Assembly (NCBI GenBank): GCA_015488325.1
Contig: WFOA01000028.1
Coordinates: forward strand, 38,309 to 102,308
Source of the DNA: Acidimicrobiia bacterium
GTDB taxonomy: Bacteria; Actinomycetota; Acidimicrobiia; Spongiisociales; ZC4RG35
Length of the DNA: 64,000 nt
Direction: 5' to 3'
The number at the start of each line of letters is the position of its first letter. Within the stretch, counting starts at the first letter, position 1. The notes under the pieces were generated by a model, which saw only the letters and a program-made list of their open reading frames with translations, had not been told where the DNA came from and made no database searches. The position numbers were made by a program, and so were the translations under genes. This document shows, one piece after another, positions 1-64,000 of this stretch.

Positions 1-157
1 AGTCGTCGACCAGGGCCGAGGTTTCGACCCGGCGACGGTGGAGCGGGGCATGGGTCTCGACAACCTGTGGGCCCGGGCGTCGGAGATCGGCGGCGAGGTC
101 CGCATCGACTCGTCCCCTGGTGAGGGAACCCGGGTGACGATCCGGGTTCCCGGCTGA
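1..157 (+). CDS. sensor histidine kinase, C-terminal fragment (HATPase_c); 5' end lies outside the window
   Basis: Frame starting at nt 2 is open to a TGA at 155-157 and reads ...GRGFDPATVERGMGLDNLWARASEIGGEVRIDSSPGEGTRVTIRVPG*. This is a typical G2-box/C-terminus of NarL-partner type kinases. Confidence 0.5.
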   Translation, partial: VVDQGRGFDPATVERGMGLDNLWARASEIGGEVRIDSSPGEGTRVTIRVPG

Positions 158-159
158 AC

Positions 160-606
160 TCATCCGTTCCGCAGCGCCTCGGCGAGACGCTCCATCAGGT
201 TCCGCACGGTGATCTCCGCGACACGGTGGAGGGCGGCCCGGTCGAGGATCTTGCCGATGGGCGCGAGGGGCGGCTGGTATCGGCCTTGGAACCGCACGTG
301 GGTCGAGTTGGGACCCATCGGGGAGAGCACCAGCTCGGCCTCCATCGTCGGGAACAGCCGGGTGGACCCCACCGCCTTCCAGGTCATCGGGACGGTCACC
401 GAATTCGTCGCTCTGATCGGTTCACCGATCTCCAGCTCCACGCGCTTGCTGAGCGGACCCGGGGCCAGTCCGACGGCGAGCCCGGTCTCTTCGCCCCGGT
501 GGTAGGCAGCCTCGGCCCACACCCCGAGGTCGTCGTGGCTCGCCGCCACCCTCGACTCGACCTCCTCCAGCGGCAGGTCCACCTCGAAGAAGTACTGGAC
601 GAGCAT
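160..606 (-). CDS. SRPBCC (polyketide cyclase/dehydrase-like) family protein
   Basis: Track ORF 160..861, with the likely start at the internal Met (MLVQYFFEVDLPLEEV...), giving 148 aa. Bet v1-like fold signature. The start abuts the stop of the upstream gene (609). Confidence 0.6.
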   Translation of the reverse strand: MLVQYFFEVDLPLEEVESRVAASHDDLGVWAEAAYHRGEETGLAVGLAPGPLSKRVELEIGEPIRATNSVTVPMTWKAVGSTRLFPTMEAELVLSPMGPNSTHVRFQGRYQPPLAPIGKILDRAALHRVAEITVRNLMERLAEALRNG

Positions 607-608
607 GG

Positions 609-1079
609 TCAGAACCTCGGCGGTCGGATCGGCGATCCCGAACGCATCCCGGTGATCGTATCCAGTTCTACGGCGACGACGTGGGGAAAGGCGGGGAGAG
701 GTTGCAGTCCCGCGAAACCCAGCGGGTCGCCGATCAGCCGCCGGTATTTCGCCAACAGCAACTCGACGGTCTCGGTGATGACGTCCTCGGCGGTGACCTC
801 CCGGGCTGCACCCCAGGCGACCGCGCTCATCCAGTCCCCCGATTCGGTCTCGACCTGGCACGCCTCCACGCAGACCCGGGGATGGACACGGAGGGCGTCG
901 AGGCGGCGCCCCGGCCCCGTCCGGAACCGGACTTCCCGGCCGACGACGACGAACGACACGGCGGTGACGTAGGGCTCGCCATCGGAGATCACCCCGATGT
1001 GTGCGACCGGCGCCGAAGCGAGGAAACGGATCGTCTCGTATTCGGGCACCGGATGCATCGCCACCTCGCGGACCGTCAA
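609..1079 (-). CDS. PPOX-class split-barrel (pyridoxamine 5'-phosphate oxidase / NimA-like) flavin- or F420-binding protein
   Basis: 156 aa, MTVREVAMHPVPEYETIRFLASAPVAHIGVISDGEPYVTAVSF... Its 3' end is 2 nt from the next gene, and its start overlaps the stop of the upstream SRPBCC gene by 4 nt. Confidence 0.55.
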   Translation of the reverse strand: MTVREVAMHPVPEYETIRFLASAPVAHIGVISDGEPYVTAVSFVVVGREVRFRTGPGRRLDALRVHPRVCVEACQVETESGDWMSAVAWGAAREVTAEDVITETVELLLAKYRRLIGDPLGFAGLQPLPAFPHVVAVELDTITGMRSGSPIRPPRF

Positions 1080-1552
1080 CGCCTCACCTCGCTCGTCGCG
1101 GCCCGAACCTCGGCTGCGCGGCGAAGTCGCTCCACCACCCGCCGGAAATACCGGGAGATCGACGCTTCGGCGACCCGGTACAACAACACGTGATCCAACA
1201 GCTCCCCCAGAAAGCCCGCCGGCGGGTCGTAACGTCCTTCCAGCGCCACCTCGACGCCGTCCCGTGTGGGGGTGAGCTCCAACTCGGCGTCGAGGAGAGG
1301 GAACGCACGGTCGCCGCCGGAGGCGTGCACCTTCACGGCGACGGCTGCGACCCGCACCGGACGGTCGATCACCTCCACCTCACCTACCTCCACCTCGACC
1401 TCTTCGGAGACGACGAAACCGAAGGCCTCCACACCGAACCGCTCGGACTCATCGGCACCGGGACCGAGTACCGCCGCCGGGTCGTGGGCGAGCGCCACCG
1501 CCGCGGCCCGGAACGGGACGGGGAGCTCGGCGGTGAGCTGGAACTTTCCCAT
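1076..1552 (-). CDS. SRPBCC family protein
   Basis: 158 aa, MGKFQLTAELPVPFRAAAVALAHDPAAVLG... First gene of a 3-gene minus-strand operon with 4-nt overlaps. Confidence 0.6.
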   Translation of the reverse strand: MGKFQLTAELPVPFRAAAVALAHDPAAVLGPGADESERFGVEAFGFVVSEEVEVEVGEVEVIDRPVRVAAVAVKVHASGGDRAFPLLDAELELTPTRDGVEVALEGRYDPPAGFLGELLDHVLLYRVAEASISRYFRRVVERLRRAAEVRAATSEVRR

Positions 1553-1558
1553 GGGACG

Positions 1559-1933
1559 TCACCCCTCGGACCCCAACGCCCACAACACGTCCTTGATGCT
1601 GACGATCCCGATGAGCTCGCCGTCGTCGACGACCGGCAGATGCCGATACCCGGTCGCCATGAGCCATTCGGCGGCGTCCGCCACCTCCAGGTCCGGCCCG
1701 ACACAGTCGGGCTCAGGGGTCATCCACTCGCCGACGGTCTGGAGGTCCAGATCGGCGCCCTCGGCAACGGCCCGCAGGACGTCGCGTTCGGACAGGATCC
1801 CGACGAGCGCGCCCCGGTCCACCACCCCCAACGAGCCGATGCCTTCCGACATCATCACCGCGGCGGCTTCCCGCAGGCTCAGGTCCGGTCCGCACACGGC
1901 GGCGCTGCCACTCACCAGATTCCGAATCTCCAT
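1559..1933 (-). CDS. CBS-domain pair protein
   Basis: 124 aa with two CBS repeats (…GIVSERDVLRAV… / …GIVSIKDVLWAL…). 6 nt upstream of the SRPBCC operon. Confidence 0.75.
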   Translation of the reverse strand: MEIRNLVSGSAAVCGPDLSLREAAAVMMSEGIGSLGVVDRGALVGILSERDVLRAVAEGADLDLQTVGEWMTPEPDCVGPDLEVADAAEWLMATGYRHLPVVDDGELIGIVSIKDVLWALGSEG

Positions 1934-2028
1934 CCCGTCGCTCCTCGTCTCGATGGCTCAATGCTCGCGGGAACCGGACTTTGCGCATACTCGCGAACGT
2001 CCCTATCGATGGGACCTTCGGCCCCCCC

Positions 2029-3273
2029 TCACCACACGAACGTCCAGACGAGGGTCGCCACGGACACCGCGCCGAGCACGGCTCCGACCATACCGGCGTG
2101 CCGCCGAGTGCCCAGCACCGAAGCCAACCCTGCCTTGACGAACCCGTTGACGGTGACGGCGGCGAGCACCGCACGGCCCGCTTCGGTGACCTCCACCCCG
2201 TCGTTCACCAGGTTCGCCGCCGTCAACGTGATGGCGTCGACGTCGGTGATCCCCGAAACGGCTCCGAGGATGACGAGGGAGCCGGTGGAGGCGTTCTCGA
2301 CGAGGAACCGTCCGAGGAAGACGACGACGCCGTAGAGGAGCCCGAACTGGAGCGCCACCGGCAACGTCACCGGGTTCTGCAGGGTGAGCCCGGACTCGTC
2401 GCCGTCGTCGGTGTGCCGCCCACTCCGATACACGAGGTAGGCGGCGCCTTCCACCACCGCCAGCATGACCAGCATCGGCACCGCCAGACGAACCGCCAGC
2501 GGAGGCGACACGACGGCGGCTTCGACCAGCACCCGCCCGAACATGAGGCCCGAGGCGGCCAACACCCCGGCGACGAGCACGTTGGTGAGCTCGCGGCGCC
2601 GCCGGGTCATCCGGGCGAACGACATGGTGACCGCCGTCGACGAGATGAGCCCGCCGAGCAGCCCGGTCAAGCCCAGGCCCCTCGACCCGAGCAGGCGGAG
2701 CGCCACATACCCGGCGAAACCGATCGCCGAGACCAGCACGACCATCAGCCAGATCTCACGGGGGTTGACCGCCTGCAGCGGCCCCAGACCCCGGTCGGGC
2801 GCCAACGACAAGATGACGGCGGTCACCACCCCGAACTGGAGCGCCGCCGCCACGTCCTCACGTTCGAAACGCCCGGTGACGCTACGGAGCGCCTCCTTGG
2901 ACCGCAGCAGCACAGCGGCTCCGATCGCCAGGGCGGCCGCCGCCTCGTAGGTTTCACGCCCCGCGAGGACACCGACGAAGAACGTGGCGAGGGCTGCCAT
3001 CTCGGTGGTGGTGCCCACGTCCCCCGTCTTGGTGGTGAGCGCCAGATAGGAGGCGACGACGATCCCGCCGAACACCACCAACGCGGCGACGAATCCGCCC
3101 GGCCCCACCCATTCCCCCAGGGCGTGGGCCGCCACACCCCAGATGCCGATCAGGGCGAAGGTGCGCGCCCCCGCATAGGCCTCCCCCACCCGGACGTGGA
3201 GTTGACGTTCCAGGCCGACGACGAATCCCAGGCCGGCACCGACGAGGAGACGCAGGATGAGGGTTTCGGACAT
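2029..3273 (-). CDS. MgtC/SapB family membrane protein with C-terminal DUF4010 domain
   Basis: 414 aa and highly hydrophobic. N-terminus MSETLILRLLVGAGLGFVVGLERQ is the MgtC signature. Confidence 0.75.
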   Translation of the reverse strand: MSETLILRLLVGAGLGFVVGLERQLHVRVGEAYAGARTFALIGIWGVAAHALGEWVGPGGFVAALVVFGGIVVASYLALTTKTGDVGTTTEMAALATFFVGVLAGRETYEAAAALAIGAAVLLRSKEALRSVTGRFEREDVAAALQFGVVTAVILSLAPDRGLGPLQAVNPREIWLMVVLVSAIGFAGYVALRLLGSRGLGLTGLLGGLISSTAVTMSFARMTRRRRELTNVLVAGVLAASGLMFGRVLVEAAVVSPPLAVRLAVPMLVMLAVVEGAAYLVYRSGRHTDDGDESGLTLQNPVTLPVALQFGLLYGVVVFLGRFLVENASTGSLVILGAVSGITDVDAITLTAANLVNDGVEVTEAGRAVLAAVTVNGFVKAGLASVLGTRRHAGMVGAVLGAVSVATLVWTFVW

Positions 3274-3412
3274 CGTTTCCCTCGGAAGGCTGCTTCAACG
3301 CTACCGGCGGTTCGACCGGGCCGAGAGCAGACGTTCGGCAGGTGAGCCAGGGTCTTATGGCCGTAGTGGGATCGCCGTCGATTCCTCAGGCTGGGCCCCG
3401 AAGGAGGCGAGC

Positions 3413-3841
3413 GTGATCGTCGTCGTCGGGGTCGATGGTTCGGAGCATGCAGTCGCCGTAGTGCGCCGCGCCGTCGCCGAAGCCGAAGCCTGGCAGGCAG
3501 AGCTCCACGTGGTGCACGTCTTCCACGCTCCGGTCTTGCCCTACATGGGGACACCGATCGACCTCGGCGCCCTCGCAGAGGCGGAACGAGACGACGTGTG
3601 GGCTCGGGTCGAGCCCGAACTCCGCCACGTCGAGTTCCGTCGTGTCGACCTCGAAGGCTATCCGCCGGACACGTTGGTGGACTACGTCCGCAACGTCGGC
3701 GCCGACCTCCTGGTCGTCGGATCACGCGGGCGCGGTGAGCTCGCTGCTCTCATCCTCGGCAGCACCTCTCACCGGGCGATCCACCTCGCCCCCTGTGATG
3801 TGCTGGTGGTGAAACCGTCGCACGCAAACCCCGTCTCCTGA
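3413..3841 (+). CDS. universal stress protein (UspA family)
   Basis: GTG start preceded by AAGGAGG. VIVVVGVDGSEHAVAVVRRA...GSRGRGELAALILGSTSHRAIHLAPCDVLVV matches the Usp ATP-binding signature. Confidence 0.8.
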   Translation: MIVVVGVDGSEHAVAVVRRAVAEAEAWQAELHVVHVFHAPVLPYMGTPIDLGALAEAERDDVWARVEPELRHVEFRRVDLEGYPPDTLVDYVRNVGADLLVVGSRGRGELAALILGSTSHRAIHLAPCDVLVVKPSHANPVS

Positions 3842-3932
3842 GCACCACCAGCAGGTGGGGGAGCGGCCGAGCCGCTCCCCCACCCCTCTCTTCGTTGGCA
3901 TACACCCCGAGAACACACCAACATCACACCGG

Positions 3933-4358
3933 ATGACGGAGTCCACACAGGGATCCACCGACCGCTTCGGCCTCGAAGTCCTCCCTCCGGAGGAATGCGA
4001 CCGCCTCCTCGCCAGAGGGACGATCGGACGGATCGCCTTCGTCGCCGCCGGGGAACCGGTCATCGTGCCGGTGAACTACCGCTACCACCGGGGAGCGATC
4101 GTGTTGCGTACCGCCCAGGGCGAGAAGCTTGACGCCGCCGGGCTGGCGGCACCCTGCGCCTTCGAGATCGACCACTGGGACGAGACGACACGCCAGGGTT
4201 GGTCGGTGCTCGTCAAAGGCACGATGGAGGAGGTCTACCGGCCCGACGAGGTCGCCGAGCTCGAAACCCTCGGTGTGCGGCCCTGGTCGAATCCGGCGGC
4301 CCGGCACATTTGGATCAGGATCAGACCCGACGAGATCAGCGGACGGCGGCTGCGTTGA
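3933..4358 (+). CDS. PPOX-class (pyridoxamine 5'-phosphate oxidase family) probable F420-dependent oxidoreductase
   Basis: Internal Met of track ORF 3855..4358. MTESTQGSTDRFGLEVLPPEECDRLLARGTIGRIAFVAAGEPVIVPVNYRY... Confidence 0.7.
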   Translation: MTESTQGSTDRFGLEVLPPEECDRLLARGTIGRIAFVAAGEPVIVPVNYRYHRGAIVLRTAQGEKLDAAGLAAPCAFEIDHWDETTRQGWSVLVKGTMEEVYRPDEVAELETLGVRPWSNPAARHIWIRIRPDEISGRRLR

Positions 4359-4404
4359 GGGGACGCCGGGGCGTCTACCCTCCCGGCCGGAGGGAGGAGC
4401 ACAG

Positions 4405-7044
4405 ATGACCCAGTACGTGTACGCATTCGCCGACGCCGACGGATCCGACCGGGACCGTTTCGGCGGCAAAGGAGCCGGACTGGCGGAGATGACCCGCATC
4501 GGCCTCCGGGTACCCCCCGGGTTCATCGTCACGACCGAAGCGTGCCGCCACACGATCCGTGAAGGGACCGTCCCCGACGACCTCTGGGACCAGGTCGACG
4601 ACGCCCTCGCACGCCTGGAGAAAGAGACCGACAGGACCTTCGGAGGGGGACCCGCGCCGCTGTTGGTGTCGGTGCGTTCGGGGGCCAAGTTCTCGATGCC
4701 CGGCATGATGGACACGGTGCTCAACCTCGGCCTCAACGACGACCTGGTCGCCGTCGCCGCCGAATGGGCCGACGATCCCCATTTCGCCTGGGACGTGTAC
4801 CGACGCTTCCTCCAGATGTACGGCCACGTCGTCCTCGACGTACCGTCCACTCCCTTCGAGACGGTCCTCGCCGAGCTCCGCCGGCGGCGCGGTGTCCCCG
4901 ACGACAGCCGACTCACCGCCGACGACCTGGCCGAAGCGGCCAGGCGTTTCCACGACATCATCCGGGAGACCACCGGCGAGGACGTCCCCGAAGACCCCCG
5001 GACACAGCTCCGGGAGGCGATCACCGCCGTCTTCGACTCGTGGAACAACGACCGGGCCCGCCGGTACCGGAAGCTGAACGGCATCCCCGACGATCTCGGC
5101 ACGGCCGCCAACGTCCAGATGATGGTGTTCGGGGATCTCGGGGAGGACTCGGGTACCGGAGTCTGTTTCACCCGCAACCCGTCGACCGGCGAACCCGTCC
5201 CCTTCGGCGACTACCTCCCCAACGCCCAAGGCGAAGACGTGGTCGCCGGCATCCGCAACACCCTCACCCTCGACGACCTCGCCCGTCTCCACCCCGAGCT
5301 CCACACCGAGCTGCTCTCGGTGATGCAGACCTTGGAGCGCCACTACCGGGACATGTGCGACATCGAGTTCACGATCGAACGGGGGACGCTGTGGATCCTG
5401 CAGACCAGGGTCGGCAAACGCACGGCGGCCGCGGCGGTGCGGATCGCGGTGGACATGGCCGCCGAAGGGCTCATCGAGCCCGAAGAGGCGGTGATGCGGG
5501 TCGAACCGGCGACGCTGGAGCAGCTCGAGCGTCCCCGCATCGACGACCAGACCGCCCCCGAACCCCTCGTCGTCGGCGTGGGAGCCTCCCCCGGCGCCGC
5601 CCAGGGGGAGGCCATCTTCGACGCCGACCGTGCCGAAGCCGCCGCGGCGGAGGGTCGGCGGGTGATCCTCGTCCGGCCGGAGACGACCCCCGACGACATC
5701 GGCGGGATGGCGGCAGCCGAAGGGATCCTCACCTCCCAGGGAGGCAAGACCTCCCATGCCGCCGTCGTCGCCCGAGGTATGGGGAAGCCGGCCGTGACCG
5801 GCGCAGCGGAGATGAAGGTGCATCTGGAGGCGAAGGTCGCCCGGGTCGGTCGGGTCACGATCGCCGAGGGTGATCCGATCACCATCGACGGCACCACCGG
5901 GCGGGTGTTCCTCGGCCTGCTGCCCCTGGTCGAGCCGACCGAGACCCCCGAACTGGAGAAGCTGCTGAGCTGGGCGGACGGGTTCCGCACGATGGGGGTG
6001 CGGGCCAACGCCGACCTGCCCGAAGACGCCGCCTCCGCCCGCCGTGCCGGTGCCGAAGGCATCGGCTTGGCCCGGACCGAGCACATGTTCCTCGGGGAGC
6101 GCCTCCAAACCGTCCAGGACATCATCCTCGCCGAAGACGACGACCGCCGGCGGGCAGGACTCGAGGAGCTGCGAGCCGCCCAGGTCGACGACTTCGAAGG
6201 CCTCTTGGAGGCGATGGACGGGCTGCCGGTGATCGTGCGCCTCCTCGACCCGCCGTTGCACGAGTTCCTCCCCTCCCGCCTCGAGATCGAACGACGGATG
6301 GTCGAACTGGCCAAGGCGGGGAAGTCCACGACGGAGCTCGAACAGCTCGAACGGGCGGTCGCCAAATGGGCCGAGGACAACCCGATGCTGGGGCTGCGGG
6401 GCGTCCGCCTCGGCCTCATGGTCCACGACCTGTACCGGATCCAGGTAGAGGCGGCCATGGAGGCGGTGATCCGACGCCTCGACGCCGGAGGCGACCCCCG
6501 TCTGGAGATCATGATCCCCCTGGTCGCCACCGCCGAGGAGCTGCGGCGGATGAAGACGATGGTGGACGAGGTGGTGGCGCTCGCCTCGGAGCGGGCGGGT
6601 CGGGACCTCCACGTGCCCGTCGGGACGATGATCGAGCTGCCTCGTGCCGCCCTCACCGCCGCCGAGATCGCCGAGGTGGCGGAGTTCTTCTCCTTCGGCA
6701 CCAACGACCTCACCCAGATGACCTTCGGCCTGTCCCGGGACGACGCCGAAGGCCTGTTCCTGCGGGACTACCTGGAACGGGGAATCCTCCGCTTCGACCC
6801 CTTCAACACGATCGACGTGGCCGGGGTGGGACGCCTGGTCCGGATCGCCGTCGAGGAGGGCCGCCGCGCCAATCCGGACCTCCAGGTGGGGGTCTGCGGG
6901 GAACACGGCGGGGACCCCGACTCGATCCGTTTCTTCCAGGAGGTGGGGATCGACTACGTGTCCTGTTCGCCGCCGCGGGTGCACGTGGCCCGCCTGGCAG
7001 CCGCCCAGACCGCCCTCGCCGCCCGCTCCGTCACCTCCGACTGA
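4405..7044 (+). CDS. ppdK: pyruvate, phosphate dikinase
   Basis: 880 aa from MTQYVYAF with GGAGG upstream. Motifs GGKGAGLAEM and the phospho-His site GGKTSHAAVVARGMG are present, plus a PEP-utilising C-terminal domain. Confidence 0.9.
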   Translation: MTQYVYAFADADGSDRDRFGGKGAGLAEMTRIGLRVPPGFIVTTEACRHTIREGTVPDDLWDQVDDALARLEKETDRTFGGGPAPLLVSVRSGAKFSMPGMMDTVLNLGLNDDLVAVAAEWADDPHFAWDVYRRFLQMYGHVVLDVPSTPFETVLAELRRRRGVPDDSRLTADDLAEAARRFHDIIRETTGEDVPEDPRTQLREAITAVFDSWNNDRARRYRKLNGIPDDLGTAANVQMMVFGDLGEDSGTGVCFTRNPSTGEPVPFGDYLPNAQGEDVVAGIRNTLTLDDLARLHPELHTELLSVMQTLERHYRDMCDIEFTIERGTLWILQTRVGKRTAAAAVRIAVDMAAEGLIEPEEAVMRVEPATLEQLERPRIDDQTAPEPLVVGVGASPGAAQGEAIFDADRAEAAAAEGRRVILVRPETTPDDIGGMAAAEGILTSQGGKTSHAAVVARGMGKPAVTGAAEMKVHLEAKVARVGRVTIAEGDPITIDGTTGRVFLGLLPLVEPTETPELEKLLSWADGFRTMGVRANADLPEDAASARRAGAEGIGLARTEHMFLGERLQTVQDIILAEDDDRRRAGLEELRAAQVDDFEGLLEAMDGLPVIVRLLDPPLHEFLPSRLEIERRMVELAKAGKSTTELEQLERAVAKWAEDNPMLGLRGVRLGLMVHDLYRIQVEAAMEAVIRRLDAGGDPRLEIMIPLVATAEELRRMKTMVDEVVALASERAGRDLHVPVGTMIELPRAALTAAEIAEVAEFFSFGTNDLTQMTFGLSRDDAEGLFLRDYLERGILRFDPFNTIDVAGVGRLVRIAVEEGRRANPDLQVGVCGEHGGDPDSIRFFQEVGIDYVSCSPPRVHVARLAAAQTALAARSVTSD

Positions 7045-7957
7045 CGAGGATCCGTTCCGCCGCCGTCCACGGGTCCAACAGACGACGTTCGACGGCCGAC
7101 AGCAGCTCGTCGCCGTCGGGATGGTCGTCGATCCGGGCCACCAGGGCTTCGTGGAGCGCCCGACGGACCTCGGCTCGGAGGTTGCGGCGCCGACGGCGCT
7201 CCAGCTCGCCGTCGGCCTCGGCCGCCTCCCACCGATCCCACACCACGGAGAAGGCTTCCTCCACTCCCGTCCCGTCGACCGCCGACGTGGTGACGACGGG
7301 ACGGTGGGCGCCTCCCAGCGCCAGCATCTCCTCCAGGTCGGCGACGGCGGCGTCTACGCCGGGCCGGTCGGCCTTGTTCACGACGTAGACGTCGCCCACC
7401 TCCAGCACACCCGCCTTGTTGGCCTGCACCGAGTCACCCCAGCCGGGGGTGACGACGACGACGACCAGGTCGGTGGCCGACGCCACCTCGACCTCCGCCT
7501 GGCCGACCCCGACCGTCTCGACGAAGACCACGTCGAAACCGGCGGCGTCGACGATGCTGACCGCACGGGGGGTGGTGGCCGCCAGTCCGCCGAGATGCCC
7601 CCGGTTCGACATGGAACGGATGAACACGCCCCGGTCGCCTGCGTGATCCTGCATCCTGATGCGATCCCCGAGGATCGCCCCGCCGGTGAACGGGCTGGAC
7701 GGGTCGACGGCCACGACGGCGACGGAGCGGCCGTCGGCGCGGAGCCGGGCGATGAAGGCGTCGGTGAGGCTGCTCTTCCCGGCGCCGGGAGCTCCGGTGA
7801 TCCCCACCACCCGGGCCCGGCCGGTGTGGGGAAAGAGCCGGGCCAACAGCACGTCCCAGCCCGCCACCCGATCCTCCACCCAGGACAACGCCCGGGCGAC
7901 GGCCCGTCGTTCGCCGGCGACGACGCCGGCGGCCAGTTCCTCGGGGTCAGCGAACAT
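7031..7957 (-). CDS. meaB: methylmalonyl-CoA mutase-associated GTPase MeaB/ArgK
   Basis: 308 aa with P-loop GITGAPGAGKSS and VVNKAD. The 3' end overlaps ppdK convergently by 14 nt. Confidence 0.85.
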   Translation of the reverse strand: MFADPEELAAGVVAGERRAVARALSWVEDRVAGWDVLLARLFPHTGRARVVGITGAPGAGKSSLTDAFIARLRADGRSVAVVAVDPSSPFTGGAILGDRIRMQDHAGDRGVFIRSMSNRGHLGGLAATTPRAVSIVDAAGFDVVFVETVGVGQAEVEVASATDLVVVVVTPGWGDSVQANKAGVLEVGDVYVVNKADRPGVDAAVADLEEMLALGGAHRPVVTTSAVDGTGVEEAFSVVWDRWEAAEADGELERRRRRNLRAEVRRALHEALVARIDDHPDGDELLSAVERRLLDPWTAAERILVSRR

Positions 7958-7996
7958 GCGGGCCGCAGGGTAGGCCCGAACGACCGCAGAGGCCGA

Positions 7997-8314
7997 TCAG
8001 GTCGCTTCGACGGCGACGACGCCGGGGACCCGGTCTTTGAGGATCCGTTCGATCCCGGCCTTCAGCGTCATCATCGACAGCGGACATCCGCCGCAGGCAC
8101 CCACCATCTGCAGGTTCACCACCCCGTCCTCGACGCCCAACAGCACGATGTCGCCGCCGTCCATCTGGATGGCGGGCCGGATGTAGTCGAGGGTCTCTCG
8201 GAGTTTGGCGAGGTCGACGGAGCCGTCGCTCGGCACCGTGGCCGCCGTCTCGGCGGTGGCGTCGTCGCCTGTGGAGGACCGGATGCTGACGGTGGTGAGG
8301 CGTTCTGAGCTCAT
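7997..8314 (-). CDS. NifU-like (Nfu) Fe-S cluster assembly domain protein
   Basis: 105 aa, ...LQMVGACGGCPLSMMTLKAGIERIL. Confidence 0.75.
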   Translation of the reverse strand: MSSERLTTVSIRSSTGDDATAETAATVPSDGSVDLAKLRETLDYIRPAIQMDGGDIVLLGVEDGVVNLQMVGACGGCPLSMMTLKAGIERILKDRVPGVVAVEAT

Positions 8315-8370
8315 GCGCCTTCGATGCTAACGGGGCTGGTTCTCTGGGCAGAACCGCCCCGAAGAACCCG

Positions 8371-9930
8371 CTATTCCCCGCCGGGGACGACGACCACCGC
8401 TTCGAGGTCGGTACCGCGTGGAGATCGAGATCGGACTTCGACCAGCACCGGGCCGGAGACCGGGCCGGTCGCCCTGAGGATGCGATCCCAAGAGATCTCG
8501 ACGATCCCCGGTGCCGTCACCTCCCATCCCGACAGCGACACCATCCGGGACGCGGTGACCACCCTCACCGACGTCTCCGCCCCCGCCCGGAGGTGCACCC
8601 TCACCGTCTCCGGGCCGGACGGCCCGACGACGACGTTCCCGCCGGAGAGGTCGGGGGGCAGACCCAGCCCGGGCGGCGGCACGACGAGGATGCCGGCCGG
8701 GTCGGCCCGGAACGTCCACGGTCCGAGCTCGTCGGCGACGAGCTCGGCCCCGTCCACCACCACCCTCACCGGACCTGCAGGTACTACGTCCACCTCGTCT
8801 TCGCCGATGGCGAGCCCCACTCGAACGGTGGCAGGTAGCCTCCCCCGGGTCGGCATCAGCCCGCCGTAGTAGTGGGCGAGGATCTGGGGGTAGTCGGCTC
8901 CCCGGACCGCCATCGCCTGGGCTCCGTACTGGCTCATCCCCACCAGATGCCCCCATCCTCGACCTTCGAAGACGAACACGGAGAAGGGTTCGAACCGTTC
9001 GGTCCCTTCGACCCATCGGTAGCGGGTCTCGGTGCTGATCGTGTACGACGGCGACATCACCGTCTGGGGGTAGCGTCGCCCGTCGGGGCGTCTCGCCGGC
9101 AGCACGTCGGGGAGCACCCGGGCTGCGGCCCGGTTGAGTCTCCCCCGGAGCTTCCACGTGCCGATCTCGGTGGTCTCGGCGTCGGAGACGATCTCGACCA
9201 TCCACGGCCCTTCGCCGTCGGGGGTGACCCGTGTCCGCACCGTCCGCAGCTCCCCATGGAGGAGGTCCGCCTCGGTGAGCAGCGCCGCCATCTGGTCGGC
9301 GTCCAGCTCGAAACGCCAGGTGACGAAGGGGGAGGACTCCCCGGGCGAGTCCACCGCCTGGAGGTAGGGCACGGCGGTCCCGAAAACGTCGGCTGCGGCC
9401 CGGGTACGGCCGCCGCTGGTGGAGCTGTAGACGGCCATCGCCGGTTTGCCTCCGTAGAGGAGGATCTCCCCTGCCGTCCGTTCCACGGCGGCCCTCCACC
9501 GGTCGCCGTAGGGACCTTCCACCCCGCCGATACCGGCGTAGACCTGGCAGGCCGAGGTGGCACAGATGTCGTACCCGTATCGGCGTCCGTTCGCCGACCG
9601 GCCGCGCTCCAACGTCCAGGCGAGATAGGTACGGGCAGCGACCGCCTGGGCGGCGAGCGCCTCCTCCTCCCACGAGAACGGCACCTCGCGGATGCCCAGG
9701 AGGTAGTCGTCGACGGTGGTCTCTTCGACCACCGCCAGCCCCGTATCCCTCCCCGTGATCTCGATCACCCCCGGATACCGCCGTCCTCGGATCTCGACGA
9801 CCGATTCGGGTTCGATCCGGACTTCGGAGGCGACGAAGGCCTCCGCAGACGTGTCCGTTGCGGCGACGGCCGGGACGGGGACCGCCACGAGCACCGCCGC
9901 CAGCGCCCCCACGGCCGCGATCTCACGCAC
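8371..9930 (-). CDS. SpoIID/LytB domain-containing protein (secreted peptidoglycan-remodelling factor)
   Basis: Track ORF 8371..10089. Start moved to the in-frame GTG (VREIAAVGALAAVLVAVPVPAVAA, a signal peptide), which overlaps the murA stop by 8 nt. Confidence 0.7.
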   Translation of the reverse strand: MREIAAVGALAAVLVAVPVPAVAATDTSAEAFVASEVRIEPESVVEIRGRRYPGVIEITGRDTGLAVVEETTVDDYLLGIREVPFSWEEEALAAQAVAARTYLAWTLERGRSANGRRYGYDICATSACQVYAGIGGVEGPYGDRWRAAVERTAGEILLYGGKPAMAVYSSTSGGRTRAAADVFGTAVPYLQAVDSPGESSPFVTWRFELDADQMAALLTEADLLHGELRTVRTRVTPDGEGPWMVEIVSDAETTEIGTWKLRGRLNRAAARVLPDVLPARRPDGRRYPQTVMSPSYTISTETRYRWVEGTERFEPFSVFVFEGRGWGHLVGMSQYGAQAMAVRGADYPQILAHYYGGLMPTRGRLPATVRVGLAIGEDEVDVVPAGPVRVVVDGAELVADELGPWTFRADPAGILVVPPPGLGLPPDLSGGNVVVGPSGPETVRVHLRAGAETSVRVVTASRMVSLSGWEVTAPGIVEISWDRILRATGPVSGPVLVEVRSRSPRGTDLEAVVVVPGGE

Positions 9931-11173
9931 GCCTGATCGCCGCTCCCAGGGACGCCAGCTTCCCCACATAGTCCTCGTATCCGCGGTCGATGTGCTCCAC
10001 CGCCCCCACCCGGGTGATCCCTTCGGCCCGCAGACCTGCCAGCACCAACGCGGCGCCCGCCCGGATGTCGGTGGCGAGCACCGGCGCACCCGACAGCCGT
10101 TCGACGCCGCGGATCACGGCGTGCTGCCATTCGGTGGTGATGTCGGCACCCATCCGGGCCAGCTCGCCGACATAGCGGAAGCGGGCGTCGTAGAGGTTCT
10201 CGGTGACGACGGAGGTGCCGTCGGCGACGGAGAGCAACGCCACCATCTGGGGGTGCATGTCGGTGTGGAACCCGGGAAACGGGAGGGTGGCGAAGTCGAC
10301 CGCCCGGGGACGGTCGGGTCCCCTCACCCGCAGCCATCCGTCGCCTCGGTCCACTTCGCATCCGGCTTCCGCCAGCTTTCGCAACTCCATCCGGAGATGT
10401 TCGGGGACGCACCCGGTGACGGTGACGTCGCCGCCGGTGATCGCCGCCGCCACGGCGAAGGTGCCTGCCTCGATCCGGTCGGGCACCACCGAACGTTCCA
10501 CCGCATCCAGGGCGTCCACGCCCTGGATGCGGATGAGGGCGGTGCCTTCTCCGGTGATCTCGGCTCCCATCGTCCGCAGATGCCGGGCCTGGTCGACGAT
10601 CTCGGGTTCCCGGGCGGCGTTGACGATGACGGTCTCGCCTTTGGCGAGTACCGCGGCCAGCATCAGGTTCTCGGTCGCCCCCACCGACGGGAACGGCAGC
10701 TCCACTTCGCATCCGCGCAGCCGCCCTTCGACCCGTCCGATGAGGACACCGTGCACCAGCTCGAAGTGGGCGCCCATACGTTCGAACCCTTCCAGGTGCC
10801 AGTCGATGGGACGTGCCCCCAGATCGTCGCCGCCGGGGAGGGGCACCCGGGCTTCGCCGACCCGTGCCAGCAGCGGACCCAACGCCACGATCGAGGCGCG
10901 CATCTGGCGGACCAGCTCGAGGGGTGCTTCGGGACGCAGCTCGGCGGGGACGACGAGGGTCAGCTCATGGCCGTCCCGTCGACACACCACCCCGAACCGG
11001 CTCAAGAGTTCGGCCATCAGCCGCACGTCGAGGATGTCGGGGACGTTGGACAGCCGGTGCAGACCGGGGGCGAGGAGGGTCGCCACCATCTCCTTCAAGA
11101 CGGCGTTCTTCGCTCCGAGGACCCCGACGGTGCCCCGGAGACGCCGGCCTCCTTCGACGACGATCTCGGTCAT
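9923..11173 (-). CDS. murA: UDP-N-acetylglucosamine 1-carboxyvinyltransferase
   Basis: 416 aa, MTEIVVEGGRRLRGTVGVLGAKNAVLKEMVATLLAPG, full-length MurA architecture. Confidence 0.92.
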   Translation of the reverse strand: MTEIVVEGGRRLRGTVGVLGAKNAVLKEMVATLLAPGLHRLSNVPDILDVRLMAELLSRFGVVCRRDGHELTLVVPAELRPEAPLELVRQMRASIVALGPLLARVGEARVPLPGGDDLGARPIDWHLEGFERMGAHFELVHGVLIGRVEGRLRGCEVELPFPSVGATENLMLAAVLAKGETVIVNAAREPEIVDQARHLRTMGAEITGEGTALIRIQGVDALDAVERSVVPDRIEAGTFAVAAAITGGDVTVTGCVPEHLRMELRKLAEAGCEVDRGDGWLRVRGPDRPRAVDFATLPFPGFHTDMHPQMVALLSVADGTSVVTENLYDARFRYVGELARMGADITTEWQHAVIRGVERLSGAPVLATDIRAGAALVLAGLRAEGITRVGAVEHIDRGYEDYVGKLASLGAAIRRA

Positions 11174-11256
11174 GTGGCGCCGAGTGTACGGCTCCGGGAG
11201 TTCCCGATCACCGGTCCTGCCGGTACGCTGCCCGCCGACACGACCGAGGAGCCGAC

Positions 11257-11703
11257 GTGCGCATCGCCTTGGGTGCCGACCATGCAGGATTCGAGATGAA
11301 GGGCGTCGTCGCCCGGCATCTCGCCGAGCAGGGGTTCACCGTCTTCGATCTGGGGACACATTCGGCCGACCCGGTGGACTACCCGGATTTCGCCGCGGCC
11401 GTCGCCCGGGCGGTGGCGGACGGACGGGCAGACCGCGGGATCGTCGTCTGCGGGTCGGGGGCGGGGGCGTCGATCGCCGCCAACAAGGTCCGTGGTGTCC
11501 GTGCGACGGTGGCCCACGACACGTACACGGCGCACCAGGGGGTCGAACACGACGACGTCAACGTCCTCGCCTTGGGGAGCCGAGTGATCGGCCCGGCACT
11601 GGCTCTGGAGCTCGTCGACGCCTTCCTCACCGCCCGGTTCAGCGGCGAGGAGCGCCATGTGCGACGCCTCGAGAAGGTGAAGGCCCTCGACGACGCCCGC
11701 TGA
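11257..11703 (+). CDS. rpiB: ribose-5-phosphate isomerase B
   Basis: GTG start inside track ORF 10813..11703. VRIALGADHAGFEMK...GIVVCGSGAGASIAANK matches the RpiB/LacAB signature. Confidence 0.85.
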   Translation: MRIALGADHAGFEMKGVVARHLAEQGFTVFDLGTHSADPVDYPDFAAAVARAVADGRADRGIVVCGSGAGASIAANKVRGVRATVAHDTYTAHQGVEHDDVNVLALGSRVIGPALALELVDAFLTARFSGEERHVRRLEKVKALDDAR

Positions 11704-11708
11704 CCCGG

Positions 11709-12359
11709 TCACCCGGCCGGGCTCGACCCCTGGGGACCGCCCAGGCCGGTGGCCTCCCCGGTCTTCGCCACCTGCCACACGGTGGGTAGCAGTTCGTTGG
11801 GGAGGCGGCCGGTGAAGCGCATCACGACCCGATTGTCGCCGTCGAGGATCAGCCAGAACGGGAACGACGCCACCCCGTACGCCTGGCCGGCGCTGTTCGA
11901 TTCGTCGTCGAGGATGATCGGCGCCGGCCAGTTCTCGTCTTTGAGCCATTCCTGGGGTGGGAAGTTCGCCCTCGTCGGGTCGGTGGAGGTCGCCACCGCG
12001 TAGAGGTCGACGTCGGGATCGCCGCCGGTGGCCTCCAGCCAGTCGACGAGGTCGGGGACCTCAGCCTGGCAGAAGGGACACCAGTGGGCGAGGACGAGGA
12101 CGACCTTGTTCCGCCCGTCCGGTCCGATGGTGACGACGTTGCCTTCGGGGTCGGTGCCGGTGACGGTGGGGGTCACCAGACCGGTGGCGACGTCGCTGGA
12201 CGGGTCGACGAGGACGGGGAGCGGGTTGCCCTCCACGGTCACCTCACCGTAAGCGTCTTCGATGTTGGTGGGGACCTCGCTGGCGATCGAGGCGGCGATG
12301 GCGACGACCAGCGCCAGGCCGAGGACGACGGCGACTCCGATCAGCAGTCTGCGGTTCAC
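11709..12359 (-). CDS. TlpA/ResA-family thiol-disulfide oxidoreductase (thioredoxin fold, membrane-anchored)
   Basis: GTG start (VNRRLLIGVAVVLGL, a TM anchor). Active site WCPFC is present. 4-nt overlap with the upstream dsbB-like gene. Confidence 0.75.
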   Translation of the reverse strand: MNRRLLIGVAVVLGLALVVAIAASIASEVPTNIEDAYGEVTVEGNPLPVLVDPSSDVATGLVTPTVTGTDPEGNVVTIGPDGRNKVVLVLAHWCPFCQAEVPDLVDWLEATGGDPDVDLYAVATSTDPTRANFPPQEWLKDENWPAPIILDDESNSAGQAYGVASFPFWLILDGDNRVVMRFTGRLPNELLPTVWQVAKTGEATGLGGPQGSSPAG

Positions 12360-12886
12360 GACGATCCTCTCGGTGACGGCGACGTTCGGAATGCTATGAG
12401 AACGGCCGAGATGAACAGAAATCCGGCGAACGCCATGAAGGGGATGGAGACGAAGCCGAACTCGTTGACGTATTTGGCCGTGCAGGGAACGCCCGCCGTG
12501 CACGCCCCGGTGTCGGCGCTGGGGAAGGTCTGGATGAAGTAGTGGTAGACGCTGATCGCCCCTCCGGTGATGGAGAGGGGCAGCACGTACGAGCGCAGCG
12601 CCGGGTCACGTCGGGCCGCACCGACGGCGAGGACGAAGACGAGGGGGTACATGGCGATCCGCTGGTACCAGCACAGCCGGCACGGTTCGAACCCGTACAC
12701 CTCCGAGTAGGTGAGGCTGCCTGCCGTGGCCGTCGCCGCCACGATGAGGGCGAGCCATGGTGCGAGGTCGCCGAAACCGGCGGCGGCGAGACGCCGCCGC
12801 ACGGGCGGCACGACCACCACGACCCCCGCCGCCAGCGCGAAGAGGGCGAGGAGGGCGACGAAACGGTTGTAGACGAAGACGGACAC
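12356..12886 (-). CDS. disulfide bond formation protein B (DsbB/BdbC family)
   Basis: 176 aa polytopic membrane protein. BdbC signature EPCRLCWYQRIAMYP and second Cys pair GACTAGVPCT are present. Confidence 0.75.
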   Translation of the reverse strand: MSVFVYNRFVALLALFALAAGVVVVVPPVRRRLAAAGFGDLAPWLALIVAATATAGSLTYSEVYGFEPCRLCWYQRIAMYPLVFVLAVGAARRDPALRSYVLPLSITGGAISVYHYFIQTFPSADTGACTAGVPCTAKYVNEFGFVSIPFMAFAGFLFISAVLIAFRTSPSPRGSS

Positions 12887-12986
12887 CGGTTACCGAAATC
12901 CTAGGCATCCCACGACGGCGGTCAGGTTCCGACAGGTGTCGGGAACCTTCGACGCCGCGACGGCGTCTATACGGGGAGAGTGAGAC

Positions 12987-13688
12987 TTGGGGGCGGCCGG
13001 CGTGACGAAGTGGGCTCGGGTGGTCACGTTCCTGTTGGTGGTCTGGGCGTGTGCCCCTACCCCGATCACGGTGCCCGACGGTTTCCAGCTCGCATGCAGC
13101 CCCGACAGCGCGGTGCGTTTCCCGGCCACGTTCGTCCCCGGACCGCGGTTCACCGCGGACGAGTTCACCGTGACGACGGAACAGGGCCGGGCCCTCGCCG
13201 AGTTCTTCCGGGACGGCGACGACATCTCCCTCTACCGTGAAGCCGAAGGCTTCTCGGTGGTGTCCGACACCCTGGTCCTCGCCTACCGGGACCGTGTCCC
13301 GTCGGCCTTCTTCCTCCTCGAAGGCGACCGGATCCTCGAATGGGGGCCCTGTCGTCCAAGCCTGGTCGACGAGATGAGGTTCTCGGTTCGTTGGCGCCCC
13401 ATCGGTCCCCTCGGACCCGACGTCTCCACCTTCCGGATCGAAGTGGACACGTCCCGCTGCATCACGCCCGAAGGGGAGAACGTCCCCGCCGAGGTGACCT
13501 CCGTCGAGGTGACCGAAGGCCGTGACGCCGTCACCGTCGTGGTGTGGTCCGTGGAGCCGCCCCGCGGGTCCTGTGTCCCCCTGCGGGGAGCCGTCACCAC
13601 CATCGTCCGCCTCGACGAGCCCCTCGGCGACCGGGCTCTCCTCGACGGCGGCACGGTACCGCCGGCCAGCCCCGACGGCAGCCGCTGA
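12987..13688 (+). CDS. hypothetical secreted protein (signal peptide, Cys-containing)
   Basis: 233 aa with hydrophobic N-terminus VTFLLVVWACAPTP. I recognise no domain. Confidence 0.45.
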   Translation: MGAAGVTKWARVVTFLLVVWACAPTPITVPDGFQLACSPDSAVRFPATFVPGPRFTADEFTVTTEQGRALAEFFRDGDDISLYREAEGFSVVSDTLVLAYRDRVPSAFFLLEGDRILEWGPCRPSLVDEMRFSVRWRPIGPLGPDVSTFRIEVDTSRCITPEGENVPAEVTSVEVTEGRDAVTVVVWSVEPPRGSCVPLRGAVTTIVRLDEPLGDRALLDGGTVPPASPDGSR

Positions 13689-13744
13689 TCCCCCTTCGGG
13701 CCCCGGGTTAGCATCGCCCCCGCAGGAAAGGAGCCGCCGAACCG

Positions 13745-14089
13745 ATGGCTGTGCAACCCAGACCGGATCTCCGGGTCGCCGCCAAGCTGTTCCGCGGGTT
13801 CGCCGATCCGACGAGGTTGGCGATCCTCGAGGCCCTCGCCGACGCCGGCGAACTGCGGGTGAAGGACATCGTGGAGCGCCTCGGCGGATCCCAATCGACC
13901 ATCTCGGGCCATCTGAGCTGTCTCAAGGACTGCGGGTTGGTCCACGATCGGCATGAGGGCCGGCAGGTGTTCTACCGGATCTCCGCACCCGAGGTGGTGG
14001 AGGCGGTGCGTTCCGCCGAGAAGGTGCTCGCCGTCGCGGGCCACCGCATCGAGATCTGCCCGAACTACCGGAGCGACATGAACCCGTGA
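13745..14089 (+). CDS. ArsR/SmtB-family metal-responsive transcriptional repressor
   Basis: 114 aa. HTH region AILEALADAGELRVKDIVERLGGSQSTISGHLSCLKDCGLV, an alpha5 DxH motif, and C-terminal His/Cys. AGGAAAGGAG SD upstream. Confidence 0.8.
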   Translation: MAVQPRPDLRVAAKLFRGFADPTRLAILEALADAGELRVKDIVERLGGSQSTISGHLSCLKDCGLVHDRHEGRQVFYRISAPEVVEAVRSAEKVLAVAGHRIEICPNYRSDMNP

Positions 14090-14159
14090 TCCACCGATAT
14101 CATCGGTCGATCTCGATGTAAGCTGGCGCGCCGTCGCCGCCGGCCGGGAGATCGCCTCG

Positions 14160-16082
14160 ATGCAGAACCACGAAGACACCGAAGCGCACGAGGAGCTCTA
14201 CCTCGGACCGTGGTGGCGGTTCCCGCCCCTCCGCAACGCCGCCCTGTCGGGAATCGTCCTGGCCGCCACCTACGTCCTCGAACGAACCGACGTCGTCCCC
14301 ACCGGTGCCGCCGTCGCCCTCTACGTCCTCGCCGCGGTACTGGGCGCCTCGCACTGGGGTCCGGAAGCGGTCGAGTCGCTCAGGGAGCGGCGAATCGACA
14401 TCGACGTGCTCATGGCCTCCGCCACCGTCGGCTCCGCCGTGCTGGGGCTGTGGGAGGAGGCCGCCTTCCTCGCCTTCCTGTATGGGGCTGCCGAAGGCCT
14501 CGAAGAGTTCACCTACGACCGCACCCGCGGCGCCATCCGGGCACTGCTCGATCTCGCCCCCAAGGAGGCGACGGTGATCACGCCCGACGGGGAGAAGGTG
14601 GTCCCCGCCGAAGCGCTCGCCGTGGGCGACGTCATGCTCGTGAAACCGGGAGAGAGCCTGGCGACCGACGGCACGATCAAGACCGGCCACACCAGCCTCG
14701 ACGAAGCGGCGGTGACCGGTGAATCCGTCCCCGTCGAGAAAGGCCCCGGAGACGACGTGTACGCCGGGACGGTGAACCTCACCGGCGCCATCGAGGTCGT
14801 GGTGAGCCGGACCTTCGCCGACAACACCCTGTCCCAGATCATCCACCTGGTCGAACAGGCCCAGGAGGCGAAGACCCCCACCCAGCGCCTCATCGACCGG
14901 TTCGGACGCGTCTACAGCCCCGCCGTGCTGGCCGGGAGCGTCTTCCTCGCCGTCGTCCCGCCCCTGTTCGGCGGGGACCCGTCGGAATGGTTCCGGCGGG
15001 CCGTAACCCTGGCCGTGGCCGGCGCACCCTGCGCCCTGGTCATGTCCACCCCGGTGGCCGTCGCCGCAGCCGTCGGTTCGGCCGGAAAGCAGGGGGTGCT
15101 GATCAAAGGCGGCGTCCACCTCGAAAACCTGGGCAGGGTCGAGGTGGTGGCGATGGACAAGACCGGCACCCTGACCCGAGGCACCCCCCAGGTGACCGAC
15201 GTCGTCCCCCTCACCGAACTCGATACGGCCGAGCTGCTCCAGGTGGCCGCGGCGGTCGAGTCCCTCTCCGAGCACCCCCTCGGTCAGGCGATCGTGCGCC
15301 GGGCCCGCGCCGACGGCGTCGAGGTCACGAGGCCGACCTCCTTCCAGGCCCTCACCGGCGGCGGCGCCAAGGCCCGGATCGGTGAACAGGAGATGTACGT
15401 CGGGAGCGTACGGCTCTTCGACGAGCTGGGCGCCGAGCTCGACGACGCCGAGCCGCTGGTCGAACGCCTCCAAGGCGAAGGCAAGACGGTGGTCCTCGTC
15501 GGGACACCCGGTGCCGTGGCCGGGGTCATCGCCCTCCAAGACGAGTTCCGTCCCGAAGCTCCCGAAGCCCTCACCGCGCTCCACCGGATCGGGATCCGCA
15601 CCGTCGTCATGCTCACCGGCGACAACCGCCGCACCGCCGCCGCCATCGCCCGACGCCTCGGGATCGACGACGTCCGGGCCGAGCTGAAACCCGCCGACAA
15701 GAGCCGAGCCGTCACCGAGCTCCAAGAGACTTTGGGCCCGACGGCGATGGTGGGCGACGGGATCAACGACGCACCGGCCCTCGCCACCGCCACGGTGGGG
15801 ATCGCCATGGGCACCGTCGGCACCGACGCCGCCATCGAAGCCGCCGACGTGGCCCTCATGGGCGACGACCTCCGGCGGGTGCCCTACGCGGTGTCCCTGG
15901 GACGCCAGACCCGCCACATCAGCCGCCAGAACGTCGCGTTCTCGATCCTGATCCTGGTGGTGCTGGTCCCGTCGGCGGTGTTGGGATGGATCAGCGTCGC
16001 CGGCGCCGTCCTCACCCACGAGGTCTCCGAGATCATCGCCGTCTTCAACGGCCTGCGGGCTCGGCGCCCCCGGACGGACTGA
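14160..16082 (+). CDS. heavy-metal translocating P1B-type ATPase (no N-terminal metal-binding domain; APC TM motif; P1B-4-like)
   Basis: 640 aa with DKTGTLT, GDGINDAPAL, TM motif VAGAPCALVMSTP and C-terminal ...THEVSEIIAVFNGLR. Confidence 0.88.
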   Translation: MQNHEDTEAHEELYLGPWWRFPPLRNAALSGIVLAATYVLERTDVVPTGAAVALYVLAAVLGASHWGPEAVESLRERRIDIDVLMASATVGSAVLGLWEEAAFLAFLYGAAEGLEEFTYDRTRGAIRALLDLAPKEATVITPDGEKVVPAEALAVGDVMLVKPGESLATDGTIKTGHTSLDEAAVTGESVPVEKGPGDDVYAGTVNLTGAIEVVVSRTFADNTLSQIIHLVEQAQEAKTPTQRLIDRFGRVYSPAVLAGSVFLAVVPPLFGGDPSEWFRRAVTLAVAGAPCALVMSTPVAVAAAVGSAGKQGVLIKGGVHLENLGRVEVVAMDKTGTLTRGTPQVTDVVPLTELDTAELLQVAAAVESLSEHPLGQAIVRRARADGVEVTRPTSFQALTGGGAKARIGEQEMYVGSVRLFDELGAELDDAEPLVERLQGEGKTVVLVGTPGAVAGVIALQDEFRPEAPEALTALHRIGIRTVVMLTGDNRRTAAAIARRLGIDDVRAELKPADKSRAVTELQETLGPTAMVGDGINDAPALATATVGIAMGTVGTDAAIEAADVALMGDDLRRVPYAVSLGRQTRHISRQNVAFSILILVVLVPSAVLGWISVAGAVLTHEVSEIIAVFNGLRARRPRTD

Positions 16083-16092
16083 CCCGAGCCGG

Positions 16093-17004
16093 TCAGACAG
16101 CGTCCATCAGTTCGCGACAGCGGGCAGGCGAGGGAAACGACATCTGTGTCCCTGGCCGGGTGACGCTCTCGGTCGCGCAGCGGACCCCCAACCGAACCGC
16201 ACGCTCCTCACCGAGTCCGACCGCCAGCCCGAAGGCGAAGGCTCCGACGAACGCATCACCCGCGCCGGTCGTGTCGACTGCCTCCACCGTGTCGGCGGGA
16301 TGGCGAACCACGGCCCCTGCCGACGTCACCAGCGCCGCCCCGTCGGCACCCAAGGTGACCACCAGGCGGACACCGGCCTCCCGGGCGTAGGAGATCATGG
16401 CTTCGTCGGTCGGTTCGGACCCGGCGAGGAGACGGAACTCCCCTTCGTTCGGCACCAACCACTCGGTCCCTTCGAGCAGCGCCGCCTCCAGCGGGGCGGC
16501 CGGAGCCGGGTTGAGGACGGTGACGGCACCCCGCTCCCGGGCGGCGCCGAACGCCGCCGCGGTGACCGCCTGGGGGATCTCGAGCTGGCCGAGCACCACC
16601 GCCACCGGGTCGAGATCGTCGACGGCCTCCACCGCTTGTTCAGCGGTCATCGCATGGTTGGCACCCGGCACGATCACGATCCGGTTCGTCCCGTCCGGTT
16701 CCACCCAGATGGGCGCGACCCCCGACGGGCCCGGCACCCGCCGGACGTGGGTCGTGTCGATGCCGTACGAGGCGAAGTTCTCGAGGGTCATGTCCCCGTA
16801 GGCGTCGTCGCCCAGGCAGTTGACCATGGCGACGTCCGCCCCCAAGAGCCTGGCCATCACCGCCTGGTTCGCTCCTTTGCCACCGAACCCCATCTGGAAC
16901 CGCTCCCCCACCAGGGTCTCCCCGGCGGCCGGGATCCGAGGGGTGTAGGCGATCAGGTCGATCATCGTCGAGCCGACGACGACGATCCGCGGCGAAGGAC
17001 GCAC
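16093..17004 (-). CDS. rbsK: ribokinase / PfkB-family carbohydrate kinase
   Basis: 303 aa with GGKGANQAV and the C-terminal DTTGAGDAFVGAF motif. Confidence 0.8.
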   Translation of the reverse strand: MRPSPRIVVVGSTMIDLIAYTPRIPAAGETLVGERFQMGFGGKGANQAVMARLLGADVAMVNCLGDDAYGDMTLENFASYGIDTTHVRRVPGPSGVAPIWVEPDGTNRIVIVPGANHAMTAEQAVEAVDDLDPVAVVLGQLEIPQAVTAAAFGAARERGAVTVLNPAPAAPLEAALLEGTEWLVPNEGEFRLLAGSEPTDEAMISYAREAGVRLVVTLGADGAALVTSAGAVVRHPADTVEAVDTTGAGDAFVGAFAFGLAVGLGEERAVRLGVRCATESVTRPGTQMSFPSPARCRELMDAV

Positions 17005-17041
17005 AGTCAGCCCTCCCGTTGAAGACGGCGAGCCGAGACAG

Positions 17042-17114
17042 TAGCCCCGACGGGATTCGAACCCGCGTTACCGGCTTGAAAGGCCGGCGTCCTAGACCGC
17101 TGGACGACGGGGCC
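17042..17114 (-). tRNA. tRNA-Glu (anticodon TTC)
   Basis: Reverse complement GGCCCCGTCGTCCAGCGGTCTAGGACGCCGGCCTTTCAAGCCGGTAACGCGGGTTCGAATCCCGTCGGGGCTA folds as a cloverleaf. Anticodon loop is CTTTCAA. No encoded CCA. Confidence 0.85.
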
Positions 17115-17270
17115 GGGCATACGGACGGTATGTGCGTCCCGGCATGCTACCCCGAATGTGACACCGTCCTGTCTCCCCTTCGGCCGGCCCGCCCGGGTCC
17201 CCCTCCCCACGACGGCGCCCGCCTTCCGCCTGCCCCGGTCTCGGGGCCACGGCGACCGGCGCCGGCGCCG

Positions 17271-18716
17271 TCACCGAAGGGTGTCGTCCGATCCCGACGC
17301 GAGCCGCCTCCGAGCCTCCTGCAGCCGGGCGAGGGTCCGGTCCCGACCGAGGGCGGCGAGACTCTCGAACAGCGGCGGGCTCACCGACGAGCCGGTCACC
17401 GCCACCCTGATGGGCTGCAGGCCTTTGCGGGCACCGACCTCCAGATCCGCCAGCATGGCCCGCAACGCCGCTTCGATCGACTCCGAATCCCACGGGTCGA
17501 CCGCCTCCAGCCTCCGGGCCGCCTCTTCCAGCACCTGCTCGGCACCGGGTTTCATGACCTTCGACCACGACCGCTCGTCGTAGCCGATCTCGTCTTCGAA
17601 GAGGAACCGCACCTGGTCCACCACTTCGGAGAGCACCTTCACCCGTTCTTGGACGAGGGCGGCGACCTCACAGAACCTGGCCCATTCGTCGGCGGTGAGC
17701 CCGCGGGTCAGCCCTCGCTCCAGGAACGGCCGGGCTCGGGCGGCGAACTCGTCGGTGGTGAGCCGGGTGCGGATGTACTCGCCGTTCATCCAGTCGAGTT
17801 TGTCCCGGTCGAAGATCGCCGGGTTCTTCGACACCGAAGACAGCTCGAAGGCCTCGACCGCGGCCTGGCGCGAGAAGATCGTCGTCTCCGCATCCAGGGA
17901 CCAGCCCAACAGCGCCAGGTAGTTGAACATCGCCTCCGGGAGGTACCCGGCCTCCCGGTAGGAACGCAGCGCCGTGTCGCCGTGGCGCTTGGACAGCTTC
18001 TTTCCGTCGGGGCCGAACAGGAGGGGCAGGTGGGCGTAGGTGGCGGGGACCGCCCCCATCGCCCGGGCCAACAGGATGTGTTTGGGGGTGGACGACAGCA
18101 GGTCTTCTCCCCGGACGACGTGGCTGATCTCGTAGTCGACGTCGTCGACGGTCGACGCGAGGTGGTAGGTGGGGGTGCCGTCCGACCGGAGGATCACGAA
18201 GTCGTCGACGACTTCGGGGCTGAAGGTCATCTCGCCACGGACGACGTCGTCGAAGGTGACCGGCGCGTCTTGGGGTACGGAGAAACGGATGACACCCGAG
18301 GTCGCTTCACGGTCGGGCCGACGGATGTAGAACCCGGGGTGCTTGCCTTCCTTCTGGGCGCGGCGCCGAAGCTCGTCGAGCTCCTCGGGGCTTCGATCGT
18401 CGAGGTAGGCCCGTCCGGTGGCGACGAGGTCCTCGGCCACCTGCCGGTAGCGGTCGAAACGGTCCGACTGGCGGTAGCTGCCGTGGGGACCACCGACGCC
18501 GACGCCTTCGTCCCAGTCGAGCCCGAGCCAGCGAAGACCGTCGAGGATGTCCCGTTCGAACTCGGGATCGGAACGGGCCACGTCGGTGTCGTCGATCCGC
18601 AGGATGAAGGTGCCGCCTTCGTGACGGGCGAACAGCCAGTTGAACAGCGCCGCCCGGGCGTTGCCGACGTGGAGGTAGCCGGTCGGCGACGGGGCGATCC
18701 GGACCCGGACGCTCAT
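17271..18716 (-). CDS. gltX: glutamate--tRNA ligase
   Basis: 481 aa, [27 protein letters not shown] (HIGH motif) and KLSKRHG (KMSKS). Confidence 0.92.
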
Positions 18717-19477
18717 GCCGCCACCACCCGGTTCTGCAGGGTCCCGATCCCGTCCACCTCCACCTCCATGAGGTCACCCGGCTGCACCGGCCCCACCCCC
18801 GACGGGGTCCCGGTCAGCAGCACGTCGCCGGGGAGCAGCGTCATGATCTGGGTGACGAACTCGATCAGTTCGGCCACACCGAAGATCATGTCCGCGGTGA
18901 AGCCGGCCTGACGAACCTCGCCGTTGACCCGACAGATCACCGCCAGCCGCTCCAGGGGGTCGAGTTCGGTCTCGATGGCCGGGCCGAGGGGACAGAAGGT
19001 GTCGAAACTCTTGGCTCGTCCGAAACACCCCCGGTCTCGACGTTGGAGGTCCCGGGCGGTGACGTCGTTGGCGGCGGTGTACCCGAACACGTACTGGGAG
19101 GCGTCTTCTGCTTTGACGTGTCGGGCGACCTTCCCGATCACCACCGCCAGCTCCGCCTCGTGGTGGACCTCCTTCGAGACGGCCGGGTAGACGACCGGGC
19201 GGTCCGGACCGACCACCGCCGTCGCCGGTTTGAGGAAGATCAGCGGCTCCGGCGGCACCTCGTTGCCGAGCTCTTCGGCATGTTCGACGTAGTTGCGTCC
19301 GACACAGACCACCTTCGACGGGAGGACCGGGGCCAGGAGCTGCACCCGATCCCACGGGACCAGCGTCTCGGTGGGTTCCCACGCCACGAAGGGGCTGCCC
19401 CGATAGGGCGTCACCCCTTCGGCCTCCGCCAGCCCGTACGCGATGTCGTCCCCCGTCTTGAACCGGACGATCTTCAT
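18713..19477 (-). CDS. fumarylacetoacetate hydrolase (FAH) family protein
   Basis: Internal ATG of track ORF ([15 protein letters not shown]...) gives 254 aa. 4-nt overlap with the gltX start. Confidence 0.8.
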
Positions 19478-19484
19478 CGCAGTC

Positions 19485-19958
19485 TCACTGCCGTTCGAGC
19501 ACGTAGCGGATCCGTTCCGGGGTCTCCACCAACAGCTCCGGGTCCACCTCCGCCAGGACCGTCGCGCCCGGAGGTTTCTCGTGGGCGGCTTCCTCCAGCC
19601 AGCGGCGTCGCCGTTCGACGAGCCGGGGGGAGTCCGAGCCGTAGCCGAGCAACGCCAACGCCGCCTCCCGGTCCTCCGGGGTGGGAGCACGGCCGAAATG
19701 TGAGGCGCGGGCGATCATCAGGGCTGCGACGACCTCCTCCAGCTCGGGGCGGTCTTCGGGGAGGCCTTCTTCTCGGATCACCCGGTACGCCCACCCGGCG
19801 TCCGGCCCGGGATGCCCAAACAGGGGCCCGTCGGGCTGTTCCTCGGGGGAGGTGACGACACCGGGCCGGGTCGGCCGCCAGCGGCGGGGTGGGTCCGGCT
19901 GCGGTTCGGGCCGTGGACGGTCGGCGACGCTCGGCTCGAGGTTGGGTTCCTGGCCCAT
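19485..19958 (-). CDS. hypothetical protein (Pro-rich N-terminus)
   Basis: 157-aa ORF packed between ilvE and the FAH gene on the same strand. No domain recognised. Confidence 0.4.
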
Positions 19959-19966
19959 CGACCCTC

Positions 19967-20881
19967 CTAGACGTACTCCAGCCAGTGACGGTACGCGGCG
20001 AGCTTCCCGGTGACGGTGTCGGCGAACAGCTCTTGGGCTCGACGGGTGACCGGACCGGGCTCCCCTTTGCCGATGGTGCGGTCGTCCACCTCCCTGATCG
20101 GCGTCACCTCGGCGGCGGTGCCGGTGAAGAACACCTCGTCGGCCCCCAACAGGTCTCCGCGGGTGATCGAACGTTCCCGGACTTCGATGCCGTCGTCGCC
20201 GAGCAGTTTCGTCACCGACGCCCGGGTGATGCCGTCGAGGATCCCGGCGCCGACCGGTGGGGTGGAGACGACGCCGTCGCGGACCACGAAGATGTTCTCA
20301 CCGGACCCTTCGGAGACGATGCCGTCCTCGGTGAGCATCACCGCCTCGTCGTATCCGGTCCGCAGGGCCTCCTGTTTGGCGAGGATCGAGTTGAGGTACT
20401 GGCCGGTCCCTTTGGCGACGGGCACGAAACTCGACTGGGAGATCCGCCGCCACGACGAGATCCGGACGCGGATACCGTGACGTACCCCTTCGTCACCGAG
20501 GTATGCGCCCCAGCGCCAGGCGGCGACAACGGTCTGCACTTCGCAGGGTGACGGGTCGAGAGCCATGCCGCCGTACCCGTAGAACACGATGGGACGGATG
20601 TAGGCCGACTCCAGTTCGTTGACCCGCACGACCTCCTTGCAGGCCGCTACGAGGGCGTCGACGGAATGGGTCATCGGGATGCCGTAGGCACCGGCGGATC
20701 GGTGCAGGCGCTCGATGTGGTCGGTGAGACGGAAGACGGCGGTTCCTTCGGGCGTCTCGTAGGCCCTGATCCCCTCGAACACCCCCGACCCGTAGTGGAG
20801 GGCGTGGGAGAGGACGTGGACTTTGGCGTCGGCCCAGGGGACCATCTCGCCGTCCATCCAGATGTAGCTCGCGGCGTCCAT
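19967..20881 (-). CDS. ilvE: branched-chain amino acid aminotransferase (class IV)
   Basis: 304 aa, ...VFEGIRAYETPEGTAVFRLTDHIERL... fold-type IV PLP enzyme. Confidence 0.85.
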   Translation of the reverse strand: MDAASYIWMDGEMVPWADAKVHVLSHALHYGSGVFEGIRAYETPEGTAVFRLTDHIERLHRSAGAYGIPMTHSVDALVAACKEVVRVNELESAYIRPIVFYGYGGMALDPSPCEVQTVVAAWRWGAYLGDEGVRHGIRVRISSWRRISQSSFVPVAKGTGQYLNSILAKQEALRTGYDEAVMLTEDGIVSEGSGENIFVVRDGVVSTPPVGAGILDGITRASVTKLLGDDGIEVRERSITRGDLLGADEVFFTGTAAEVTPIREVDDRTIGKGEPGPVTRRAQELFADTVTGKLAAYRHWLEYV

Positions 20882-20928
20882 GGCGCCAGGCTAGCCAGCG
20901 ACGGACCAGGCCCGGCCCACAGACACCG

Positions 20929-21375
20929 TCAACGGTCCGCAGCGACCCGGCAGTCCTCGCATACGCCCCGGAAGATGACCTGGGCCTCGTCGATCTCACC
21001 GACCGCTACGTCGGGACGCAGACACGGTTTGTGGCCTTCCATGCAGGGGACGTCGATGATCGTCCCGCAGCGTCGACACACGAAGTGGTGGTGCCAGACG
21101 TCGGCGATCTCGTAGACGGCCCGGCCCGGTCCGTGGTCGGCGACCATCACCAGGCCCGCAGCCACCACGTCGCCGAGCACCTTGTAGACGGTCCCCCGGG
21201 TGAGGGGCATGCCCCGGCGACGGAGCGCCTCCACCACGTCGTCGGCGGAGCAGTGGCCCTGCTGACCGTCGAGGGTCTCGAGCACCAGGAGGCGAGGACG
21301 CGTCACCCGGAGGCCCGCGGCACGTAGCCGGCCCTCCCAGGTGTCTCGTTCGATGTCGGTGCGGCTTGCCACCAC
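20929..21375 (-). CDS. Fur-family transcriptional regulator (Fur/Zur/PerR-like)
   Basis: 148 aa with HHHFVCRRCG and a C-terminal CEDC metal site. Confidence 0.8.
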   Translation of the reverse strand: MVASRTDIERDTWEGRLRAAGLRVTRPRLLVLETLDGQQGHCSADDVVEALRRRGMPLTRGTVYKVLGDVVAAGLVMVADHGPGRAVYEIADVWHHHFVCRRCGTIIDVPCMEGHKPCLRPDVAVGEIDEAQVIFRGVCEDCRVAADR

Positions 21376-21476
21376 CGGTCTTCCGTCTCCTCGCCGTCGC
21401 TCGGTCGCGCCCCAATCCCCCGACTCAGGTTAGAGGGCGGCGGCGAATGTCAACGATTTCGTCGGCCCGAGACGGG

Positions 21477-23360
21477 TCACGAAACCAGGTGGGTCCGGTG
21501 CCATGCGAGGATCGCCTCGAACCGTTCGAGGCGGTGCCGGGGCTTGCCCGACCGGCTCAGCTCATGACCTTCGTCGGGGAACCGGATCATCTCGACCTCG
21601 GTTCCGTTGCGAACCAACGCAGTGAAAAGCTGTTCGGCCTGTTCGATCGGGCACCGGAAGTCGTTCTCGGAGTGGACGATGAGGGTGGGTGTGGTGATCC
21701 GGTGGGCGACCGACAGCGGCGACTTCTCCCACCACCGTTCCCAGCCGTCCGGATACCCCACCTGCAGGTAGTGGTCTGGGAAGGTCGTCCCGATGTCGGC
21801 CGTACCGGCGAAGGAGGGGAACGACAGCAGCGCCCGTTCCACCACCGCCGAGGAGAACCGCCCTTCGTGGGCGATCAGCCAGGCGGTGAGGAACCCCCCA
21901 TACGACCCTCCCATCACCCCGATGCGTTCCGGGTCGAGCCGGGGGAACCGTTCGAGGGCTTCGTCGATCACCCGGTCGACGTCGTCCCGGTCGACCTGTC
22001 CCCAGCCGTCCCCCACCACGGCCCGGAGGAAGTCCTCACCCCGTCCGCTCGAACCCCGGGGGTTGCAGGCAACCACCCCGAAGCCTGCGCCGGCGTAGAC
22101 CTGGAACTCGTCGAAGAAGCCGAACCCGTATTGGGAGGCGGGGCCGCCGTGGATGTTGACGAGAACCGGGACCCGGTCGTCGCCGGGTGGGAGGCACACC
22201 CAGGCGTCGATGTCGACCCCGTCGGAGACCACCCGGAAATGTTCCGGTCGGACGAAGTCCACGCCTCCGGTACCGAACGAGGTGAGCGGGGTCTCCGCCC
22301 CGTCGATCCGGTACAGCTCCCCCGGCATGGTCGCCTCGGAGATGGTCGCCACCGTCACGCCTTCACGGTGGTCGAACCCGGTGACGACCCGTTCGCCGTC
22401 GACGACCAGGTCGGTCGTCCCGTCGGGTCGTACACGGATCAGGCCGAACCGCCCGGCGTCTTCCAGTCCGGTGTAGGCGACGTCTCCGTCCCATTCGACC
22501 CTCGGTGGGCCAGCAGCCAGAGAGATGAGGCTCCGGTCGAGATGGCCGGTGAGGTTGGTCCAGTCGTCGCCGTCCCGCCGCCACAGGCCGTGCAGCCGGG
22601 GCCAGTCGCTGGTGCCGGTACCGACGAGGTGGAGCACCCCGTCGGGTCGGTAGGTGGGGAGCGCCCAATAGGCGCGGGGGGCGACTTCGGTGGCACCGCC
22701 ACCGTCGACGGGGACCTCCCACACCTGGGTTCCGGAGGCGATCTGGCGTTCGTCCCGGTCGGACAGGTAGGCGAGGCGGGTCCCGTCCGGTGACCAGGCG
22801 AAGGCTTCGACGTGGAACGGGCCCGGTGTCAGGTCGACGGGTTCCTCCTCGCCCTCGGGGTCGACGATCCAAAGGTGGGCGAGCCGGTCGTGCAGCCATC
22901 CCTGGTTGTCGAACCGGTACCGGTGACGGACGATCCGTCTGGGTCGGCGTCTCCGCTCGTCGTCGTCGAGGTCTTCCCATCCGGGCGCCCAGCTGACGGC
23001 GATCACCGCCAAGCGGGTGCCGTCGGGGGACCATTCGACCTGTCTGACTCCGAGGTCGAAGGACGTCACCGTCTCCGGCTCCCCGCCGTCGGATGCCATG
23101 ACCGCCACCTGGGCACCCTGGTCGTCGGCGGCTTTGCGGAGGAAGGCCAGTCGGGTGCCGTCCGGCGCCCAGCGCGGCGACGTGTCGCCGGGGCCTGCGG
23201 TGAACCTGCGGACGGCGTCACCGTCCCACAGGTGGATCGAACGGTGATAGCGGTCGGCTTCGAACTCCATCCGTGAGACGACGAACGCCACCCGGTGTCC
23301 GTCGGGATGTAGACGGGGGTCGGAAGGGATACGGAGGCGTTCCAGGTCGGCCGGCTGCAC
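21477..23360 (-). CDS. S9-family serine peptidase (prolyl oligopeptidase/acylaminoacyl-peptidase type) with N-terminal beta-propeller
   Basis: 627 aa. Repeated WSPDG/WAPDG propeller motifs, catalytic GGSYGG, and a C-terminal D/H. Confidence 0.85.
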   Translation of the reverse strand: MQPADLERLRIPSDPRLHPDGHRVAFVVSRMEFEADRYHRSIHLWDGDAVRRFTAGPGDTSPRWAPDGTRLAFLRKAADDQGAQVAVMASDGGEPETVTSFDLGVRQVEWSPDGTRLAVIAVSWAPGWEDLDDDERRRRPRRIVRHRYRFDNQGWLHDRLAHLWIVDPEGEEEPVDLTPGPFHVEAFAWSPDGTRLAYLSDRDERQIASGTQVWEVPVDGGGATEVAPRAYWALPTYRPDGVLHLVGTGTSDWPRLHGLWRRDGDDWTNLTGHLDRSLISLAAGPPRVEWDGDVAYTGLEDAGRFGLIRVRPDGTTDLVVDGERVVTGFDHREGVTVATISEATMPGELYRIDGAETPLTSFGTGGVDFVRPEHFRVVSDGVDIDAWVCLPPGDDRVPVLVNIHGGPASQYGFGFFDEFQVYAGAGFGVVACNPRGSSGRGEDFLRAVVGDGWGQVDRDDVDRVIDEALERFPRLDPERIGVMGGSYGGFLTAWLIAHEGRFSSAVVERALLSFPSFAGTADIGTTFPDHYLQVGYPDGWERWWEKSPLSVAHRITTPTLIVHSENDFRCPIEQAEQLFTALVRNGTEVEMIRFPDEGHELSRSGKPRHRLERFEAILAWHRTHLVS

Positions 23361-23425
23361 TCGGTGGCTCCTTTCGTCCGGGCGAATGTAGTGAACCTCC
23401 CCGGCCTTCTCCTACCCTCCGACGG

Positions 23426-23881
23426 ATGCGCCGTTTCGTCGCCTCCTGGTTCGGGACCGGGCTGGTGCTCCGCCGGCTCCGCGGGTCCGATGCCGGGTCG
23501 GGCACCCTGGGTTCGGTGGCCGCCTTTGCCGTGGCCCTCGCCGTCGGCGTCGCCGGCTGGCAGGCCCAGCTCGCCGCCGCCGTCGTGGTCGCGGCCGTCT
23601 CGGTGTGGGCGTCCCGCCCCTTCGCCACCGAACATGCCGACCCCGGATGGGTGGTTGTGGACGAGGCGGCGGGAACCTTCGTCGCCACGGTGGGGCTGGC
23701 ATGGCCGGCGGCGATCGTCGCCTGGACGGTGTTCCGGGTCGCCGACATCGACAAACGCCATTTCCCCGGGGTCGCCTCCGCCGAGCGGCTGCCCGGGGGT
23801 TGGGGCGTCACCGCCGACGACCTGATGGCGGGCCTCTACGGGCTGGCCGCGGGCTGGATCGTTCAGGCGCTCGTCGGCTGA
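23426..23881 (+). CDS. pgpA: phosphatidylglycerophosphatase A
   Basis: Internal ATG of track ORF 23273..23881. MRRFVASWFGTGLVLRRLRGSDAGSGTLGSVAAFAVA matches the PgpA family. Confidence 0.75.
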   Translation: MRRFVASWFGTGLVLRRLRGSDAGSGTLGSVAAFAVALAVGVAGWQAQLAAAVVVAAVSVWASRPFATEHADPGWVVVDEAAGTFVATVGLAWPAAIVAWTVFRVADIDKRHFPGVASAERLPGGWGVTADDLMAGLYGLAAGWIVQALVG

Positions 23882-24041
23882 GGAGCCTCGAGCAGCCACG
23901 CCTGGTCCCGCCATCGGGGGAAAGACGGCATCTGGTCGAGTTGGAACGATCTAGGCTGAGCATGAGAGGGCCGGCGACCTCACGTCCGGCCCCCTCCCCC
24001 GAACCTTCCCACCGCCGATGTTCCTCCAGCCCCGGCCACCG

Positions 24042-24617
24042 ATGCTGACGACCCTCCTCGCGTTCGTGGTGGCCTGTGCGGGCACATCGGCGATCCCGAC
24101 GCCGTCGCCCGTCTCGCCGTCACCGACACCGGCTTCGGTCACGACCCGACCGGCCGGCGTCGAGGCGCTCCTGCCGCCACCACTGGACCAGCGGCCGTTC
24201 GGCGCGGAGGACCCTCCCACCTTCGCCGAATACGAACGGGCCGTCCTGGCCACCGTGTCGTGCATCGAACAGCTGGGGTTCCAGGTGGTGGGTCCGTACC
24301 TCAACTCCCAGTCCGAGAACTTCTGGGCCCCGATCCCCGGGATCCCGGCCGATCGGTCGTACGTGTACGCCGTCGCCGACGGCCCCTCCTCGGCCGGGGT
24401 CGGTCTTACGTCCGACCGCGCCGCCGATCTGTGCGCAGAACGCTTCCTCGACCCTGTGGAGCCGTTCTATGTGGCGAGCGTGAGCGAGGCCGACATCCAG
24501 GCCTGGTATGAGGAGTTCCGGCGATGCCTCATGGACCGCGGCTATCCAGATGCGGCCGAGTTGAGCGGCCCGGAGCTCTACGAACGGGACGACTGGCCCG
24601 TGGGTTGCCTTCCCTGA
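24042..24617 (+). CDS. hypothetical lipoprotein
   Basis: MLTTLLAFVVACAGTSA has a lipobox (VVAC), followed by a Pro/Ser-rich linker. Confidence 0.45.
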   Translation: MLTTLLAFVVACAGTSAIPTPSPVSPSPTPASVTTRPAGVEALLPPPLDQRPFGAEDPPTFAEYERAVLATVSCIEQLGFQVVGPYLNSQSENFWAPIPGIPADRSYVYAVADGPSSAGVGLTSDRAADLCAERFLDPVEPFYVASVSEADIQAWYEEFRRCLMDRGYPDAAELSGPELYERDDWPVGCLP

Positions 24618-24621
24618 GCCT

Positions 24622-26202
24622 TCAAGGCAGCTCGATGAACACCGCCGATTCGACCCCGTCGAGGGACCGGAGCTCGTCCACCTGGTCGAGGGTGAGGGGC
24701 TGGTCGAGGTTGAGCCCCATCATCGCCGCCTCCCCGGTGACCCGGGAACGGCCCACCACCATGTTGGCGATGTTGATCTGGAGGTTCCCGAGCAGGGTCC
24801 CCACCCGTCCGATCACGCCGGGGACGTCGGCGTTGCGGATCAGCAGCAGATAGCGGGAGAACGGCAGCTCCACCTCGTGGGCGAGGATCTCGACGAGCAT
24901 CGGGCCTTTCCGTCCCAACGTTCCCGCCAACACCACCTCCTCCCCCGCCACTTCGCCCGACACCCGAAGCTGGGAGACGTATTCGATGCTCTCCTCGGAC
25001 GATTCGAGTTCGACACGGATCCCGCGGGCTTCGGCGATCGACGGGGCGTTGACGTAGGACACCGGCTCTTCGGAGCCGCCCTCCAACGCCCCTTTGAGCA
25101 GCGCCAGCTTGAGGGGCCGCACCGGATTCCCGGCGAGTCGTCCTTCCGCCCGCAAGGTGAGCACCTGGGGGAGACCCCTGGCGAAGGCGGCGAACACCCG
25201 ACCGAGATGTTCCGCCACCGGCAGGTAGGCGCGGACTTCGTCGGGGACGTCGGGACCGAGGTCGATGTTGACCGCTGACATGACCAGTTCGCCGGCCAGG
25301 GCCGCCTTCACCGCCTCGGCGACGTGGATCCCCGCCTTGTCCTGGGCTTCGGCCGTCGACGCCCCCAGGTGGGGGGTGAGGACGACCTGGGGGAACTCGA
25401 AGAGGGGGCTGTCGGTGAGGGGCTCGTTGGCGAACACGTCGAGGGCGGCACCGGCCACCCGCCCCGAACGGATCGCCTCCGCCAACGCCTCCTCGTCGAC
25501 GATGCCGCCTCGAGAAGCGTTCACGATCCGAACACCCGGCTTGACCTTGGCGAAGGTCTCGGCACCGAACAGCCCTTCGGTGTCGGTCGTCTTGGGGAGG
25601 TGGATGGTGATGAAGTCGGCTTCGGCGAGGAGCCGGTCGAAGTCGGTCAGTTCGACCCCGAGACGGCGGGCTCGTTCCTCACCCACGTACGGGTCGTAGG
25701 CGACGAGCCGCATCCCGAAGGCGAGGGCTCGTTGGGCGACCAGGGTGCCGATACGCCCCAACCCCACCACCCCGAGGGTCTTGCCGTGCAGCTCCACCCC
25801 TTTGAAGCTCTTGCGGTCCCAGATCCCGGCCCGCAACGTGGCATCGGCACGAGGGATGTTGCGGGCTTGGGCCAACATGAGGGCGATGGTGTGCTCGGCG
25901 GCGGAGATGGTGTTGGCATGGGGGGCGTTGACGACGAGGACGCCCCGTTCGGTGGCGGCGTCCAGGTCGATGTTGTCCACCCCGATCCCTGCACGTCCGA
26001 TCACCCGCAGACGTGGGGCCGACTCGATCATCTCCCGGTCGACCTTGGTGGCGCTGCGGACGATGAGCGCGTCCGCCTCCTGGAGGAGTCCGACCAGTTC
26101 CTCCCGTGCCGCGCCGACGGCCTGCACCACCTCGCAGGACTCCTCCAACGTGGCGACCCCCGGTTCGGCGATGGGTTCGGCGACGACGACTCTCGGTTTC
26201 AT
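24622..26202 (-). CDS. serA: D-3-phosphoglycerate dehydrogenase
   Basis: Internal ATG (MKPRVVVAEPIAEPG...) gives 526 aa. NAD site GKTLGVVGLGRIG and a C-terminal ACT domain. Confidence 0.92.
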   Translation of the reverse strand: MKPRVVVAEPIAEPGVATLEESCEVVQAVGAAREELVGLLQEADALIVRSATKVDREMIESAPRLRVIGRAGIGVDNIDLDAATERGVLVVNAPHANTISAAEHTIALMLAQARNIPRADATLRAGIWDRKSFKGVELHGKTLGVVGLGRIGTLVAQRALAFGMRLVAYDPYVGEERARRLGVELTDFDRLLAEADFITIHLPKTTDTEGLFGAETFAKVKPGVRIVNASRGGIVDEEALAEAIRSGRVAGAALDVFANEPLTDSPLFEFPQVVLTPHLGASTAEAQDKAGIHVAEAVKAALAGELVMSAVNIDLGPDVPDEVRAYLPVAEHLGRVFAAFARGLPQVLTLRAEGRLAGNPVRPLKLALLKGALEGGSEEPVSYVNAPSIAEARGIRVELESSEESIEYVSQLRVSGEVAGEEVVLAGTLGRKGPMLVEILAHEVELPFSRYLLLIRNADVPGVIGRVGTLLGNLQINIANMVVGRSRVTGEAAMMGLNLDQPLTLDQVDELRSLDGVESAVFIELP

Positions 26203-26351
26203 GCCTGTTTGACGACGCTCATCATCCTGATTGTGCCGCGCCCGGACGGTTCGAGCCAAGACCGCCGACCCGGCACCGTGGGTTCGGGTCCCGGGAACGT
26301 GGACCGATGTCGCTCCGAGCCGATACCCTGGAGGCGAGGAGGAACCACGAC

Positions 26352-26792
26352 ATGACCTGGGACTTGAAATCGATCGTCGTCGCCGTCGACGGCTCCGACC
26401 AGAGCATCCGTGCTGCGCAGCGGGGTGTGGATCTGGCGAGGATGTCGGGCGCCAAGGTGACCGTCGTCACCGTCGTCCGGACCCCGGAGGGTTGGTGGGG
26501 CATCGACGGGGAGCCTCCCACCCCTGAAGCGCTGGCCGCCGCCCTCGCCGAAGGGCAGCGGCGAGTGCTCGCCCGGGTGATGGAACAGCTCGACACCGAC
26601 GGCGTCGAAGTGGAGACCGACGAAGAGCTGGGCGACCCGGCGACGATGATCATCGCCGTGTGCGAGGATCGCCAGGCCGACCTGGTGGTCGTCGGCCGCC
26701 GCGGCGCCGGCCTCGTGGAGCGTCTCATCATCGGTTCGGTGGCCGACCGCCTCGCCCACGACGCCCCCTGCCCGGTGATGATCGTCCCCTGA
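26352..26792 (+). CDS. universal stress protein (UspA family)
   Basis: MTWDLKSIVVAVDGSDQSIRAA...VVGRRGAGLVERLIIGSVADRLAHDAPCPVMIVP. AGGAGG SD upstream. Stop overlaps the next start (TGATG). Confidence 0.8.
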   Translation: MTWDLKSIVVAVDGSDQSIRAAQRGVDLARMSGAKVTVVTVVRTPEGWWGIDGEPPTPEALAAALAEGQRRVLARVMEQLDTDGVEVETDEELGDPATMIIAVCEDRQADLVVVGRRGAGLVERLIIGSVADRLAHDAPCPVMIVP

Positions 26793-27580
26793 TGGGCTGG
26801 GTCTTCGACGAAGACACCGACCTCGTCCCGACGGGGGCGGGGACGTGGACGGTGGACGTCTCGGACCGCTGGAACATCGGGCCCACCCCCAACGGCGGGT
26901 TCCTCATGACCTTGCTGATCCGCGCCGCAGCCGAGATGTCTCCGCAGCCCGACCCGTTGTCGGTGACCGCCCACTACCTGGGGAGGACCGACCCGGGCCC
27001 GGTGTCGATCCGGGCCGCCCTGGTGAAACCGGGGAGGAACTTCTCCACGGTGGAGGCGTCGCTCTTCCAGGGGGACCGGGAGCGTGTGCGCATGCTCGGC
27101 ACCTTCGGGGATCTCGGCCGCCAGCGGGGACCGACACGGATCGTGGCGACCCGACCCGAGCTGGGACCGGACGAGGGACTGGTACGCAACGACACCGACT
27201 CTTCGGTCGTGAAGATCGCCGACCGCTTCGACCTGCTGCTGCCGCCCGAACAGGCGGCGGGGGTCCTCGGCACCCCCACCGGCAACGCCCGAGTGACCGG
27301 CAAGGTGCGGTTCTCCGACGGTCGCCCCCCGGATCTGGTGTCCTTGGCGTTGTTCGCCGACGCCTTCCCCCCGACGGTCTTCCAGCTCGGGCACTACACG
27401 TGGATCCCGACGATCGAACTGACCGTCCATTTCCGGGCCAAACCCGCACCCGGGTGGCTGTGGTGCGACTTCCGCACCCGGTTCCTCATCGACGGGCTGA
27501 TGGAGGAGGACGGCGAGATCTGGGACGAGACGGGACGCCCCGTCGCCCTCTCTCGCCAGCTCGCCCGCGTGCCCGCCTGA
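26792..27580 (+). CDS. acyl-CoA thioesterase II-like (TesB/double hot-dog) protein
   Basis: 262 aa from internal ATG (MGWVFDEDTDLVPTGAGTWTVDVSDRWNIGPTPNGGFLM...). Translationally coupled to the Usp gene. Confidence 0.7.
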   Translation: MGWVFDEDTDLVPTGAGTWTVDVSDRWNIGPTPNGGFLMTLLIRAAAEMSPQPDPLSVTAHYLGRTDPGPVSIRAALVKPGRNFSTVEASLFQGDRERVRMLGTFGDLGRQRGPTRIVATRPELGPDEGLVRNDTDSSVVKIADRFDLLLPPEQAAGVLGTPTGNARVTGKVRFSDGRPPDLVSLALFADAFPPTVFQLGHYTWIPTIELTVHFRAKPAPGWLWCDFRTRFLIDGLMEEDGEIWDETGRPVALSRQLARVPA

Positions 27581-27597
27581 TCCGCCATACTGTCGGC

Positions 27598-28287
27598 GTG
27601 GGCGAGACGTTCTACGACTCGCAGGACCGCCGCGACGATCCGGATCGGGTCGCCAGCCGTCTCGACGCCCTCTCCATGCCCCTGGCCGAACGGGTGATCC
27701 GTCGCGCCATCGAGCTCGCCGCCGACACCCCCCGCTCCTCGACGCTGCGGCAACGGCTCCTCGCCCCCGACCAGGGGTCGAAACGGACGGTCGTCGACGG
27801 GAATCCCCGACAGGTGGCCCTCGCCGTCGACCGGTGGATGACCCGGCACGAAGGGATGCGTCCCCGGGCCCGGGACCGGTTCGGGACGACGTACGAGAAG
27901 GACCCGAACATCTTCACCTCCCTTCGGATGGGGTTGAAGCTGGGGCGGGGCACCGGCAGCCTCCGCGACCCGGGTTCGGTGACCGTTCGCCAGACCGACG
28001 TCGCCGAAGGGGTCCAACTCGTCGAACTGGAGGCCGACACCGCCATCGTCTCGAAGGTGGCCGCAGGGGTCGGGGGAGGTCTCGCGGTGGCCGGGCTGGT
28101 GGCGGGGGTGTTCTCCGCCCTGCAGCCGGGCGGCTCCGACGTGGCCCAGTTCGTCGCCCCTGCCCTCCCGGCACCGGCGGTGGGGGCGGGGACCACCGTC
28201 GCCATCGCCAAAGGGTGGCTGCACGCCATCGGCTCGGTGGTGGAACGGGCGATCGACGGGATCCGGTCTCCCGAACTGTGGAGGTGA
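27598..28287 (+). CDS. hypothetical protein (C-terminal Gly/Ala-rich hydrophobic segment)
   Basis: In-frame GTG 18 nt after the thioesterase stop. An alternative ATG is at 27676. No domain recognised. Confidence 0.4.
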   Translation: MGETFYDSQDRRDDPDRVASRLDALSMPLAERVIRRAIELAADTPRSSTLRQRLLAPDQGSKRTVVDGNPRQVALAVDRWMTRHEGMRPRARDRFGTTYEKDPNIFTSLRMGLKLGRGTGSLRDPGSVTVRQTDVAEGVQLVELEADTAIVSKVAAGVGGGLAVAGLVAGVFSALQPGGSDVAQFVAPALPAPAVGAGTTVAIAKGWLHAIGSVVERAIDGIRSPELWR

Positions 28288-28610
28288 GATCCTCCCCTCC
28301 CGCGGGCTGCACTCCCCGCATCCACGTGGCGGGTTTCACGAACACAATCGTGGACCGGTATCCGTCCACCACGTCCGGACGGGCGGCGGCGACGACGGCG
28401 CCTCGACGAAGAGCCGAGCTACGGGCACCACCGGCGAGACCGTCACCGGGGAAGGATCGCCACATCGATCGATGGCGAACGTCGGTTCGTATCAGATCTC
28501 TCCACAGAGACGACAACCAGGCAGTGGCGATCGTTGGCGATCCTGCATCCGTGGCAGATGTGGACGCATCCCACCGGCATCGGCCACCCCGCGACCGTCC
28601 CCGGCCCTCC

Positions 28611-29591
28611 TCAACGCAGCGCCGGGACGACCTCCCGGGCGAAGCGTTCCAGGCCCGAGGTGTCGTAGGCGGCCTCGGCGAAGTAGACGATGGCGTAGCC
28701 GAGTCCGGCGTCTGCCCACGGCCGGAGCCTGTGGACGAGTTGTTCGGGGGTGCCTGCCATCTGGCGGAACATCGCCTCGATCTGCGCCAGCCGGTCCCCC
28801 TCCACGAAGGGCCGGTAGTGGTCGACGATCCAGGCGATCCGGTCCTCCACCGCCGCCTCGGACTCCTCGCAGACGACGTTGAAGTTGGAGGAGCGAACGA
28901 TCCGGTCGAAGTCGGTGCCCACCTCCCGGCAGTGTCGGGCCAGCACCTCGGATTTACGCCGGAACTCCTCCAGGGTCGCCCCGAAGTTGGTGTAGTCGGC
29001 GTACCGGGCCGCCACCCGCAGCGTGAGCTGCTCTCCCCCACCGGCCACCCAGACGGGGATGTGGGGCTCCTGGATCGGCTTCGGCCGGCAGATCGCCCCG
29101 CCGAGGGTGTAGTGGCGGCCTTCGAAGCGGACTTCGTCTTCGGTCCACATCCTCTTCATGATCTGGACGGTCTCGTCCAGCATCCCGATCCGGACCGAAG
29201 GTCGGGGGAACTCGTACCCATAGCCGACGTATTCGTGTTCGTACCACCCCGCCCCGATCCCCATCTCCAACCTCCCACCGGAGATGACGTCGATGTCGGC
29301 GGCGACCTTCGCCAGGTAGGCGGGAGGCCGGTAGGCGGCGCAGGTGCACATCTGGCCGAGCCGCACCGTGTCGGTGGCGACGGCCAGAGCCGCCATGAGG
29401 GTCCAGGCCTCGTAGGTGACCTCCTGGGTGGGGACGGGGACGGTGTGGAAATGGTCGTAGACCCACAGAGACTCGTAGCCGGCCGACTCGATCGTCCGGG
29501 CGACGGTGGTCACCGTGTCCCACTGGTCGGCCACCGGAATCCCGACCAGGTCGAGCCGCCAGCCTTGGGGAACGAAACATCCGAAACGCAT
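28611..29591 (-). CDS. LLM-class (luciferase-like monooxygenase fold) F420-dependent oxidoreductase
   Basis: Internal ATG (MRFGCFVPQGW...) gives 326 aa. TIM-barrel LLM signatures are present. Divergent from cofC. Confidence 0.8.
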   Translation of the reverse strand: MRFGCFVPQGWRLDLVGIPVADQWDTVTTVARTIESAGYESLWVYDHFHTVPVPTQEVTYEAWTLMAALAVATDTVRLGQMCTCAAYRPPAYLAKVAADIDVISGGRLEMGIGAGWYEHEYVGYGYEFPRPSVRIGMLDETVQIMKRMWTEDEVRFEGRHYTLGGAICRPKPIQEPHIPVWVAGGGEQLTLRVAARYADYTNFGATLEEFRRKSEVLARHCREVGTDFDRIVRSSNFNVVCEESEAAVEDRIAWIVDHYRPFVEGDRLAQIEAMFRQMAGTPEQLVHRLRPWADAGLGYAIVYFAEAAYDTSGLERFAREVVPALR

Positions 29592-29697
29592 GCCTTCGAC
29601 GGTAGCGGCTCTCGTCCGGTGACCCATCGTCCGCGACGCCGCCCCGACGGAATCTTCGCTGCGCCGAGACGAGCCGCTCCGGTACCCTCCCGGGCCC

Positions 29698-30285
29698 ATG
29701 CCCGTGGCCGTGGTCGTCCCCGTCAAATCCTTCTCCCTCGCCAAGGGGAGGCTGGCCGACGTGTTCTCGGCCGAGGTCCGGGCGTCGGTCGGTCGGGCGC
29801 TGGCCGACCGGGTGGTGACCGTCGTCGCCGAAGCGGGAGCGGAGCCGCTGGTCGTCGGCGGAGACGAAGGGGTGCTCGGCTGGGCTCGGGATCGTGGGAT
29901 CCGGGCGACCGTCGCCCCTCCAGGGCTGGACGCCGCCGCCGGGATGGTCACCACCCTCACGGCGGGACGCCCCTGGGCGGTACTCCACGCCGATCTGCCG
30001 CTGCTCTCCGCCGCAGACCTCGTCCCCGCCTTCGATGTCGTCGCCGGCGGCGGCTACGTGCTGGCCCCCTCCTCCGACGGCGGGACGGCTCTCCTCGGCG
30101 GCCACGGAACCGTCGCCTTCTCCTACGGCCCGGCCAGCTTCCACCGCCATCTGGCCGCCCTCGCCGACCGGGACCCCCTCGTGCTGGTCCGCACCGGCCT
30201 CCTCCTCGACCTCGACTCGCCCGCCGACCTCACCGCCGCGCTCCGCCACCCCCGGGGTCGATGGTTGGCCGAGTTCCTCCCCTAG
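29698..30285 (+). CDS. cofC: 2-phospho-L-lactate/PEP guanylyltransferase (F420 biosynthesis)
   Basis: 195 aa, MPVAVVVPVKSFSLAKGRLADV...GGYVLAPSSDGGTALLG matches the CofC/FbiD MobA-like family. Confidence 0.75.
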   Translation: MPVAVVVPVKSFSLAKGRLADVFSAEVRASVGRALADRVVTVVAEAGAEPLVVGGDEGVLGWARDRGIRATVAPPGLDAAAGMVTTLTAGRPWAVLHADLPLLSAADLVPAFDVVAGGGYVLAPSSDGGTALLGGHGTVAFSYGPASFHRHLAALADRDPLVLVRTGLLLDLDSPADLTAALRHPRGRWLAEFLP

Positions 30286-30298
30286 CCTTCCGTCTCCC

Positions 30299-31057
30299 AT
30301 GACCAACCTGTACGCCGACGTCCGCCGAGACGACCCGACCCTGCCCACGCCGTCCCGGGCCCTCACCATCGGAGCCCACCCCGACGACGCCGAATTCGGT
30401 GCGGGAGGCACCCTGGCACGATGGGCCCGTCAGGGCTGCGAAGTGTCGATGCTGGTGGTGACCGACGGGTCGAAAGGCACCTGGGATCCCGACCTCGACC
30501 CCGCCGCACTCGTCCGGCGGCGACGCATCGAACAGCACGAGGCCGCCCGCACCCTCGGAGCGACCGGCGAGGTCGTGATGCTCGACCACATCGACGGCGA
30601 GCTGGAGAACACCTTGGCGCTGCGGGAAGAGTTGTGCGGATGGATCCGCCGGCTCCGCCCCGACGTTGTCCTCACCCACGACCCTTGGCGGCGGTACATG
30701 CTCCACCCCGACCACCGGGCGGCCGGGATGGCGGCGGTGGACGCCGTCGTCGCCGCCCGGGACCATCTGTTCTTCCCCCACCAGCTCACGGACGGGATCC
30801 GAAAGCATCGACCCGACGCGCTCTTGTTGTGGTCGGCCGACGAACCGGATCATTGGGAGGACATCACCGACACCTTCGACACGAAGATCGAGGCGCTGCT
30901 CTGTCATTCCACCCAGGGCCAGACGACGATGGGCGACGCCCACGACGATCCCGACGCTCGGGAGGCGTTCGTCCGGCGGATCCGGGAATGGGCGGCCCGG
31001 ACGGGCGACCCCGCCGGGCTGGCGTTGGCGGAGAGCTTCAAACTGGTCCGCCCCTGA
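30299..31057 (+). CDS. PIG-L/LmbE-family N-acetylglucosaminyl deacetylase (MshB/Mca-like)
   Basis: Internal ATG (MTNLYADV...). ALTIGAHPDDAEFGAGGTLA and HPDH motifs are present. Confidence 0.8.
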   Translation: MTNLYADVRRDDPTLPTPSRALTIGAHPDDAEFGAGGTLARWARQGCEVSMLVVTDGSKGTWDPDLDPAALVRRRRIEQHEAARTLGATGEVVMLDHIDGELENTLALREELCGWIRRLRPDVVLTHDPWRRYMLHPDHRAAGMAAVDAVVAARDHLFFPHQLTDGIRKHRPDALLLWSADEPDHWEDITDTFDTKIEALLCHSTQGQTTMGDAHDDPDAREAFVRRIREWAARTGDPAGLALAESFKLVRP

Positions 31058-31133
31058 CCCGCCGTCGGCGGACGCCGGGACGTCCGCGGCGCCGAGGCCC
31101 CTTCGAGCCCACCGCCCGCCTACGATCGGACCG

Positions 31134-32405
31134 ATGCGGTTCGACCCTTCGGTCCTCGTCCCCGACCCCGAGCACCGACGGATCATCCTCGACATCTTGG
31201 GTGCCGCACTCGAAGCGGTCGACCCGGGTCGGGCCGTCGCCGGCCGGCTCCGCCTCGCCGACGGCCGTCTCCTCGTCGACGGCGACGGACTCGCCGTTCC
31301 CGGCCGAGTCGACATCCTCGCCATCGGCAAGGCCGCCCCGGCGATGGCCCGGGCGGCCGCCGCGGTCCTCGGGCCACACACGGCCAGGGTCCTCGTCATC
31401 TCCGACCACACGGAGGACGTCCCCGCCGGGGGCCGCCTGATCGTCGCCGACCATCCCTACCCGGGGGACCGCAGCCTGGCCGCCGGGGAAGCGGCCCTGG
31501 CGTTCGCCGCCGACGTCGCCCCGTCCGACCGCCTGCTCGTCCTCGTCTCAGGAGGCGGGTCGGCCCTGGTCGAACGGCCCGCCGACGACCTCACCCTCCA
31601 CGACCTCGCCGCCACCCATCGGGCGCTCATGGATCGGGGCGTCCCCATCCACGACCTCAACCTCGTCCGCCGTCACCTCTCCCGGGTGAAGAACGGTGGC
31701 ATCGCCCGGGCCCACGGGCGTCCCCTCGTCACCCTCCTCATCTCCGACGTCGTCGACGGCCCATCCTCCGATATCGCCTCCGGCCCGACCCTGGCCGACG
31801 GCACCACCCCGGCCGACGCCCTCGCCGTCGTCGAACGCAGCGAAGCCGCCGTCCCCGAGGAGGTGGTCGCCTACCTGGCCTCCGCTCCGCCTCCGGAACC
31901 CGTGGACCCGGGTCCGTGGCGGGTCGTCGCCGACGGGACCCGGGCGGCAGAGGCCGCCGCCGCCCGGGCACGGGAGCTCGAACTGGAGGCGACCGTCGCC
32001 ACCACCAGCCTCCGGGGTGAGGCCCGCGTCGAAGGGCCCCGGGTCTGCCGGGACCCGGCCCCGGGGGTCACCGTGTTCGCCGGCGAAACCACCGTGCACG
32101 TCGTCGGAGACGGTGTTGGCGGACGCAACCAGGAGGCCGCACTGGCGGCGGCCGTCGAGCTCGAAGGCTCGTCGACGATCTTCGCCGCCTTCGGCACCGA
32201 CGGCGTCGACGGGCCGACCGACGCCGCCGGGGCGATCGTCGACGGGGCCACCGTCGCCCGGGGCCGGGACGCCGGACTCGACCCGCTCCGGTGCCTCGCC
32301 CGCAACGACTCCCACCGGTTCCTGCGAGCGTCCGGTGACCTCCTGGTGACCGGCCCCACCGGAACCAACGTCGGCGACCTGTGGCTGGTGTGGCACCCCG
32401 ATTGA
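31134..32405 (+). CDS. glycerate kinase (glycerate 2-kinase, GckA/MOFRL family)
   Basis: Internal ATG (MRFDPSV...) gives 423 aa with DUF4147 plus a MOFRL domain (…LLVLVSGGGSALVE…GTDGVDGPTDAAGA…). Confidence 0.8.
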   Translation: MRFDPSVLVPDPEHRRIILDILGAALEAVDPGRAVAGRLRLADGRLLVDGDGLAVPGRVDILAIGKAAPAMARAAAAVLGPHTARVLVISDHTEDVPAGGRLIVADHPYPGDRSLAAGEAALAFAADVAPSDRLLVLVSGGGSALVERPADDLTLHDLAATHRALMDRGVPIHDLNLVRRHLSRVKNGGIARAHGRPLVTLLISDVVDGPSSDIASGPTLADGTTPADALAVVERSEAAVPEEVVAYLASAPPPEPVDPGPWRVVADGTRAAEAAAARARELELEATVATTSLRGEARVEGPRVCRDPAPGVTVFAGETTVHVVGDGVGGRNQEAALAAAVELEGSSTIFAAFGTDGVDGPTDAAGAIVDGATVARGRDAGLDPLRCLARNDSHRFLRASGDLLVTGPTGTNVGDLWLVWHPD

Positions 32406-32423
32406 GGTCGTAAGCTCTCGGTC

Positions 32424-33458
32424 ATGGACCTCTCCCCCGCCCTTCGCTGGCGACCACCGTCGGACTGGCTCCGGGTCACCGTGATCGAATCCCACACCGG
32501 CGGCGAACCGTTCCGGGTCGTCGTGGACGGCCTCCCCGACATCCCCGGAGACACGGTCCTCGAGCGCCGCCGCTACGCCACGGAGCACCTCGACACCCTG
32601 CGCAGGGCACTGATGTGGGAACCGCGCGGCCACGCCGACATGTACGGAGGCTGGCTCGGGCCCCCCACCGGGCACGGAAGCGACCTGTCCGTCCTGTTCT
32701 GCCACAACGAAGGGTTCTCGACGATGTGCGGCCACGGGATCATCGCCCTCGCCAAAGTGGTCTTCGACACCGGCATCGTGGCGGGCCACGACGGAGAGAA
32801 CGTCCTGCGTGTCGACACCCCGGCCGGGACGGTGACCGCCACGGCGACCATCACCGAAGGAGTGTGCACCGCCGTCCGGTTCCGCAACGTCGGCTCCTTC
32901 GCCGTCGACCTGGACGCCTCCGTCACTCTCCCCGGCCTCGGGGAGCTCCGCTACGACCTGGCCTTCGGCGGGGCGTTCTACGCCTACGTGGACGCCCAGG
33001 AGGCGGGGGTGGACCTCGGCGACGTCGCCGAGCTGGTCGCCAAGGGACGGGCCATCAAACAGGCGATCGCCGGATCCAGACCCATCGTCCATCCGACCGA
33101 GCCGGACCTGGGGTTCCTGTACGGGGTGATCTTCACCGGCCACCCCGAGGATCCCACCCGCCACAGCCGCAACGTCTGCGTCTTCGCCGACGGTGAGGTG
33201 GACCGCTCGCCCACCGGCACCGGGGTGAGCGGCCGCCTGGCCCTCCTCCACGCCCGAGGCGAGCTCGACGTCGGAACCCCGATCGCCGTCGAAAGCATCG
33301 TGGGAAGCGTCTTCGTGGGGACGGTCGTCGGCACCTGCCGGGTCGGCGACGTCGAGGCGGTGATCCCCGAGATCGCCGGCACCGCTCACATCGTGGGACG
33401 CTCCGAGCTGTGGATCGATCCCTCCGACCCCCTCAACCCCGGGTTCCTGTTGCGCTGA
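32424..33458 (+). CDS. proline racemase-family enzyme (Cys/Thr type: probable trans-3-hydroxy-L-proline dehydratase or Hyp epimerase-like)
   Basis: 344 aa with SHTGGEP, first catalytic Cys in MCGHG, and second catalytic position DRSPTGTG (Thr, not Cys). Confidence 0.8.
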   Translation: MDLSPALRWRPPSDWLRVTVIESHTGGEPFRVVVDGLPDIPGDTVLERRRYATEHLDTLRRALMWEPRGHADMYGGWLGPPTGHGSDLSVLFCHNEGFSTMCGHGIIALAKVVFDTGIVAGHDGENVLRVDTPAGTVTATATITEGVCTAVRFRNVGSFAVDLDASVTLPGLGELRYDLAFGGAFYAYVDAQEAGVDLGDVAELVAKGRAIKQAIAGSRPIVHPTEPDLGFLYGVIFTGHPEDPTRHSRNVCVFADGEVDRSPTGTGVSGRLALLHARGELDVGTPIAVESIVGSVFVGTVVGTCRVGDVEAVIPEIAGTAHIVGRSELWIDPSDPLNPGFLLR

Positions 33459-33488
33459 CCGGCCCGCTCCGCCGGCGTCGACGCCGGG

Positions 33489-34052
33489 TCACACCCGAAT
33501 CGGCCCTCGCCGCAGCACCCTGAGCCGACCCTCCACCACCTCCACCACCGTCGACGACTGCCCTCCCGGAGACCGGCCGGGCAGGTAGACGGCCACACCA
33601 TCGCCGAACAGCTCGCGGGCGGCGACGTCGTCGAGCACCGGATCCTCCCCGGACCGGTTGGCGCTGGTCACCGCCAGCGGCCCAGCGGCCTCCAGCAGCT
33701 CCCGGCACCGGGGATGGTCGGGCACCCGCACCCCCACCGTGCCCGCGTTCGGGTCCCCGAACTCGCGGGGCACGCCGGGGCGGCGGGGACAGACCAACGT
33801 GAGGGCACCCGGCCAGTACCGGACCGCCAGGTCCCTCGCCGCGTCCGGCAGCATCACCAGCTCCTCGGCCTGGGCGACGTCGGCGACCAGGATCGGCAGG
33901 GGACGGTCGGCGGGCCTTCCCTTCAGCTCGAACACCTTCGTCACCGCCCCACGGTCGGTCGGATCGACCGCCAGGCCGTACACGGTGTCGGTGGGGACCC
34001 CCACCACCTCGCCGGCCTCGAGTGCCCGCACGGCGTCGTCCAACCTGCTCAT
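33489..34052 (-). CDS. tsaC: L-threonylcarbamoyladenylate synthase (YrdC/Sua5-domain, TsaC-like)
   Basis: Internal ATG (MSRLDDAVRALEAGEVVGVPTDTVYGLAVD...) gives 187 aa. The start overlaps the prmC stop (ATGA). Confidence 0.8.
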   Translation of the reverse strand: MSRLDDAVRALEAGEVVGVPTDTVYGLAVDPTDRGAVTKVFELKGRPADRPLPILVADVAQAEELVMLPDAARDLAVRYWPGALTLVCPRRPGVPREFGDPNAGTVGVRVPDHPRCRELLEAAGPLAVTSANRSGEDPVLDDVAARELFGDGVAVYLPGRSPGGQSSTVVEVVEGRLRVLRRGPIRV

Positions 34053-34849
34053 CGCCGCAACACCAGGAACCGTTCCCGACCGGCGTAGTCGAACCGGACC
34101 TCCGCCTTCCAGCCGGCCCCGGCCGCCCGAGTCTGCAGGGCCGCCCCCTGGGTCTCGCCGATCTCGAAGATCGCCACCCCTCTCGGGCTCAGCCACCCGT
34201 CGAGCCCGTCGACCAGCCTCTCCAAGAGCTCGGTGCCGCGGGGCCCTGCCACCAGGGCCCGACGTGGTTCCCGCTTCACGTCCACCGCGAGGCCGTCCCA
34301 GTCGCCGGCGGCGACGTACGGCGGGTTGGAGACGAGGAGGTCCACGCTCCGGGCCAGGGACCCACACAGCGCGTCGTAGAGGTCGCCCCGGCGAAGCTGC
34401 ACCTCGACCCCGAGCCGCCTCACGTTGAGCTCCGCCACCTCCAGGGCCGGAGCCGACACGTCGGTGGCGACGACCCGGGCAGCGGGAAACGACCGGGCGA
34501 GGGCCACGGCCAGCGCTCCGCTCCCCGTCCCGATGTCGACGATCACCCGAGGGTCTGCCGCCTCGGCCACCGCCAACTCCCAGAGCTGTTCGGTCTCGGG
34601 CCGCGGCACCAAGACCCTGTCGTCCACCACCAGCTCGAAGGGGCCGAACGGTGCGGTCCCTTCGAGGTACTGGAGGGGGGTGCCGGCGAGCCGCCGGGAC
34701 TCCAGTTCCCGCACGCGGCTCACCTGCGGGCCCGTCAGTTCACGGTCGGGATCGAGACGGGTCACGACCACCCCGAGCACGGCACCGACGAGACGCTTCG
34801 CCTCGTGGCGGGGCAGCCGGGACCGGACCACCAACTCTCGAACCTTCAT
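34049..34849 (-). CDS. prmC: release-factor glutamine N5-methyltransferase
   Basis: 3' part of track ORF 34049..36172. Start at MKVRELVV. Motifs DIGTGSGALAV and NPPY are present. Confidence 0.85.
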   Translation of the reverse strand: MKVRELVVRSRLPRHEAKRLVGAVLGVVVTRLDPDRELTGPQVSRVRELESRRLAGTPLQYLEGTAPFGPFELVVDDRVLVPRPETEQLWELAVAEAADPRVIVDIGTGSGALAVALARSFPAARVVATDVSAPALEVAELNVRRLGVEVQLRRGDLYDALCGSLARSVDLLVSNPPYVAAGDWDGLAVDVKREPRRALVAGPRGTELLERLVDGLDGWLSPRGVAIFEIGETQGAALQTRAAGAGWKAEVRFDYAGRERFLVLRR

Positions 34850-34903
34850 GCCTGCATCGTGCCAGAACTCAAGAACCAACGGCGACTGCCGACCGGTGAC
34901 CCC

Positions 34904-35287
34904 ATGGAGGCCAAACCGCGCGTCCTCGTCGCCGACGACGCCCCGACCGTCACCCTCCTCGTGGAACGAGGCTTGGAGGCGAACGGATGGGATGTCGTCG
35001 TCACCAACGACGGATACGAAGCCTTCCAGCTCGGCCTGGACGGCGACTTCGACCTGGCCTTCGTCGACCATCTGATGCCGTCGATGCTCGGCGCCGAGAT
35101 CGTCACACGCTGGCAGGAAGCCGACGTCGACACGCCCGTCGTCATGCTCAGCGGCATGGACGACGACGAAACGATCGCCGACTGCCTGGCGGCCGGGGCC
35201 GTCGACTTCATGCGGAAACCCTTCAACATCCGCGAGCTGGTCATGCGGGCCCGCCTCCACGCCCGCCGCAGCCCCGCGGTCGCTTGA
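34904..35287 (+). CDS. single-domain response regulator (CheY-like receiver)
   Basis: 127 aa, MEAKPRVLVADDAP...LAFVDHLMP...VVMLSGMDD...MRKPF. All receiver active-site positions are present. Confidence 0.8.
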   Translation: MEAKPRVLVADDAPTVTLLVERGLEANGWDVVVTNDGYEAFQLGLDGDFDLAFVDHLMPSMLGAEIVTRWQEADVDTPVVMLSGMDDDETIADCLAAGAVDFMRKPFNIRELVMRARLHARRSPAVA

Positions 35288-35371
35288 TCGGCCGCCTCGA
35301 CGGCCGACGGGATCCTCCGACCCGGCGTCGGGATTCGACATGCATGCCCAACCCCATCCTGAGGTCCGCCC

Positions 35372-36520
35372 ATGAACTGGGCCGAGGCCCTGGCGTGGAT
35401 CACCGGGGCGAGTGCGATCACGCTCTCGATCGTCGCGTTCGTCGTCAAGGTGATCCACCATTTCGTCCTGCGCCGGAGAGGGCTTCGGCGCGCCCTCTAC
35501 GTGCATGCCGTCGGGGAGATCATCGCCCACGGCGCCATCCCCTGGGAGAAGGTCTCCGGATGGACTCGGGATCCGGTGTTCCGTGAGGTCGTCTTCGAAT
35601 ACGTCGGCACCGTCGGCGGGAAAGAACGCACCCATCTCAACGACCTCATCGACGTTCTCGGCCTGCGGGAGTTCCTCGTACGCGACACCCGCTCGATCTG
35701 GACCCGGAAACGACTCCGGGCAGTCGCCCAGCTCGCCCACCTGGCCGAACCGGCCCTCGAACTCCTCTTCGTGGAACGTCTCCGCGACCGGGTCCCCGAA
35801 GTTCGCCTCCACGCCGCCAAAGGACTGGCCCGTTGCGGAAACCCTGACGTGGTGCCCCGACTCCTCGATATGACCGAGACCGAGTCCCCCTGGATGGTCG
35901 CTCGACTCAGCGACATCCTCGTCGCCTTCGGATCCGACGCCGTGCCCTACATCGTCGACTGGGTCCGCGAGGCCCCGCCGCAAGGTCACCGGCCCGAAGC
36001 CTTGGAGACGGCCGCTCGCACCCTCGGCGGGATCGGCGACCGGTCGGCCTGCCCCGTCCTGGTGGAACTGTTGGACGCCTCCGACCCCATGGTGAGGACC
36101 GCCGCTGCCGGGGCCCTGGGCCGGGCTGGCACCCCCGACGCCGTCGAACCCCTCATCGACGCGCTGCGACACGACGACGACTGGCGGGTACGGGCCAAAG
36201 CCGCCTCCTCCCTCGGCGAGCTCTCCGACCCCCGGGCAACCGGGCCTCTCGCTGAAGCCCTACGGGATCCGGCGTGGCGGGTACGCCAGGACGCCGCGGC
36301 GGCGCTGGTCTCGGTACCCAACGGGATCCACGCCCTCATCGAAGCCGTCACCGGCACCGACCCCTTCGCCCGGGACGCCGCCCTGTACCAGCTCGGCATC
36401 TCCGGAGTCATCGACCGGGCTCGTCGACGCATCGAATCCGGGGAAGACGCCGAAGACGACCGGTACCTCCTCCGGGTCGTCGCCGCGACCGAACCGCCGA
36501 CGGAGGCGAAGGCGTCATGA
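35372..36520 (+). CDS. membrane-anchored HEAT-repeat (PBS-lyase HEAT-like) protein
   Basis: 382 aa. N-terminal TM helix, then at least 5 repeats of the form D/NP.VR..AA.ALG..G.P.AV.PLI.AL. The stop overlaps the next start (ATGA). Confidence 0.75.
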   Translation: MNWAEALAWITGASAITLSIVAFVVKVIHHFVLRRRGLRRALYVHAVGEIIAHGAIPWEKVSGWTRDPVFREVVFEYVGTVGGKERTHLNDLIDVLGLREFLVRDTRSIWTRKRLRAVAQLAHLAEPALELLFVERLRDRVPEVRLHAAKGLARCGNPDVVPRLLDMTETESPWMVARLSDILVAFGSDAVPYIVDWVREAPPQGHRPEALETAARTLGGIGDRSACPVLVELLDASDPMVRTAAAGALGRAGTPDAVEPLIDALRHDDDWRVRAKAASSLGELSDPRATGPLAEALRDPAWRVRQDAAAALVSVPNGIHALIEAVTGTDPFARDAALYQLGISGVIDRARRRIESGEDAEDDRYLLRVVAATEPPTEAKAS

Positions 36521-37908
36521 TCTTCGGATTCATCACCGTCGCCGTCCTCCTCTACGTGATCGCCATCGAGGTGCAGCTCCTGGCCGTCGGGCTCCTCTCC
36601 CTCCGACAGCTCCGCCACGACCGCTACCTGGCCCGATACGGGGGCCTCGACGAGATGCTGTACTCCGACACCACCCCACCCGTCTCGATCATCGTGCCCG
36701 CCTACAACGAAGAAGCGGGCATCGTCGAAGCCGTCAGGTCGATGACGATGCTGCGGTATCCACGTTTCGAAGTGGTCGTCGTCAACGACGGCAGCAAAGA
36801 CGACACCCTCGGAGTGCTCGTCGACGCCTTCCGGCTCATCGAAGTGACCGTCCCCTACCGGCGCGACCTCGAAACCGAACCCATCCGGGGCATCTACCGT
36901 TCCACCCTGCCGCTCCCCGTCACCGTCGTCGACAAACACAACGGCGGCAAGACCGACGCCTTGAACGCCGGCGTCAACGTCGCCCGCTACCCCTACGTGA
37001 TGCTCACCGACGCCGATGTGGTCCTCGACGGCGAGAGCCTGCTCCGGGCGATGCGTCACGTCGTCGAAGATCGGGAACGTACCGTCGCCGTCGGCGGGAA
37101 CATCCGCCCGATCAACGGCTGTGTCGTCAACCGGGGACGGGTGGTGGAGACCCACCTTCCGAAACGAGCCCTCGAACGGGTCCAGGTGCTCGAATACATC
37201 CGGTCCTTCATCGCGGCCCGGCCCGGATGGTCGCGCCTCGGTGCCCTCGTCCTCGTCTCCGGCGCCTTCGGCATCTACCGCCGGGACGCCCTCGCCGAAG
37301 TCGGTGGCTTCCGGAAAGGCCACCTCGGCGAAGACCTCGACCTCACCATGCGGCTCCACCGGCTGATGAGGGAGAAGCGTCGGCCCTACCGGATCGTCTT
37401 CGCCGCCGACGCGATCGCCTGGACCGAGGTCCCCACCACCCGGAAGGTGCTGCGAACCCAGCGGATCCGGTGGCACAAGGGCCTGCGGATGGTGGTGCGG
37501 GACTTCCGCGACGTCCTGTTCAACCCCCGCTACGGCACGTTGGGGATGCTCGGATGGCCCGCCTACGTCGCCTTCGAGTTCGTCGCTCCCCTGGTGGAGT
37601 TCGTCGGATGGCTGGTCATCCCCGTCGCCTGGCTCACCGGCTATCTCGACCTCTCCGTCGCCGTTCCCCTCGCCGTCGCCGCCTTCTTCCTCGGCGCCAT
37701 CAACTCTCTCATCGCCCTCTTCTTCGACGAGGCCTACGGCTATTTCACCTCACCCCTGGAAGCGGTGAGGCTCCTGTGGCTCACCTACCTGGAGAACCTG
37801 GGGCTTCGCCAGCAAACCGTCGTGTGGCGGGTACTGGCCATGTTGGGGCCGACGGCGTCGTCGTGGGGCGACATGCAGCGGCGGGGCGTGAACAACCTGG
37901 CGTCGTGA
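36517..37908 (+). CDS. family-2 processive beta-glycosyltransferase (PgaC/IcaA/cellulose-synthase-like polysaccharide synthase)
   Basis: 463 aa. N-terminal TM, GT-A domain with VVNDGSKDDT, DxD (LTDAD), QRIRW and C-terminal TM helices. Confidence 0.85.
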   Translation: MIFGFITVAVLLYVIAIEVQLLAVGLLSLRQLRHDRYLARYGGLDEMLYSDTTPPVSIIVPAYNEEAGIVEAVRSMTMLRYPRFEVVVVNDGSKDDTLGVLVDAFRLIEVTVPYRRDLETEPIRGIYRSTLPLPVTVVDKHNGGKTDALNAGVNVARYPYVMLTDADVVLDGESLLRAMRHVVEDRERTVAVGGNIRPINGCVVNRGRVVETHLPKRALERVQVLEYIRSFIAARPGWSRLGALVLVSGAFGIYRRDALAEVGGFRKGHLGEDLDLTMRLHRLMREKRRPYRIVFAADAIAWTEVPTTRKVLRTQRIRWHKGLRMVVRDFRDVLFNPRYGTLGMLGWPAYVAFEFVAPLVEFVGWLVIPVAWLTGYLDLSVAVPLAVAAFFLGAINSLIALFFDEAYGYFTSPLEAVRLLWLTYLENLGLRQQTVVWRVLAMLGPTASSWGDMQRRGVNNLAS

Positions 37909-37912
37909 GGGT

Positions 37913-38983
37913 TCACGCCTCTCCGGCGAGACGCCGGGCCTGATCTTCGGCAGCGAGGGCCTCGACGAAGGGGTCGAGGTCACCGTCGAGGACCTGGTCG
38001 AGACGTCGGATCGTCAACCCGATCCGATGGTCGGTCACCCGGTTCTCCCGAAAGTTGTAGGTCCGGATCTTCTCGGCCCGTTCACCGGTCCCCACCTGCG
38101 CCCGCCGCTCACCCGCCTGTTCGGCGTGACGGCGTTCCTGTTCGAGCTGGAACAGCCGGGCACGGAGGATACGGAACGCCTTCTCCCGATTCTGGAGCTG
38201 GCTCTTCTCGTCCTGGCAGGTGACGACCAGACCCGTGGGCAGGTGGGTGAGCCGCACCGCCGAATCGGTGGTGTTCACCGACTGCCCGCCCGGACCCGAC
38301 GAGCGGAACACGTCGACCCGCACGTCGCCGGGGTCGATCTCGACCTCGACCTCCTCGGCCTCCGGCAGCACCGCCACCGTCGCCGTCGACGTGTGGATCC
38401 GGCCCTGGGATTCCGTCTTCGGCACACGCTGGACACGGTGGACCCCGGCCTCGTACTTGAAGCGGGAATACGCGCCCCTCCCGTGGACCGCCACCGTCAC
38501 CTTCGAGTAGCCACCCGTCTCGCTGGGCGCCGCCTCCATCGGCTCCACCTCCAGCCCGTGACGTTCCGCGTAGCGTTCGTACATCCGCAGCAGGTCCCCC
38601 GCCCACAACGCCGCCTCGTCGCCACCGGCGGCAGCCCGGATCTCGAGGATGACGTCCTTCGAGTCGTTCGGGTCCCGTGGTGCCAGCGCCGCCTGGAGCT
38701 CGGCCTCGAGGGCGTCGGCCTCCGCCTTCTTCTCCTCCGCCAGCCGGGACAGGTCTCCGGCGAGGGCCGGGTCGGCGGCGGCCAGCTCGAGGGCTTCACG
38801 CCGGTCGATGTCGGCCCGTCTCCACGCTTCGTACAGGTCGACGATCTCCTTCAGCTCGGCGTGGCGTCGTCCCAGGTCGGCCAGACGGGCCGGGTCCTCC
38901 GCCGCCGCCTCCGCCATCTCCTTCTCCACCTCCTCGAGGCGGGCGACCAGCTCGTCGAGGCGGGCGATCAGCCGCTCGTCCAT
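37913..38983 (-). CDS. prfA: peptide chain release factor 1
   Basis: Internal ATG ([11 protein letters not shown]...) gives 356 aa. PxT-like region and [16 protein letters not shown] (GGQ) are present. Confidence 0.92.
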
Positions 38984-39921
38984 CAGCGGGCCCGGGCAGC
39001 GACGGCGGCCTCGGGGAGGGGTCCACGGCGTTCGATCTCGGCCACCTGGTCCTCGTCGAGGGCCGACAGCAGGCTCGTCACCGCCACTTCGATCATGTCC
39101 GGCTCGGGGACACCGGTGGTGAGCCGCTGCAGCCACAGACCGGGCGCCGCCAAGAACCTGCCCAGCCGGTCCGATTGGCGGGTCCCCGAGAACTTCAACA
39201 GCTCGTAGGCGAGTCCGGCGATCACCGGGATGAGGACGATCCGGCTGACGACGAGCATCACCCAGCCGGGCCGTCCCAGCAGGGAGAACACGAGGATCGA
39301 GAAGACCACGACGATCAGCAGGAAGCTCGTCCCGCACCGGGGATGTTCGGGCCGGTAGCGCCGCACCGACTCCACCGAGAGCGGCTCCCCGGCCTCGAAG
39401 GCGTGGATGGCCATGTGCTCGGCGCCGTGGTACTGGAAGACCCGTCTGATCTCTTCGGAACGGCCGATCGCCCAGATGTAGCCGACGAAGAGGGCCAGCC
39501 TCACCAGGCCTTCGATCCCGTTGAACACCAGCGTCGACTCCCCGGCGGCGACCCGGGCGACGGCGGCCGGGATCAGGATGAACAGCCCGGCGAACAGCAC
39601 GAGGGCGATGGTCATCGACCCGGCGATCTGACGGCCGGTCAGTGGCTCTTCGTCTTCGTCCGCCGCCTTCTGGGCCGACCAGGACAGGGCCCGGAAGCCG
39701 AGGGCGAGGGACTCGCCCAACACCAGCATCCCCCGGATGAACGGCACCCGGGCGAGACGCGACCGGGAGCTGAGGCGCGGAAGCGGATGCCGGACGGCCT
39801 CGATGGACCCGCCAGGTCGCCTCACGGCCACCGCCCAGGCGTTCGGCGCCCGCATCATCACCCCTTCGATGACCGCCTGGCCGCCGACGGAGAACGCGGC
39901 GTCGTCAGCGGCCATGGACAC
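38983..39921 (-). CDS. DUF1385-domain membrane protein
   Basis: 312 aa, ...[20 protein letters not shown]... 1-nt start/stop overlap with prfA. Confidence 0.7.
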
Positions 39922-39990
39922 TCGTCGTGTTCGGGGCCGGTGGACGTCGACGGGACCGAGGGAACGCCTCGGAGACGGGGATCGCCGAGC

Positions 39991-40257
39991 TCACTCCGCG
40001 TCGGGCGTCTCGCCCGTCTCCTGAGAGGCTTTCTGGGCTCGTTTCGACTTCGGGACCGACCCGCCGTAGCGCTTCTGGAAGCGTTCGACCCGGCCGCCCG
40101 AGTCGACCAGCTTCTGTTTGCCCGTGTAGAAGGGATGGCACTCGTTGCACAGTTCCACGTGCAGCTCACCGGGCTTGGTGGACCGAGTGACGAAGGTGTT
40201 GCCGCACGAGCAGACCACCGTCGTCTCGTCGTAGGTCGGATGGATCTCGGTTCTCAC
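39991..40257 (-). CDS. rpmE: 50S ribosomal protein L31
   Basis: 88 aa, [27 protein letters not shown]. Confidence 0.9.
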
Positions 40258-40275
40258 GTTCTCTCCTTCAGACCC

Positions 40276-41832
40276 TCAACTCGTGCTCTTGGCCACCTCG
40301 GCCAGGAACTCGGCGTTGGACTTGGTGTTCTTCAGCCGGTCGATGAGCAGCTCGAGGGCCGCACCCGGCTCCAACGACAAGAGGACCCGGCGCAGCTTCC
40401 AGACCTGTTGCAGCTCCTGTCGGTCGAACAGCAACTCTTCCCGGCGTGTTCCCGAGGCCTCGATGTCGATGGCAGGGTAGATGCGTTTGTCGGCGAGGCG
40501 GCGGTCGAGGCGCAGCTCCATGTTGCCGGTGCCTTTGAACTCTTCGAAGATGACCTCGTCCATCTTCGAGCCCGTCTCGACGAGGGCCGTCCCGAGGATC
40601 GTGAGGCTGCCGCCCTCCTCGATGTTCCGGGCGGCACCGAAGAACCGTTTCGGCGGGTACAGCGCCGTCGAGTCCACACCGCCGGACAGGATCCTGCCCG
40701 ACGCCGGGGTCGCCAGGTTGTGGGCCCGGGCCAGGCGGGTGATCGAATCGAGGAGGATCACCACGTCGGCGCCCATCTCCACCAGCCGTTTCGCCCGTTC
40801 GATGGCCAGTTCGGAGACCTGGGTGTGCTCCTCGGCCGGACGGTCGAACGTCGAGTAGATCGTCTCACCCTTCACCGAACGCTGCATGTCGGTGACCTCT
40901 TCGGGACGTTCGTCCACCAGCACCACCATCAGGTAGCACTCGGGGTTGTTGGCGGTGATCGCCTGGGCGATCTCCTTCAGGACCGTCGTCTTGCCCGCCT
41001 TCGGGGGTGACACGATCAGCCCCCGCTGGCCTTTGCCGATGGGAGCGATCAGGTCGATGATCCTGGTGAGCACACCGTTGGGTTTGCCTTCGACTTCGAG
41101 TCGCAGCCGCTCGTCGGGAAACAGCGGGGTGAGCTTCTCGAACCGGGGACGTTTCAACGCCTCCTCGGTGCTCATCCCGTTCACCGAGTCGATGCGGATC
41201 AGGGCGGGGAACTTCTCCTGGGAGCGGGGCGGACGGATCGGCCCCGACACGAGGTCGCCTTTGCGCAGTCCGAACTTGCGAACCTGGCCCGCGGAGACGT
41301 AGACGTCCTTTTCGCCGGGGAGATACCCGGTGACCCGAAGGAACCCGTAGCCCTCGGGGAGGATGTCGAGGAGACCTTCGCGGACCTCCAGCTCCCCCTC
41401 GGGGATGAACTCTTGGTTGCCGCCGCCGCGGCCCCGACGCCGTTTCCGCCGCCCACCCCCTTGACCTTGGCGGTCCCCGCCTTGACGCTGTTCGCCCTGC
41501 TGACGCTCCTGGGTGGAGGCCTCGCCACCGTCGGCCGCGCCCTCGGCTGCCTCCTCGGATCCCTCGCCGGACGACGTCGCCTCCTCCGACTGGCCTCCGT
41601 CCTGCTGCTGGTCGGTCGACGACGTATCGGCCCCGTCGGAACGGGGGGTGGCGGCCGGGAGTTCGATCGTCTCCGCGGCGCCGTCACCGTCGACGGACGG
41701 CGCCGCGCCGGACTCCATGATCGCCGAGATGAGTTTGGCTTTCTGGAGACCTTCGGTCTCGATACCGACCGCCTCTGCGATGGCCCTGAGCTCGCCGATC
41801 GACTTGGCTTGGAGTTGGGCTCTGGTGCTCAT
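40276..41832 (-). CDS. rho: transcription termination factor Rho (with about 150-aa acidic/RGG-rich N-terminal insertion domain)
   Basis: 518 aa. Walker A PKAGKTT, Q- and R-loops, and an N-terminal insertion [16 protein letters not shown]...[14 protein letters not shown]. Confidence 0.92.
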
Positions 41833-42058
41833 GTGTGGGTGTGCCCCCGGTCTCGTTGGACGGGCTCTGCTGAACTACGAGCTGTCCCACGCCCGCACCG
41901 GGTGGTGGGGCGGCCTCCGGTCGTGGCCATACGAACGCATGGAGACCGAGAGGTGGGTGAACGACTGCGCCCCGGGTGTGGGACTGCGATCTTGGACGGG
42001 ATTGTAGCGCCTCCGCGGCGTCTGCCAAGCGAAGCCCACACCGACGTCGCCGCCGCGG

Positions 42059-43441
42059 TCACCCGCTTGGGGCGGCAACCCGTCGCAGCAGACCGAGGAG
42101 ACGCCCGGGGTCGGCGGGGATCGTGGTGACCCGCTCCGCCCGTTCGTACAGGTCGGCGAGGTCCGCCGGGAGCTCCGGGCGCTCCCCGGTCGCCTCCTCC
42201 ACCACATCCGGGAACTTGGCAGGGTGGGCGGTGGCCACGGTGAGGAGGGGGACGTCGGGATCCCCGTGGCGGCGACCCACCTCCCATCCGACGGCGGTGT
42301 GCGGATCGAACACCACCGCCATCTGGCGATACGCCCGAGCCATCGCCTCGGAGATCCCGGCGTCGTCGATCCACCCGGCCCGGAACCGGCGGCGAAGGGT
42401 CGCGTGGTGCTCGGGGTCGAGGCGGAGCGAACCGGACGCCCGGAACGTCGCCATCGTGCGGTCCACCCGCGTTCCGTCCCGACCGAAGAGCTCGAACAGG
42501 TACCGCTCGAGGTTCGAGGGGATCTGGATGTCCATGGCAGGTGCCGGTGTCGGATGGACGGGCCCGACACGCAGGGTGCCCGTCGTGATGAGCTGCGCCA
42601 GACCGTGGTTCCGGTTGTTGGCCACCACCAACGCGCCCAGGCGGGCGCCCATCGACGCTGCCCCATGGGCGGCGTAGACGTTGCCGAAGTTGCCGGTAGG
42701 GACCGCGACGGTCGGTGCCGGGTCCTCGGCGAGGAGGGCGCCCGCCCAGGCGTAGTAGACCGTCTGGGCGGCCACCCTGGCCCAGTTGATCGAGTTGACC
42801 GCCCCCAAGCCGAGTTCTTCCCGTGCCTCGGCATCGGAGAACATCGCCTTCACGAGGGCCTGGCAGTCGTCGAAGGTCCCCTCCACCGCCACCGCGTGGA
42901 CGTTCGGCGAGGTCACCGTGGTCATCTGGCGGCGCTGCACCTCCGACACCCGCCCCTCCGGATACAGGATGACGATGTCGATCGCCTCCCGGTCACGGCA
43001 GGCTTCGATCGCGGCCGAGCCGGTGTCCCCGGAGGTGGCCCCCAACACCAGCATCCGCCGCCCCCGCGCGGTGAGGACCCGGTCGAACATGCGCCCCACG
43101 AGCTGGAGGGCGTAGTCCTTGAACGAGAGCGTCGGCCCCCAGAACAGCTCGAGGAGCCGGGTACCGTCGGGCAGCGTACGTAACGGCGCGACCTCGGGAT
43201 GGCGGAACGAACCGTAGGCGTCCCGCACCAGCCCCTCGAGGTCATCGGCGAGCACCGAACCTTCGACGAAGGGCTCGAGCACCCCGACCGCCGCCGCTGC
43301 GTATCCGCGGGCAGGGTCGACGGGTGCCAGACGAGGCCAGCGTTCCGGCAGGTAGAGGCCGCCGTCGGGGGCGAGTCCCTGCAGCAGGGCGTCGTCGAAC
43401 GTCACCGGGGGTGCGTGCCCCCTCGTGGAGACGTAGCGCAT
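42059..43441 (-). CDS. thrC: threonine synthase
   Basis: Internal ATG (MRYVSTRGHAPP...) gives 460 aa. PLP lysine motif TLSFKDYALQ. Confidence 0.9.
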   Translation of the reverse strand: MRYVSTRGHAPPVTFDDALLQGLAPDGGLYLPERWPRLAPVDPARGYAAAAVGVLEPFVEGSVLADDLEGLVRDAYGSFRHPEVAPLRTLPDGTRLLELFWGPTLSFKDYALQLVGRMFDRVLTARGRRMLVLGATSGDTGSAAIEACRDREAIDIVILYPEGRVSEVQRRQMTTVTSPNVHAVAVEGTFDDCQALVKAMFSDAEAREELGLGAVNSINWARVAAQTVYYAWAGALLAEDPAPTVAVPTGNFGNVYAAHGAASMGARLGALVVANNRNHGLAQLITTGTLRVGPVHPTPAPAMDIQIPSNLERYLFELFGRDGTRVDRTMATFRASGSLRLDPEHHATLRRRFRAGWIDDAGISEAMARAYRQMAVVFDPHTAVGWEVGRRHGDPDVPLLTVATAHPAKFPDVVEEATGERPELPADLADLYERAERVTTIPADPGRLLGLLRRVAAPSG

Positions 43442-44730
43442 CACGGCTCGTCGGTCACGACCCGGACCGTCGCCGCCACCTGACGGACAACGTCGAGGTG
43501 GCGCAGCGCATCGGTCGCCGCCCGATGGTTCGACTCGGGAGCGTCGTGGGTGACGAGGAGCAGCGTGGCGGCGTCCCCCCGCCCCTCCTGCCACACCGAC
43601 ATGATGCTCACCCGATGCTCCCCGAAGACCCCGGCGATCTGGGCGAGGACCCCGGGGGCGTCCACCACCTCCAGCCGCAGGTACCACTTGGTCTCCACGT
43701 CGGCGAAGTCGAGGACCGTTCCCGGACCGAAGCGGATCCGCGGGGCGACCTGGGCGGCGGCGAGGAGCTCACGGGCGGCCTCGATGACATCCCCCAGCAC
43801 GGCGGTGGCGGTAGGCCCGCCTCCCGCCCCCGGGCCCATGAACAACAGCTCGCCGATGTCGGGACCTTCGATGAACACGGCGTTGGCGGCGCCCCGGACA
43901 CCCGACAGGGGGTGGTCCAGCGGCACGAACGCGGGATGAACCCGTGCCACGACGCCGTCGCCGGTGTCTTCGGCGACGGCGAGGAGCTTCACCCGGTATC
44001 CGAGCTGGCGGGCGTACACCAGATCCGCCGCGTCCAGCCCTTCGATCCCTTCGACGAAGACCCGGTCGGGACCGACCCAGACTCCGAAGGCGAGCCCGGC
44101 GAGGATCGCCGCCTTCGCCCCGGCGTCGGCCCCCGAGACGTCGGCGGTGGGGTCGGCTTCGGCGTACCCGAGTCGCTGGGCTTCGGCGACGGCCGCCTCG
44201 TAGGACCATCCTTCGGACTCCATGGCGGTGAGGATGAAGTTGGTGGTGCCGTTGACGATCCCCAACACCCTCCTGATCCGCTCCCCCGACAGCGACTCCG
44301 ACAACGGGCGGATGAGGGGGATCCCGCCGCCGACGGCGGCTTCGAACAGGAGCGACACCCCCTTCGAGGCGGCCCGGGTGAACAGGGTGGGGCCTTCGGC
44401 GGCGACCATCTCCTTGTTGGCGGTGACGACGGGTTTTCCCAGGTCGAGGGCGGCCAACACGAGACCCAAGGCCGGTTCGAGCCCCCCCATCACTTCGACG
44501 ACGAGGTCGACCGACGGGTCGGCGACGACGTCTTCGGGCCGGTCGGTGGCGTAGGAGGCCGGGAACACGCGGGGCAAGGACAGGTCGCGTACGGCGACAC
44601 GCACGAGCTCGAGGTCGATCCCCGATTTGGCGGCGATGACCTCACGGTCCTCCAGCAGCTTCCGGGCGAGGGTTCCTCCGACCGTGCCGCCGCCGAGGAT
44701 GCCGATTCCGACACGCATACGTCCGTCCAC
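43441..44730 (-). CDS. hom: homoserine dehydrogenase
   Basis: 429 aa with NAD site GILGGGTVGG and a C-terminal ACT domain. The start may be M5 (MRVGIGILGGG). 1-nt overlap with thrC. Confidence 0.9.
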   Translation of the reverse strand: MDGRMRVGIGILGGGTVGGTLARKLLEDREVIAAKSGIDLELVRVAVRDLSLPRVFPASYATDRPEDVVADPSVDLVVEVMGGLEPALGLVLAALDLGKPVVTANKEMVAAEGPTLFTRAASKGVSLLFEAAVGGGIPLIRPLSESLSGERIRRVLGIVNGTTNFILTAMESEGWSYEAAVAEAQRLGYAEADPTADVSGADAGAKAAILAGLAFGVWVGPDRVFVEGIEGLDAADLVYARQLGYRVKLLAVAEDTGDGVVARVHPAFVPLDHPLSGVRGAANAVFIEGPDIGELLFMGPGAGGGPTATAVLGDVIEAARELLAAAQVAPRIRFGPGTVLDFADVETKWYLRLEVVDAPGVLAQIAGVFGEHRVSIMSVWQEGRGDAATLLLVTHDAPESNHRAATDALRHLDVVRQVAATVRVVTDEP

Positions 44731-44772
44731 GAGGCTCGATGCTACCGCCGACGGCGGTACCCTCCGTCACCC

Positions 44773-46044
44773 ATGGCAGGTCCACTCCCCCGATACCTCC
44801 TCCCCGACAACGCCGAGATCGTCGACGGGCGGCTTCACGTCGGCGGATGTGACGTCGGCGAACTGGCCGACGAATACGGCACGCCGCTGTTCGTGTACGA
44901 CGAGCAACACCTGCGGGCTCGGTGCCGGGAGGCGGTGGCGGCGTTCCCCGACGGCGTCGCCTATGCGACGAAGGCGTTCCTGTGCAGGGCGATGGCGCGC
45001 CTCGCCTTCGACGAAGGGATGTCCCTCGACGTCGCCACCGGCGGGGAGCTGGCGGTGGCGCTCGCCGCCGGGGTCTCGGCGGATCGCCTCGTGTTCCACG
45101 GCAACGACAAGTCCGAGAAGGAACTCGCCGAAGCCCTCGACGCCGGGGTCGGCCGCATCGTCGTGGACTCCTTCGACGAGATGGACCGCATCGAACGTCT
45201 CGTCGCTTCTGGCCTGCCCGCCCCCGACGTGCTGGTTCGGATCACCCCGGGGGTGGAGGCCCACACCCACGAGTTCGTACGGACGGGACAGGACGACACC
45301 AAGTTCGGGTTCACCGTCTCCGCCGGGCTCGCCGACGAAGCCGTCCGACGGGCCGCGAAGTCGCCCGCCATGCGCCTGCGGGGTGTGCACGCCCACATCG
45401 GCAGCCAGGTGTTCCGGCTCGACTCCTTCGTCGAAGCGGCCCGGATCGTGGCACGGATGGCGGCTCCGTACCGTCCCGAGGAGCTGTCCTTGGGAGGAGG
45501 CCTCGGAGTTCCCTACGTCGAAGGTGAGACCGCCCCCAGCATCACCGAATGGGCCGAGGCCCTCCTCGGGGCCTGCCGGGAAGAGGGGGTGGAGGCGCGC
45601 GTCACCGCCGAACCCGGGAGGGCGATCACCGCCGCTGCCGCCGTCACCGTCTATCGGGTCGGTGTGATCAAAGAGATCCCGGGGATCCGCACCTACGTGG
45701 CGGTCGACGGGGGCATGTCCGACAACCCCCGTCCGGTCCTCTACGGGTCGGGATACGAGACGTTCCGTCCCACCACCACCGACGCCCCCCGACCCCGCAG
45801 GGTGCGGGTGGTGGGCAAACACTGCGAATCCGGTGACGTGCTCGTCCCCGATGCCTGGGTCCCCGACGACCTGGCGGTCGGGGACCTGTTGGCCACGCCC
45901 GTCACCGGGGCCTACGGCCACTCGATGGGCTCCAACTACAACAAGGTGCTGCGGCCGCCGGTGCTGTTCTGCCGGGACGGCGACGCCCGGGTCGTGGTGC
46001 GCCGGGAGACCTACGAGGATCTGCTGCGCCTCGACGTCGGCTGA
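44773..46044 (+). CDS. lysA: diaminopimelate decarboxylase
   Basis: Internal ATG (MAGPLPRYLLPDNAEIVDGRLHVGG...) gives 423 aa. PLP lysine AYATKAF and ...GGGLGVPY... are present. Confidence 0.9.
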   Translation: MAGPLPRYLLPDNAEIVDGRLHVGGCDVGELADEYGTPLFVYDEQHLRARCREAVAAFPDGVAYATKAFLCRAMARLAFDEGMSLDVATGGELAVALAAGVSADRLVFHGNDKSEKELAEALDAGVGRIVVDSFDEMDRIERLVASGLPAPDVLVRITPGVEAHTHEFVRTGQDDTKFGFTVSAGLADEAVRRAAKSPAMRLRGVHAHIGSQVFRLDSFVEAARIVARMAAPYRPEELSLGGGLGVPYVEGETAPSITEWAEALLGACREEGVEARVTAEPGRAITAAAAVTVYRVGVIKEIPGIRTYVAVDGGMSDNPRPVLYGSGYETFRPTTTDAPRPRRVRVVGKHCESGDVLVPDAWVPDDLAVGDLLATPVTGAYGHSMGSNYNKVLRPPVLFCRDGDARVVVRRETYEDLLRLDVG

Positions 46045-46218
46045 TCGCCCTCGTCTCGAACCACGGCGCACCGACGCCGCTCACGGGCCTTCCGAGACAG
46101 GCGAGAACCTCCATGGAGGTCACCCGATCCCGGCGCCACGCTCCGCCGACACCCCTGCGAGGGTTTCTCCTTCGGCTCCGACCCGATAGAGTCACCCCTT
46201 CCACCGAAGGGAGGTGCC

Positions 46219-47235
46219 ATGACCGCCAAGACCGATGCCGTCCTCAACGCCCCCTTCGGTTCGGTATTCGCCCCGGTGATGGCGATCACCCGGTGGAGCG
46301 GCGACCGCTTCGACGACCCTTCGGTCGAACCCCTTCGACCCCTCGAACTGCATCCGGGAGCCCACGTGCTCCACTACGCAAGCTCGATCTTCGAAGGTTT
46401 GAAGGCGCATCGCGGCCCCGAAGGCCAGACACGGCTGTTCCGCCTCGACCGTCACGTCGACCGGATGCGTCGCTCGGCCGAGCTGCTGTGCCTTCCCCCG
46501 CCTCCGGCGGAGCTGCTCACGGCGATGATCGCCGAGACGGCGGCGGCCAACCGGAACGAGGTGCCCGACCCGCCGGGAAGCCTCTATCTGCGGCCCGCCA
46601 TGATCGGCACCCAAGCCGACGTCGGCGCCGCTGCCAAACCGCCCGACGAGGGTCTGCTCTACGTGGTCGCCTGCCCGGTGGGTGACTACTTCACCGGGGG
46701 GATCCGGCCGCTGCGGGTGCTGGTGGAGGACGAGGCGATGCGGTCCACCCCCGGGTTCGGCGCCGCCAAGACCGGCGCCAACTACGCGGCCGCCCTCCGC
46801 ACCGTGGTGGAGGCCCGAACCGCCCACGGAGCCGATCAGGTGCTGTTCGCTCCCGCCGGCGACGTACAGGAGACGGGTGCTTCCAACTTCCTGCTCATCG
46901 ACGACGAACGGGTGGTGACCAAGCCCGTCGACGGAACGTTCCTGCCGGGGGTGACCCGGGAGGCGGTGCTGATCCTCGCCGACCATCTCGGCTACACCGT
47001 GGAGGAACGGGACGTCTCCATCGCGGACGTCCTCGACTGGGCCCGACACGGCGAAGCCGCCCTGTCGGGCACGGCGGCAGTGCTGGCCGGCGTGGGCACC
47101 CTCGTGTATCGGGGGGTGGAGCACCGGGTCGGTTCCGGAGAGGTGGGTCCCAACACCCTGCGGCTGCGCAAAGCCCTCACCGACCTCCAGATCGGTGCGG
47201 CACCCGACACCTTCGGGTGGATCACCGAGGTGTGA
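46219..47235 (+). CDS. branched-chain amino acid aminotransferase, second paralogue (fold-type IV)
   Basis: 338 aa, ...HYASSIFEGLKAHRGPEGQTRLFRLDRHVDRM... GGGAGG SD upstream. Confidence 0.8.
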   Translation: MTAKTDAVLNAPFGSVFAPVMAITRWSGDRFDDPSVEPLRPLELHPGAHVLHYASSIFEGLKAHRGPEGQTRLFRLDRHVDRMRRSAELLCLPPPPAELLTAMIAETAAANRNEVPDPPGSLYLRPAMIGTQADVGAAAKPPDEGLLYVVACPVGDYFTGGIRPLRVLVEDEAMRSTPGFGAAKTGANYAAALRTVVEARTAHGADQVLFAPAGDVQETGASNFLLIDDERVVTKPVDGTFLPGVTREAVLILADHLGYTVEERDVSIADVLDWARHGEAALSGTAAVLAGVGTLVYRGVEHRVGSGEVGPNTLRLRKALTDLQIGAAPDTFGWITEV

Positions 47236-47282
47236 CCCGGGAAGGGTCCGAGGTCGGAAGCGTTGAGTACAATGGGGCCGTT

Positions 47283-47354
<72 letters not shown>

Positions 47355-47403
47355 CCCCGCCCCGACTCCTCGGCCGTGGCACGCCGCCGACGGCGACGGC
47401 GAC

Positions 47404-48411
47404 TCATCCCGACTGCAGGGCTCCGATCACGTGCTCTCCGTACGCCCGGAGGGTGCCCTCCTGGTCGTCGTGCATCAGGTAGATCCCGAAGTGGTCCGCG
47501 CCGAGCTCCTTCAACACGGTGAGTTTCTCGATATGCGCCTCGACGGGCCCGAGGATGCAGAACCGGTCGACGATCTCGTCGGGCACGAAGTCGGTGGTGG
47601 GGTTGTCGGGCTTGCCGTGGTGGGAGTAGTCGTAGGCCTCACGCGCGGCGATGTAGTCGGACAGCACCTTCGGCACCTTCGACTCGTCGGTCCCGTACCG
47701 GCGTACGAGATCGACCACGTGGTTGCCGACCATCCCCCCGAACCAGCGGAGCTGGTCCCGCTGGTGGCCGATGTCGTCGCCGACGTAGGCGGGGGCCACC
47801 ACACAGATGGTGATGTCGTCGGGGTCGCGGCCGGCCTCGACGGCAGCCCGGCGAACCGCCCCCATCGTCCATTCGAGGATCTGGGGGTCGGCGAGCTGGA
47901 GGATGAACCCGTCGGCGTGCCGCCCGATGGTGGCGAGGGTCTTCGGCCCGTACCCGGCCACCCAGATGGGGAGGTCCCAGCCCTCCCCCACCCACGGGAT
48001 CCGGAGGCGTTTGCCCTGGTAGTCGACCTCTTCACCGGCGACGAGGCCCTTGATCACCTTCATCGACTCGACCATCGTCGCCAACGTGCGGGGCTTTCGG
48101 CCGATGTACCGCAGCGCCGAATCGCCCCGCCCCATCCCGCAGATGGTTCGCCCACCCGACATCTCGTTCAACGTGGCGAAGAGCGACGCCAGCACCGTCC
48201 AGTCCCGGGTACCCGGGTTGGTGACCATCGGTCCGACGATCATCCGTTCGGTCACGTCGAGCATCCGTGAGTAGATGACGAAGGGCTCCTCCCACAGGAC
48301 GTGGGAGTCGAAGGTCCAGCCGTGGCTGAACCCGAGATCCTCCGCCATGCGGGTCAGCTCGATCACCCGCCGGGCGGGCGGGTCGGTCTGCAGGACGACA
48401 CCGAAGTCCAT
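47404..48411 (-). CDS. LLM-class F420-dependent oxidoreductase (luciferase-like TIM barrel)
   Basis: 335 aa, MDFGVVLQTDPPARRVIELTRMAEDLGFSHGWTFDSH... Last gene of the catabolic operon. Confidence 0.8.
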   Translation of the reverse strand: MDFGVVLQTDPPARRVIELTRMAEDLGFSHGWTFDSHVLWEEPFVIYSRMLDVTERMIVGPMVTNPGTRDWTVLASLFATLNEMSGGRTICGMGRGDSALRYIGRKPRTLATMVESMKVIKGLVAGEEVDYQGKRLRIPWVGEGWDLPIWVAGYGPKTLATIGRHADGFILQLADPQILEWTMGAVRRAAVEAGRDPDDITICVVAPAYVGDDIGHQRDQLRWFGGMVGNHVVDLVRRYGTDESKVPKVLSDYIAAREAYDYSHHGKPDNPTTDFVPDEIVDRFCILGPVEAHIEKLTVLKELGADHFGIYLMHDDQEGTLRAYGEHVIGALQSG

Positions 48412-48438
48412 GGGTTCTCCTCTTCGCTCGCGGACAGC

Positions 48439-49941
48439 TCAGCCGTGCTGGGGGAACCCCAGATCCACGCCGCGGTGGATCGGGTCGGGCCAGCGGGAGA
48501 TGATCACCTTCTGGCGGGTGTAGAAGTGCACACCTTCGGGTCCGTAGATGGCGTGGGTCCCGAAGATCGAGTCCTTCCAACCGCCGAACGAGTAGAAGGA
48601 CAAGGGCACCGGGATCGGCACGTTGATCCCGACCATCCCCACTTCGATCTCGTGCTGGAACTTACGGGCGGCGCCGCCGTCGTTGGTGAACACGGCCGTG
48701 CCGTTCCCGTAGGGGTTGTCGTTGATGAGCCGGATGGCGTCTTCGTAGTGGTCCACCCGCACGGTGGAGAGCACCGGCCCGAAGATCTCGTCACGGTAGA
48801 TCTTCATCTCCGGTGTCACCCGGTCGAACAGCGTGGGACCCAGGAAGAAGCCTTCTTCGTGGCCGGGGACGGTGAGGGTGCGGCCGTCGGCGACGAGGAC
48901 CGCCCCTTCCTGTTCTCCCGCTTCGACGTAGGAGAGGACCTTGTCGAGATGCTGCTGGGTGACGAGGGGGCCCATCTGGACACCCGGCTCGGTGCCCGGC
49001 CCGACCTTCAGTTCGGCGATCCGGTCGGTCATCTTGGGGAGCAGGCGGTCGGCGGCGTCACCGACGGTGACCACCACCGAGATCGCCATGCACCGCTCGC
49101 CCGCCGACCCGTATCCGGCGGAGACGGCGGCGTCGGCCGCCAGGTCCATGTCGGCGTCGGGGAGGACCACCATGTGGTTCTTCGCCCCTCCGAGGGCCTG
49201 GACACGTTTGCCGTTGCGCGTACCGGTCTCGTAGATGTATCGGGCGATGGGGGTGGAGCCGACGAAGGAGACCGCCGCCACGTCGGGATGGGCGAGAAGG
49301 GCGTCCACCGCCTCCTTGTCCCCATGGACGACGTTGAAGACGCCGTCGGGGAGGCCCGCCTCGGCGAGCAGTTCGGCGGCGAGCTGGGACGTGGAGGGAT
49401 CCTTCTCCGAGGGTTTGAGGACGAAGGTGTTGCCGCAGGCGATGGCGATCGGATACATCCACATGGGCACCATCGCCGGGAAGTTGAAGGGGGTGATGCC
49501 CGCCACCACCCCGAGGGGTTGACGGATCGTGTAGGTGTCGACTCCGCCGGAGACCTGCTCGGAGTAGTCACCTTTCAACAGGTGGGCGATGTTGCAGGCG
49601 AACTCGATGACTTCGAGCCCCCGCTGCACCTCGCCGGCGGCGTCGTCGAGGGTCTTGCCGTGTTCGGCGGTGAGCAGCCGAGCCAGGTCCATCTTGTGCT
49701 GCACCACCAGCTCCCGGAAGGAGAACAGGATCTGCTGGCGACGGGTGAGGGGGACCTCGCGCCATGACGCGAAGGCCTTCGCCGCCGCCGCCACGGCCTG
49801 GTCGACGACGTCCCGGTCGGCGAAGGCGACTTCGGCGGTCATCCGGCCGGTCGCCGGGTCGTAGACGGGACCTCGCCGTTCGACCGGACCGTCGTAGGGT
49901 TTGCCGTCGATCCAATGGGTGATGAGCTTCATCGGGTCCAC
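48439..49941 (-). CDS. mmsA: CoA-acylating methylmalonate/malonate-semialdehyde dehydrogenase
   Basis: 500 aa aldehyde dehydrogenase with VVAGITPFNFP, the catalytic Cys in GERCMAISV, and MmsA-type motifs. Confidence 0.88.
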   Translation of the reverse strand: MDPMKLITHWIDGKPYDGPVERRGPVYDPATGRMTAEVAFADRDVVDQAVAAAAKAFASWREVPLTRRQQILFSFRELVVQHKMDLARLLTAEHGKTLDDAAGEVQRGLEVIEFACNIAHLLKGDYSEQVSGGVDTYTIRQPLGVVAGITPFNFPAMVPMWMYPIAIACGNTFVLKPSEKDPSTSQLAAELLAEAGLPDGVFNVVHGDKEAVDALLAHPDVAAVSFVGSTPIARYIYETGTRNGKRVQALGGAKNHMVVLPDADMDLAADAAVSAGYGSAGERCMAISVVVTVGDAADRLLPKMTDRIAELKVGPGTEPGVQMGPLVTQQHLDKVLSYVEAGEQEGAVLVADGRTLTVPGHEEGFFLGPTLFDRVTPEMKIYRDEIFGPVLSTVRVDHYEDAIRLINDNPYGNGTAVFTNDGGAARKFQHEIEVGMVGINVPIPVPLSFYSFGGWKDSIFGTHAIYGPEGVHFYTRQKVIISRWPDPIHRGVDLGFPQHG

Positions 49942-50012
49942 TCCTATCAGCGTTGGAACGTTCCAACGACGCTAGTCGGGGCAGGCGCCGGACCGAACTC
50001 CGGCGCCTGCCT

Positions 50013-51431
50013 TCAGATCAGCAGCTGGCAGGTCCCACGGGGCAGATACTGGCCGTAGCCGGCGTATCCGTGGTACTCGCCGTCGGAGACCAACACCTTG
50101 CCCCGCGCCATCACCACGTCGATCCGGCCCTGGACCTCCTTGCCCTCGTAGCAGGTGTAGTCCACGTCCATGTGGTGTTCGGCGACGGTGATCGTCCGGG
50201 TGGCGTTCGGGTCGAGGACGACGATGTCGGCGTCGGAGCCGACGGCGATCGTCCCCTTCTTCGGGAAGATGCCGAACATCTTCGCCGGGGCGGTCGCCAC
50301 CACCTCCACGAACCGGTTGAGGCTCAGCCGGCCCTCCCCCACGGACCCGTGGTAGATGAGCCCGAAACGTTCCTCTACCCCGGGGAGCCCGTTGGGGATC
50401 TTCGTGAAGTCGCCCAGACCCAGCTTCTTCTGGGTGCCGAGACGGGGATGGTCGTTGAAACAGAACGGACAGTGGTCCGTCGAGATCACCTGCAGATCGT
50501 CGGTGGCGAGACCCTGCCACAGCGCCTCCTGGTGGCCCTCCTCCCAGTTGCGGACCGGAGTCGAGCAGACGTACTTGGCGCCTTCGAAGTTCGGTTCCCG
50601 CAGGTTGTCCCAGCCCAGATACAGGTACTGGGGACAGGTCTCGGCGAAGACGTTGGAGCCCCGATCCCGGGCCGCCTTGATCTCCTCGAGGGCCTCCTTC
50701 GCCGACATGTGGACGACGTAGAGGGGGCATCCGGCCAGCTCGGCGTACACGATCGCCCGATGCGTGGCCTCCCCTTCGGTCACCGGCGGCCGGGTGATCG
50801 AGTGGTAGATCGGATCGGTCTCACCCCGAGCGATCGCCTGCTCCCGCAGGACGTCGATCACGATGCCGTTCTCGGCGTGCATCATGATCGTCGAGCCGTT
50901 CTCCGCCGCCTTCTGCATGGCCATGAAGATCTGGCCGTCGTCGGAGTAGAGGACACCCGGGTACGCCATGAACAGCTTGAAGCTGGTGACGCCCTCGCCC
51001 ATGAGGACGTCCATCTCCTTCAACGTCGCCTCGTTGACGTCGGAGACGATCATGTGGAAGCCGTAGTCGATGGCGCACCGTCCCTCCGCCTTCGCCATCC
51101 ACTCCTCGTACCCGGCGACCATCGACTCCCCGATCGTCTGCACGGCGAAGTCGATGATCGTGGTGGTGCCGCCCCACGCGGCAGCCCGGGTCCCCGACTC
51201 GAAGTCGTCGGAGGCGTAGGTGCCGCCGAAGGGCAGCTCCATGTGGGTGTGGACATCCACCCCACCGGGGAAGACGTACTTCCCGGTGGCGTCGATGACC
51301 TCGTCGGCGGTCCAGTCGTGGGCGTCGGGCGCCGCCAACGCGACGACCTTCTCGCCTTCGATGAGGACGTCGGCCTCCATCGTCTCGGTGGCCGTCACCA
51401 CCGTTCCACCTTTGATGACCGTTCTCGCCAT
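50013..51431 (-). CDS. dihydropyrimidinase / D-hydantoinase
   Basis: Start at MARTVIKGG with GGAGG SD. Metal-binding HxH (DVHTHM) and carboxylated-Lys region are present. 472 aa. Confidence 0.88.
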   Translation of the reverse strand: MARTVIKGGTVVTATETMEADVLIEGEKVVALAAPDAHDWTADEVIDATGKYVFPGGVDVHTHMELPFGGTYASDDFESGTRAAAWGGTTTIIDFAVQTIGESMVAGYEEWMAKAEGRCAIDYGFHMIVSDVNEATLKEMDVLMGEGVTSFKLFMAYPGVLYSDDGQIFMAMQKAAENGSTIMMHAENGIVIDVLREQAIARGETDPIYHSITRPPVTEGEATHRAIVYAELAGCPLYVVHMSAKEALEEIKAARDRGSNVFAETCPQYLYLGWDNLREPNFEGAKYVCSTPVRNWEEGHQEALWQGLATDDLQVISTDHCPFCFNDHPRLGTQKKLGLGDFTKIPNGLPGVEERFGLIYHGSVGEGRLSLNRFVEVVATAPAKMFGIFPKKGTIAVGSDADIVVLDPNATRTITVAEHHMDVDYTCYEGKEVQGRIDVVMARGKVLVSDGEYHGYAGYGQYLPRGTCQLLI

Positions 51432-51442
51432 GGTTTCCTCCT

Positions 51443-52741
51443 TCAACCCTCGGCGGTCGCCCGCCGCACGGCCTCACCCAACTTCTCCAAGCCTTCCCGG
51501 GCCTCCTCCTCGGTCAGCGACAGCGGAGGGGCGACCCGCAGGACGTTCCCCAGCAGCCCACCTTTGCCGATCAGCAGCCCCTCCGCCTTGGCCTGTTCCA
51601 TCACCTCGGCGGTGACCTGGGGGTCCGGATCCTTCGAGCCGGGCACCACCAGCTCGATGCCGATCATGAGGCCCTTGCCCCGCACCTCGCCGATGGCGGG
51701 GACCTCCTCGGCGATCCGGTGGATGCCCTCTTTGAGCTGGTTCCCGACCTTGTAGGCGTTGGTCTGCAGGTCGTGCTCCAGCACGTACTCCAGGTTGGCC
51801 AGCGCCCCGGTGGTTGCCAGGGGGTTCCCACCGAACGTCGAGATCGAGTTGGCCGGGATCGCATCGATGATCTCGGCGCGGCCCACCACGCCGGCGATGG
51901 CGAGGCCGTTGCCGAGACCTTTGGCGAAGGTGAGCAGGTCGGGGGTGATCCCATGGGCCTGATAGCCCCAGAAGTGCTCCCCCGTGCGCCCCCAGCCGGT
52001 CTGGACCTCGTCGCTGATGAAGAGGATGCCTTCGGTGTCCAGCACCTCCTTCATCGCTCCGAAGAAGCCGTCCGGCGGGGTGGCGAACCCCCCCACCCCC
52101 TGGATCGGTTCGGCGATGAGACAGGCGACGTCTCCGGCGACGGCGATCCGCAGCAGATCCCGGAGGTCGTCCACACATGCCGCGATGAACTCGTCGTCGG
52201 GGAGATGCCCGAAGGGGCTGCGGTACTTGTAGCCCGAATGGACGTAGGTGACGTTGAAGGGGCTGAACGACGTCGCCGACCACGACCGGTTCCCGGTGAT
52301 CGCCACCGCCGAATGTGACTTCCCGTGATAGCTGTTGCGCATCGCCAGGACCTGGTTGGAACGGCGGTACTGGGTGGCCATCATCAGGGCGGCGTCGTTG
52401 GCCTCGGTCCCCGAGTTCGTGAAGAACACCTTGGCGTCGGGGATGCCCGACAGTTCGGCGATCTTCTCCGCCAGCTCGATCTGCGACTCGATCAGGTACA
52501 GGGTGGAGGTGTGGAGCATCTTCTCCGCCTGGGCTTTGATCGCTTCCACCACCTCGGGGATCTTGTACCCGGTCATCGTGGTGAGGATGCCGCCGAAGAA
52601 GTCGAGATACCGGTTGCCCTCCGCATCCCACACGTACCGCCCTTCGCCGTCCACCAGGGCGATGGGTTCGGAGTAGTAGAGGGCGAGCCAGGAGGGCAAC
52701 ACCTGGCGATGCCGGGCGAGGAGTTCGGCGTGGCGGCCCAT
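51443..52741 (-). CDS. class-III (omega) aminotransferase (beta-alanine/aminoisobutyrate-type)
   Basis: 432 aa with TNSGTEANDAA and the PLP lysine in FAKGLGNG. Start overlaps the upstream stop (ATGA). Confidence 0.85.
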   Translation of the reverse strand: MGRHAELLARHRQVLPSWLALYYSEPIALVDGEGRYVWDAEGNRYLDFFGGILTTMTGYKIPEVVEAIKAQAEKMLHTSTLYLIESQIELAEKIAELSGIPDAKVFFTNSGTEANDAALMMATQYRRSNQVLAMRNSYHGKSHSAVAITGNRSWSATSFSPFNVTYVHSGYKYRSPFGHLPDDEFIAACVDDLRDLLRIAVAGDVACLIAEPIQGVGGFATPPDGFFGAMKEVLDTEGILFISDEVQTGWGRTGEHFWGYQAHGITPDLLTFAKGLGNGLAIAGVVGRAEIIDAIPANSISTFGGNPLATTGALANLEYVLEHDLQTNAYKVGNQLKEGIHRIAEEVPAIGEVRGKGLMIGIELVVPGSKDPDPQVTAEVMEQAKAEGLLIGKGGLLGNVLRVAPPLSLTEEEAREGLEKLGEAVRRATAEG

Positions 52742-53586
52742 CAGGGTGCGACCAGATCTCCGTAGGCGTCGGGACGGCGGTCCCGGTAGAAGGCCCAGAG
52801 TTTGCGGACCTCCTCCACCTCGTCCATGTCGAGGTCACGCACCACCAGCTCTTCGTCGGTGTCGGAAGCGGCCTCACCGACGATCTGTCCCCGGGGGCTC
52901 ACGAAGTACGACGAGCCGTAGTAGTCGTTGTCGCCGAAGGGCTCTTTGCCCACCCGGTTGATGGCCCCGATGAAGTATTCGTTGGCGACGGCGGCGGCGG
53001 GTTGTTCGAGATTCCACAGGTACATGGACAGTCCCCGGCTCGTCGCCGACGGGTTGAAGACGATCTTGGCACCCTTGAGACCGAGGGCCCTCCACCCTTC
53101 CGGGAAGTGGCGGTCGTAGCAGATGTAGACGCCGATCCGCCCTGCCCGCCGGGTGTCGAACACCGGATACCCGAGGTTGCCGGGCCGGAAGTAGAACTTC
53201 TCCCAGAAGCCGTTGACGTGGGGGATGTGGGTCTTGCGGTACTTCCCCAGGTAGGTGCCGTCGGAGTCGATCACCGCCGCGGTGTTGTAGTAGAACCCGT
53301 CGTCCTCTTTCTCGAAGATGGGCACCACCAGCGCCATCTCGGTCTCCCGGGCGAGCTCCTGCATGAGCTTGGTGGTGGGTCCGTCCGGGATCGGCTCGGC
53401 GTAGTCGAAATGTTCGTTCTCCTGGACCTGGCAGAAGTAGGGCGCGTAGAACAGCTCCTGGAAGCACATCACCACCGCGCCCTGGTTCGCAGCCTCCCGG
53501 GCGTAGTCGGCGTTCTTCTCGATCATCGAGTCCTTGTCGCCCGTCCACTCGGTCTGGACGATGGCGGCCCGTACGACGTTCGCCAT
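52741..53586 (-). CDS. carbon-nitrogen hydrolase (N-carbamoyl-amino-acid amidohydrolase / beta-ureidopropionase type)
   Basis: 281 aa. Catalytic triad context: E in CFQELF, K in GKYRKTH, C in VYICYD. Confidence 0.85.
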   Translation of the reverse strand: MANVVRAAIVQTEWTGDKDSMIEKNADYAREAANQGAVVMCFQELFYAPYFCQVQENEHFDYAEPIPDGPTTKLMQELARETEMALVVPIFEKEDDGFYYNTAAVIDSDGTYLGKYRKTHIPHVNGFWEKFYFRPGNLGYPVFDTRRAGRIGVYICYDRHFPEGWRALGLKGAKIVFNPSATSRGLSMYLWNLEQPAAAVANEYFIGAINRVGKEPFGDNDYYGSSYFVSPRGQIVGEAASDTDEELVVRDLDMDEVEEVRKLWAFYRDRRPDAYGDLVAP

Positions 53587-53681
53587 GCCGCTCCTTTCTC
53601 TGTCACATCCGAAAACTAGCGAAGCCGGGGAGGGGGCGGGATCGACACCCGCCCCCTCACCGGTTCACGGTCGGGGATCCG

Positions 53682-54830
53682 TCACTCGCCGCCTTCACGC
53701 AGGGTGATGGTCCTCTTGGTGTAGCCGGCGCCCTTGGTGTCGAGACCTTCCGCCTGGAGGTCGGCGACGGCTTTCTCGGCCAGGTCGGTGCGGTAGGCCG
53801 AGTCGGGGATCGTCACCCCTTGCAGGTCGGGGATCTGGCTGGTGGCGACCTCGACGGTCTGGTCCCACAGCGCCTCGTTCATCACCCCGATGCCGTTGGT
53901 GGCGGGGAAGATCAGCGCCAGGATCTCGTTGAGCTGCCACTGCTGGTGGCTCTCCCCCAGCGCCGACCCGTTGTCCAACACGACCCCGACACAGTCGTCG
54001 AAGTTGTCGAGACAGTAGATCCAGCCCCGGAAGGTGGCCCGCAGGAACCGCACCGCGATGTCCTGGTTGGCCTCGTCGGCGATCCAGCCTTCCTCCACCC
54101 AGATGGCGTCCTGCAACATGGCGGTGGCGATCTCGGGATCGTTGAAGTCGATGACGTTGAGATCCTCCGGCTGGTACAGCTCACCCGTGTCCGGGTTCAC
54201 CGCCTCCAACACCTGGGCGTACTCGTTGTAGATCATCGCCTGGGCGGCGTCGATCTCCCGGTTCAGCAGGGCGTTCATCGTGAAGTCCTGCGCCACCAAC
54301 TCCACGTCGGGCACGTCGAACTTCTCGATGGCGGCCAACAGCTCGTACTCGTTGCCGAAGCCCCAGTTGCCCACCTTCTTGCCGGCCCAGTCCCGCGGAT
54401 GGGTGATGCCCGTGTCGGCCCAGGACACCATCAGCGTCCCCGACCGTTCGAACACCTGGGCGATGTTCACGATGTTCGCCCCGGCCTCCCGCGACACCAG
54501 CGCCTTCGGCACCCAGGCGATCCCGAACTCAGCACCGCCGGTGGCCAGCACCTGCTGGGGCACGATGTCCACACCGCCTTCGAGGATCTCCACCTCGAGG
54601 CATTCGTCGGCGTAGAAGCCCTTGTCCTTCGCCACGTAGTACCCGGCGAACTGCGCCTGGGCGAACCACTGCAGCTGCACCTTCACCGAATCCACCGAAC
54701 TGCACGCAGCCTCCCCGCCACCTTCGGCGGGGGCCGGGGCACCTTCGGTCTCGCCGCCGCCGCACGCCGCCACGATGAGGCCGACGACGGCAGCCAGCGC
54801 CACCATGCGCCACTTCGTGGAATGTCTCAT
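53682..54830 (-). CDS. ABC transporter substrate-binding lipoprotein (NMT1/THI5-like, NitT/TauT family)
   Basis: 382 aa. Signal peptide with lipobox LIVAAC. ...VQLQWFAQAQFAGYYVAKDKGFY... Confidence 0.8.
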   Translation of the reverse strand: MRHSTKWRMVALAAVVGLIVAACGGGETEGAPAPAEGGGEAACSSVDSVKVQLQWFAQAQFAGYYVAKDKGFYADECLEVEILEGGVDIVPQQVLATGGAEFGIAWVPKALVSREAGANIVNIAQVFERSGTLMVSWADTGITHPRDWAGKKVGNWGFGNEYELLAAIEKFDVPDVELVAQDFTMNALLNREIDAAQAMIYNEYAQVLEAVNPDTGELYQPEDLNVIDFNDPEIATAMLQDAIWVEEGWIADEANQDIAVRFLRATFRGWIYCLDNFDDCVGVVLDNGSALGESHQQWQLNEILALIFPATNGIGVMNEALWDQTVEVATSQIPDLQGVTIPDSAYRTDLAEKAVADLQAEGLDTKGAGYTKRTITLREGGE

Positions 54831-54893
54831 GTCTCTCCTCCCGAGAGTCGTCTGTCGCCGAGAGAGTATCGCCCACCGTGGGTCGATGTCGGC

Positions 54894-55772
54894 TCAAGCC
54901 GTGTCCGTCTTGCGCAGGGAGACGTGCCAGGGCATCGCCAGGCGTTCGGCGACGACGATCACCATGTAGAAGGTGATGCCGATGATCGAGGCGACGACGA
55001 TGGCGGCCCAGGCGTCGGGGAACTGGAACAGGTTCGCCCGGTTGAGGATGTACTGGCCGAGGACGTCCTGGGGACCTCCGAAGTACTCGGCGACGATCGC
55101 CCCGATGATCGACAGTGCCGAGGCGACCTTGAGGGAGCTGAAGAAGAAGGGCAGGGCACTCGGGATCCGGACGAGACGGAGGACCTGACGGGGCGTGGCG
55201 GCCGCAGCCCTCAGCAGCTCCAGCTCTTCGGGCTGGACTTCGAGCAACCCTCGGGCCGTGTTGATCATCACCGGGAAGAAGACGATCACCGCCACCACCG
55301 CCATCTTCGACACCGGACTGGTGACGTTGAACCAGTTGTTGGCGATGGGGGCGAGGGCGATGATCGGCGTGGTGTTGGCGGCGATGGCGAAGGGGAGGAG
55401 GCCTTCGCGCACCGCCGACCAGCGTACCGTGGCGAGGGCCATCACCACCGCCATGACCCCACCGACGACGAACCCGCCGAGCGCCTCGAAGAAGGTGCGG
55501 AACCCGGCCGCCCAGATCACGTCGAAGTTGACGACGAACCGCTGGGCGATCTCGGAGGGTTTGGGGAGGAGGAAGGTCTCGACGTCGAAGGCCCGGGTGA
55601 GGCCTTCCCAGAGGACCAGCACCACCACGAAGGCGACTCCTGCGGGACCGTAGGCACGAATCCACGTCTCGATCCGACCCGGTTCGCCGGGGATGTCCCC
55701 TTCGAAGCCGGCGAAGACGTCGGTCTCTCGTGGTTCGAACAGGTCGAGGTCCCGGTCGGCGGGCTCGGTCAT
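54894..55772 (-). CDS. ABC transporter permease (NitT/TauT family)
   Basis: Internal ATG (MTEPADRDLD...) gives 292 aa with EAA-like loop region. 4-nt overlap with the ATPase gene. Confidence 0.8.
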   Translation of the reverse strand: MTEPADRDLDLFEPRETDVFAGFEGDIPGEPGRIETWIRAYGPAGVAFVVVLVLWEGLTRAFDVETFLLPKPSEIAQRFVVNFDVIWAAGFRTFFEALGGFVVGGVMAVVMALATVRWSAVREGLLPFAIAANTTPIIALAPIANNWFNVTSPVSKMAVVAVIVFFPVMINTARGLLEVQPEELELLRAAAATPRQVLRLVRIPSALPFFFSSLKVASALSIIGAIVAEYFGGPQDVLGQYILNRANLFQFPDAWAAIVVASIIGITFYMVIVVAERLAMPWHVSLRKTDTA

Positions 55773-56545
55773 CGCTCCTCTCCTCGCCGCAACGCCTCCC
55801 TCACCTCGGTGATGAGCCGGTAGTAGTCGTCCGATTCCCGGGTGTCGACGTCCCGCGGGTGCGGCAGGGGTACGTCGACCACCTGGGAGATTCGACCCGG
55901 ACGTGGCGACATCACCACCACCCGGGTGGAGAGGAACACGGCCTCGGGGATCGAATGGGTGACGAAGACGACCGTCGTCTCCGTCTCCGTCCAGATCCGT
56001 AGGACCTCCTGCTGCATCAGCTCCCGGGTCATCTCGTCGAGGGCTCCGAAGGGTTCGTCCATCAGCAGCAGGGCGGGCCGGAAGCTGAGGGCTCGGGCGA
56101 TCGCCACCCGCTGCTGCATACCCCCCGACAGCTGCCAGGGGTGGTGATCGGCGAAGTCTTGGAGCTGTACCAGGGACAGCATCTCGGTCGCCCGTGCCTG
56201 CCGCTCCTCCTTCGGCACCCCCATGATCTCGAGGGGGAGCTCCACGTTGGCCCGGACCGTCCTCCAGTCGAGGAGGGTCGCCTGCTGGAACACGATCCCG
56301 TAGTCGCGGTCGAGCCGCGCCTGGCGAGGCTCTTTGCCGTTGACGATCAACTCCCCGGTGCTGGGCTGGAGGAGGTCGCCGATGAGGCGCAGCAGGGTGC
56401 TCTTGCCGCAACCCGACGGGCCGATGAGAGAGATGAACTCACCCTGGTCGATCCGGAGGTCGATGCCGGTGAGGGCCTCCACCCGGGCCGCACCCGCACC
56501 GAAGACCTTGCCGACCCCTCGAGCCAAGACGACTGCGTCGCTCAC
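55769..56545 (-). CDS. ABC transporter ATP-binding protein
   Basis: 258 aa with Walker A GPSGCGKST, the LSGGMQQR signature, and Walker B LLLMDEPF. Confidence 0.88.
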   Translation of the reverse strand: MSDAVVLARGVGKVFGAGAARVEALTGIDLRIDQGEFISLIGPSGCGKSTLLRLIGDLLQPSTGELIVNGKEPRQARLDRDYGIVFQQATLLDWRTVRANVELPLEIMGVPKEERQARATEMLSLVQLQDFADHHPWQLSGGMQQRVAIARALSFRPALLLMDEPFGALDEMTRELMQQEVLRIWTETETTVVFVTHSIPEAVFLSTRVVVMSPRPGRISQVVDVPLPHPRDVDTRESDDYYRLITEVREALRRGEER

Positions 56546-56553
56546 TCCTCACC

Positions 56554-57441
56554 TCATCCTTCCCGGCGGTGGTCTCCCGCCACCAGCCGATGTTCGAACC
56601 ATGTGACCGCGGCGACGAACAGGATCCCGGCCAGGGCTGACATGAGCACCGCGGCCATCAGCTTCTTCACGTTGAACTGTTGGGAGAATTCGAGGAGCGC
56701 CCGGCCCAGGCCATCGCGGAAACCGGCCGGGAGCTCTCCGACGATGGCACCGATCACCGACGCCGTCGCCGACACCTTGAGGGCGGTGAAGATGTAGGGG
56801 AGGGCGGCGGGCACCTGGAGTTTCCAGAGCACCTGGGAGGGCGTGGCCGCGTAGGAGCGCATCATCTCGACCGCCGTCGGAGCCGGGGACCGCAGACCCC
56901 GAACGGTGTTGATGGTGACGGGGAAGAAGGTGAGGTAGGCGGCGATGATCGCCACCGACAGCCACTGGGGAACGTCGAGTTGGCCGCCCCAGACCACCAC
57001 CATGGGGGCGATGGCGATGATGGGGACGGTCTGGGAGGCGACGACGTAGGGCATGAAGGCCCGTTCGGCCAGCGTCGAACGGACGAAGGCGACACCGAGC
57101 CCGAACCCGATCACCCCGCCGACCACGAACCCGACCAACGCCTCCCGCAGGGTGAACATCGCCGCCTTCGCCAACAGGAGCACCGTCAGTTCGCCGTTGC
57201 GACGCACCGGCTGGAAGAGCTGGAGCACCACGTCCCAGGTATGGGGCATGAAGCGGTCGTTGGGAGGGGGGCGGAGGCGCAGTTCGGTGCCGGGGACCAC
57301 CCCGCCCAACGCCTCACCCACGACCTTGTAGAGCTCCCAGGCGACGACGACGACCGCCAACACCCCGAGGAAACCGACGACTCGTCGGACCCTGGGTGAC
57401 CGGCGCGAGGCCGTCGAGACGACTTCGGGTGCGTCGGTCAT
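56554..57441 (-). CDS. ABC transporter permease (NitT/TauT family)
   Basis: Internal ATG (MTDAPEVV...) gives 295 aa. Polytopic. Confidence 0.8.
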   Translation of the reverse strand: MTDAPEVVSTASRRSPRVRRVVGFLGVLAVVVVAWELYKVVGEALGGVVPGTELRLRPPPNDRFMPHTWDVVLQLFQPVRRNGELTVLLLAKAAMFTLREALVGFVVGGVIGFGLGVAFVRSTLAERAFMPYVVASQTVPIIAIAPMVVVWGGQLDVPQWLSVAIIAAYLTFFPVTINTVRGLRSPAPTAVEMMRSYAATPSQVLWKLQVPAALPYIFTALKVSATASVIGAIVGELPAGFRDGLGRALLEFSQQFNVKKLMAAVLMSALAGILFVAAVTWFEHRLVAGDHRREG

Positions 57442-57553
57442 GGGCCGGGACTCTAGCGAGCGGGCGACGAGCGATCCGAGGGGAAGGCGGGCCTGTGTCG
57501 ACGGGGCGCCCAGGGAGGTGTCGCCCCCCGCCACCCACCCCAGCGGCTCGGCC

Positions 57554-58015
57554 TCATCCGACGCCCAGCTCCTCTCGGACGATGCGGCTGACGGTCGCAC
57601 CGTCGAGGTCGTCGCGGCGTTTCATGAGGTGGCCGACCACCCGACCGACGGCCTTGGGGTCCCCCGCCACGCCGAGTTCCGCGATGGCGTCCGCAACCAA
57701 CGCCCGTGTCTCCGCCTCGCCGAGGGTCTGGGGCATCCAGCGTGACAGGTACTCGATCTCCCAGGCGAGTTTCTCGGCCATCTCCCGCCCCCGCTCGCCC
57801 GCCGCTTCGTACTCCTCTTTCGCTTTCGCCATCTTCTTGACGTAGGAGGAGATCACCTTGCGGTAGAGGTCGTCGTCCACTTCGCCGGTGAAGCCGGGGG
57901 CGGTCTTCGCCTTGGTCACCTCCGTCTCGATCTGGCGGATGACGTCGCGTCGCCGTGCGTCTCTGGCCCGCATGGCGTCTCGGAGCTCGGCGGCGAGTTC
58001 GTCGTGGATGCTCAT
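57554..58015 (-). CDS. GatB/YqeY-domain protein
   Basis: Internal ATG (MSIHDELAAELRDAMRARDARRRDVIRQIETEV...) gives 153 aa. ATGA overlap with the upstream gene. Confidence 0.75.
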   Translation of the reverse strand: MSIHDELAAELRDAMRARDARRRDVIRQIETEVTKAKTAPGFTGEVDDDLYRKVISSYVKKMAKAKEEYEAAGERGREMAEKLAWEIEYLSRWMPQTLGEAETRALVADAIAELGVAGDPKAVGRVVGHLMKRRDDLDGATVSRIVREELGVG

Positions 58016-58722
58016 CGGTACGCTCCCAGGGTCTCGGCCATCTGGCCGGGGTCGTCGGTGATGATGGCGTCGATGCCCGCCTCCGCCAAGCGGAGGGCGA
58101 CCTCGGGGTCGTTCACGGTCCACGAGACGACGCCGATCCCTTCCCGGTGGGCCTCGTCGATGAACCCCGGGGCGGCGACGAGCAGCGACCAGTGGGGAAC
58201 CACCGTCCGGTGCCCACCGTCGACGGCGTGCCCGAGGAGGGATTCGAGGTCCGTGGACGGTGCAGCGAGGAGCCCGGTCGAGACGGTGGGGAACCCATGA
58301 CGGACGGCGTCGACGGTCGGCCAGAAGAAGCTGGTGAGCAGGTCGCCGGGACGGGCGAGGGCTGCGGTGTCGAGGCCGAGACGGTGGTCGGGTTCGAATC
58401 CCGGTTCGGTGGGGTCGTTCTTGACCTCCAGGTTGAGGGGGAGCCCGTCCAGGGCGGCGACGACGTCCTCCAAGGTGACGGGGCGGTGACCGTCACCGAG
58501 GTCGAGGCGCTCCAGCTCCGGCCACGGGGTCTCGGACACGACCTTGCCGCCCAGTTCCGGGTCGTGGGAGAGGACGAGGCGCCCGTCGGCCGAGCGCCGC
58601 ACGTCGATCTCGGCCATGTCGGCGACGTCGACACAGGCCTCGAGGCCGGCGAGGGTGTTGTCGGGGTACCGGGTTCGCCAGCCCCGATGACCCACGATCT
58701 GGAGTCGGTCTCTAGTTTTCAT
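58012..58722 (-). CDS. glycerophosphodiester phosphodiesterase
   Basis: Start at MKTRDRLQIVGHRGW (GDPD HR(G)xxxxPENT-type motif: VGHRGWRTRYPDNTL). 236 aa. Confidence 0.8.
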   Translation of the reverse strand: MKTRDRLQIVGHRGWRTRYPDNTLAGLEACVDVADMAEIDVRRSADGRLVLSHDPELGGKVVSETPWPELERLDLGDGHRPVTLEDVVAALDGLPLNLEVKNDPTEPGFEPDHRLGLDTAALARPGDLLTSFFWPTVDAVRHGFPTVSTGLLAAPSTDLESLLGHAVDGGHRTVVPHWSLLVAAPGFIDEAHREGIGVVSWTVNDPEVALRLAEAGIDAIITDDPGQMAETLGAYR

Positions 58723-58813
58723 CACGAAAAAACTATTGCGCTTCTGACATATAGTCTGTACGTTTCCTCCGCGGTAACCCAACCTTCCCCGGGTCTCCCG
58801 ATGCGGGGAAGCT

Positions 58814-58829
58814 TGTGAAAAGAATCACA
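58814..58829. promoter_or_regulatory. CRP/FNR-family (Crp/Cmr-type) binding site TGTGAAAAGAATCACA
   Basis: Perfect TGTGA-N6-TCACA palindrome inside a roughly 130-bp AT-rich (about 45% GC) divergent intergenic region, 22 nt upstream of the whiB SD. Confidence 0.5.
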
Positions 58830-58850
58830 AATCCTCTGGAGGATTCCGAA

Positions 58851-59120
58851 GTGCTCACCATCACCACCGATTGGCGCCAGCTGGCTGCCTGCCGGGACAG
58901 CGAGCCCACGCTCTTCTTCCCGGTCGGCTCCACCGGGCCCGCCCTGGACCAGATCGCCGCCGCCAAGGAGATCTGCTTCTCGTGCGGTGTCCGGGAAGAG
59001 TGCCTCCAGTACGCGCTGGAGACGAACCAGGAAGCCGGTGTATGGGGCGGCTACGCCGAAGACGAGCGCCGTCGTCTCCGGAAGCGCTGGCTGGCGGAGC
59101 GGCGCCGCCGGGCCGTCTGA
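58851..59120 (+). CDS. whiB: WhiB-family transcriptional regulator (WhiB1-like, 4Fe-4S)
   Basis: GTG start preceded by GGAGG. TDWRQLAACRDSEPTLFFPVGSTGPALDQIAAAKEICFSCGVREECLQYALETNQEAGVWGG has four conserved Cys. Confidence 0.85.
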   Translation: MLTITTDWRQLAACRDSEPTLFFPVGSTGPALDQIAAAKEICFSCGVREECLQYALETNQEAGVWGGYAEDERRRLRKRWLAERRRRAV

Positions 59121-59142
59121 CCGAATCCCCGTCGACATGTGC

Positions 59143-59168
59143 GAAGGCCGGCGGCGACGCCGGCCTTC
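59143..59168. terminator. putative bidirectional intrinsic terminator hairpin between convergent whiB and DUF3107 genes
   Basis: GAAGGCCGGCG-GCGA-CGCCGGCCTTC: 11-bp perfect GC-rich stem with 4-nt loop, 23 nt after the whiB stop. No U-tract, which is common in high-GC genomes. Confidence 0.4.
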
Positions 59169-59179
59169 TCGCGTCACGG

Positions 59180-59410
59180 TCACGACGTCGGAGCGAAGCC
59201 CACCGACGGCTCCTCCGGCTGGGTCTCCACCTCGACGAACGCGATCCGCTCCCTGGGCACCCCCACTCGGCGCCCCTTCGAATCCTCGAACCAGAGGAGA
59301 GCCGTCGCCCCGGCGAACGCCTCCTCGACCGACCGTTCGTACTCGGTGGGGTCGTCGGTCTCCAACTCGATCACACGGTCCGTGTCGGCGATCCCGATCC
59401 GCACCTTCAT
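59180..59410 (-). CDS. DUF3107-domain protein
   Basis: 76 aa, MKVRIGIADTDRVIELETDDPTEYERSVEEAFAGATALLWFEDSKGRRVGVPRERIAFVE. Small acidic protein conserved in actinobacteria. Confidence 0.7.
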   Translation of the reverse strand: MKVRIGIADTDRVIELETDDPTEYERSVEEAFAGATALLWFEDSKGRRVGVPRERIAFVEVETQPEEPSVGFAPTS

Positions 59411-59441
59411 ACCGTTCGCTCCTCACACTGCTCGGCTCGGC

Positions 59442-60146
59442 ATGGTAGACCCCTTCCCATCCCCGTCCGGTTGCCGTACCTTCCAGCCCATGGACCCTGT
59501 CCGATCGTGGCGCCCCCTCCTCGTCCTCGTCCTCGGTTCGACGGCGGCGGCCGTCGCCGCTGTCGCCCTCCACACCCTCGGGACCCTCCCGTGGCTGCAG
59601 ATCGAACCTTCGACGGCCTGGCTTCAGGTCACCCCCACCGAAGACGTCGTCGCCGCCGTCGCCAGGGTCGCCGCCCTCGCCGTCGTCTACTGGTACCTCG
59701 CCTCCTCCGTCCTCTACCTCCTCGCCCGCCTCACCCGACACGCCCGGACGATCCGCGTCGCCGCCCTCGTCACCGCCGCCCCGGTCCGGCGTCTCGTCGA
59801 CGGGGCCGTGGCAGGGGTCCTCGCCGTCGGGCTGCTCGCACCCCCCGCCGTCGCAGCCGTCACGACGCCTACACCGGTGGAAGAGACCGTGTCCACCCGG
59901 TACCTCCCCTTCGACCTGCCCGCCCCAGGTCCGCCCGCCGACCCATCTCCGACGACGTCGGGATGGACCGAAGTCGTGGTCGCCCCCGGCGACAACCTCT
60001 GGCGGATCGCCGACCGGCGGCTCGACGGCGACGGCCCCGTCGCGCCGTACTGGCGGAGGGTCGTCGAAGAGAACCGTGACCGGATTCGCTCGGGGAACCC
60101 CGACCTGATCTACCCGGGGGAGGTCATCAGACTCCCGCCTCCCTAG
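59442..60146 (+). CDS. LysM-domain protein (N-terminal TM/signal segment, C-terminal LysM)
   Basis: Start is uncertain (ATG 59442 or 59490). C-terminus VVAPGDNLWRIADRRL...DLIYPGEVIRLP is a LysM motif. Confidence 0.65.
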   Translation: MVDPFPSPSGCRTFQPMDPVRSWRPLLVLVLGSTAAAVAAVALHTLGTLPWLQIEPSTAWLQVTPTEDVVAAVARVAALAVVYWYLASSVLYLLARLTRHARTIRVAALVTAAPVRRLVDGAVAGVLAVGLLAPPAVAAVTTPTPVEETVSTRYLPFDLPAPGPPADPSPTTSGWTEVVVAPGDNLWRIADRRLDGDGPVAPYWRRVVEENRDRIRSGNPDLIYPGEVIRLPPP

Positions 60147-60547
60147 CCGGCGAGGAAGGACAGCCTCACCCGCCGGATCGGGTTGTCCCGGTTGGGGTCG
60201 ACGAGGACGATCGACTGCCAGGTCCCCAGGACGGGGACGCCGTCGTCGACGGGGATCGTCAAGGTGGGAGCGACGAAGGCAGGGAGCAGATGGTCGGCCC
60301 CGTGTCCGGGTGAACCGTGCCGATGCATCCAGCGGTCATCGCGGGGCAAGAGGGCATCCACCGCGGTCCACAGGTCGCGTTCGGAGCCGGCGCCGACCTC
60401 GATGATCGCCAGGCCGGCGGTGGCGTGGGGGACGAAGACGTTACAGAGCCCGTCCCCTCGACCCCGGCAGAACCCGACCACCTCGCCGGTCAGGTCGACG
60501 ACGGCGGGGCCAGAGCCGGTCCGGACCTCGAAGGTGTAGACGTCCAC
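60143..60547 (-). CDS. YjbQ-family (UPF0047) secondary thiamine-phosphate synthase-like protein
   Basis: 134 aa, MDVYTFEVRTGSGPAVVDLTGEV...LVDPNRDNPIRRVRL. Confidence 0.8.
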   Translation of the reverse strand: MDVYTFEVRTGSGPAVVDLTGEVVGFCRGRGDGLCNVFVPHATAGLAIIEVGAGSERDLWTAVDALLPRDDRWMHRHGSPGHGADHLLPAFVAPTLTIPVDDGVPVLGTWQSIVLVDPNRDNPIRRVRLSFLAG

Positions 60548-60549
60548 GG

Positions 60550-61524
60550 TCAGACGTTGTCGCCGAGGAAGATCTCCGACACCGAGCTCTCCATGAAGAT
60601 CGCCTGGAGCGCCTCGGCGAGGATCGGAGCGATCGACAGCACCCGCAGCTTGTCGAGCTCACGGGCCTGGTCGGGCACGGGAAGGGTGTTCGTGACGATC
60701 ACCTCGTCCACGGCGGCGTTCTTCAGACGGTCCACCGCCGGTCCCGACAACACCGCGTGGGTGGCGGCGATCCTCACCGACCGCGCCCCCTTGGCGCGAA
60801 TCAGGTCGGCGGCGTTGCAGGCGGTGCCGGCGGTGTCGATGATGTCGTCGACGATGACGACGTCGGTGTCCTCCACTTCCCCAGACACGTCGAGGGCGGC
60901 CGACACGTTGTGCCGGTCGGGGTCCCGGCGTTTGTAGACGAAGGCCAACCCCGACGCCTCCAGCCGGCGGGCGTACTTCTCGGCACGTTTCACCCCGCCC
61001 GCGTCGGGCGAGACGATGGTGATCGGACCGGTGAGCTCCTGGGCGAGGTAGTCGGTGATGATGGGGAGCGCGGTGAGGTGGTCGAAGGGCTTGGGGATGA
61101 ACCCCTGGAGCTGGCCGGTGTGCAGATCCACCGAGACGAGGCGGTCGGCCCCGGCGGTCATGAACATGTCGCCGATGAGCCGGGCCGTGATCGGCTCCCG
61201 GGGAAGCACCTTCTTGTCCTGGCGGGAGTATCCGTAGAACGGCATCACCGCGGTGATCCGTCGGGCAGAGGCGCGCCGGAGGGCGTCGATGATGATGAGC
61301 TGCTCCATGATCCGGTCGTTGATCGGATCGGAATGACTCTGGAGCACGAAACAGTCGGCACCCCGGACGCTCTCGGCGGGACGGGCGTAGAGCTCACCGT
61401 TGGCGAAGGTGGAGAGCTCCAACGCCCCCAGGGGTACCCCCAACAGGTCGGCCACCTCGCCCGCCAGGGTCGGGTTGGCGCCACCGGAGAACAGCATCAT
61501 CCGATGGCGACTGACGATGTCCAT
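60550..61524 (-). CDS. prs: ribose-phosphate pyrophosphokinase
   Basis: 3' part of track ORF 60550..62985. Start at MDIVSRHRMMLFSGG. PRPP-binding IVDDIIDTAGT is present. Confidence 0.9.
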   Translation of the reverse strand: MDIVSRHRMMLFSGGANPTLAGEVADLLGVPLGALELSTFANGELYARPAESVRGADCFVLQSHSDPINDRIMEQLIIIDALRRASARRITAVMPFYGYSRQDKKVLPREPITARLIGDMFMTAGADRLVSVDLHTGQLQGFIPKPFDHLTALPIITDYLAQELTGPITIVSPDAGGVKRAEKYARRLEASGLAFVYKRRDPDRHNVSAALDVSGEVEDTDVVIVDDIIDTAGTACNAADLIRAKGARSVRIAATHAVLSGPAVDRLKNAAVDEVIVTNTLPVPDQARELDKLRVLSIAPILAEALQAIFMESSVSEIFLGDNV

Positions 61525-61526
61525 GT

Positions 61527-62906
61527 TCAGTCCTCGGCCTCGTGGGTGGCTTTCCTCGCCGCGCGCCGGGCAGCGTAGCCAGGGATCTCCCTCTGGGGCG
61601 AACGCTCCACGGCCAGCGCGCCCGGAGCCACATCCCGGGTGATCACCGAACCGGCCCCGGTGACCGCCGCCTCGCCGATGGTGACGGGCGCCACCAGCAT
61701 CGTGTCGGAACCGATGAAGGCGTCGGCGCCGATCTCGGTGCGGTACTTGTCGTAGCCGTCGTAGTTGCAGGTGATCGTCCCGGCCCCGACGTTGGCTCGC
61801 TCGCCCACCGCGGCGTCGCCGAGGTAGGAGAGGTGGGGAACCTTCGCCCCTTCGGCCACCGTGGTGTTCTTCATCTCGACGAACGTACCGGCCTTGGCGC
61901 CGCGGGCGAGGACCGTCCCCGGACGCAGGGAGGCGTAGGGTCCCACCTGGACGTCCGGTCCGACCCGGGCACCTCGGACCACCGAGTACCAGATCTTCGC
62001 GCCCGACTCGACGACGGTGTCCTCCAGGTAGCTGTCGGGACCGATCTCCGCCCCCGCTTCGACCCGGGTGTCGCCCTTGAGATGAACCCCGGGATGCAGA
62101 CGTACCCCAGGAGCGAGGGTGACACCGGCATCCACGTAGGTGGTCTCCGGGTCGTCCACCGCCACCCCGTCGCCCATCCAGCGTTCGAGGATCCACCGGC
62201 GCCGCACCCGACCGGCCCGAGCCAGGCCGACGTGATCGTTGACACCCATCGTCTCGACCGGATCGGCTTCCACGGCCTCCACCGGACGGTCGTGGGCGAC
62301 CAGCCAGCCGACCACGTCGGTGAGGTACTTCTCCCCTTGGGCGTTGTCGACCCCGATCCCGGCCAGCGCCTCGGCCAGGTCGGCCCGCCGGAACCGGTAC
62401 ATCCCCACGTTCACTTCGGCGATGGCGAGGGTCTCGGCGTCGGCGTCGGTTTGTTCGACCACCGCCTTCACCTGCCCGTCCTCGCCCCGCACCACCCTGC
62501 CGTACCCGGTCGGGTCCCCGAGGACGGCGGTGAGGATCGTGGCCGCCGCCTCCCCACCCTGGGCGAGGGCGGCCAGGGTGTCCTCCCGGAGGAGGGGGAC
62601 GTCGCCGGGGACGACGACGACGTCCTCGTCGCCGTCGCCGACGTGGGCGAGGGCCACCTCGACGGCGTGGCCGGTCCCACCCTGGGGTTCCTGCACGCAC
62701 GCCTCCACCCCGGGGGGGAGGCTCGCCATCACCTGATCGCCGCCATGGCCGACGACGACGATCGTCCTCTGCGGCCCGGTGGCGGCGACCGCGTCGAGGA
62801 CCCAGGCGAGCATCGGACGTCCCGCCACCTCGTGGAGCACCTTCGGGAGGGCCGAACGCATCCGGGTGCCCTTGCCGGCGGCGAGTACCACCGCGATGTG
62901 AGCCAT
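61527..62906 (-). CDS. glmU: bifunctional UDP-GlcNAc pyrophosphorylase / GlcN-1-P acetyltransferase
   Basis: 459 aa with LAAGKGTRM and C-terminal hexapeptide (LbH) repeats. Confidence 0.92.
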   Translation of the reverse strand: MAHIAVVLAAGKGTRMRSALPKVLHEVAGRPMLAWVLDAVAATGPQRTIVVVGHGGDQVMASLPPGVEACVQEPQGGTGHAVEVALAHVGDGDEDVVVVPGDVPLLREDTLAALAQGGEAAATILTAVLGDPTGYGRVVRGEDGQVKAVVEQTDADAETLAIAEVNVGMYRFRRADLAEALAGIGVDNAQGEKYLTDVVGWLVAHDRPVEAVEADPVETMGVNDHVGLARAGRVRRRWILERWMGDGVAVDDPETTYVDAGVTLAPGVRLHPGVHLKGDTRVEAGAEIGPDSYLEDTVVESGAKIWYSVVRGARVGPDVQVGPYASLRPGTVLARGAKAGTFVEMKNTTVAEGAKVPHLSYLGDAAVGERANVGAGTITCNYDGYDKYRTEIGADAFIGSDTMLVAPVTIGEAAVTGAGSVITRDVAPGALAVERSPQREIPGYAARRAARKATHEAED

Positions 62907-62946
62907 CGATACTCCTCGTGTCGGTCGAGGTCCCGAAGGGACCGCG

Positions 62947-63018
62947 CTGGGGGGACAGGACTCGAACCCGTACCAGCGGAGCCAAAATCCGCCGTGCTAC
63001 CCGTTACACCACCCCCCA
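62947..63018 (-). tRNA. tRNA-Gln (anticodon TTG)
   Basis: Reverse complement TGGGGGGTGGTGTAACGGGTAGCACGGCGGATTTTGGCTCCGCTGGTACGGGTTCGAGTCCTGTCCCCCCAG folds as a cloverleaf. Anticodon loop is TTTTGGC. Confidence 0.85.
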
Positions 63019-63052
63019 GAGGGTGTCTGTTCGTGGTGTCCGGCCGACCATC

Positions 63053-63949
63053 CTACCGGTCGCTCCCGCCCGACTCGACGCCTCGCCGTCTTTCGTCGCC
63101 TCTCCCGGCGACTCCCCCGCCACGGACGACCGTCGCCACCGCCGCCCGGGCCTCCGACGGCGCGGCCGCCACCGCGTCCTCCGCCTCGTCCGGCGACGGG
63201 AACAACGAGAACAGACTCGGTCCGCTGCCCGACATCAACACCTCCACCCCCCAGGCCGAAGTCAGCTCGGACCGCCAATCGGCCAGCTCCGGTCGTAGCT
63301 CCACCGCCGCCGGATACAGGTCGTTGCGGAGCAGCTCACCGGACCGCAGCACCGGCGGCAGGTCCTCGCTGCGCCACCGGGGCCCCGCCGGCCCGCCCAG
63401 GCGGTCCCAGGTGCGGTACACGGCGGCGGTCGGCAGCTCGAACGGCGGCACCACCACCGCCACCGCCACGCCCCGGAGACCGGGACGCCACCTGGTCACC
63501 TGCTCGCCGCGCCCTTCGATGAGACAGGTCCCCCCGACCAGGAACAGCGGCACGTCGGCCCCCACCTCGGCGGCGACGGAGGCCACCACGTCGGAGCCCA
63601 CCCCCATGATCTCCGCGACGGCCCGAAGCATGGCGGCCGCGTCGGCGGAACCGCCTCCGAGCCCCGCCGCGACCGCCACCCGTTTGACGAGCCGAACGTC
63701 GAGGGGGGGCCGTCGTCGGCTCACCGCCGCCGCCAACCGGTCGGCTGCCACCCACACCAGGTTTGACGGCCCCGGATCCAGTTCGGCGCCGTCCACGTCG
63801 AGCCGATCTTCGTCGGCGACCTCGACGGTGAGACGGTCGTGCCACTCCAACGTCTGCACCAGCGACCGGATCGGGTGGTATCCGTCCCGGCGAGGTGGCG
63901 CCACGAGGAGCGACAGGTTCACCTTGGCGGGGGCCTCCCAGTCACCCAT
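63053..63949 (-). CDS. ispE: 4-(cytidine 5'-diphospho)-2-C-methyl-D-erythritol kinase
   Basis: 298 aa, MGDWEAPAKVNLSLLV...AGLGGGSADAAAML (GHMP kinase motifs). Confidence 0.85.
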   Translation of the reverse strand: MGDWEAPAKVNLSLLVAPPRRDGYHPIRSLVQTLEWHDRLTVEVADEDRLDVDGAELDPGPSNLVWVAADRLAAAVSRRRPPLDVRLVKRVAVAAGLGGGSADAAAMLRAVAEIMGVGSDVVASVAAEVGADVPLFLVGGTCLIEGRGEQVTRWRPGLRGVAVAVVVPPFELPTAAVYRTWDRLGGPAGPRWRSEDLPPVLRSGELLRNDLYPAAVELRPELADWRSELTSAWGVEVLMSGSGPSLFSLFPSPDEAEDAVAAAPSEARAAVATVVRGGGVAGRGDERRRGVESGGSDR

Positions 63950-64000
63950 CGGCCACCTCGGCGAGGCGGAGCCAGTCGGCGACGTCGAGGTCCTCGGCCC
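63942..64000 (-). CDS. 3' end of upstream CDS (continues beyond window; position suggests rsmA/ksgA-like)
   Basis: Open frame ...AEDLDVADWLRLAEVADG* ending in a TGA that overlaps the ispE ATG (ATGGGTGA). Identity not determinable from 19 codons. Confidence 0.3.
   Translation of the reverse strand, partial: AEDLDVADWLRLAEVADG

Follow-up and report, generated by a model that had tools for sequence, protein, structure and literature searches.

The described routes to the side chain of F420 differ in the phospho-acid used by CofC/FbiD. Methanogens and Archaeoglobus are the classical users of 2-phospholactate (2-PL), FbiD of Mycobacterium tuberculosis (Rv2983; 6BWG and 6BWH) represents the PEP route, and the CofC of Mycetohabitans (7P97) activates 3-phosphoglycerate (3-PG) on the 3PG-F420 route. 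CofB, the kinase that would supply 2-PL, has never been found, and earlier genomic analysis of F420 operons gave no candidate kinase (Bashiri et al. 2019). A further phospho-acid, 2-phosphoglycerate (2-PG), resembles PEP and 2-PL in structure more closely than 3-PG does (Braga et al.), and with the CofC of P. rhizoxinica, the sole CofC tested, it gave product at noise level. Among the MOFRL kinases, the T. tenax enzyme is glycerate-specific, forms 2-PG as its sole product and rejects lactate; as a family, these kinases show some stereochemical laxity, with an L-glycerate activity of 13-34%.

The locus considered here places a homologue of such kinases close to cofC. It is found in a 64-kb window (the whole stretch of DNA that was analysed) from the chromosome of an uncultured member of the Acidimicrobiia (Actinomycetota). 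Gene calls based on GC3 frame analysis and ORF translations bear out the five genes of the initial annotation in both position and spacing:

28611..29591, minus strand: F420-dependent LLM oxidoreductase of the Rv1855c-type subfamily, 326 aa (PF00296 179.8 bits; TIGR03560 281.8 bits, cutoff 231.4)
29592..29697, no strand: divergent intergenic spacer between LLM and cofC, 106 nt, read from the sequence; promoters are presumed there
29698..30285, plus strand: cofC/fbiD guanylyltransferase of F420 biosynthesis, 195 aa (TIGR03552 110.4 bits, cutoff 105; PF01983 56.9 bits)
30299..31057, plus strand: PIG-L/LmbE-family (CE14-like) zinc deacetylase, 252 aa (PF02585 104.9 bits)
31134..32405, plus strand: class II (DUF4147 + MOFRL) glycerate 2-kinase (GK) homologue, 423 aa (PF13660 201.1 bits; PF05161 119.5 bits)
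32424..33458, plus strand: proline-racemase-superfamily enzyme with a Cys/Thr pair, 344 aa (PF05544 349.8 bits)

The four plus-strand genes are separated by gaps of 13, 76 and 18 nt. By consensus scan, no sigma-70-like promoter site was found, the 106-nt spacer being without a match, and the single terminator-like match lies outside the gene string and is no more than chance would give. No Rfam element was found in the region, the spacer included. In relatives, the same spacer contains extra genes, namely DUF427, DUF1028, a glyoxalase-family gene or CsbD.

Across the Acidimicrobiia, cofC and the MOFRL kinase gene form a conserved pair that is probably co-transcribed, the latter being suggested by gene junctions that are short or overlapping. 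The initial annotation had allowed that the cofC neighbourhood might not be conserved in relatives; it is conserved, with a GK homologue downstream of cofC in 38 of 62 species-representative loci that have at least 4 kb of downstream sequence. These loci comprise 20 with both PIG-L and GK, 18 in which GK abuts cofC (12-114 nt), 8 with PIG-L only and 16 with neither. When neighbours are ranked by frequency, GK comes first (downstream in 34 of 54 species loci, 63%), followed by Usp (55%), PIG-L (downstream in 25 of 54, 46%) and LLM, SerA and TsaC (22-24%). The order cofC-PIG-L-GK is kept in closer and more distant relatives, where the junctions are 4-nt overlaps or 7-21 nt long (loci L001, L006 and L087). 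It also occurs in a second genomic setting (L087 and L088), in which LLM-DUF427 diverges from cofC-PIG-L-GK between pyruvate kinase/LigD and ABC/SDR genes; the core therefore stays together through rearrangement. Where other genes interrupt the core, they are unrelated to it: a toxin-antitoxin pair, an SLH lyase, an MFS transporter and a VWA protein.

The five genes taken together, by comparison, do not hold up as a conserved unit. The LLM gene is a recurrent but loosely linked neighbour outside the conserved core: of 51 species loci, 12 have it no more than 8 kb upstream of cofC and only 6 have it directly abutting cofC, and it recurs in L087/L088. The racemase homologue adjoins GK in no relative but the closest one (L001/L002), is absent from that position in L003 and is found there in 0 of 54 species loci; it is a recent, lineage-specific local addition. 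Its description as a Cys/Thr proline-racemase homologue was correct, judging from the motifs MCGH and DRSPTGTG and the PF05544 match. The best of its solved relatives is 6R76 (400.6 bits), with the trans-3-hydroxy-L-proline dehydratase 7QPO at 284.3 bits, and the protein is probably itself such a dehydratase, with a score of 369.3 bits against the NCBIfam T3LHyp dehydratase model that is under the cutoff of 540.

Within the core, the PIG-L translation carries the AHPDD and HPDH motifs. The term mycothiol-type, applied to it originally, has to be dropped: the MshB model matches the N-terminus only, with 43.5 bits where the cutoff is 224, BshB1 reaches 99.5 bits (cutoff 182.5), and the label is unjustified because, among solved structures, this protein is nearest to archaeal diacetylchitobiose deacetylases (8BGN and 3WE7, 105-122 bits). 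PIG-L enzymes have no known role in F420 synthesis. The assignment of GK to the MOFRL-family glycerate 2-kinases is sound, resting on its PF13660 and PF05161 scores, and the protein matches the solved kinases PH0495 (1X3L) and TM1585 (2B8N) at 1.2e-69 and 1.6e-67, respectively. Over the columns at least 85% conserved in both 49 linked and 77 unlinked kinases, the window GK retains 56 of 56, the same as in the unlinked kinases. Remodelling of conserved residues is not seen, and a shift in substrate preference would still be compatible with this pattern. In some Bathyarchaeia, a MOFRL kinase lies two genes upstream of cofE; cofE is there a variable insertion within a housekeeping block.

Alignment of the window CofC with Mtb-FbiD 6BWG and MycB3-CofC 7P97 places K10, L77, D99, T130, G144, S147, D171 and D173 opposite Mtb K17, L92, D116, T148, G163, S166, D188 and D190. 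Apart from the K/R position, 74 Acidimicrobiia sequences show little or no variation at these residues. Gly144 occupies the specificity position, where Ser/Thr marks 3-PG acceptance, and Leu77 and Thr130 match the PEP-using Mtb-FbiD; from these residues, the active site looks like the PEP/2-PL type and not the 3-PG type. Whether GK is linked (50 loci) or not (24 loci), the contact residues are identical, and no alignment column separates the two sets of CofC.

The explanation we favour, with moderate confidence, is an ancestral Acidimicrobiia operon of canonical enzymes whose link to F420 runs at most through the 2-PG/PEP pool. The conserved core, cofC-(PIG-L deacetylase)-glycerate 2-kinase, would then consist of enzymes that are each most likely typical of their family. 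CofC/FbiD would guanylylate PEP (or 2-PL) for F420-0 synthesis, the MOFRL kinase would convert D-glycerate and ATP to 2-PG, and the PIG-L enzyme would remove an acetyl group from an N-acetyl-sugar substrate. The metabolic tie to F420 would be indirect, a single enolase step from 2-PG to PEP, the substrate of FbiD-type enzymes, and the kinase would not be dedicated to a special side-chain precursor. The analysis directly shows which genes these are, that the core is conserved across the class and which signatures the active sites carry; co-transcription, the substrates and the absence of dedicated coupling are inferred. Several observations count against it. A kinase for a 2-phospho-C3-acid kept beside cofC throughout the class and through relocation is what real functional coupling would be expected to produce; GK has remained beside cofC in more loci than the intervening PIG-L gene; and the position of GK near cofE in Bathyarchaeia independently places such a kinase close to an F420 gene for a second time.

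The linkage itself and the position of GK near cofE also favour the proposal of the initial annotation, in which the MOFRL kinase supplies the phospho-acid of CofC, either 2-PG, leading to a 'glyceryl' hydroxylated F420, or 2-PL, as a lineage-specific CofB. The linkage on which it was built has stood, being class-wide, with tight junctions and in two genomic settings, and the resemblance of 2-PG to PEP and 2-PL, the partial activity of MOFRL kinases on L-glycerate and the missing CofB all suit it. The idea is new and testable, since the published operon analysis offered no kinase candidate and no paper describing linkage of cofC/fbiD with a glycerate kinase was found in the literature searched. 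We nevertheless regard it as improbable, given CofC contacts of the PEP/2-PL type with or without GK linkage, unchanged conserved residues in GK, rejection of lactate by the T. tenax enzyme and the noise-level product from 2-PG. D-glycerate is (R), as is D-lactate, so it would sterically match the latter and not the L-lactate that corresponds to the L lactyl group of F420. Both 2-PG and PEP are central metabolites, for which a dedicated kinase is unnecessary; 24 of the 62 cofC loci are without a nearby GK, which the CofC tree shows to have been lost from the cofC neighbourhood at least 8 separate times; and the Bathyarchaeia cofE is a variable insert. A homologue search found no MOFRL glycerate kinase in methanogens or Archaeoglobus, which excludes this family as the general CofB.

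A purely historical synteny, in which a slowly rearranging region (serA-Usp-...-tsaC-prmC-prfA-rho) holds the genes together with no co-regulation or functional meaning, is unlikely but carries some weight. Functionally unrelated neighbours such as Usp, SerA and TsaC are kept too, the linkage has repeatedly been lost, cofC is missing from 44 of 46 GK loci outside the class, and the neighbour counts are phylogenetically non-independent because GK is restricted to three clades. Regional synteny explains the pattern incompletely, however, because both flanks vary while the core persists; the core also survives relocation, and its 4-nt overlap junctions suggest translational coupling. It is very improbable that the genes serve a different pathway altogether, with a CofC-like nucleotidyltransferase, PIG-L and the kinase making a non-F420 product (for example, a nucleotide-activated phosphoglycerate transferred onto an amino-sugar) or PIG-L cleaving an F420-related amide. 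The three genes do travel together, PIG-L lacks a known F420 role, the cofC score barely exceeds its equivalog cutoff, and PIG-L and GK are still paired 6.6 kb from cofC in L074; their best solved relatives, PH0499 and PH0495, would be four genes apart in P. horikoshii, provided that PH numbering reflects gene order. Yet the conserved core has no transferase or glycosyltransferase, PIG-L is absent from the whole Usp-cofC-GK clade and GK from the cofC-PIG-L clades, and the PEP/2-PL and Mg2+ contacts of genuine FbiD are all conserved. Nearly every assembly returned a single cofC-type locus, so that the window cofC is probably the organism's F420 cofC, and the window also encodes F420-class LLM proteins.

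Each protein can also be set against its described relatives. Like M. tuberculosis FbiD, the window CofC belongs to the MobA-like fold family and keeps the Mg2+ Asp triad together with the residues that contact the phospho-acid, among them Gly at the specificity position, and it exceeds the TIGR03552 cutoff; the phmmer match between the two, however, is only 35.7 bits, and the operon-like string of the window cofC also contains a deacetylase and a kinase, where mycobacterial fbiD presumably has gpdA2 and ppk1 as neighbours. The Mycetohabitans CofC belongs to the same enzyme family, and in both cases a glycerate-derived phospho-acid is discussed as the F420 side-chain donor, but its diagnostic Ser162 (Ser/Thr) and His145 are replaced by Gly144 and Gly128, both invariant in the 74 Acidimicrobiia sequences. 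PIG-L resembles the PIG-L/LmbE deacetylases (8BGN/3WE7, BshB, MshB) in its PF02585 domain and metal-binding motifs while falling under the equivalog cutoffs of BshB1, BshB2, MshB and Mca. The racemase homologue shares the Cys/Thr catalytic pair and a full-length match with 7QPO and the T. litoralis-type 6R76, yet it misses the equivalog cutoff and is not in the conserved cofC module. Finally, GK has the DUF4147 + MOFRL architecture of class II glycerate 2-kinases (TM1585, PH0495 and T. tenax GarK), with solved members at ~1e-68 to 1e-70. The usual partners of these kinases, hydroxypyruvate reductase and aminotransferase, adjoin GK in 12 of 80 diverse loci and in Bathyarchaeia; in the window neither is adjacent, and GK follows cofC instead.

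A glycerate 2-kinase gene of the DUF4147/MOFRL class II family (GK) is linked to cofC across the Acidimicrobiia, and this is the part of the F420-locus interpretation in the initial annotation that stands. The five-gene locus described there is not a conserved unit, and every test made at the level of sequence favours canonical enzymes. The five genes themselves, with their families, were confirmed at the claimed positions by ORF translation and profile searches. Because the window is about 70% G+C, real genes were separated from spurious ORFs by GC content at the third codon position. The gene string reads as follows.

28611-29591, minus strand: F420-dependent luciferase-like (LLM) oxidoreductase, TIGR03560
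29698-30285, plus strand: cofC, TIGR03552 and PF01983
30299-31057, plus strand: PIG-L-family deacetylase, PF02585
31134-32405, plus strand: DUF4147/MOFRL kinase (GK), PF13660 and PF05161
32424-33458, plus strand: proline-racemase-family gene, PF05544

The plus-strand genes are separated by gaps of 13, 76 and 18 nt, and a divergent spacer of 106 nt lies between the LLM gene and cofC. Chromosome-core genes flank the string in the window, with serA, Usp and an acyl-CoA thioesterase gene upstream and tsaC, prmC, prfA, rpmE, rho, thrC and lysA downstream. The window genes that were scanned against Pfam include no fbiA, fbiB or fbiC. A promoter scan of the region found no site, and its single terminator-like match falls outside the gene string. 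The Rfam scan found no riboswitch or other element in the gene-string region; its matches in the whole window are three tRNA genes (17042-17114, 47283-47354 and 62947-63018).

Several other features of the surroundings were recorded. Crude gene calling gave a 646-aa ORF at 34049-35989 on the minus strand that is prmC merged with neighbouring sequence; frame statistics and synteny with the related loci L002 and L003 suggest three putative genes within 34049-36520, consisting of a prmC of normal length, a plus-strand response regulator (~34900-35287) and a HEAT-repeat gene (35372-36520). A PEP-forming pyruvate phosphate dikinase of 879 aa is encoded at 4405-7044, about 23 kb upstream of cofC, and at L087 and L088, two of the compared loci, cofC has a pyruvate kinase gene about 3.7 kb upstream. 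A minus-strand run (47404-57363) is headed by a second LLM gene (47404-48411) and also has genes for an aldehyde dehydrogenase, an amidohydrolase, a class III aminotransferase, a CN-hydrolase, an NMT1-type binding protein and an ABC transporter. It is a possible catabolic cluster that depends on F420 or flavin.

Conservation was assessed with cofC loci from 80 GTDB species representatives, all Acidimicrobiia, which were scanned with the window proteins; wherever named, the GK and CofC homologues came from Acidimicrobiia MAGs. Gene patterns were counted in the 62 loci whose sequence extends 4 kb or more beyond cofC on the downstream side. Both PIG-L and GK genes follow cofC in 20/62 loci, GK abuts cofC without PIG-L in 18/62 (at 12-114 nt), PIG-L alone is found in 8/62 and neither gene in 16/62. 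Ranked as neighbours of cofC, GK comes first (34 of 54 loci, 63%), followed by Usp (55%), PIG-L (46%), LLM and SerA (24% each) and TsaC (22%). The LLM gene abuts cofC in 6 of 51 loci, and the racemase homologue is a neighbour in none of 54. Of the two closest relatives, one (L001/L002) has the racemase homologue, and in the other (L003) it is replaced. It and the tight LLM pairing are thus local features, and the five-gene locus was set aside as a conserved unit.

The order cofC-PIG-L-GK is kept in these two relatives, whose kinases are 71-73% identical to that of the window, with DUF427 and DUF1028 genes inserted between LLM and cofC. At about 53% identity (L004 and L006), the three-gene core is intact while the genes on either side differ, and in L006 both core junctions are 4-nt overlaps. 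In L087 and L088, an LLM-DUF427 pair stands divergent from cofC-PIG-L-GK; the kinases belong to another GK clade and the setting differs from that of the window, with pyruvate kinase, LigD and ligase genes on one side and ABC and SDR genes on the other. In several lineages the core itself is interrupted by other genes. These were checked for a relation to F420, which was rejected on their identities: a toxin-antitoxin pair, a glyoxalase-family gene, an SLH lyase, a VWA protein and an MFS transporter.

Some genes in or next to the core recur. A 94-aa DUF427 (PF04248, NTP_transf_9) gene, missing from the window, is found between LLM and cofC in two genomic settings (L001:6261-6545, L003:6170-6454, L087:5213-5497 and L088:5211-5495). 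Glyoxalase/VOC-family genes recur either immediately ahead of cofC or between the PIG-L and GK genes (L004:4001-4486, which shares 4 nt with the start of cofC; L016:9504-9989; L014:9469-9954, assigned from position and size alone; and L033:11845-12282). An HTH/PIN toxin-antitoxin-like pair at L016:10678-11846 sits exactly between cofC and PIG-L, and L018, L032 and L063 have a gap of comparable size (about 1.1-1.3 kb). Two contigs of one Candidatus Spongiisocius variivorans MAG (L012 and L056) each carry cofC followed by a weak LLM-like match, and the doubled cofC may reflect either gene duplication or redundancy in the assembly.

The CofC protein of the window scores 110.4 bits against TIGR03552, narrowly above the equivalog cutoff of 105, and 56.9 against PF01983 (cutoff 22). 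Alignment to the structures of M. tuberculosis (Mtb) FbiD (6BWG) and of the 3-PG-using Mycetohabitans CofC (7P97) equates Mtb K17, L92, D116, T148, G163, S166, D188 and D190 with window K10, L77, D99, T130, G144, S147, D171 and D173. Since the MAFFT placement of L77 was ambiguous, that equivalence leans on the pairwise alignment to 7P97 and a G-[LM]-x-x-A motif. The Mg2+ triad (D99, D171, D173) and Ser147 are kept. Across 74 sequences the Mg2+ and phospho-acid contacts are invariant or nearly so, except for the K17 equivalent (K in 48, R in 26). Acceptance of 3-PG is marked by a diagnostic Ser/Thr at position 162 of Mrhiz-CofC (Mtb G163), with contributions from His145 and Met91 (Hasan et al. 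2022). The positions of S162 and His145 are Gly144 and Gly128 in the window, and neither glycine varies across 50 GK-linked and 24 unlinked loci; with Gly in place of the diagnostic Ser/Thr in every sequence, a 3-PG-F420 route was discarded. Together with Thr130, Leu77 and the conserved triad and Ser147, these residues constitute the PEP/2-PL signature. Contact residues are identical in the 50 linked and 24 unlinked Acidimicrobiia proteins, and the alignment contains no column that tells the sets apart.

The kinase has the DUF4147 and MOFRL architecture (PF13660, 201.1 bits; PF05161, 119.5 bits). It falls below two NCBIfam equivalog cutoffs, NF041176 (GlyK_Thmprot, 170.9 vs 550 bits) and NF040791 (gly_kin_Thpl, 158.2 vs 670 bits); judged by name, both appear to be lineage-specific archaeal models, and the missed cutoffs therefore say little about a bacterial GK. 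Between 49 cofC-linked and 77 unlinked kinases, all 56 columns that are at least 85% conserved in both sets carry the same residue, and the alignment comparison revealed no family-conserved position that differs. The sequences thus give no sign of a remodelled active site. Among characterised MOFRL kinases, that of T. tenax is glycerate-specific, yields only 2-PG and refuses lactate; across the members characterised, activity on L-glycerate is 13-34%. The lactate kinase CofB was postulated for methanogens and Archaeoglobus, and glycerate kinase homologues are reported to be absent from twelve methanogen genomes and A. fulgidus (Kehrer et al. 2007). On the strength of this absence the GK family was rejected as the CofB of 2-phospho-L-lactate users.

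To see whether Acidimicrobiia FbiB carries the reductase domain, an approximate FbiB sequence, used only as a probe, was run against the window and the collected loci, where it had no Acidimicrobiia match. It did match single-domain cofE genes (PF01996, 236.9 bits), which closely follow a MOFRL kinase gene in five low-GC loci that belong to Candidatus Bathyarchaeia. There, within a housekeeping block, aminotransferase and D-2-hydroxyacid dehydrogenase genes stand divergent from GK, a ThiS/Urm1-like gene and cofE on one strand (L163:8001-10417, L169:6001-8468 and L171:6001-8464; also L120, L127, L136 and L160). In the sister genomes L170 and L121 the block is present but lacks cofE. The Bathyarchaeia loci give a second, independent case of an F420 gene near a MOFRL kinase, although cofE there has the look of a variable insertion, and the kinase next to it sits in its canonical serine/hydroxypyruvate context.

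How the linkage should be read depends on whether it goes beyond the synteny of the region, which it partly does. We consider it reasonably probable that it descends from an ancestral operon of canonical enzymes, now slowly eroding, whose tie to F420 would run at most through the 2-PG/PEP pool. Purely historical synteny without co-regulation is unlikely by comparison. In its favour, GK falls into three clades, so that the locus counts lack phylogenetic independence; Usp and other unrelated neighbours of cofC are almost as well conserved; unrelated insertions interrupt the core; the CofC tree implies at least eight separate departures of GK from the cofC neighbourhood; and outside the class, among 46 diverse metagenomic GK-family loci with enough upstream sequence, cofC lies beside GK only in the two of Acidimicrobiia type. 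Against this stand the persistence of the core while its flanks vary and the recurrence of the block at L087/L088 in another setting with kinases of a different clade.

The initial annotation had also proposed GK as a candidate supplier of the side-chain donor. The Bathyarchaeia loci make such dedicated supply slightly more likely, yet we regard it as improbable, and as a shade more doubtful still that GK would be a dedicated CofC partner delivering 2-PG or 2-PL while the co-conserved PIG-L protein has an F420-related role. The PEP/2-PL signature and the kinase columns are the same with and without linkage, and the T. tenax enzyme does not accept lactate. In published biochemistry the product from 2-PG was at noise level with the one CofC tested. 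By CIP priorities, D-glycerate, which is (R), would match D-lactate sterically, whereas the F420 lactyl moiety is L. As central metabolites, 2-PG and PEP should not need a private kinase, and the organisms of the CofB postulate lack a homologue. Taken together, the sequence comparisons suggest a negative outcome for dedicated supply. That the genes serve a different, non-F420 pathway seems very unlikely.

Where the F420 side chain comes from has been a question for decades, and three phospho-acid donors are now known; CofB was proposed but never found, and earlier surveys of F420 operons gave no kinase candidate. The searchable literature holds nothing on a link between cofC/fbiD and glycerate kinase or on a newly identified CofB, and no earlier description of the class-wide linkage was found there. 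The class Acidimicrobiia is widespread and for the most part uncultured, and most of its members have a C3-acid 2-kinase gene beside cofC. If dedicated supply were true, the kinase could lead to an unseen 2-glyceryl F420 variant or be the first identified lineage-specific kinase of CofB type. If the outcome is negative, what has been documented is a conserved operon in which a cofactor gene is joined with genes for enzymes of central carbon and amino sugars, together with a caution against reading function from adjacency within a strongly syntenic region.

Compared with known systems, the divergent LLM protein passes the TIGR03560 subfamily cutoff (281.8 vs 231.4 bits), in agreement with its description as F420-dependent. 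The PIG-L protein matches PF02585 (104.9 bits, cutoff 28.2) and has AHPDD and HPDH zinc-binding motifs in its translation. The label "mycothiol-type" had to be withdrawn, as the protein misses the equivalog cutoffs by far for MshB (43.5/224 bits), Mca (43.8/277), BshB1 (99.5/182.5) and BshB2 (72.1/195); the nearest solved structures are archaeal diacetylchitobiose deacetylases. Pyrococcus horikoshii PH0499 (3WE7) is a close solved relative of this protein, and PH0495 (1X3L) is the best solved relative of GK. Should the PH numbering reflect gene order, they are only four genes apart, which hints that a kinase and a deacetylase are near each other in Thermococcales too. The racemase homologue (PF05544, 349.8 bits; best solved relatives 6R76 and 7QPO) bears out its Cys/Thr description through MCGH and DRSPTGTG motifs; it is under the T3LHyp dehydratase equivalog cutoff (369 vs 540), and its Cys/Thr pair, rather than Cys/Cys, is that of trans-3-hydroxy-L-proline dehydratases. 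For the kinase, a D-2-hydroxyacid dehydrogenase gene adjoins GK in 12 of 80 diverse metagenomic loci, the classical hydroxypyruvate reductase/glycerate kinase context.

Follow-up and report, generated by a model that had tools for sequence, protein, structure and literature searches.

A HEAT-repeat protein encoded with a family of membrane GT2 synthases across at least 15 bacterial phyla, with a candidate three-gene polysaccharide synthase module from an Acidimicrobiia bacterium

We found that a family of membrane-integrated GT2 synthases is conserved together with a HEAT-repeat protein across at least 15 phyla, and this conservation is the new result here. The locus that we studied lies in a 64-kb stretch of DNA (64,000 nucleotides, "the window") from an Acidimicrobiia bacterium, where three co-directional genes encode a stand-alone receiver (REC), a membrane-anchored HEAT-repeat protein, and the GT2 synthase. 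Given the sequences and the predicted structures, we think that these three genes probably work together as one unit, a polysaccharide machine of the synthase-dependent kind. In this machine, an obligate cytoplasmic subunit of the synthase would be provided by the HEAT protein.

The original prediction described these three genes from the sequence alone, and its coordinates and features hold exactly. All three genes are on the plus strand. The REC gene (34904-35287) encodes 127 amino acids. An 84-nt spacer (35288-35371) separates it from the HEAT gene (35372-36520, 382 amino acids), which has a Shine-Dalgarno-like site (GAGG) 9 nt 5' of its ATG. The stop codon of the HEAT gene overlaps the start codon of the GT2 gene (36517-37908, 463 amino acids) in the sequence gtcATGAtc (overlap at 36517-36520), so both the 84-nt gap and the ATGA overlap are present as claimed. 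From this overlap, the HEAT protein and the GT2 are predicted to be co-translated. We scanned the spacer and found no terminator-like site, and its predicted fold is no more stable than those of shuffled sequences (z = +1.23), so it is plausible that the REC and HEAT genes are co-transcribed. The reading frames of all three genes are backed by the periodicity of GC content across codon positions, and independent gene calls for four public contigs with an identical locus include the same three genes.

The module is flanked by prmC and prfA, which are both on the minus strand. prmC (34049-34849, with its start at 34849) is divergent from the REC gene, and we presume that the 54-nt intergenic region between them (34850-34903) holds the promoter for the module. 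A consensus scan of this region found no sigma-70-like promoter, which is uninformative for an actinobacterial genome with 69% GC. At the other end, prfA (37913-38983) converges on the GT2 gene. The two stop codons (TGA at 37906-37908 for GT2 and 37913-37915 for prfA) are separated by just 4 nt (37909-37912), which leaves no space for a terminator there. The housekeeping setting had been taken to suggest a conserved role in making a surface polymer, but the position is uninformative on function: it only reflects synteny, which is kept in nine loci from Acidimicrobiia. We found no GGDEF protein, other exopolysaccharide gene, or large accessory protein anywhere in the window. There is a PIG-L (deacetylase-family) gene about 4 kb upstream, from a different family than PgaB/IcaB. 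This gene is absent from related loci, so we left it out of the module.

The case for the HEAT protein as a partner of the synthase comes from 87 loci that we compared, spread over at least 15 phyla. For 77 of these loci, enough upstream DNA was available, and 75 of the 77 have a HEAT partner with the GT2. Usually (71/77 loci), an ORF for the HEAT protein lies directly upstream, in the same direction, with its end no more than about 50 nt from the start of GT2; in another 4 of the 77, the HEAT repeats are in the same ORF as the GT2. One of the two loci without a HEAT partner is an artefact of masked bases. It had been suggested that gene neighborhoods be compared across the Actinobacteria, and that HEAT orthologues which are never next to a GT2 gene elsewhere would refute the prediction. 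The outcome favors the prediction: the association of HEAT orthologues with the GT2 extends to many phyla beyond the Actinobacteria.

Natural fusions tell a similar story. Among 149 representatives of the family (from clustering at 50% identity, with Pfam checks), 52 are single-chain HEAT-GT2 proteins. Both domain orders occur, with the reverse order in one representative (P0405). Further natural fusions are P0447, P0478, and a protein of 947 amino acids from locus L049 (4456-7296). In the fusion proteins, the solenoid is separated from the GT-A domain by two hydrophobic segments, which implies that both domains would remain in the cytoplasm. The class of GT2s is large: at 50% identity, it falls into about 1,200 clusters (E up to 1e-30), in at least 15 phyla. 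The carriers include Bacillus, Clostridia, Thermus, Caulobacterales, Mesorhizobium, Stenotrophomonas, Bdellovibrio, and spirochaetes, as well as uncultured Acidimicrobiia. Those that can be cultivated include Bacillus infantis, Anoxybacillus kestanbolensis, Paenibacillus ferrarius, Thermus tenuipuniceus, Stenotrophomonas acidaminiphila, Mesorhizobium sp. WSM3859, and Asticcacaulis. In about 20 loci from diderm bacteria, the operon also encodes a TPR protein and a YaiO-type outer-membrane barrel, which implies export. As had been suspected, this architecture seems not to have been described: we did not find a HEAT partner of a synthase in the curated family models or in the open-access papers that we searched.

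Based on its sequence and its predicted structure, the GT2 belongs to the class of membrane-integrated, processive synthases/translocases (the HAS, BcsA, chitin synthase, and PgaC type). It matches PF13641, PF00535, and PF13632. An N-terminal transmembrane (TM) helix (36523-36606) is followed by the GT-A domain (36676-37479) and a C-terminal TM bundle (37525-37845). D91, the DxD motif (D165-A-D167, 37009-37017), the GED motif (G271-E-D273, 37327-37335), and the QRIRW motif (Q315-R-I-R-W319, 37459-37473) are invariant in 48 homologues. Near the C-terminus is another invariant motif, WGxMxRxG (37864-37887), which may resemble a loop motif (WGTR/SWG) that is present in HAS and Chs. In the AF2 model of the GT2 (pLDDT 88.6, pTM 0.89), there are helices at residues 2-41, 309-329, and 337-443; QRIRW lies on an interface helix, and the TM helices flank the GT-A domain. 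So the model and the translation agree with the predicted 463-residue enzyme with DxD, QRIRW, and flanking TM helices.

When we compared this model to known structures with Foldseek, the best 40 matches were to HAS, BcsA, Chs, and CesA (E = 1e-16 to 1e-10), and the best of these were XlHAS1, Cv-HAS, BcsA, and Chs1/Chs2. A profile of the GT2 family aligns at positions 56-411 to the HAS of Chlorella virus and at positions 249-395 to BcsA; long alignments were limited to HAS and BcsA. The GT2 could instead have grouped with lipid-linked GTs that transfer a single sugar, but the fold, the profile, and the match to PgaC/IcaA (discussed below) all point to the processive synthases. Polymerisation would thus be processive and coupled to translocation, and the genes for outer-membrane TPR/beta-barrel proteins in diderm operons lend this indirect support.

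The HEAT protein begins with a hydrophobic helix (residues ~5-27, 35384-35452), the only one at its N-terminus, followed by a basic stretch (RRRGLRR) and then by a continuous alpha-solenoid (residues ~58-373, 35543-36490). HEAT_2 matches five stretches of the protein (E = 1.4e-47, 160 bits), HEAT_PBS scores 59.6 bits, which is above its own threshold, and HEAT matches as well. With tandem repeats above the Pfam thresholds and a model that is an alpha-solenoid, it is a HEAT-repeat protein of the PBS-lyase type (PF13646/PF03130). Pfam and the translation thus bear out the description of a 382-residue protein with one N-terminal TM helix and tandem repeats, and all of the domains that had been named for checking (PF00072, PF13646, and PF13641/PF13632) were matched across the three proteins. 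The AF2 model (pLDDT 89.2) has a long N-terminal helix and then about 10 helical hairpins, and it matches the folds of alphaRep, importin-alpha, and PP2A-A scaffolds. A TM-like segment followed by K/R residues is present at the N-terminus of 58 of 60 orthologues. These features predict a single-pass protein whose solenoid is on the cytoplasmic side of the membrane, as is the GT-A domain. Across phyla, the only conserved residues outside of the HEAT consensus are G83 and R114, so we cannot name a binding surface or a catalytic or ligand motif. We also considered whether the protein might be a bilin lyase or NblB, and rejected this: it scores just 40-58 bits against the CpcE, CpcF, and NblB equivalogs, whose cut-offs are 220-330 bits. 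Its similarity to those proteins appears to be due to the common repeat consensus only.

The receiver is, as predicted, a stand-alone CheY-like protein. Its sole match is to PF00072 (E = 1e-21, residues 7-115 of 127), and its set of phospho-acceptor residues is complete in the translation: D11/D12 in the acidic pocket, the phospho-acceptor D55 (codon at 35066-35068), S83, the aromatic switch residue F102, and K105-P106. It has no output domain. In 50 of 65 related loci, there is a REC in the same direction as the HEAT gene and at most 2.7 kb upstream of it. REC often overlaps or abuts the start of HEAT (for example, in loci L020, L025, L029, and L087). The other 15 loci, including those from close relatives in the Acidimicrobiia (L005 and L012), have no REC beside the pair, so the receiver is frequent but not obligatory. 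In Bacillota, Acidobacteriota, and Myxococcota, the receiver is the C-terminal domain of larger Hpt-REC-(GGDEF)-REC proteins, whose genes run up to the start of HEAT; in the Bacillus version, the upstream gene carries a GGDEF domain. Histidine kinases adjoin the module in L029, L036, and L071. More broadly, other lineages have kinases or Hpt proteins next to the module, and there is no histidine kinase or other phosphorelay partner in the 64-kb window. Judging by these gene neighborhoods, a receiver domain is the usual third component beside the HEAT-GT2 pair.

How might such a machine work? The HEAT protein may be a co-polymerase or a regulator. Its solenoid could dock on the synthase from the cytoplasm, where it would activate or gate the enzyme and also serve as an adaptor. 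The phosphorylated receiver would then bind the solenoid or the synthase and switch polymerisation on or off post-translationally. If so, a phosphorelay would do here what c-di-GMP/PilZ, PgaD, or MshEN do in known synthases, and this input might either replace or complement c-di-GMP. In a monoderm host, as we expect for this Acidimicrobiia-like bacterium, no further component should be needed for export. Our default guess for the product would be a beta-linked homopolymer of GlcNAc or glucose. A broader idea, which we put forward tentatively and would not bet on, is that there is a large unrecognized class of synthases in which a membrane-tethered HEAT solenoid is an integral subunit and polymerisation is gated directly at the enzyme, by a phosphorylated CheY-like receiver and not by c-di-GMP.

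We weighed these proposals against several alternatives. Spurious ORFs are common in high-GC DNA, so the three genes might be neighbors by chance or an artefact of annotation. But besides the GC periodicity that backs the frames, the Pfam E values (1e-21 to 1e-47) and the recurrence of the trio in unrelated genomic contexts indicate that these are not chance ORFs, and the adjacency count for 77 loci and the existence of HEAT-GT2 fusions already refute this explanation. A less trivial alternative is that the GT2 is a divergent PgaC/IcaA-type synthase of PNAG (poly-beta-1,6-GlcNAc), with the HEAT protein replacing PgaD/IcaD. The best curated family for the GT2 is indeed TIGR03937 (PgaC_IcaA; E = 2.7e-38, residues 135-404), and PgaC from E. 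coli is its closest characterized relative by sequence (30% identity over 270 amino acids, in the GT-A core). Also, the TPR protein and beta-barrel of the diderm loci are analogous to the PgaA-type porin. However, the score of 132 bits against TIGR03937 is far under the equivalog cut-off of 422.3 bits, and the flanks of the module do not encode a small PgaD/IcaD-like protein or a PgaB/IcaB (CE4) deacetylase. The GT2 family has conserved insertions of its own (at about residues 106-133 and 199-222) that PgaC lacks, and the catalytic motif is GED instead of the TED (ITED) of PgaC. The structural neighbors of the GT2 are HAS, BcsA, and Chs. We view a PNAG synthase as unlikely.

It is also conceivable that the GT2 makes short oligosaccharides, like NodC, or glycosylates membrane lipids, and that the HEAT protein is a membrane scaffold that has nothing to do with it. 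In the AF2 model, the GT2 has a NodC-like topology, with one N-terminal TM helix and a C-terminal bundle; it has weak matches to Glyco_transf_21 and to NodC; and its fold matches include PcManGT, a membrane GT2 for which no polymerising activity is known. We give this alternative very little weight. The TPR/beta-barrel exporters in diderm operons would make sense only with a secreted polymer, QRIRW and the interface helix with its TM bundle fit the channel-forming synthases, and GT2s that transfer single sugars align with this protein only at the start of its GT-A domain (the first 50 residues). Alternatively, the HEAT protein could be a factor for localisation or assembly, such as a tether to the pole or septum or a stabiliser, while the receiver acts elsewhere, perhaps as a phosphate sink. 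HEAT solenoids are generic scaffolds for binding proteins, which fits this idea, as do the lack of a conserved surface beyond the repeat consensus and the 15 of 65 loci that lack an adjacent receiver. On the other hand, many phyla show translational coupling of the receiver gene to the HEAT gene, and in the larger phosphorelay proteins, the receiver is always the terminal domain that abuts the HEAT gene. The frequency of REC (77%) is also far above what we would informally expect for REC domains by chance. We therefore doubt that the HEAT protein is just a localisation factor. The reading that we prefer is still a polymer synthase with the HEAT protein as a subunit.

Synthase-dependent exopolysaccharides, such as cellulose, PNAG, alginate, Pel, and hyaluronan, underlie biofilms. 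To our knowledge, every well-studied case from bacteria involves a dedicated co-subunit and control by c-di-GMP. If our reading is correct, then the HEAT-GT2 proteins are a further family of synthases, set apart by both its obligatory subunit (a HEAT solenoid) and its input (a phosphorelay), and polymer secretion would be regulated in a new way, with a post-translational link from two-component signalling to the secretion of glycans. It would also point to an as yet undescribed matrix polymer in many environmental bacteria and in some that can be cultivated. Because there are cultured carriers and natural single-chain fusions, the HEAT-GT2 system is directly testable, and the fusions are convenient targets for solving a structure.

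Among the known systems, PgaCD of E. coli and IcaAD of staphylococci have a similar organization. Their GT2s are of a similar size (about 440-460 amino acids) with TM helices that flank the GT-A domain, and PgaC and IcaA require a second membrane protein that is encoded directly alongside, just as the GT2 is paired with the HEAT protein. But PgaD and IcaD are small proteins with two TM helices, and they are encoded downstream of the synthase, whereas the HEAT partner is a 382-residue single-pass protein with a large cytoplasmic solenoid and is encoded upstream. The inputs would differ too: c-di-GMP binds at the PgaC-PgaD interface, while the module has a phospho-receiver. BcsA, a structural neighbor, shares the processive GT2, the QxxRW interface helix, the TM channel, and a cytoplasmic gating module. 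However, the GT2 scores just 46 bits against the BcsA family (TIGR03030, cut-off 699.1 bits), and there is no Pfam match to PilZ or BcsB; instead of PilZ and the periplasmic BcsB, there is a HEAT solenoid (separate or fused) and REC. HAS (from Chlorella virus, or HAS1 from Xenopus) and the chitin synthases give the best fold matches and have a GED/GDD-type motif in common with the GT2, but their sequences are only 13-18% identical to it, and HAS is active without a partner subunit, unlike what we propose for HEAT-GT2.

In several poorly characterized, synthase-dependent exopolysaccharide systems, a GT2 is likewise paired with an outer-membrane protein of the TPR/beta-barrel type: NfrB-NfrA of E. 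coli, xagABCD of Xanthomonas, and sfz of iron oxidisers. The diderm HEAT-GT2 loci have a YaiO/NfrA-like barrel. But NfrB has a C-terminal MshEN domain for binding c-di-GMP, which the GT2 lacks, and BLASTP aligns NfrB from E. coli with residues 6-97 of the GT2 only (E = 6e-4), which is not a meaningful similarity. We also tried YaiP/YaiO/YaiS from E. coli, because of the YaiO-type barrel. YaiP is just 29% identical to the GT2, over the GT-A core only, so it does not belong to the same family. In iron oxidisers, the XagB-like proteins have a length of about 690 amino acids, an MshEN-type domain, and a BcsB-like partner, and no protein from Xanthomonas is among the best 120 relatives of the family member from Stenotrophomonas. 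This is indirect evidence that XagA/XagB (XOC_3785/XOC_3784, XAC3522-3525) are not orthologues of the HEAT protein and the GT2. The xagABCD system, whose polymer is uncharacterized, is probably distinct from the HEAT-GT2 family.

For the way in which the HEAT partner might work, the nearest parallel comes from eukaryotes. In Chs3-Chs4(Skt5) of yeast and CesA-CSI1 of plants, a processive GT2 synthase is activated or guided by a membrane-associated alpha-solenoid protein (Sel1/TPR-like or armadillo), which binds to it from the cytoplasm. The sequences of these solenoids are unrelated to the HEAT protein, so any resemblance would be convergent, and these systems have no receiver input.

The original prediction placed three co-directional genes in this 69% GC window, and all three are present on the plus strand with the predicted boundaries. 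The first (34904-35287) encodes a 127-amino-acid protein with a single CheY-like receiver domain (PF00072, E = 1e-21) and a complete phospho-acceptor set (D11/D12, D55, S83, F102, and K105). After a spacer of 84 nt comes the gene for the HEAT partner (35372-36520; 382 amino acids; HEAT_2, E = 1.4e-47, with HEAT_PBS and HEAT from Pfam also over threshold), which has a single N-terminal hydrophobic helix, then RRRGLRR, and then HEAT repeats that fill most of the remainder. Its stop codon shares an ATGA overlap with the start of the family 2 glycosyltransferase (GT2) gene (36517-37908; 463 amino acids; PF13641, PF00535, and PF13632). The reading frames are backed by codon-position GC, and the same three genes were called independently on four public contigs that carry the same locus, which are from MAGs (GCA_015492815.1 and GCA_015484725.1). 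All of the genes have their nearest relatives in Acidimicrobiia MAGs.

On one side, the trio is flanked by thrC, rho, rpmE, DUF1385, and prfA, and on the other by prmC and sua5. All of these flanking genes are on the minus strand, opposite to the trio, which thus sits between prfA and prmC. prfA and prmC-sua5 are usually neighbors, and here the module separates them (flanks at 33489-34849 and 37913-41832). GT2 and prfA are convergent, with stop codons 4 nt apart, so read-through transcription past the end of one would run antisense to its neighbor. This HEAT-GT2/prfA arrangement is found in nine Acidimicrobiia loci; close relatives from this class retain the pair convergent with prfA, with the receiver present or absent. 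Upstream of the module, the plus strand (29894-33458) encodes a PIG-L family deacetylase, a DUF4147/MOFRL (glycerate-kinase-like) protein, and a proline racemase-family protein, which are probably unrelated because they are not conserved beside the module elsewhere. We found no gene for a kinase, a GGDEF protein, or a large accessory protein in the 64-kb window: this version is a minimal trio.

Comparison of the GT2 alignment to one genome per GTDB species gave at least 589 relatives, of which the top 80 (37-65% identical) are from at least 15 phyla. Their carriers include Actinomycetota (Acidimicrobiia, Thermoleophilia, Rubrobacter, and Gaiella), Deinococcota (Thermus and Calidithermus), Alphaproteobacteria (Caulobacterales, Mesorhizobium, and Sphingomonadales), Gammaproteobacteria (Stenotrophomonas and Rheinheimera), Bacillota (Bacillus, Anoxybacillus, Paenibacillus, and Clostridia), Spirochaetota, Myxococcota, Bdellovibrionota, Bacteroidota, Rhodothermales, Ignavibacteria, Acidobacteriota, Gemmatimonadota, Verrucomicrobiota, Elusimicrobia, and Aquificota.

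If the pairing is real, HEAT orthologs should lie beside GT2 genes elsewhere, and they do. Using an HMM of the HEAT partner, we found a co-directional ORF, with a nearly full-length match and an end no more than about 50 nt from the GT2 start, at 71 of the 77 loci with sufficient upstream DNA. At another 4 loci, the partner is in the GT2 ORF itself (confirmed with Pfam). As for the remaining two, L053 was missed solely through masked bases and L052 encodes a 1389-amino-acid fusion. (L-numbers denote related loci, and coordinates after the colon are positions within the locus.) We also searched 1.84 billion cluster representatives exhaustively with HMMER, which gave 1,199 members of this synthase family at E up to 1e-30; in 52 of the best 149, the partner region is part of the GT2 polypeptide (with Pfam spot checks). 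One of them, P0405, has the reverse order, with the partner region after the GT2. The genetic coupling of HEAT and GT2 is obligate. Their adjacency is almost universal, they are translationally coupled, and they have been fused repeatedly and in either order, all of which argues strongly for a single complex of the two proteins.

Natural single-chain fusions are about 940-1540 amino acids long (L049:4456-7299, L070:4456-7299, L040:4468-7371, L059:2815-7434, L052:3244-7413, the 50%-identity cluster representatives P0405, P0447, and P0478, and others). Those of L052 and L059 have an additional N-terminal region of 450-590 amino acids. Separately, L006 and L007 (GCA_011682695.1, JAACED010000014.1) are labeled by NCBI as from a Gammaproteobacteria bacterium, and their GT2 is 62% identical to ours, in an identical trio layout; this could reflect either a mislabeled bin or transfer of the module.

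We built an AlphaFold2 model of the GT2 from an alignment of 48 homologs (pLDDT 88.6, pTM 0.89). It has a long N-terminal transmembrane helix, a GT-A domain, an interface helix with QRIRW, and a C-terminal helical bundle. When compared to the PDB with Foldseek, the top matches were hyaluronan synthases from Xenopus and a Chlorella virus, followed by BcsA and by fungal and oomycete chitin synthases. The processive-synthase hallmarks that had been noted from the sequence (DxD, QRIRW, and flanking transmembrane helices) are borne out by these matches and by conservation: D91, D165xD167, G271-E-D273, and Q315RIRW319 are invariant across the 48 homologs. So is W450-G-x-M-x-R-x-G457 (37864-37887), after the last transmembrane helix, which may be similar to the WGTR/SWG loop motif in hyaluronan and chitin synthases; if so, it would hint at a GlcNAc-type substrate. 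The family profile gave long alignments only to hyaluronan synthase (positions 56-411) and BcsA (249-395), while single-transfer GT2s aligned only at the start of the domain, over its first ~50 residues. The top curated family is PgaC_IcaA, at 132 bits versus a cut-off of 422, and CelA, NodC, and other curated families score far below that. Based on fold, motifs, and these scores, the GT2 is predicted to be a processive membrane synthase outside the named families of that class. We also considered NfrB and YaiP as close relatives, but neither is close in sequence comparisons.

The model of the HEAT partner (pLDDT 89.2) has a 50-residue N-terminal helix (transmembrane segment plus juxtamembrane extension) and then an unbroken alpha-solenoid of about 10 hairpins. 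Its structural neighbors are generic protein-binding scaffolds (alphaRep, importin-alpha, and the PP2A A subunit). Nearly all of the separate partners (58/60) have an N-terminal transmembrane segment followed by basic residues, and by the positive-inside rule, the solenoid is predicted to be cytoplasmic, beside the GT-A domain. The fusions have two hydrophobic segments between solenoid and GT-A, so both should stay cytoplasmic there as well.

Association with a terminal receiver domain and phosphorelay proteins is frequent. Upstream of the HEAT gene, at a distance of up to 2.7 kb, 50 of 65 loci have a co-directional ORF with a receiver domain; this ORF runs up to or into the HEAT start in Thermus, Bdellovibrio, Gemmatimonadales, Gaiella, and others. 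The gene upstream in Bacillota, Acidobacteriota, and Myxococcota is for an Hpt-REC-(GGDEF or a degenerate form)-REC protein, whose terminal REC extends to the HEAT start. (Loci with this architecture are L071:3252-4925, L038:3062-4906, L041:2710-4644, L045:3211-4779, and L062:3308-4879.) Thermus, Mesorhizobium, and Bacillus have histidine kinases adjoining the module. In these multi-domain Hpt-REC-REC proteins, the conserved output element seems to be the terminal receiver, and some lineages may have added c-di-GMP signaling, as a local signal where the upstream protein has GGDEF.

Accessory genes vary with the envelope. About 20 diderm loci encode a TPR plus YaiO-type outer-membrane barrel in the operon (such as L065:7356-8732, L036:3042-4793, L022:3496-4827, and L030:3781-4791), which by analogy to PgaA, BcsC, or NfrA looks like the export porin. 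Some diderm loci also encode a membrane sulfatase-family protein (PF00884, LtaS/pEtN-transferase-like; L065:8745-11126 in Stenotrophomonas and L087:1450-3816 in Bdellovibrio), which could decorate the polymer, as BcsG does with cellulose. Monoderm Bacillota and Rubrobacter instead have a conserved protein of 735-1086 amino acids without a Pfam match (12 loci, including L071:7380-10634, L053:7358-10618, L050:1788-4838, L023:5618-7921, and L039:2595-4802). Another protein without a Pfam match, of ~350-400 amino acids, recurs beside the module at five loci of different lineages (examples are L006:5242-6300, L009:2946-4040, L041:7266-8411, and L058:7227-8432).

We propose that the solenoid binds the synthase's cytoplasmic face as an activating or gating subunit, that polymerization is switched when the receiver, once phosphorylated, docks on either solenoid or synthase, and that the product would be a secreted beta-linked homopolymer. 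Alternatively, the HEAT protein may be purely structural or localizing. A divergent PNAG synthase seems improbable: E. coli PgaC is 30% identical to the GT2 over 270 residues, but it lacks two insertions that are conserved in our family, the score is under the PgaC_IcaA cut-off, and the module has neither PgaD nor PgaB. A NodC-like or lipid-directed transferase, with no secreted polymer, is unlikely because of the outer-membrane export genes in diderms.

The architecture had been thought to be undescribed, and our full-text search of open-access papers turned up no HEAT-repeat partner described for any polysaccharide synthase; nor does NCBIfam have an equivalog for any of the three proteins. 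(Xanthomonas xagABCD, considered as a named counterpart, is probably a different system.) As judged from sequence, models, and comparative genomics, the module appears to be widespread, coherent, and readily testable. As in PgaCD, BcsA-PilZ, Alg8-Alg44, and NfrB, a GT2 synthase would need a regulatory element of its own in the cytoplasm or membrane, but the HEAT element and its input signal match none of these. The nearest functional analogs of the solenoid partner are presumably eukaryotic: Chs3-Chs4 and CesA-CSI1.

Follow-up and report, generated by a model that had tools for sequence, protein, structure and literature searches.

A putative reductive pyrimidine catabolic cluster with a candidate F420-dependent reductase in place of dihydropyrimidine dehydrogenase

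Introduction

Which enzyme reduces the pyrimidine ring in an apparent uracil and thymine catabolic cluster that carries no dihydropyrimidine dehydrogenase (DPD)? The question is raised by nine genes in a 64-kb stretch of DNA from an Acidimicrobiia bacterium, here called the window. A route from uracil to acetyl-CoA is known in Bacillus megaterium. The bacterial Pyd pathway, as cited from Yin et al. (2019) in PMC12507026, comprises PydA/PreAT, PydB and PydC, together with a beta-alanine aminotransferase and a malonic semialdehyde reductase or dehydrogenase. The cluster resembles this pathway in its overall logic, in steps 2-5 and in a predicted pyrimidine transporter, but PydA/PreAT is missing and an F420-type LLM oxidoreductase of the family TIGR03842 (the LLM) is present instead. 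From sequence comparison and gene context, we believe that the cluster is an operon for the reductive catabolism of uracil and thymine and that the LLM is an F420H2-dependent uracil/thymine reductase replacing PydA, with a probability of about 0.7. No description of an F420-dependent pyrimidine reductase of this kind was found in the open-access literature.

Organization of the gene cluster

The nine genes are consecutive on the minus strand (47404-57534). The original prediction of such a cluster was confirmed by gene calling, and 13 public contigs with an identical LLM show the same gene calls. Some starts were changed. Permease 1 had been read from the ATG at 57441, giving a cluster of 47404-57441; the gene callers put its start at 57534 and replace two further starts, giving ATG 51431 for the dihydropyrimidinase and 49932 for MmsA.

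The first four genes encode an ABC transporter: permease 1 (56554..57534; BPD_transp_1, PF00528; 326 aa as called on the identical contigs), an ATPase of the nitrate/sulfonate/taurine type (55769..56545; PF00005), permease 2 (54894..55772; PF00528) and an NMT1/THI5-like substrate-binding lipoprotein (53682..54830; PF09084, 124 bits). By their coordinates, they are joined by an 8-nt gap, a 4-nt overlap (ATPase/permease 2) and a 63-nt gap. They are followed by a CN hydrolase of the beta-ureidopropionase/N-carbamoyl amidase type (52741..53586; PF00795, 226 bits), a class-III aminotransferase (51443..52741; PF00202, 329 bits), a dihydropyrimidinase/D-hydantoinase (PydB, 50013..51431), the CoA-acylating methylmalonate/malonate-semialdehyde dehydrogenase MmsA (48439..49932; TIGR01722, 751 bits against a cutoff of 448) and the LLM (47404..48411; PF00296). 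The junctions from the NMT1 gene to the LLM are a 95-nt gap, a 1-nt overlap and gaps of 11, 80 and 27 nt. YqeY (57554-58015) and GDPD (58012-58782) are also encoded on the minus strand, 19 nt upstream of permease 1, so the 5' boundary of the operon is provisional.

Pathway enzymes and transporter

The family assignments agree with the earlier claim that the gene content covers steps 2-5 of the reductive pathway. The closest solved structures to the dihydropyrimidinase are Bacillus D-hydantoinase/dihydropyrimidinase (E 1e-157). In the NCBIfam profile search, neither the CN hydrolase nor the aminotransferase reached an equivalog cutoff. The CN hydrolase is closest to the solved structures of N-carbamoylputrescine amidase and animal beta-ureidopropionases (E 1e-52 to 1e-55), with the D-carbamoylases far more distant (E 1e-28), and is the candidate for the PydC-equivalent step. 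We infer the substrates of the aminotransferase and of the transporter: the former would be a beta-alanine/beta-aminoisobutyrate aminotransferase, and the NMT1/THI5-like lipoprotein is probably the pyrimidine-binding component of the latter. The best NCBIfam matches of the ATPase were NtrCD, TauB and SaoA-like models, each below cutoff. Cohaesibacter and one Tara-abundant proteobacterial MAG carry homologous NMT1-type transporters (35-52% identity) alongside the module. Altogether, three kinds of nucleobase transporter accompany the module: NMT1-type ABC transporters, NCS1 permeases (Streptomyces, Prauserella and Actinocrinis) and a RutG-like permease (locus L032).

Alternatively, the substrate of the module may be another unsaturated cyclic amide or N-heterocycle; examples are hydantoin-related compounds, substituted pyrimidines and cyclic imides such as maleimide. 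Reduction of that ring by the LLM would then yield the product on which the dihydropyrimidinase and carbamoylase act. D-hydantoinase/dihydropyrimidinase enzymes are promiscuous on five- and six-membered cyclic amides, which favors this reading, as do the CN hydrolase lying under the cutoff of every NCBIfam equivalog and the unassigned transporter substrate. We nevertheless consider it unlikely. The aminotransferase and MmsA fit beta-alanine and beta-aminoisobutyrate as products, nucleobase permeases of the NCS1 and RutG-like kinds recur in the module, the dihydropyrimidinase is above the TIGR02033 equivalog cutoff (586 bits against 393), and the CN hydrolase is much nearer to beta-ureidopropionases than to D-carbamoylases.

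Absence of DPD and family of the LLM

The absence of DPD from the window, noted in the original prediction, held in both searches: tblastn with E. coli PreT and PreA (E<=1e-3) gave no match in the 64 kb, and no DHO_dh or PreT-type domain was detected among the coding-like ORFs of the window (Pfam, NCBIfam or both). PreA/PreT homologues were likewise absent from 93 neighbourhoods of related genes (80 actinobacterial and 13 proteobacterial loci).

The LLM is a full-length member of TIGR03842 (539 bits against a cutoff of 295). In NCBIfam release 20 (June 2026), this family is a hypothetical equivalog whose function is not named. Among solved proteins, Mer is nearest in sequence (E 3e-31; about 27% identity over the whole length) as well as in fold (TM 0.81), and the top 21 Foldseek matches are F420-dependent LLMs throughout. 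Residues aligned with features of the F420 site of Mer are kept, namely Val63 (the cis-peptide Val), Gln172 and Asp97. Gln172 corresponds to the carboxamide at Mer position 178, at the end of strand beta-6, and Asp97 to Mer Asp96. We infer from genomic context and homology that the TIGR03842 family depends on F420; what the LLM acts on, and by which chemistry, is likewise predicted. Its predicted active-site loops have a pLDDT below 50 (residues 36-40, 66-68, 96-106 and 262-269). To our knowledge, the substrates of characterised F420-dependent LLMs are iminium, carbonyl/alcohol or sugar-phosphate compounds, and F420H2-dependent ene-reductions are documented in the split-barrel FDOR class and not in LLMs.

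Mer (PDB 8QPL, 1Z69) is the closest characterised homologue and also an F420H2-dependent reductase, and the LLM might be a genuine methylene-tetrahydromethanopterin reductase of C1 metabolism. However, its scores with the two Mer models (135 and 111) are far under the respective cutoffs (276 and 349), and it carries a conserved family-specific insertion at about residues 250-270. At the position of the catalytic Glu6 of Mer stands an invariant Val6; the Glu6Gln variant of Mer retains 0.4% of kcat (PMC11094777). Domain scans of neighbouring genes found no C1-pathway genes near the LLM, and its hosts and gene contexts are unconnected to C1 or H4MPT metabolism. We give this reading almost no credence.

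The original prediction had also offered a RutA-like ring-attacking enzyme; the LLM would then be an FMN-dependent monooxygenase with an oxidative attack on the pyrimidine. RutA has the luciferase-like fold in common with the LLM and acts on uracil (E. coli annotation), but the similarity is at superfamily level, with 24% pairwise identity over 188 residues (E 0.002). RutA is not in the best 25 NCBIfam matches, a list topped by F420 families, and F420 enzymes also lead the structural matches. RutA cleaves the ring with FMN and O2 and works with RutB-F, whereas no rutB-F gene or flavin reductase was found in the 64-kb window. The related proteobacterial gene shares an operon with F420 biosynthesis genes and Fno. 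In addition, the product of RutA would bypass the dihydropyrimidinase, giving that enzyme no substrate. A RutA-like role is not supported and is very unlikely.

Conservation of the module in Actinobacteria

The actinobacterial set comprised 80 related loci. Of these, 68 species-level loci were informative, each extending 3 kb or more upstream of the LLM. A dihydropyrimidinase was located within 10 kb of the LLM in 65/68 loci, upstream and on the same strand in 64; the three loci where none was found within about 10 kb were L036, L072 and L080. The two genes are directly adjacent in 27 loci and separated by MmsA alone in 24. A CN hydrolase was present in 56/68 loci, an aminotransferase in 43/68 and MmsA in 43. 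Nine loci hold the CN hydrolase, the dihydropyrimidinase and the LLM only. Gene order is otherwise shuffled, the position of the transporter and the presence of aminotransferase and MmsA vary, and no further conserved gene family was found in the 68 neighbourhoods.

These data bear on the possibility that a canonical DPD is encoded elsewhere and the LLM is accessory, for example as a PydE/RutE analogue that reduces (methyl)malonic semialdehyde to the 3-hydroxy acid with F420H2. Alcohol dehydrogenases such as Adf belong to the F420-dependent LLMs, and the absence of DPD refers to the window and the 93 neighbourhoods. The Streptomyces clusters, with an aminotransferase and no MmsA, would benefit from an enzyme that consumes the semialdehyde. 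However, the LLM is tied more to the dihydropyrimidinase (65/68) than to the aminotransferase (43/68), and the MmsA found beside it in 43 loci would make a second semialdehyde-consuming enzyme redundant. The nine three-gene loci also argue against this role, as do the modules of Pseudovibrio and Marinobacterium, in which no aminotransferase was found within 10 kb, and the count of PydA in the neighbourhoods (0/93). We regard an accessory LLM as distinctly unlikely.

Linkage with F420 biosynthesis in Proteobacteria

In nine proteobacterial lineages, a cofG-cofH-cofD-cofC-cofE-fno operon ends with a TIGR03842 gene, whose product scores 506 bits and is 43-45% identical to the LLM. In 6/9 lineages, this operon lies next to a dihydropyrimidinase (615 bits to TIGR02033), an M20 carbamoylase-family amidase without homology to the CN hydrolase, and a transporter of the NCS1 or NMT1 type; an aminotransferase also belongs to this neighbourhood. 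Pseudovibrio and Marinobacterium hold the dihydropyrimidinase, M20 amidase, transporter, cof-fno operon and LLM together, with no aminotransferase within 10 kb. PntAB is also encoded at the locus in Leisingera. No dihydropyrimidinase was found within about 10 kb in Paracoccus alcaliphilus, Pukyongiella and Hoeflea. The proteobacterial linkage is independent evidence from a second phylum. Together with the 65/68 actinobacterial loci and the cof-fno operon, the 6/9 linkage much strengthens the original suggestion of an F420H2-dependent pyrimidine reductase, whose activity stays a prediction. F420-linked pyrimidine breakdown may explain why some marine Proteobacteria produce coenzyme F420.

The window itself contains a gene for CofC/FbiD, 2-phospho-L-lactate guanylyltransferase (29698..30285, plus strand; PF01983; TIGR03552 equivalog, 110.4 bits against a cutoff of 105). 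This shows that the genome encodes part of the F420 pathway. A second F420-family LLM is also encoded in the window.

Proposed pathway and comparison with known systems

We propose that an F420-linked family holds the place of the usual first enzyme in many bacteria. In the predicted pathway, the NMT1-type ABC transporter would import the pyrimidine, and the LLM would reduce uracil or thymine by hydride transfer, with C5 of F420H2 as donor and C6 of the pyrimidine as acceptor. Protonation at C5 of the pyrimidine would then yield the 5,6-dihydropyrimidine. The reductant of this first step would be F420H2 with a TIGR03842 TIM-barrel LLM, in contrast to NAD(P)H with the FMN and Fe-S enzyme PydA/PreAT; the LLM has another fold and no Fe-S clusters. 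The dihydropyrimidinase would open the ring, and the CN hydrolase would release beta-alanine or beta-aminoisobutyrate with NH3 and CO2. The aminotransferase would form malonate or methylmalonate semialdehyde, which MmsA would convert to acetyl-CoA or propionyl-CoA. F420H2 would be regenerated elsewhere, in the proteobacterial versions by the co-transcribed NADPH:F420 oxidoreductase.

Two systems may be regarded as precedents by analogy for an F420-type pyrimidine reductase. In Chloroflexota uric-acid clusters, a putative F420 LLM stands in place of the PydA homologue (PMC12507026). There, too, an F420-type LLM is proposed to substitute a PydA-homologous heterocycle reductase beside cyclic amidohydrolases, but those clusters serve purine (xanthine/uric acid) catabolism, and the parallel between the putative enzyme and TIGR03842 is one of proposed logic. 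In the mureidomycins, an F420/FMN-type enzyme reduces the C5-C6 bond of uracil (PMC10714638). For NpsU/SSGG-03002 (napsamycin, mureidomycin), this reduction was demonstrated genetically, F420 or FMN was predicted as cofactor, and in-vitro activity was not obtained (PMC10714638). The substrate there is a uridyl-peptide antibiotic and not a free pyrimidine, and the detectable relatives of NpsU/SSGG-03002 are PPOX-class split-barrel proteins rather than LLMs.

Composition of the cluster

Pfam and NCBIfam assignments bore out nine consecutive minus-strand genes as one cluster at 47404-57534. The original prediction had the right nine-gene unit, but it started the first permease at 57441, where the gene callers give 57534. 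The 5′ part encodes an ABC transporter, assigned by Pfam/NCBIfam as two BPD_transp_1 permeases, an ABC ATPase and an NMT1/THI5-like binding protein, all on the minus strand. The genes of a CN hydrolase, a class-III aminotransferase, a dihydropyrimidinase (PydB), MmsA and a luciferase-like protein (LLM; 47404-48411, minus strand) follow. Neighboring genes overlap by up to 4 nt or are separated by up to 95 nt.

The dihydropyrimidinase belongs to the equivalog TIGR02033 (586.5 bits; cutoff, 393.25), and its closest solved structures match at E 1e-157. MmsA, a CoA-acylating methylmalonate-semialdehyde dehydrogenase, reaches 751 bits against TIGR01722 (cutoff, 448). The aminotransferase matches PF00202 with 329 bits, and its substrate is inferred to be beta-alanine or beta-aminoisobutyrate. 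The catalytic Glu, Lys and Cys motifs are visible in the sequence of the CN hydrolase, a candidate beta-ureidopropionase (PydC) that reaches no NCBIfam equivalog cutoff. Among solved structures, animal beta-ureidopropionases and N-carbamoylputrescine amidase come closest (E about 1e-55), and D-carbamoylases are much more distant (E 1e-28). Because the enzyme is nearer to beta-ureidopropionases than to D-carbamoylases, pyrimidine catabolism is favored over a D-hydantoinase process. A hydantoinase process for D-amino acids was considered and is disfavored on this ground; in addition, the aminotransferase and MmsA fit beta-amino acids.

The pathway of the cluster is the reductive Pyd pathway already known, including the extension that leads to acetyl-CoA and propionyl-CoA. 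What is new is the proposed first enzyme, which is probably undescribed. We believe that the LLM family, TIGR03842, would act throughout as an F420H2-dependent uracil/thymine reductase. It would be a non-homologous replacement of dihydropyrimidine dehydrogenase, the normal entry step in hundreds of Actinomycetota species, and the reason why many marine Alpha- and Gammaproteobacteria carry cofGHDCE-fno. From the sequence data, we put the probability of all these parts together at roughly 0.6. Dihydropyrimidine dehydrogenase transfers a hydride from FMNH2 to C6. Genomic context and homology suggest an analogous step in which the LLM would use F420H2 as the hydride donor for C6 of the uracil or thymine ring, and C5 would then be protonated. 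Import, ring opening and the downstream steps are predicted from the family assignments.

Absence of the canonical first enzyme from the window and the comparison loci

Dihydropyrimidine dehydrogenase is missing from the window, as had been predicted: tblastn with E. coli PreA and PreT gave no match at E<=1e-3. With the same queries, no homologue was found in 80 actinobacterial comparison loci (E<=1e-3) or in 13 proteobacterial ones (E<=1e-5). All coding-like ORFs of the window were scanned with Pfam, NCBIfam or both; no DHO_dh or PreT-type domain was detected, and the ORFs outside the cluster are housekeeping genes. PF01180 was likewise not seen in the Pfam-annotated neighborhoods.

Family, fold and active site of the LLM

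The LLM scored 539.1 bits against the NCBIfam model TIGR03842 (F420_CPS_4043; cutoff, 295.45), and the match is full-length, with residues 2-332 covering model positions 1-329. TIGR03842 is a hypothetical equivalog without function in NCBIfam release 20 (June 2026), and the only biological process that RefSeq gives for its members is the root GO term. The next-best NCBIfam matches were two Mer models, and further F420 LLM families came after them. Among solved proteins, jMer, the F420-dependent Mer of Methanocaldococcus jannaschii, is the closest (E 3e-31, full length). The AlphaFold2 model is a luciferase-like (beta/alpha)8 barrel (pLDDT 82, pTM 0.84). Foldseek ranks 1-21 were all F420-dependent LLMs (Mer, FGD1, FGD2 and Adf), with Mer the best match (TM 0.81) and FMN monooxygenases lower in the ranking.

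The functional residues of jMer, including the catalytic Glu6, have been defined (PMC11094777). Its non-prolyl cis-peptide Val62, Asp96 and the carboxamide at position 178 align to Val63, Asp97 and Gln172 of the LLM, and Glu6 aligns to Val6. These four LLM residues are invariant among 79 orthologues of 64-100% identity. The features of the F420 site are thus kept and the catalytic Glu6 is replaced by valine, so the LLM is not Mer. The protein also fell below both Mer cutoffs (110.8 vs 348.7 bits for TIGR03555; 134.9 vs 276 bits for NF002619). For all the likeness in fold, we regard a genuine Mer as extremely improbable.

Other residues invariant in the family are Asp35/Ser36 and Ser98, and a family-specific loop carries Tyr260, Tyr262 and His265. 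Asp35/Ser36, Asp97/Ser98, Gln172 and this loop are candidate substrate-binding or acid residues. The loop and other putative active-site loops have low confidence in the AlphaFold2 model. It is unlikely, in our estimate, that the LLM reduces a different ring substrate.

A RutA-like ring-attacking enzyme had been offered as the other reading of the LLM, and sequence, fold, partner genes and operon context all speak against it. BLASTP identity to E. coli RutA is 24% over 188 residues (E 0.002), RutA (TIGR03612) is not among the 25 best NCBIfam matches, and no homologues of RutB, C, D or F are encoded in the window. We consider a monooxygenase of this type highly improbable.

Coenzyme F420 in the source organism

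CofC/FbiD of F420 biosynthesis is encoded at 29698-30285 on the plus strand, and its score lies just above the threshold (TIGR03552, 110 bits vs cutoff 105). Divergent from it, a second LLM of the F420-dependent family TIGR03560 occupies 28611-29960 on the minus strand; the Pfam domain starts only at residue 124 of the long ORF, which places the probable start near 29590. The PPOX/Pyridox_ox_2 protein encoded at 609-1079 (minus strand) is possibly a further F420 enzyme; its matches to F420-dependent PPOX families are weak and sub-threshold. The cofC gene of the window, together with the co-operonic cofGHDCE and fno genes found with the family in nine proteobacterial lineages, is indirect evidence for the predicted use of F420 by the TIGR03842 protein.

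Conservation of the gene neighborhood in actinobacteria

A scan for the family-specific motif in one genome per GTDB species gave at least 600 stretches, and 599 of 600 were confirmed as relatives. The best 80 of the 599 were used for comparison; being those nearest to the query, they do not sample the family at random. With identities of 64-81%, they come from Acidimicrobiia, Streptomyces, Pseudonocardia, Prauserella, Streptosporangiaceae, Actinopolymorpha and others. In 68 of the 80 loci, the available sequence extends 3 kb or more upstream of the LLM gene. Dihydropyrimidinase was present in 65 of these 68, on the same strand and upstream of the LLM in 64; it directly adjoins the LLM in 27 loci, and MmsA alone lies between them in 24. 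CN hydrolase was found in 56/68 loci, the aminotransferase and MmsA in 43/68 each, and the NMT1-type transporter in about 25/68.

Gene order is shuffled among lineages: the transporter precedes the catabolic genes in some and follows them in others, and not every locus has both the aminotransferase and MmsA. The pair of dihydropyrimidinase and LLM, mostly with CN hydrolase, persists despite this shuffling, which argues for functional coupling and not for inherited synteny alone. The Streptomyces unit consists of CN hydrolase, aminotransferase, dihydropyrimidinase, LLM and an NCS1 nucleobase permease. An NCS1 permease also lies upstream in Prauserella and Actinocrinis, and one actinobacterial locus (L032) has a RutG-like permease. 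When all ORFs of the 80 loci were clustered, no conserved family, redox and regulatory partners included, appeared beyond the cluster genes.

These counts also bear on an accessory role, in which the LLM would act, for example, as a semialdehyde reductase, with a canonical dihydropyrimidine dehydrogenase encoded elsewhere. This explanation is weakened by the occurrence of the LLM and MmsA together in 43 loci and by some modules without an aminotransferase nearby. We hold it to be distinctly improbable.

Dihydropyrimidinase was not found within about 10 kb of the LLM in loci L036, L072 and L080; in L072, the TIGR03842 gene is still flanked by MmsA on one side and the NMT1-type transporter on the other. 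Actinopolymorpha sp. B11F2 has a second luciferase-like gene (6334-7419 of locus L064), which immediately precedes the genes of CN hydrolase, dihydropyrimidinase and the TIGR03842 LLM. Its product is the best RutA-like match in the data set (29% identity, E 5e-14).

F420 operons in proteobacteria

Protein searches showed that annotated plasmids of Leisingera and Paracoccus encode TIGR03842 members that are 43-44% identical. The operon of Leisingera caerulea and L. aquaemixtae is cofG-cofH-cofD-cofC-cofE-npdG-TIGR03842, with the LLM last; npdG encodes an NADPH-dependent F420 reductase. The adjoining divergent operon encodes PntAB, an AptA-type omega-aminotransferase, an M20 "hydantoinase/carbamoylase family amidase", dihydropyrimidinase (615 bits) and an NCS1 permease. 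Further relatives were sampled on Pfam-annotated contigs, and the operon cofG-cofH-cofD-cofC-cofE-Fno-LLM was present in every case.

A dihydropyrimidinase within 10 kb and a nucleobase transporter were found in Pseudovibrio, Cohaesibacter, the gammaproteobacterium Marinobacterium, a Tara-abundant MAG and Paracoccus jiaweipingae. The M20 amidase was seen in the other four lineages but not in the Tara lineage, over the 10 kb examined. The ABC transporters of Cohaesibacter and the Tara lineage are 35-52% identical to that of the window. No dihydropyrimidinase lies within about 10 kb in Paracoccus alcaliphilus, Pukyongiella and Hoeflea (L090, L097 and L098). The proteobacterial comparison covers nine lineages and is a small sample. 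In this second phylum, the LLM stands beside dihydropyrimidinase with a carbamoylase of unrelated fold and is co-transcribed with the full F420 pathway and an F420H2-making Fno, which supports F420 dependence and the reductive direction.

Additional genes were observed around these modules (L089/L091/L093 on Leisingera plasmids, L090, L094, L096 and L101). A TetR-family regulator gene adjoins the cof-fno-LLM operon in Leisingera, Pseudovibrio, Marinobacterium and Paracoccus jiaweipingae; it lies upstream of cofG in Marinobacterium and just after the LLM in the other three lineages. In Leisingera and Paracoccus alcaliphilus, the module is bordered by a small DUF1330 gene. The Leisingera pyd operon begins with the NAD(P) transhydrogenase genes pntAB, which suggests a dedicated NADPH supply. 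A TRAP transporter is encoded after the LLM in Pukyongiella and upstream of the cof operon in Hoeflea.

Relation to known systems and significance

In open-access full text and bioRxiv, no account was found of pyrimidine catabolism with an F420-dependent step. A 2025 remark on uric-acid clusters of Chloroflexota mentions a putative F420 LLM in place of a PydA homologue (PMC12507026). In mureidomycins, genetic evidence shows that the uracil ring is reduced by a PPOX-related enzyme (PMC10714638). That enzyme, NpsU/SSGG-03002, was considered as a homologue of the LLM and rejected; its detectable relatives are PPOX-class, and it is therefore a functional analogue only.

If the proposed function is true, nucleobase catabolism would have its first F420-dependent enzyme in TIGR03842, and both the cofactor and the fold would be new to the textbook pathway. 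Hundreds of Actinomycetota species, among them Streptomyces, Pseudonocardia and abundant Acidimicrobiia of soil, sea and sponges, would normally enter pyrimidine degradation through this reductase. A large orphan enzyme family would receive a function: its motif occurs in at least about 600 species-level genomes of a GTDB-based collection, and thousands of metagenomic clusters match. F420 would then serve central nitrogen and carbon scavenging in aerobic bacteria, beyond methanogenesis, antibiotic biosynthesis and xenobiotic reduction.

The proposal also concerns what F420 does in organisms other than Actinobacteria and Archaea. In 2022, its physiological role in Gram-negative bacteria was stated to be one that "remains unknown" (PMC8764529). 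The proposed reductase would supply the role so far lacking, would explain the horizontally acquired cofGHDCE-fno operon in many marine Alpha- and Gammaproteobacteria, and would make this open question directly testable. For annotation practice, genomes whose pyrimidine degradation seems to lack its first step may be complete. A uracil reductase that runs on F420H2 might serve as a biocatalyst and could bear on bacterial fluoropyrimidine metabolism.

Boundaries and sequence features of the cluster

The 3′ end of the operon is marked by ilvE and a convergent tRNA-Arg(CCG) gene (47282-47357, plus strand), which lies 46 nt past the LLM stop codon. A long minus-strand ORF at 46192-47382 overlapping this tRNA was judged spurious. 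The 5′ boundary is provisional, because same-strand genes for a YqeY-domain protein and a glycerophosphodiester phosphodiesterase (57554-58782, minus strand) lie upstream of the first permease gene at a distance of only 19 nt. In other lineages, neither is conserved beside the cluster. The tRNA was the sole match to riboswitches or other known RNAs in 46.0-59.5 kb, and scans for sigma-70 promoters and intrinsic terminators gave no signal above shuffled background.

A hairpin with a perfect 11-bp G+C-rich stem and a 7-nt loop (53630-53658, minus strand) sits in the 95-nt gap between the genes of the binding protein and the CN hydrolase. Downstream of it, the ribosome-binding site GAAAGGAG directly precedes the CN hydrolase start codon. 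The hairpin may be a partial terminator or processing site that sets the transport genes apart from the catabolic genes.

The window has a G+C content of about 70% and matches contigs of uncultured Acidimicrobiia MAGs, e.g., GCA_015492815.1 WGEJ01000011.1. Across the catabolic cluster (48000-56000), G+C is 0.65-0.665, compared with 0.69-0.70 in the flanks, and the third-position G+C of the cluster is steady at 0.89-0.93. Amino-acid composition and past horizontal transfer are both possible sources of the lower value.
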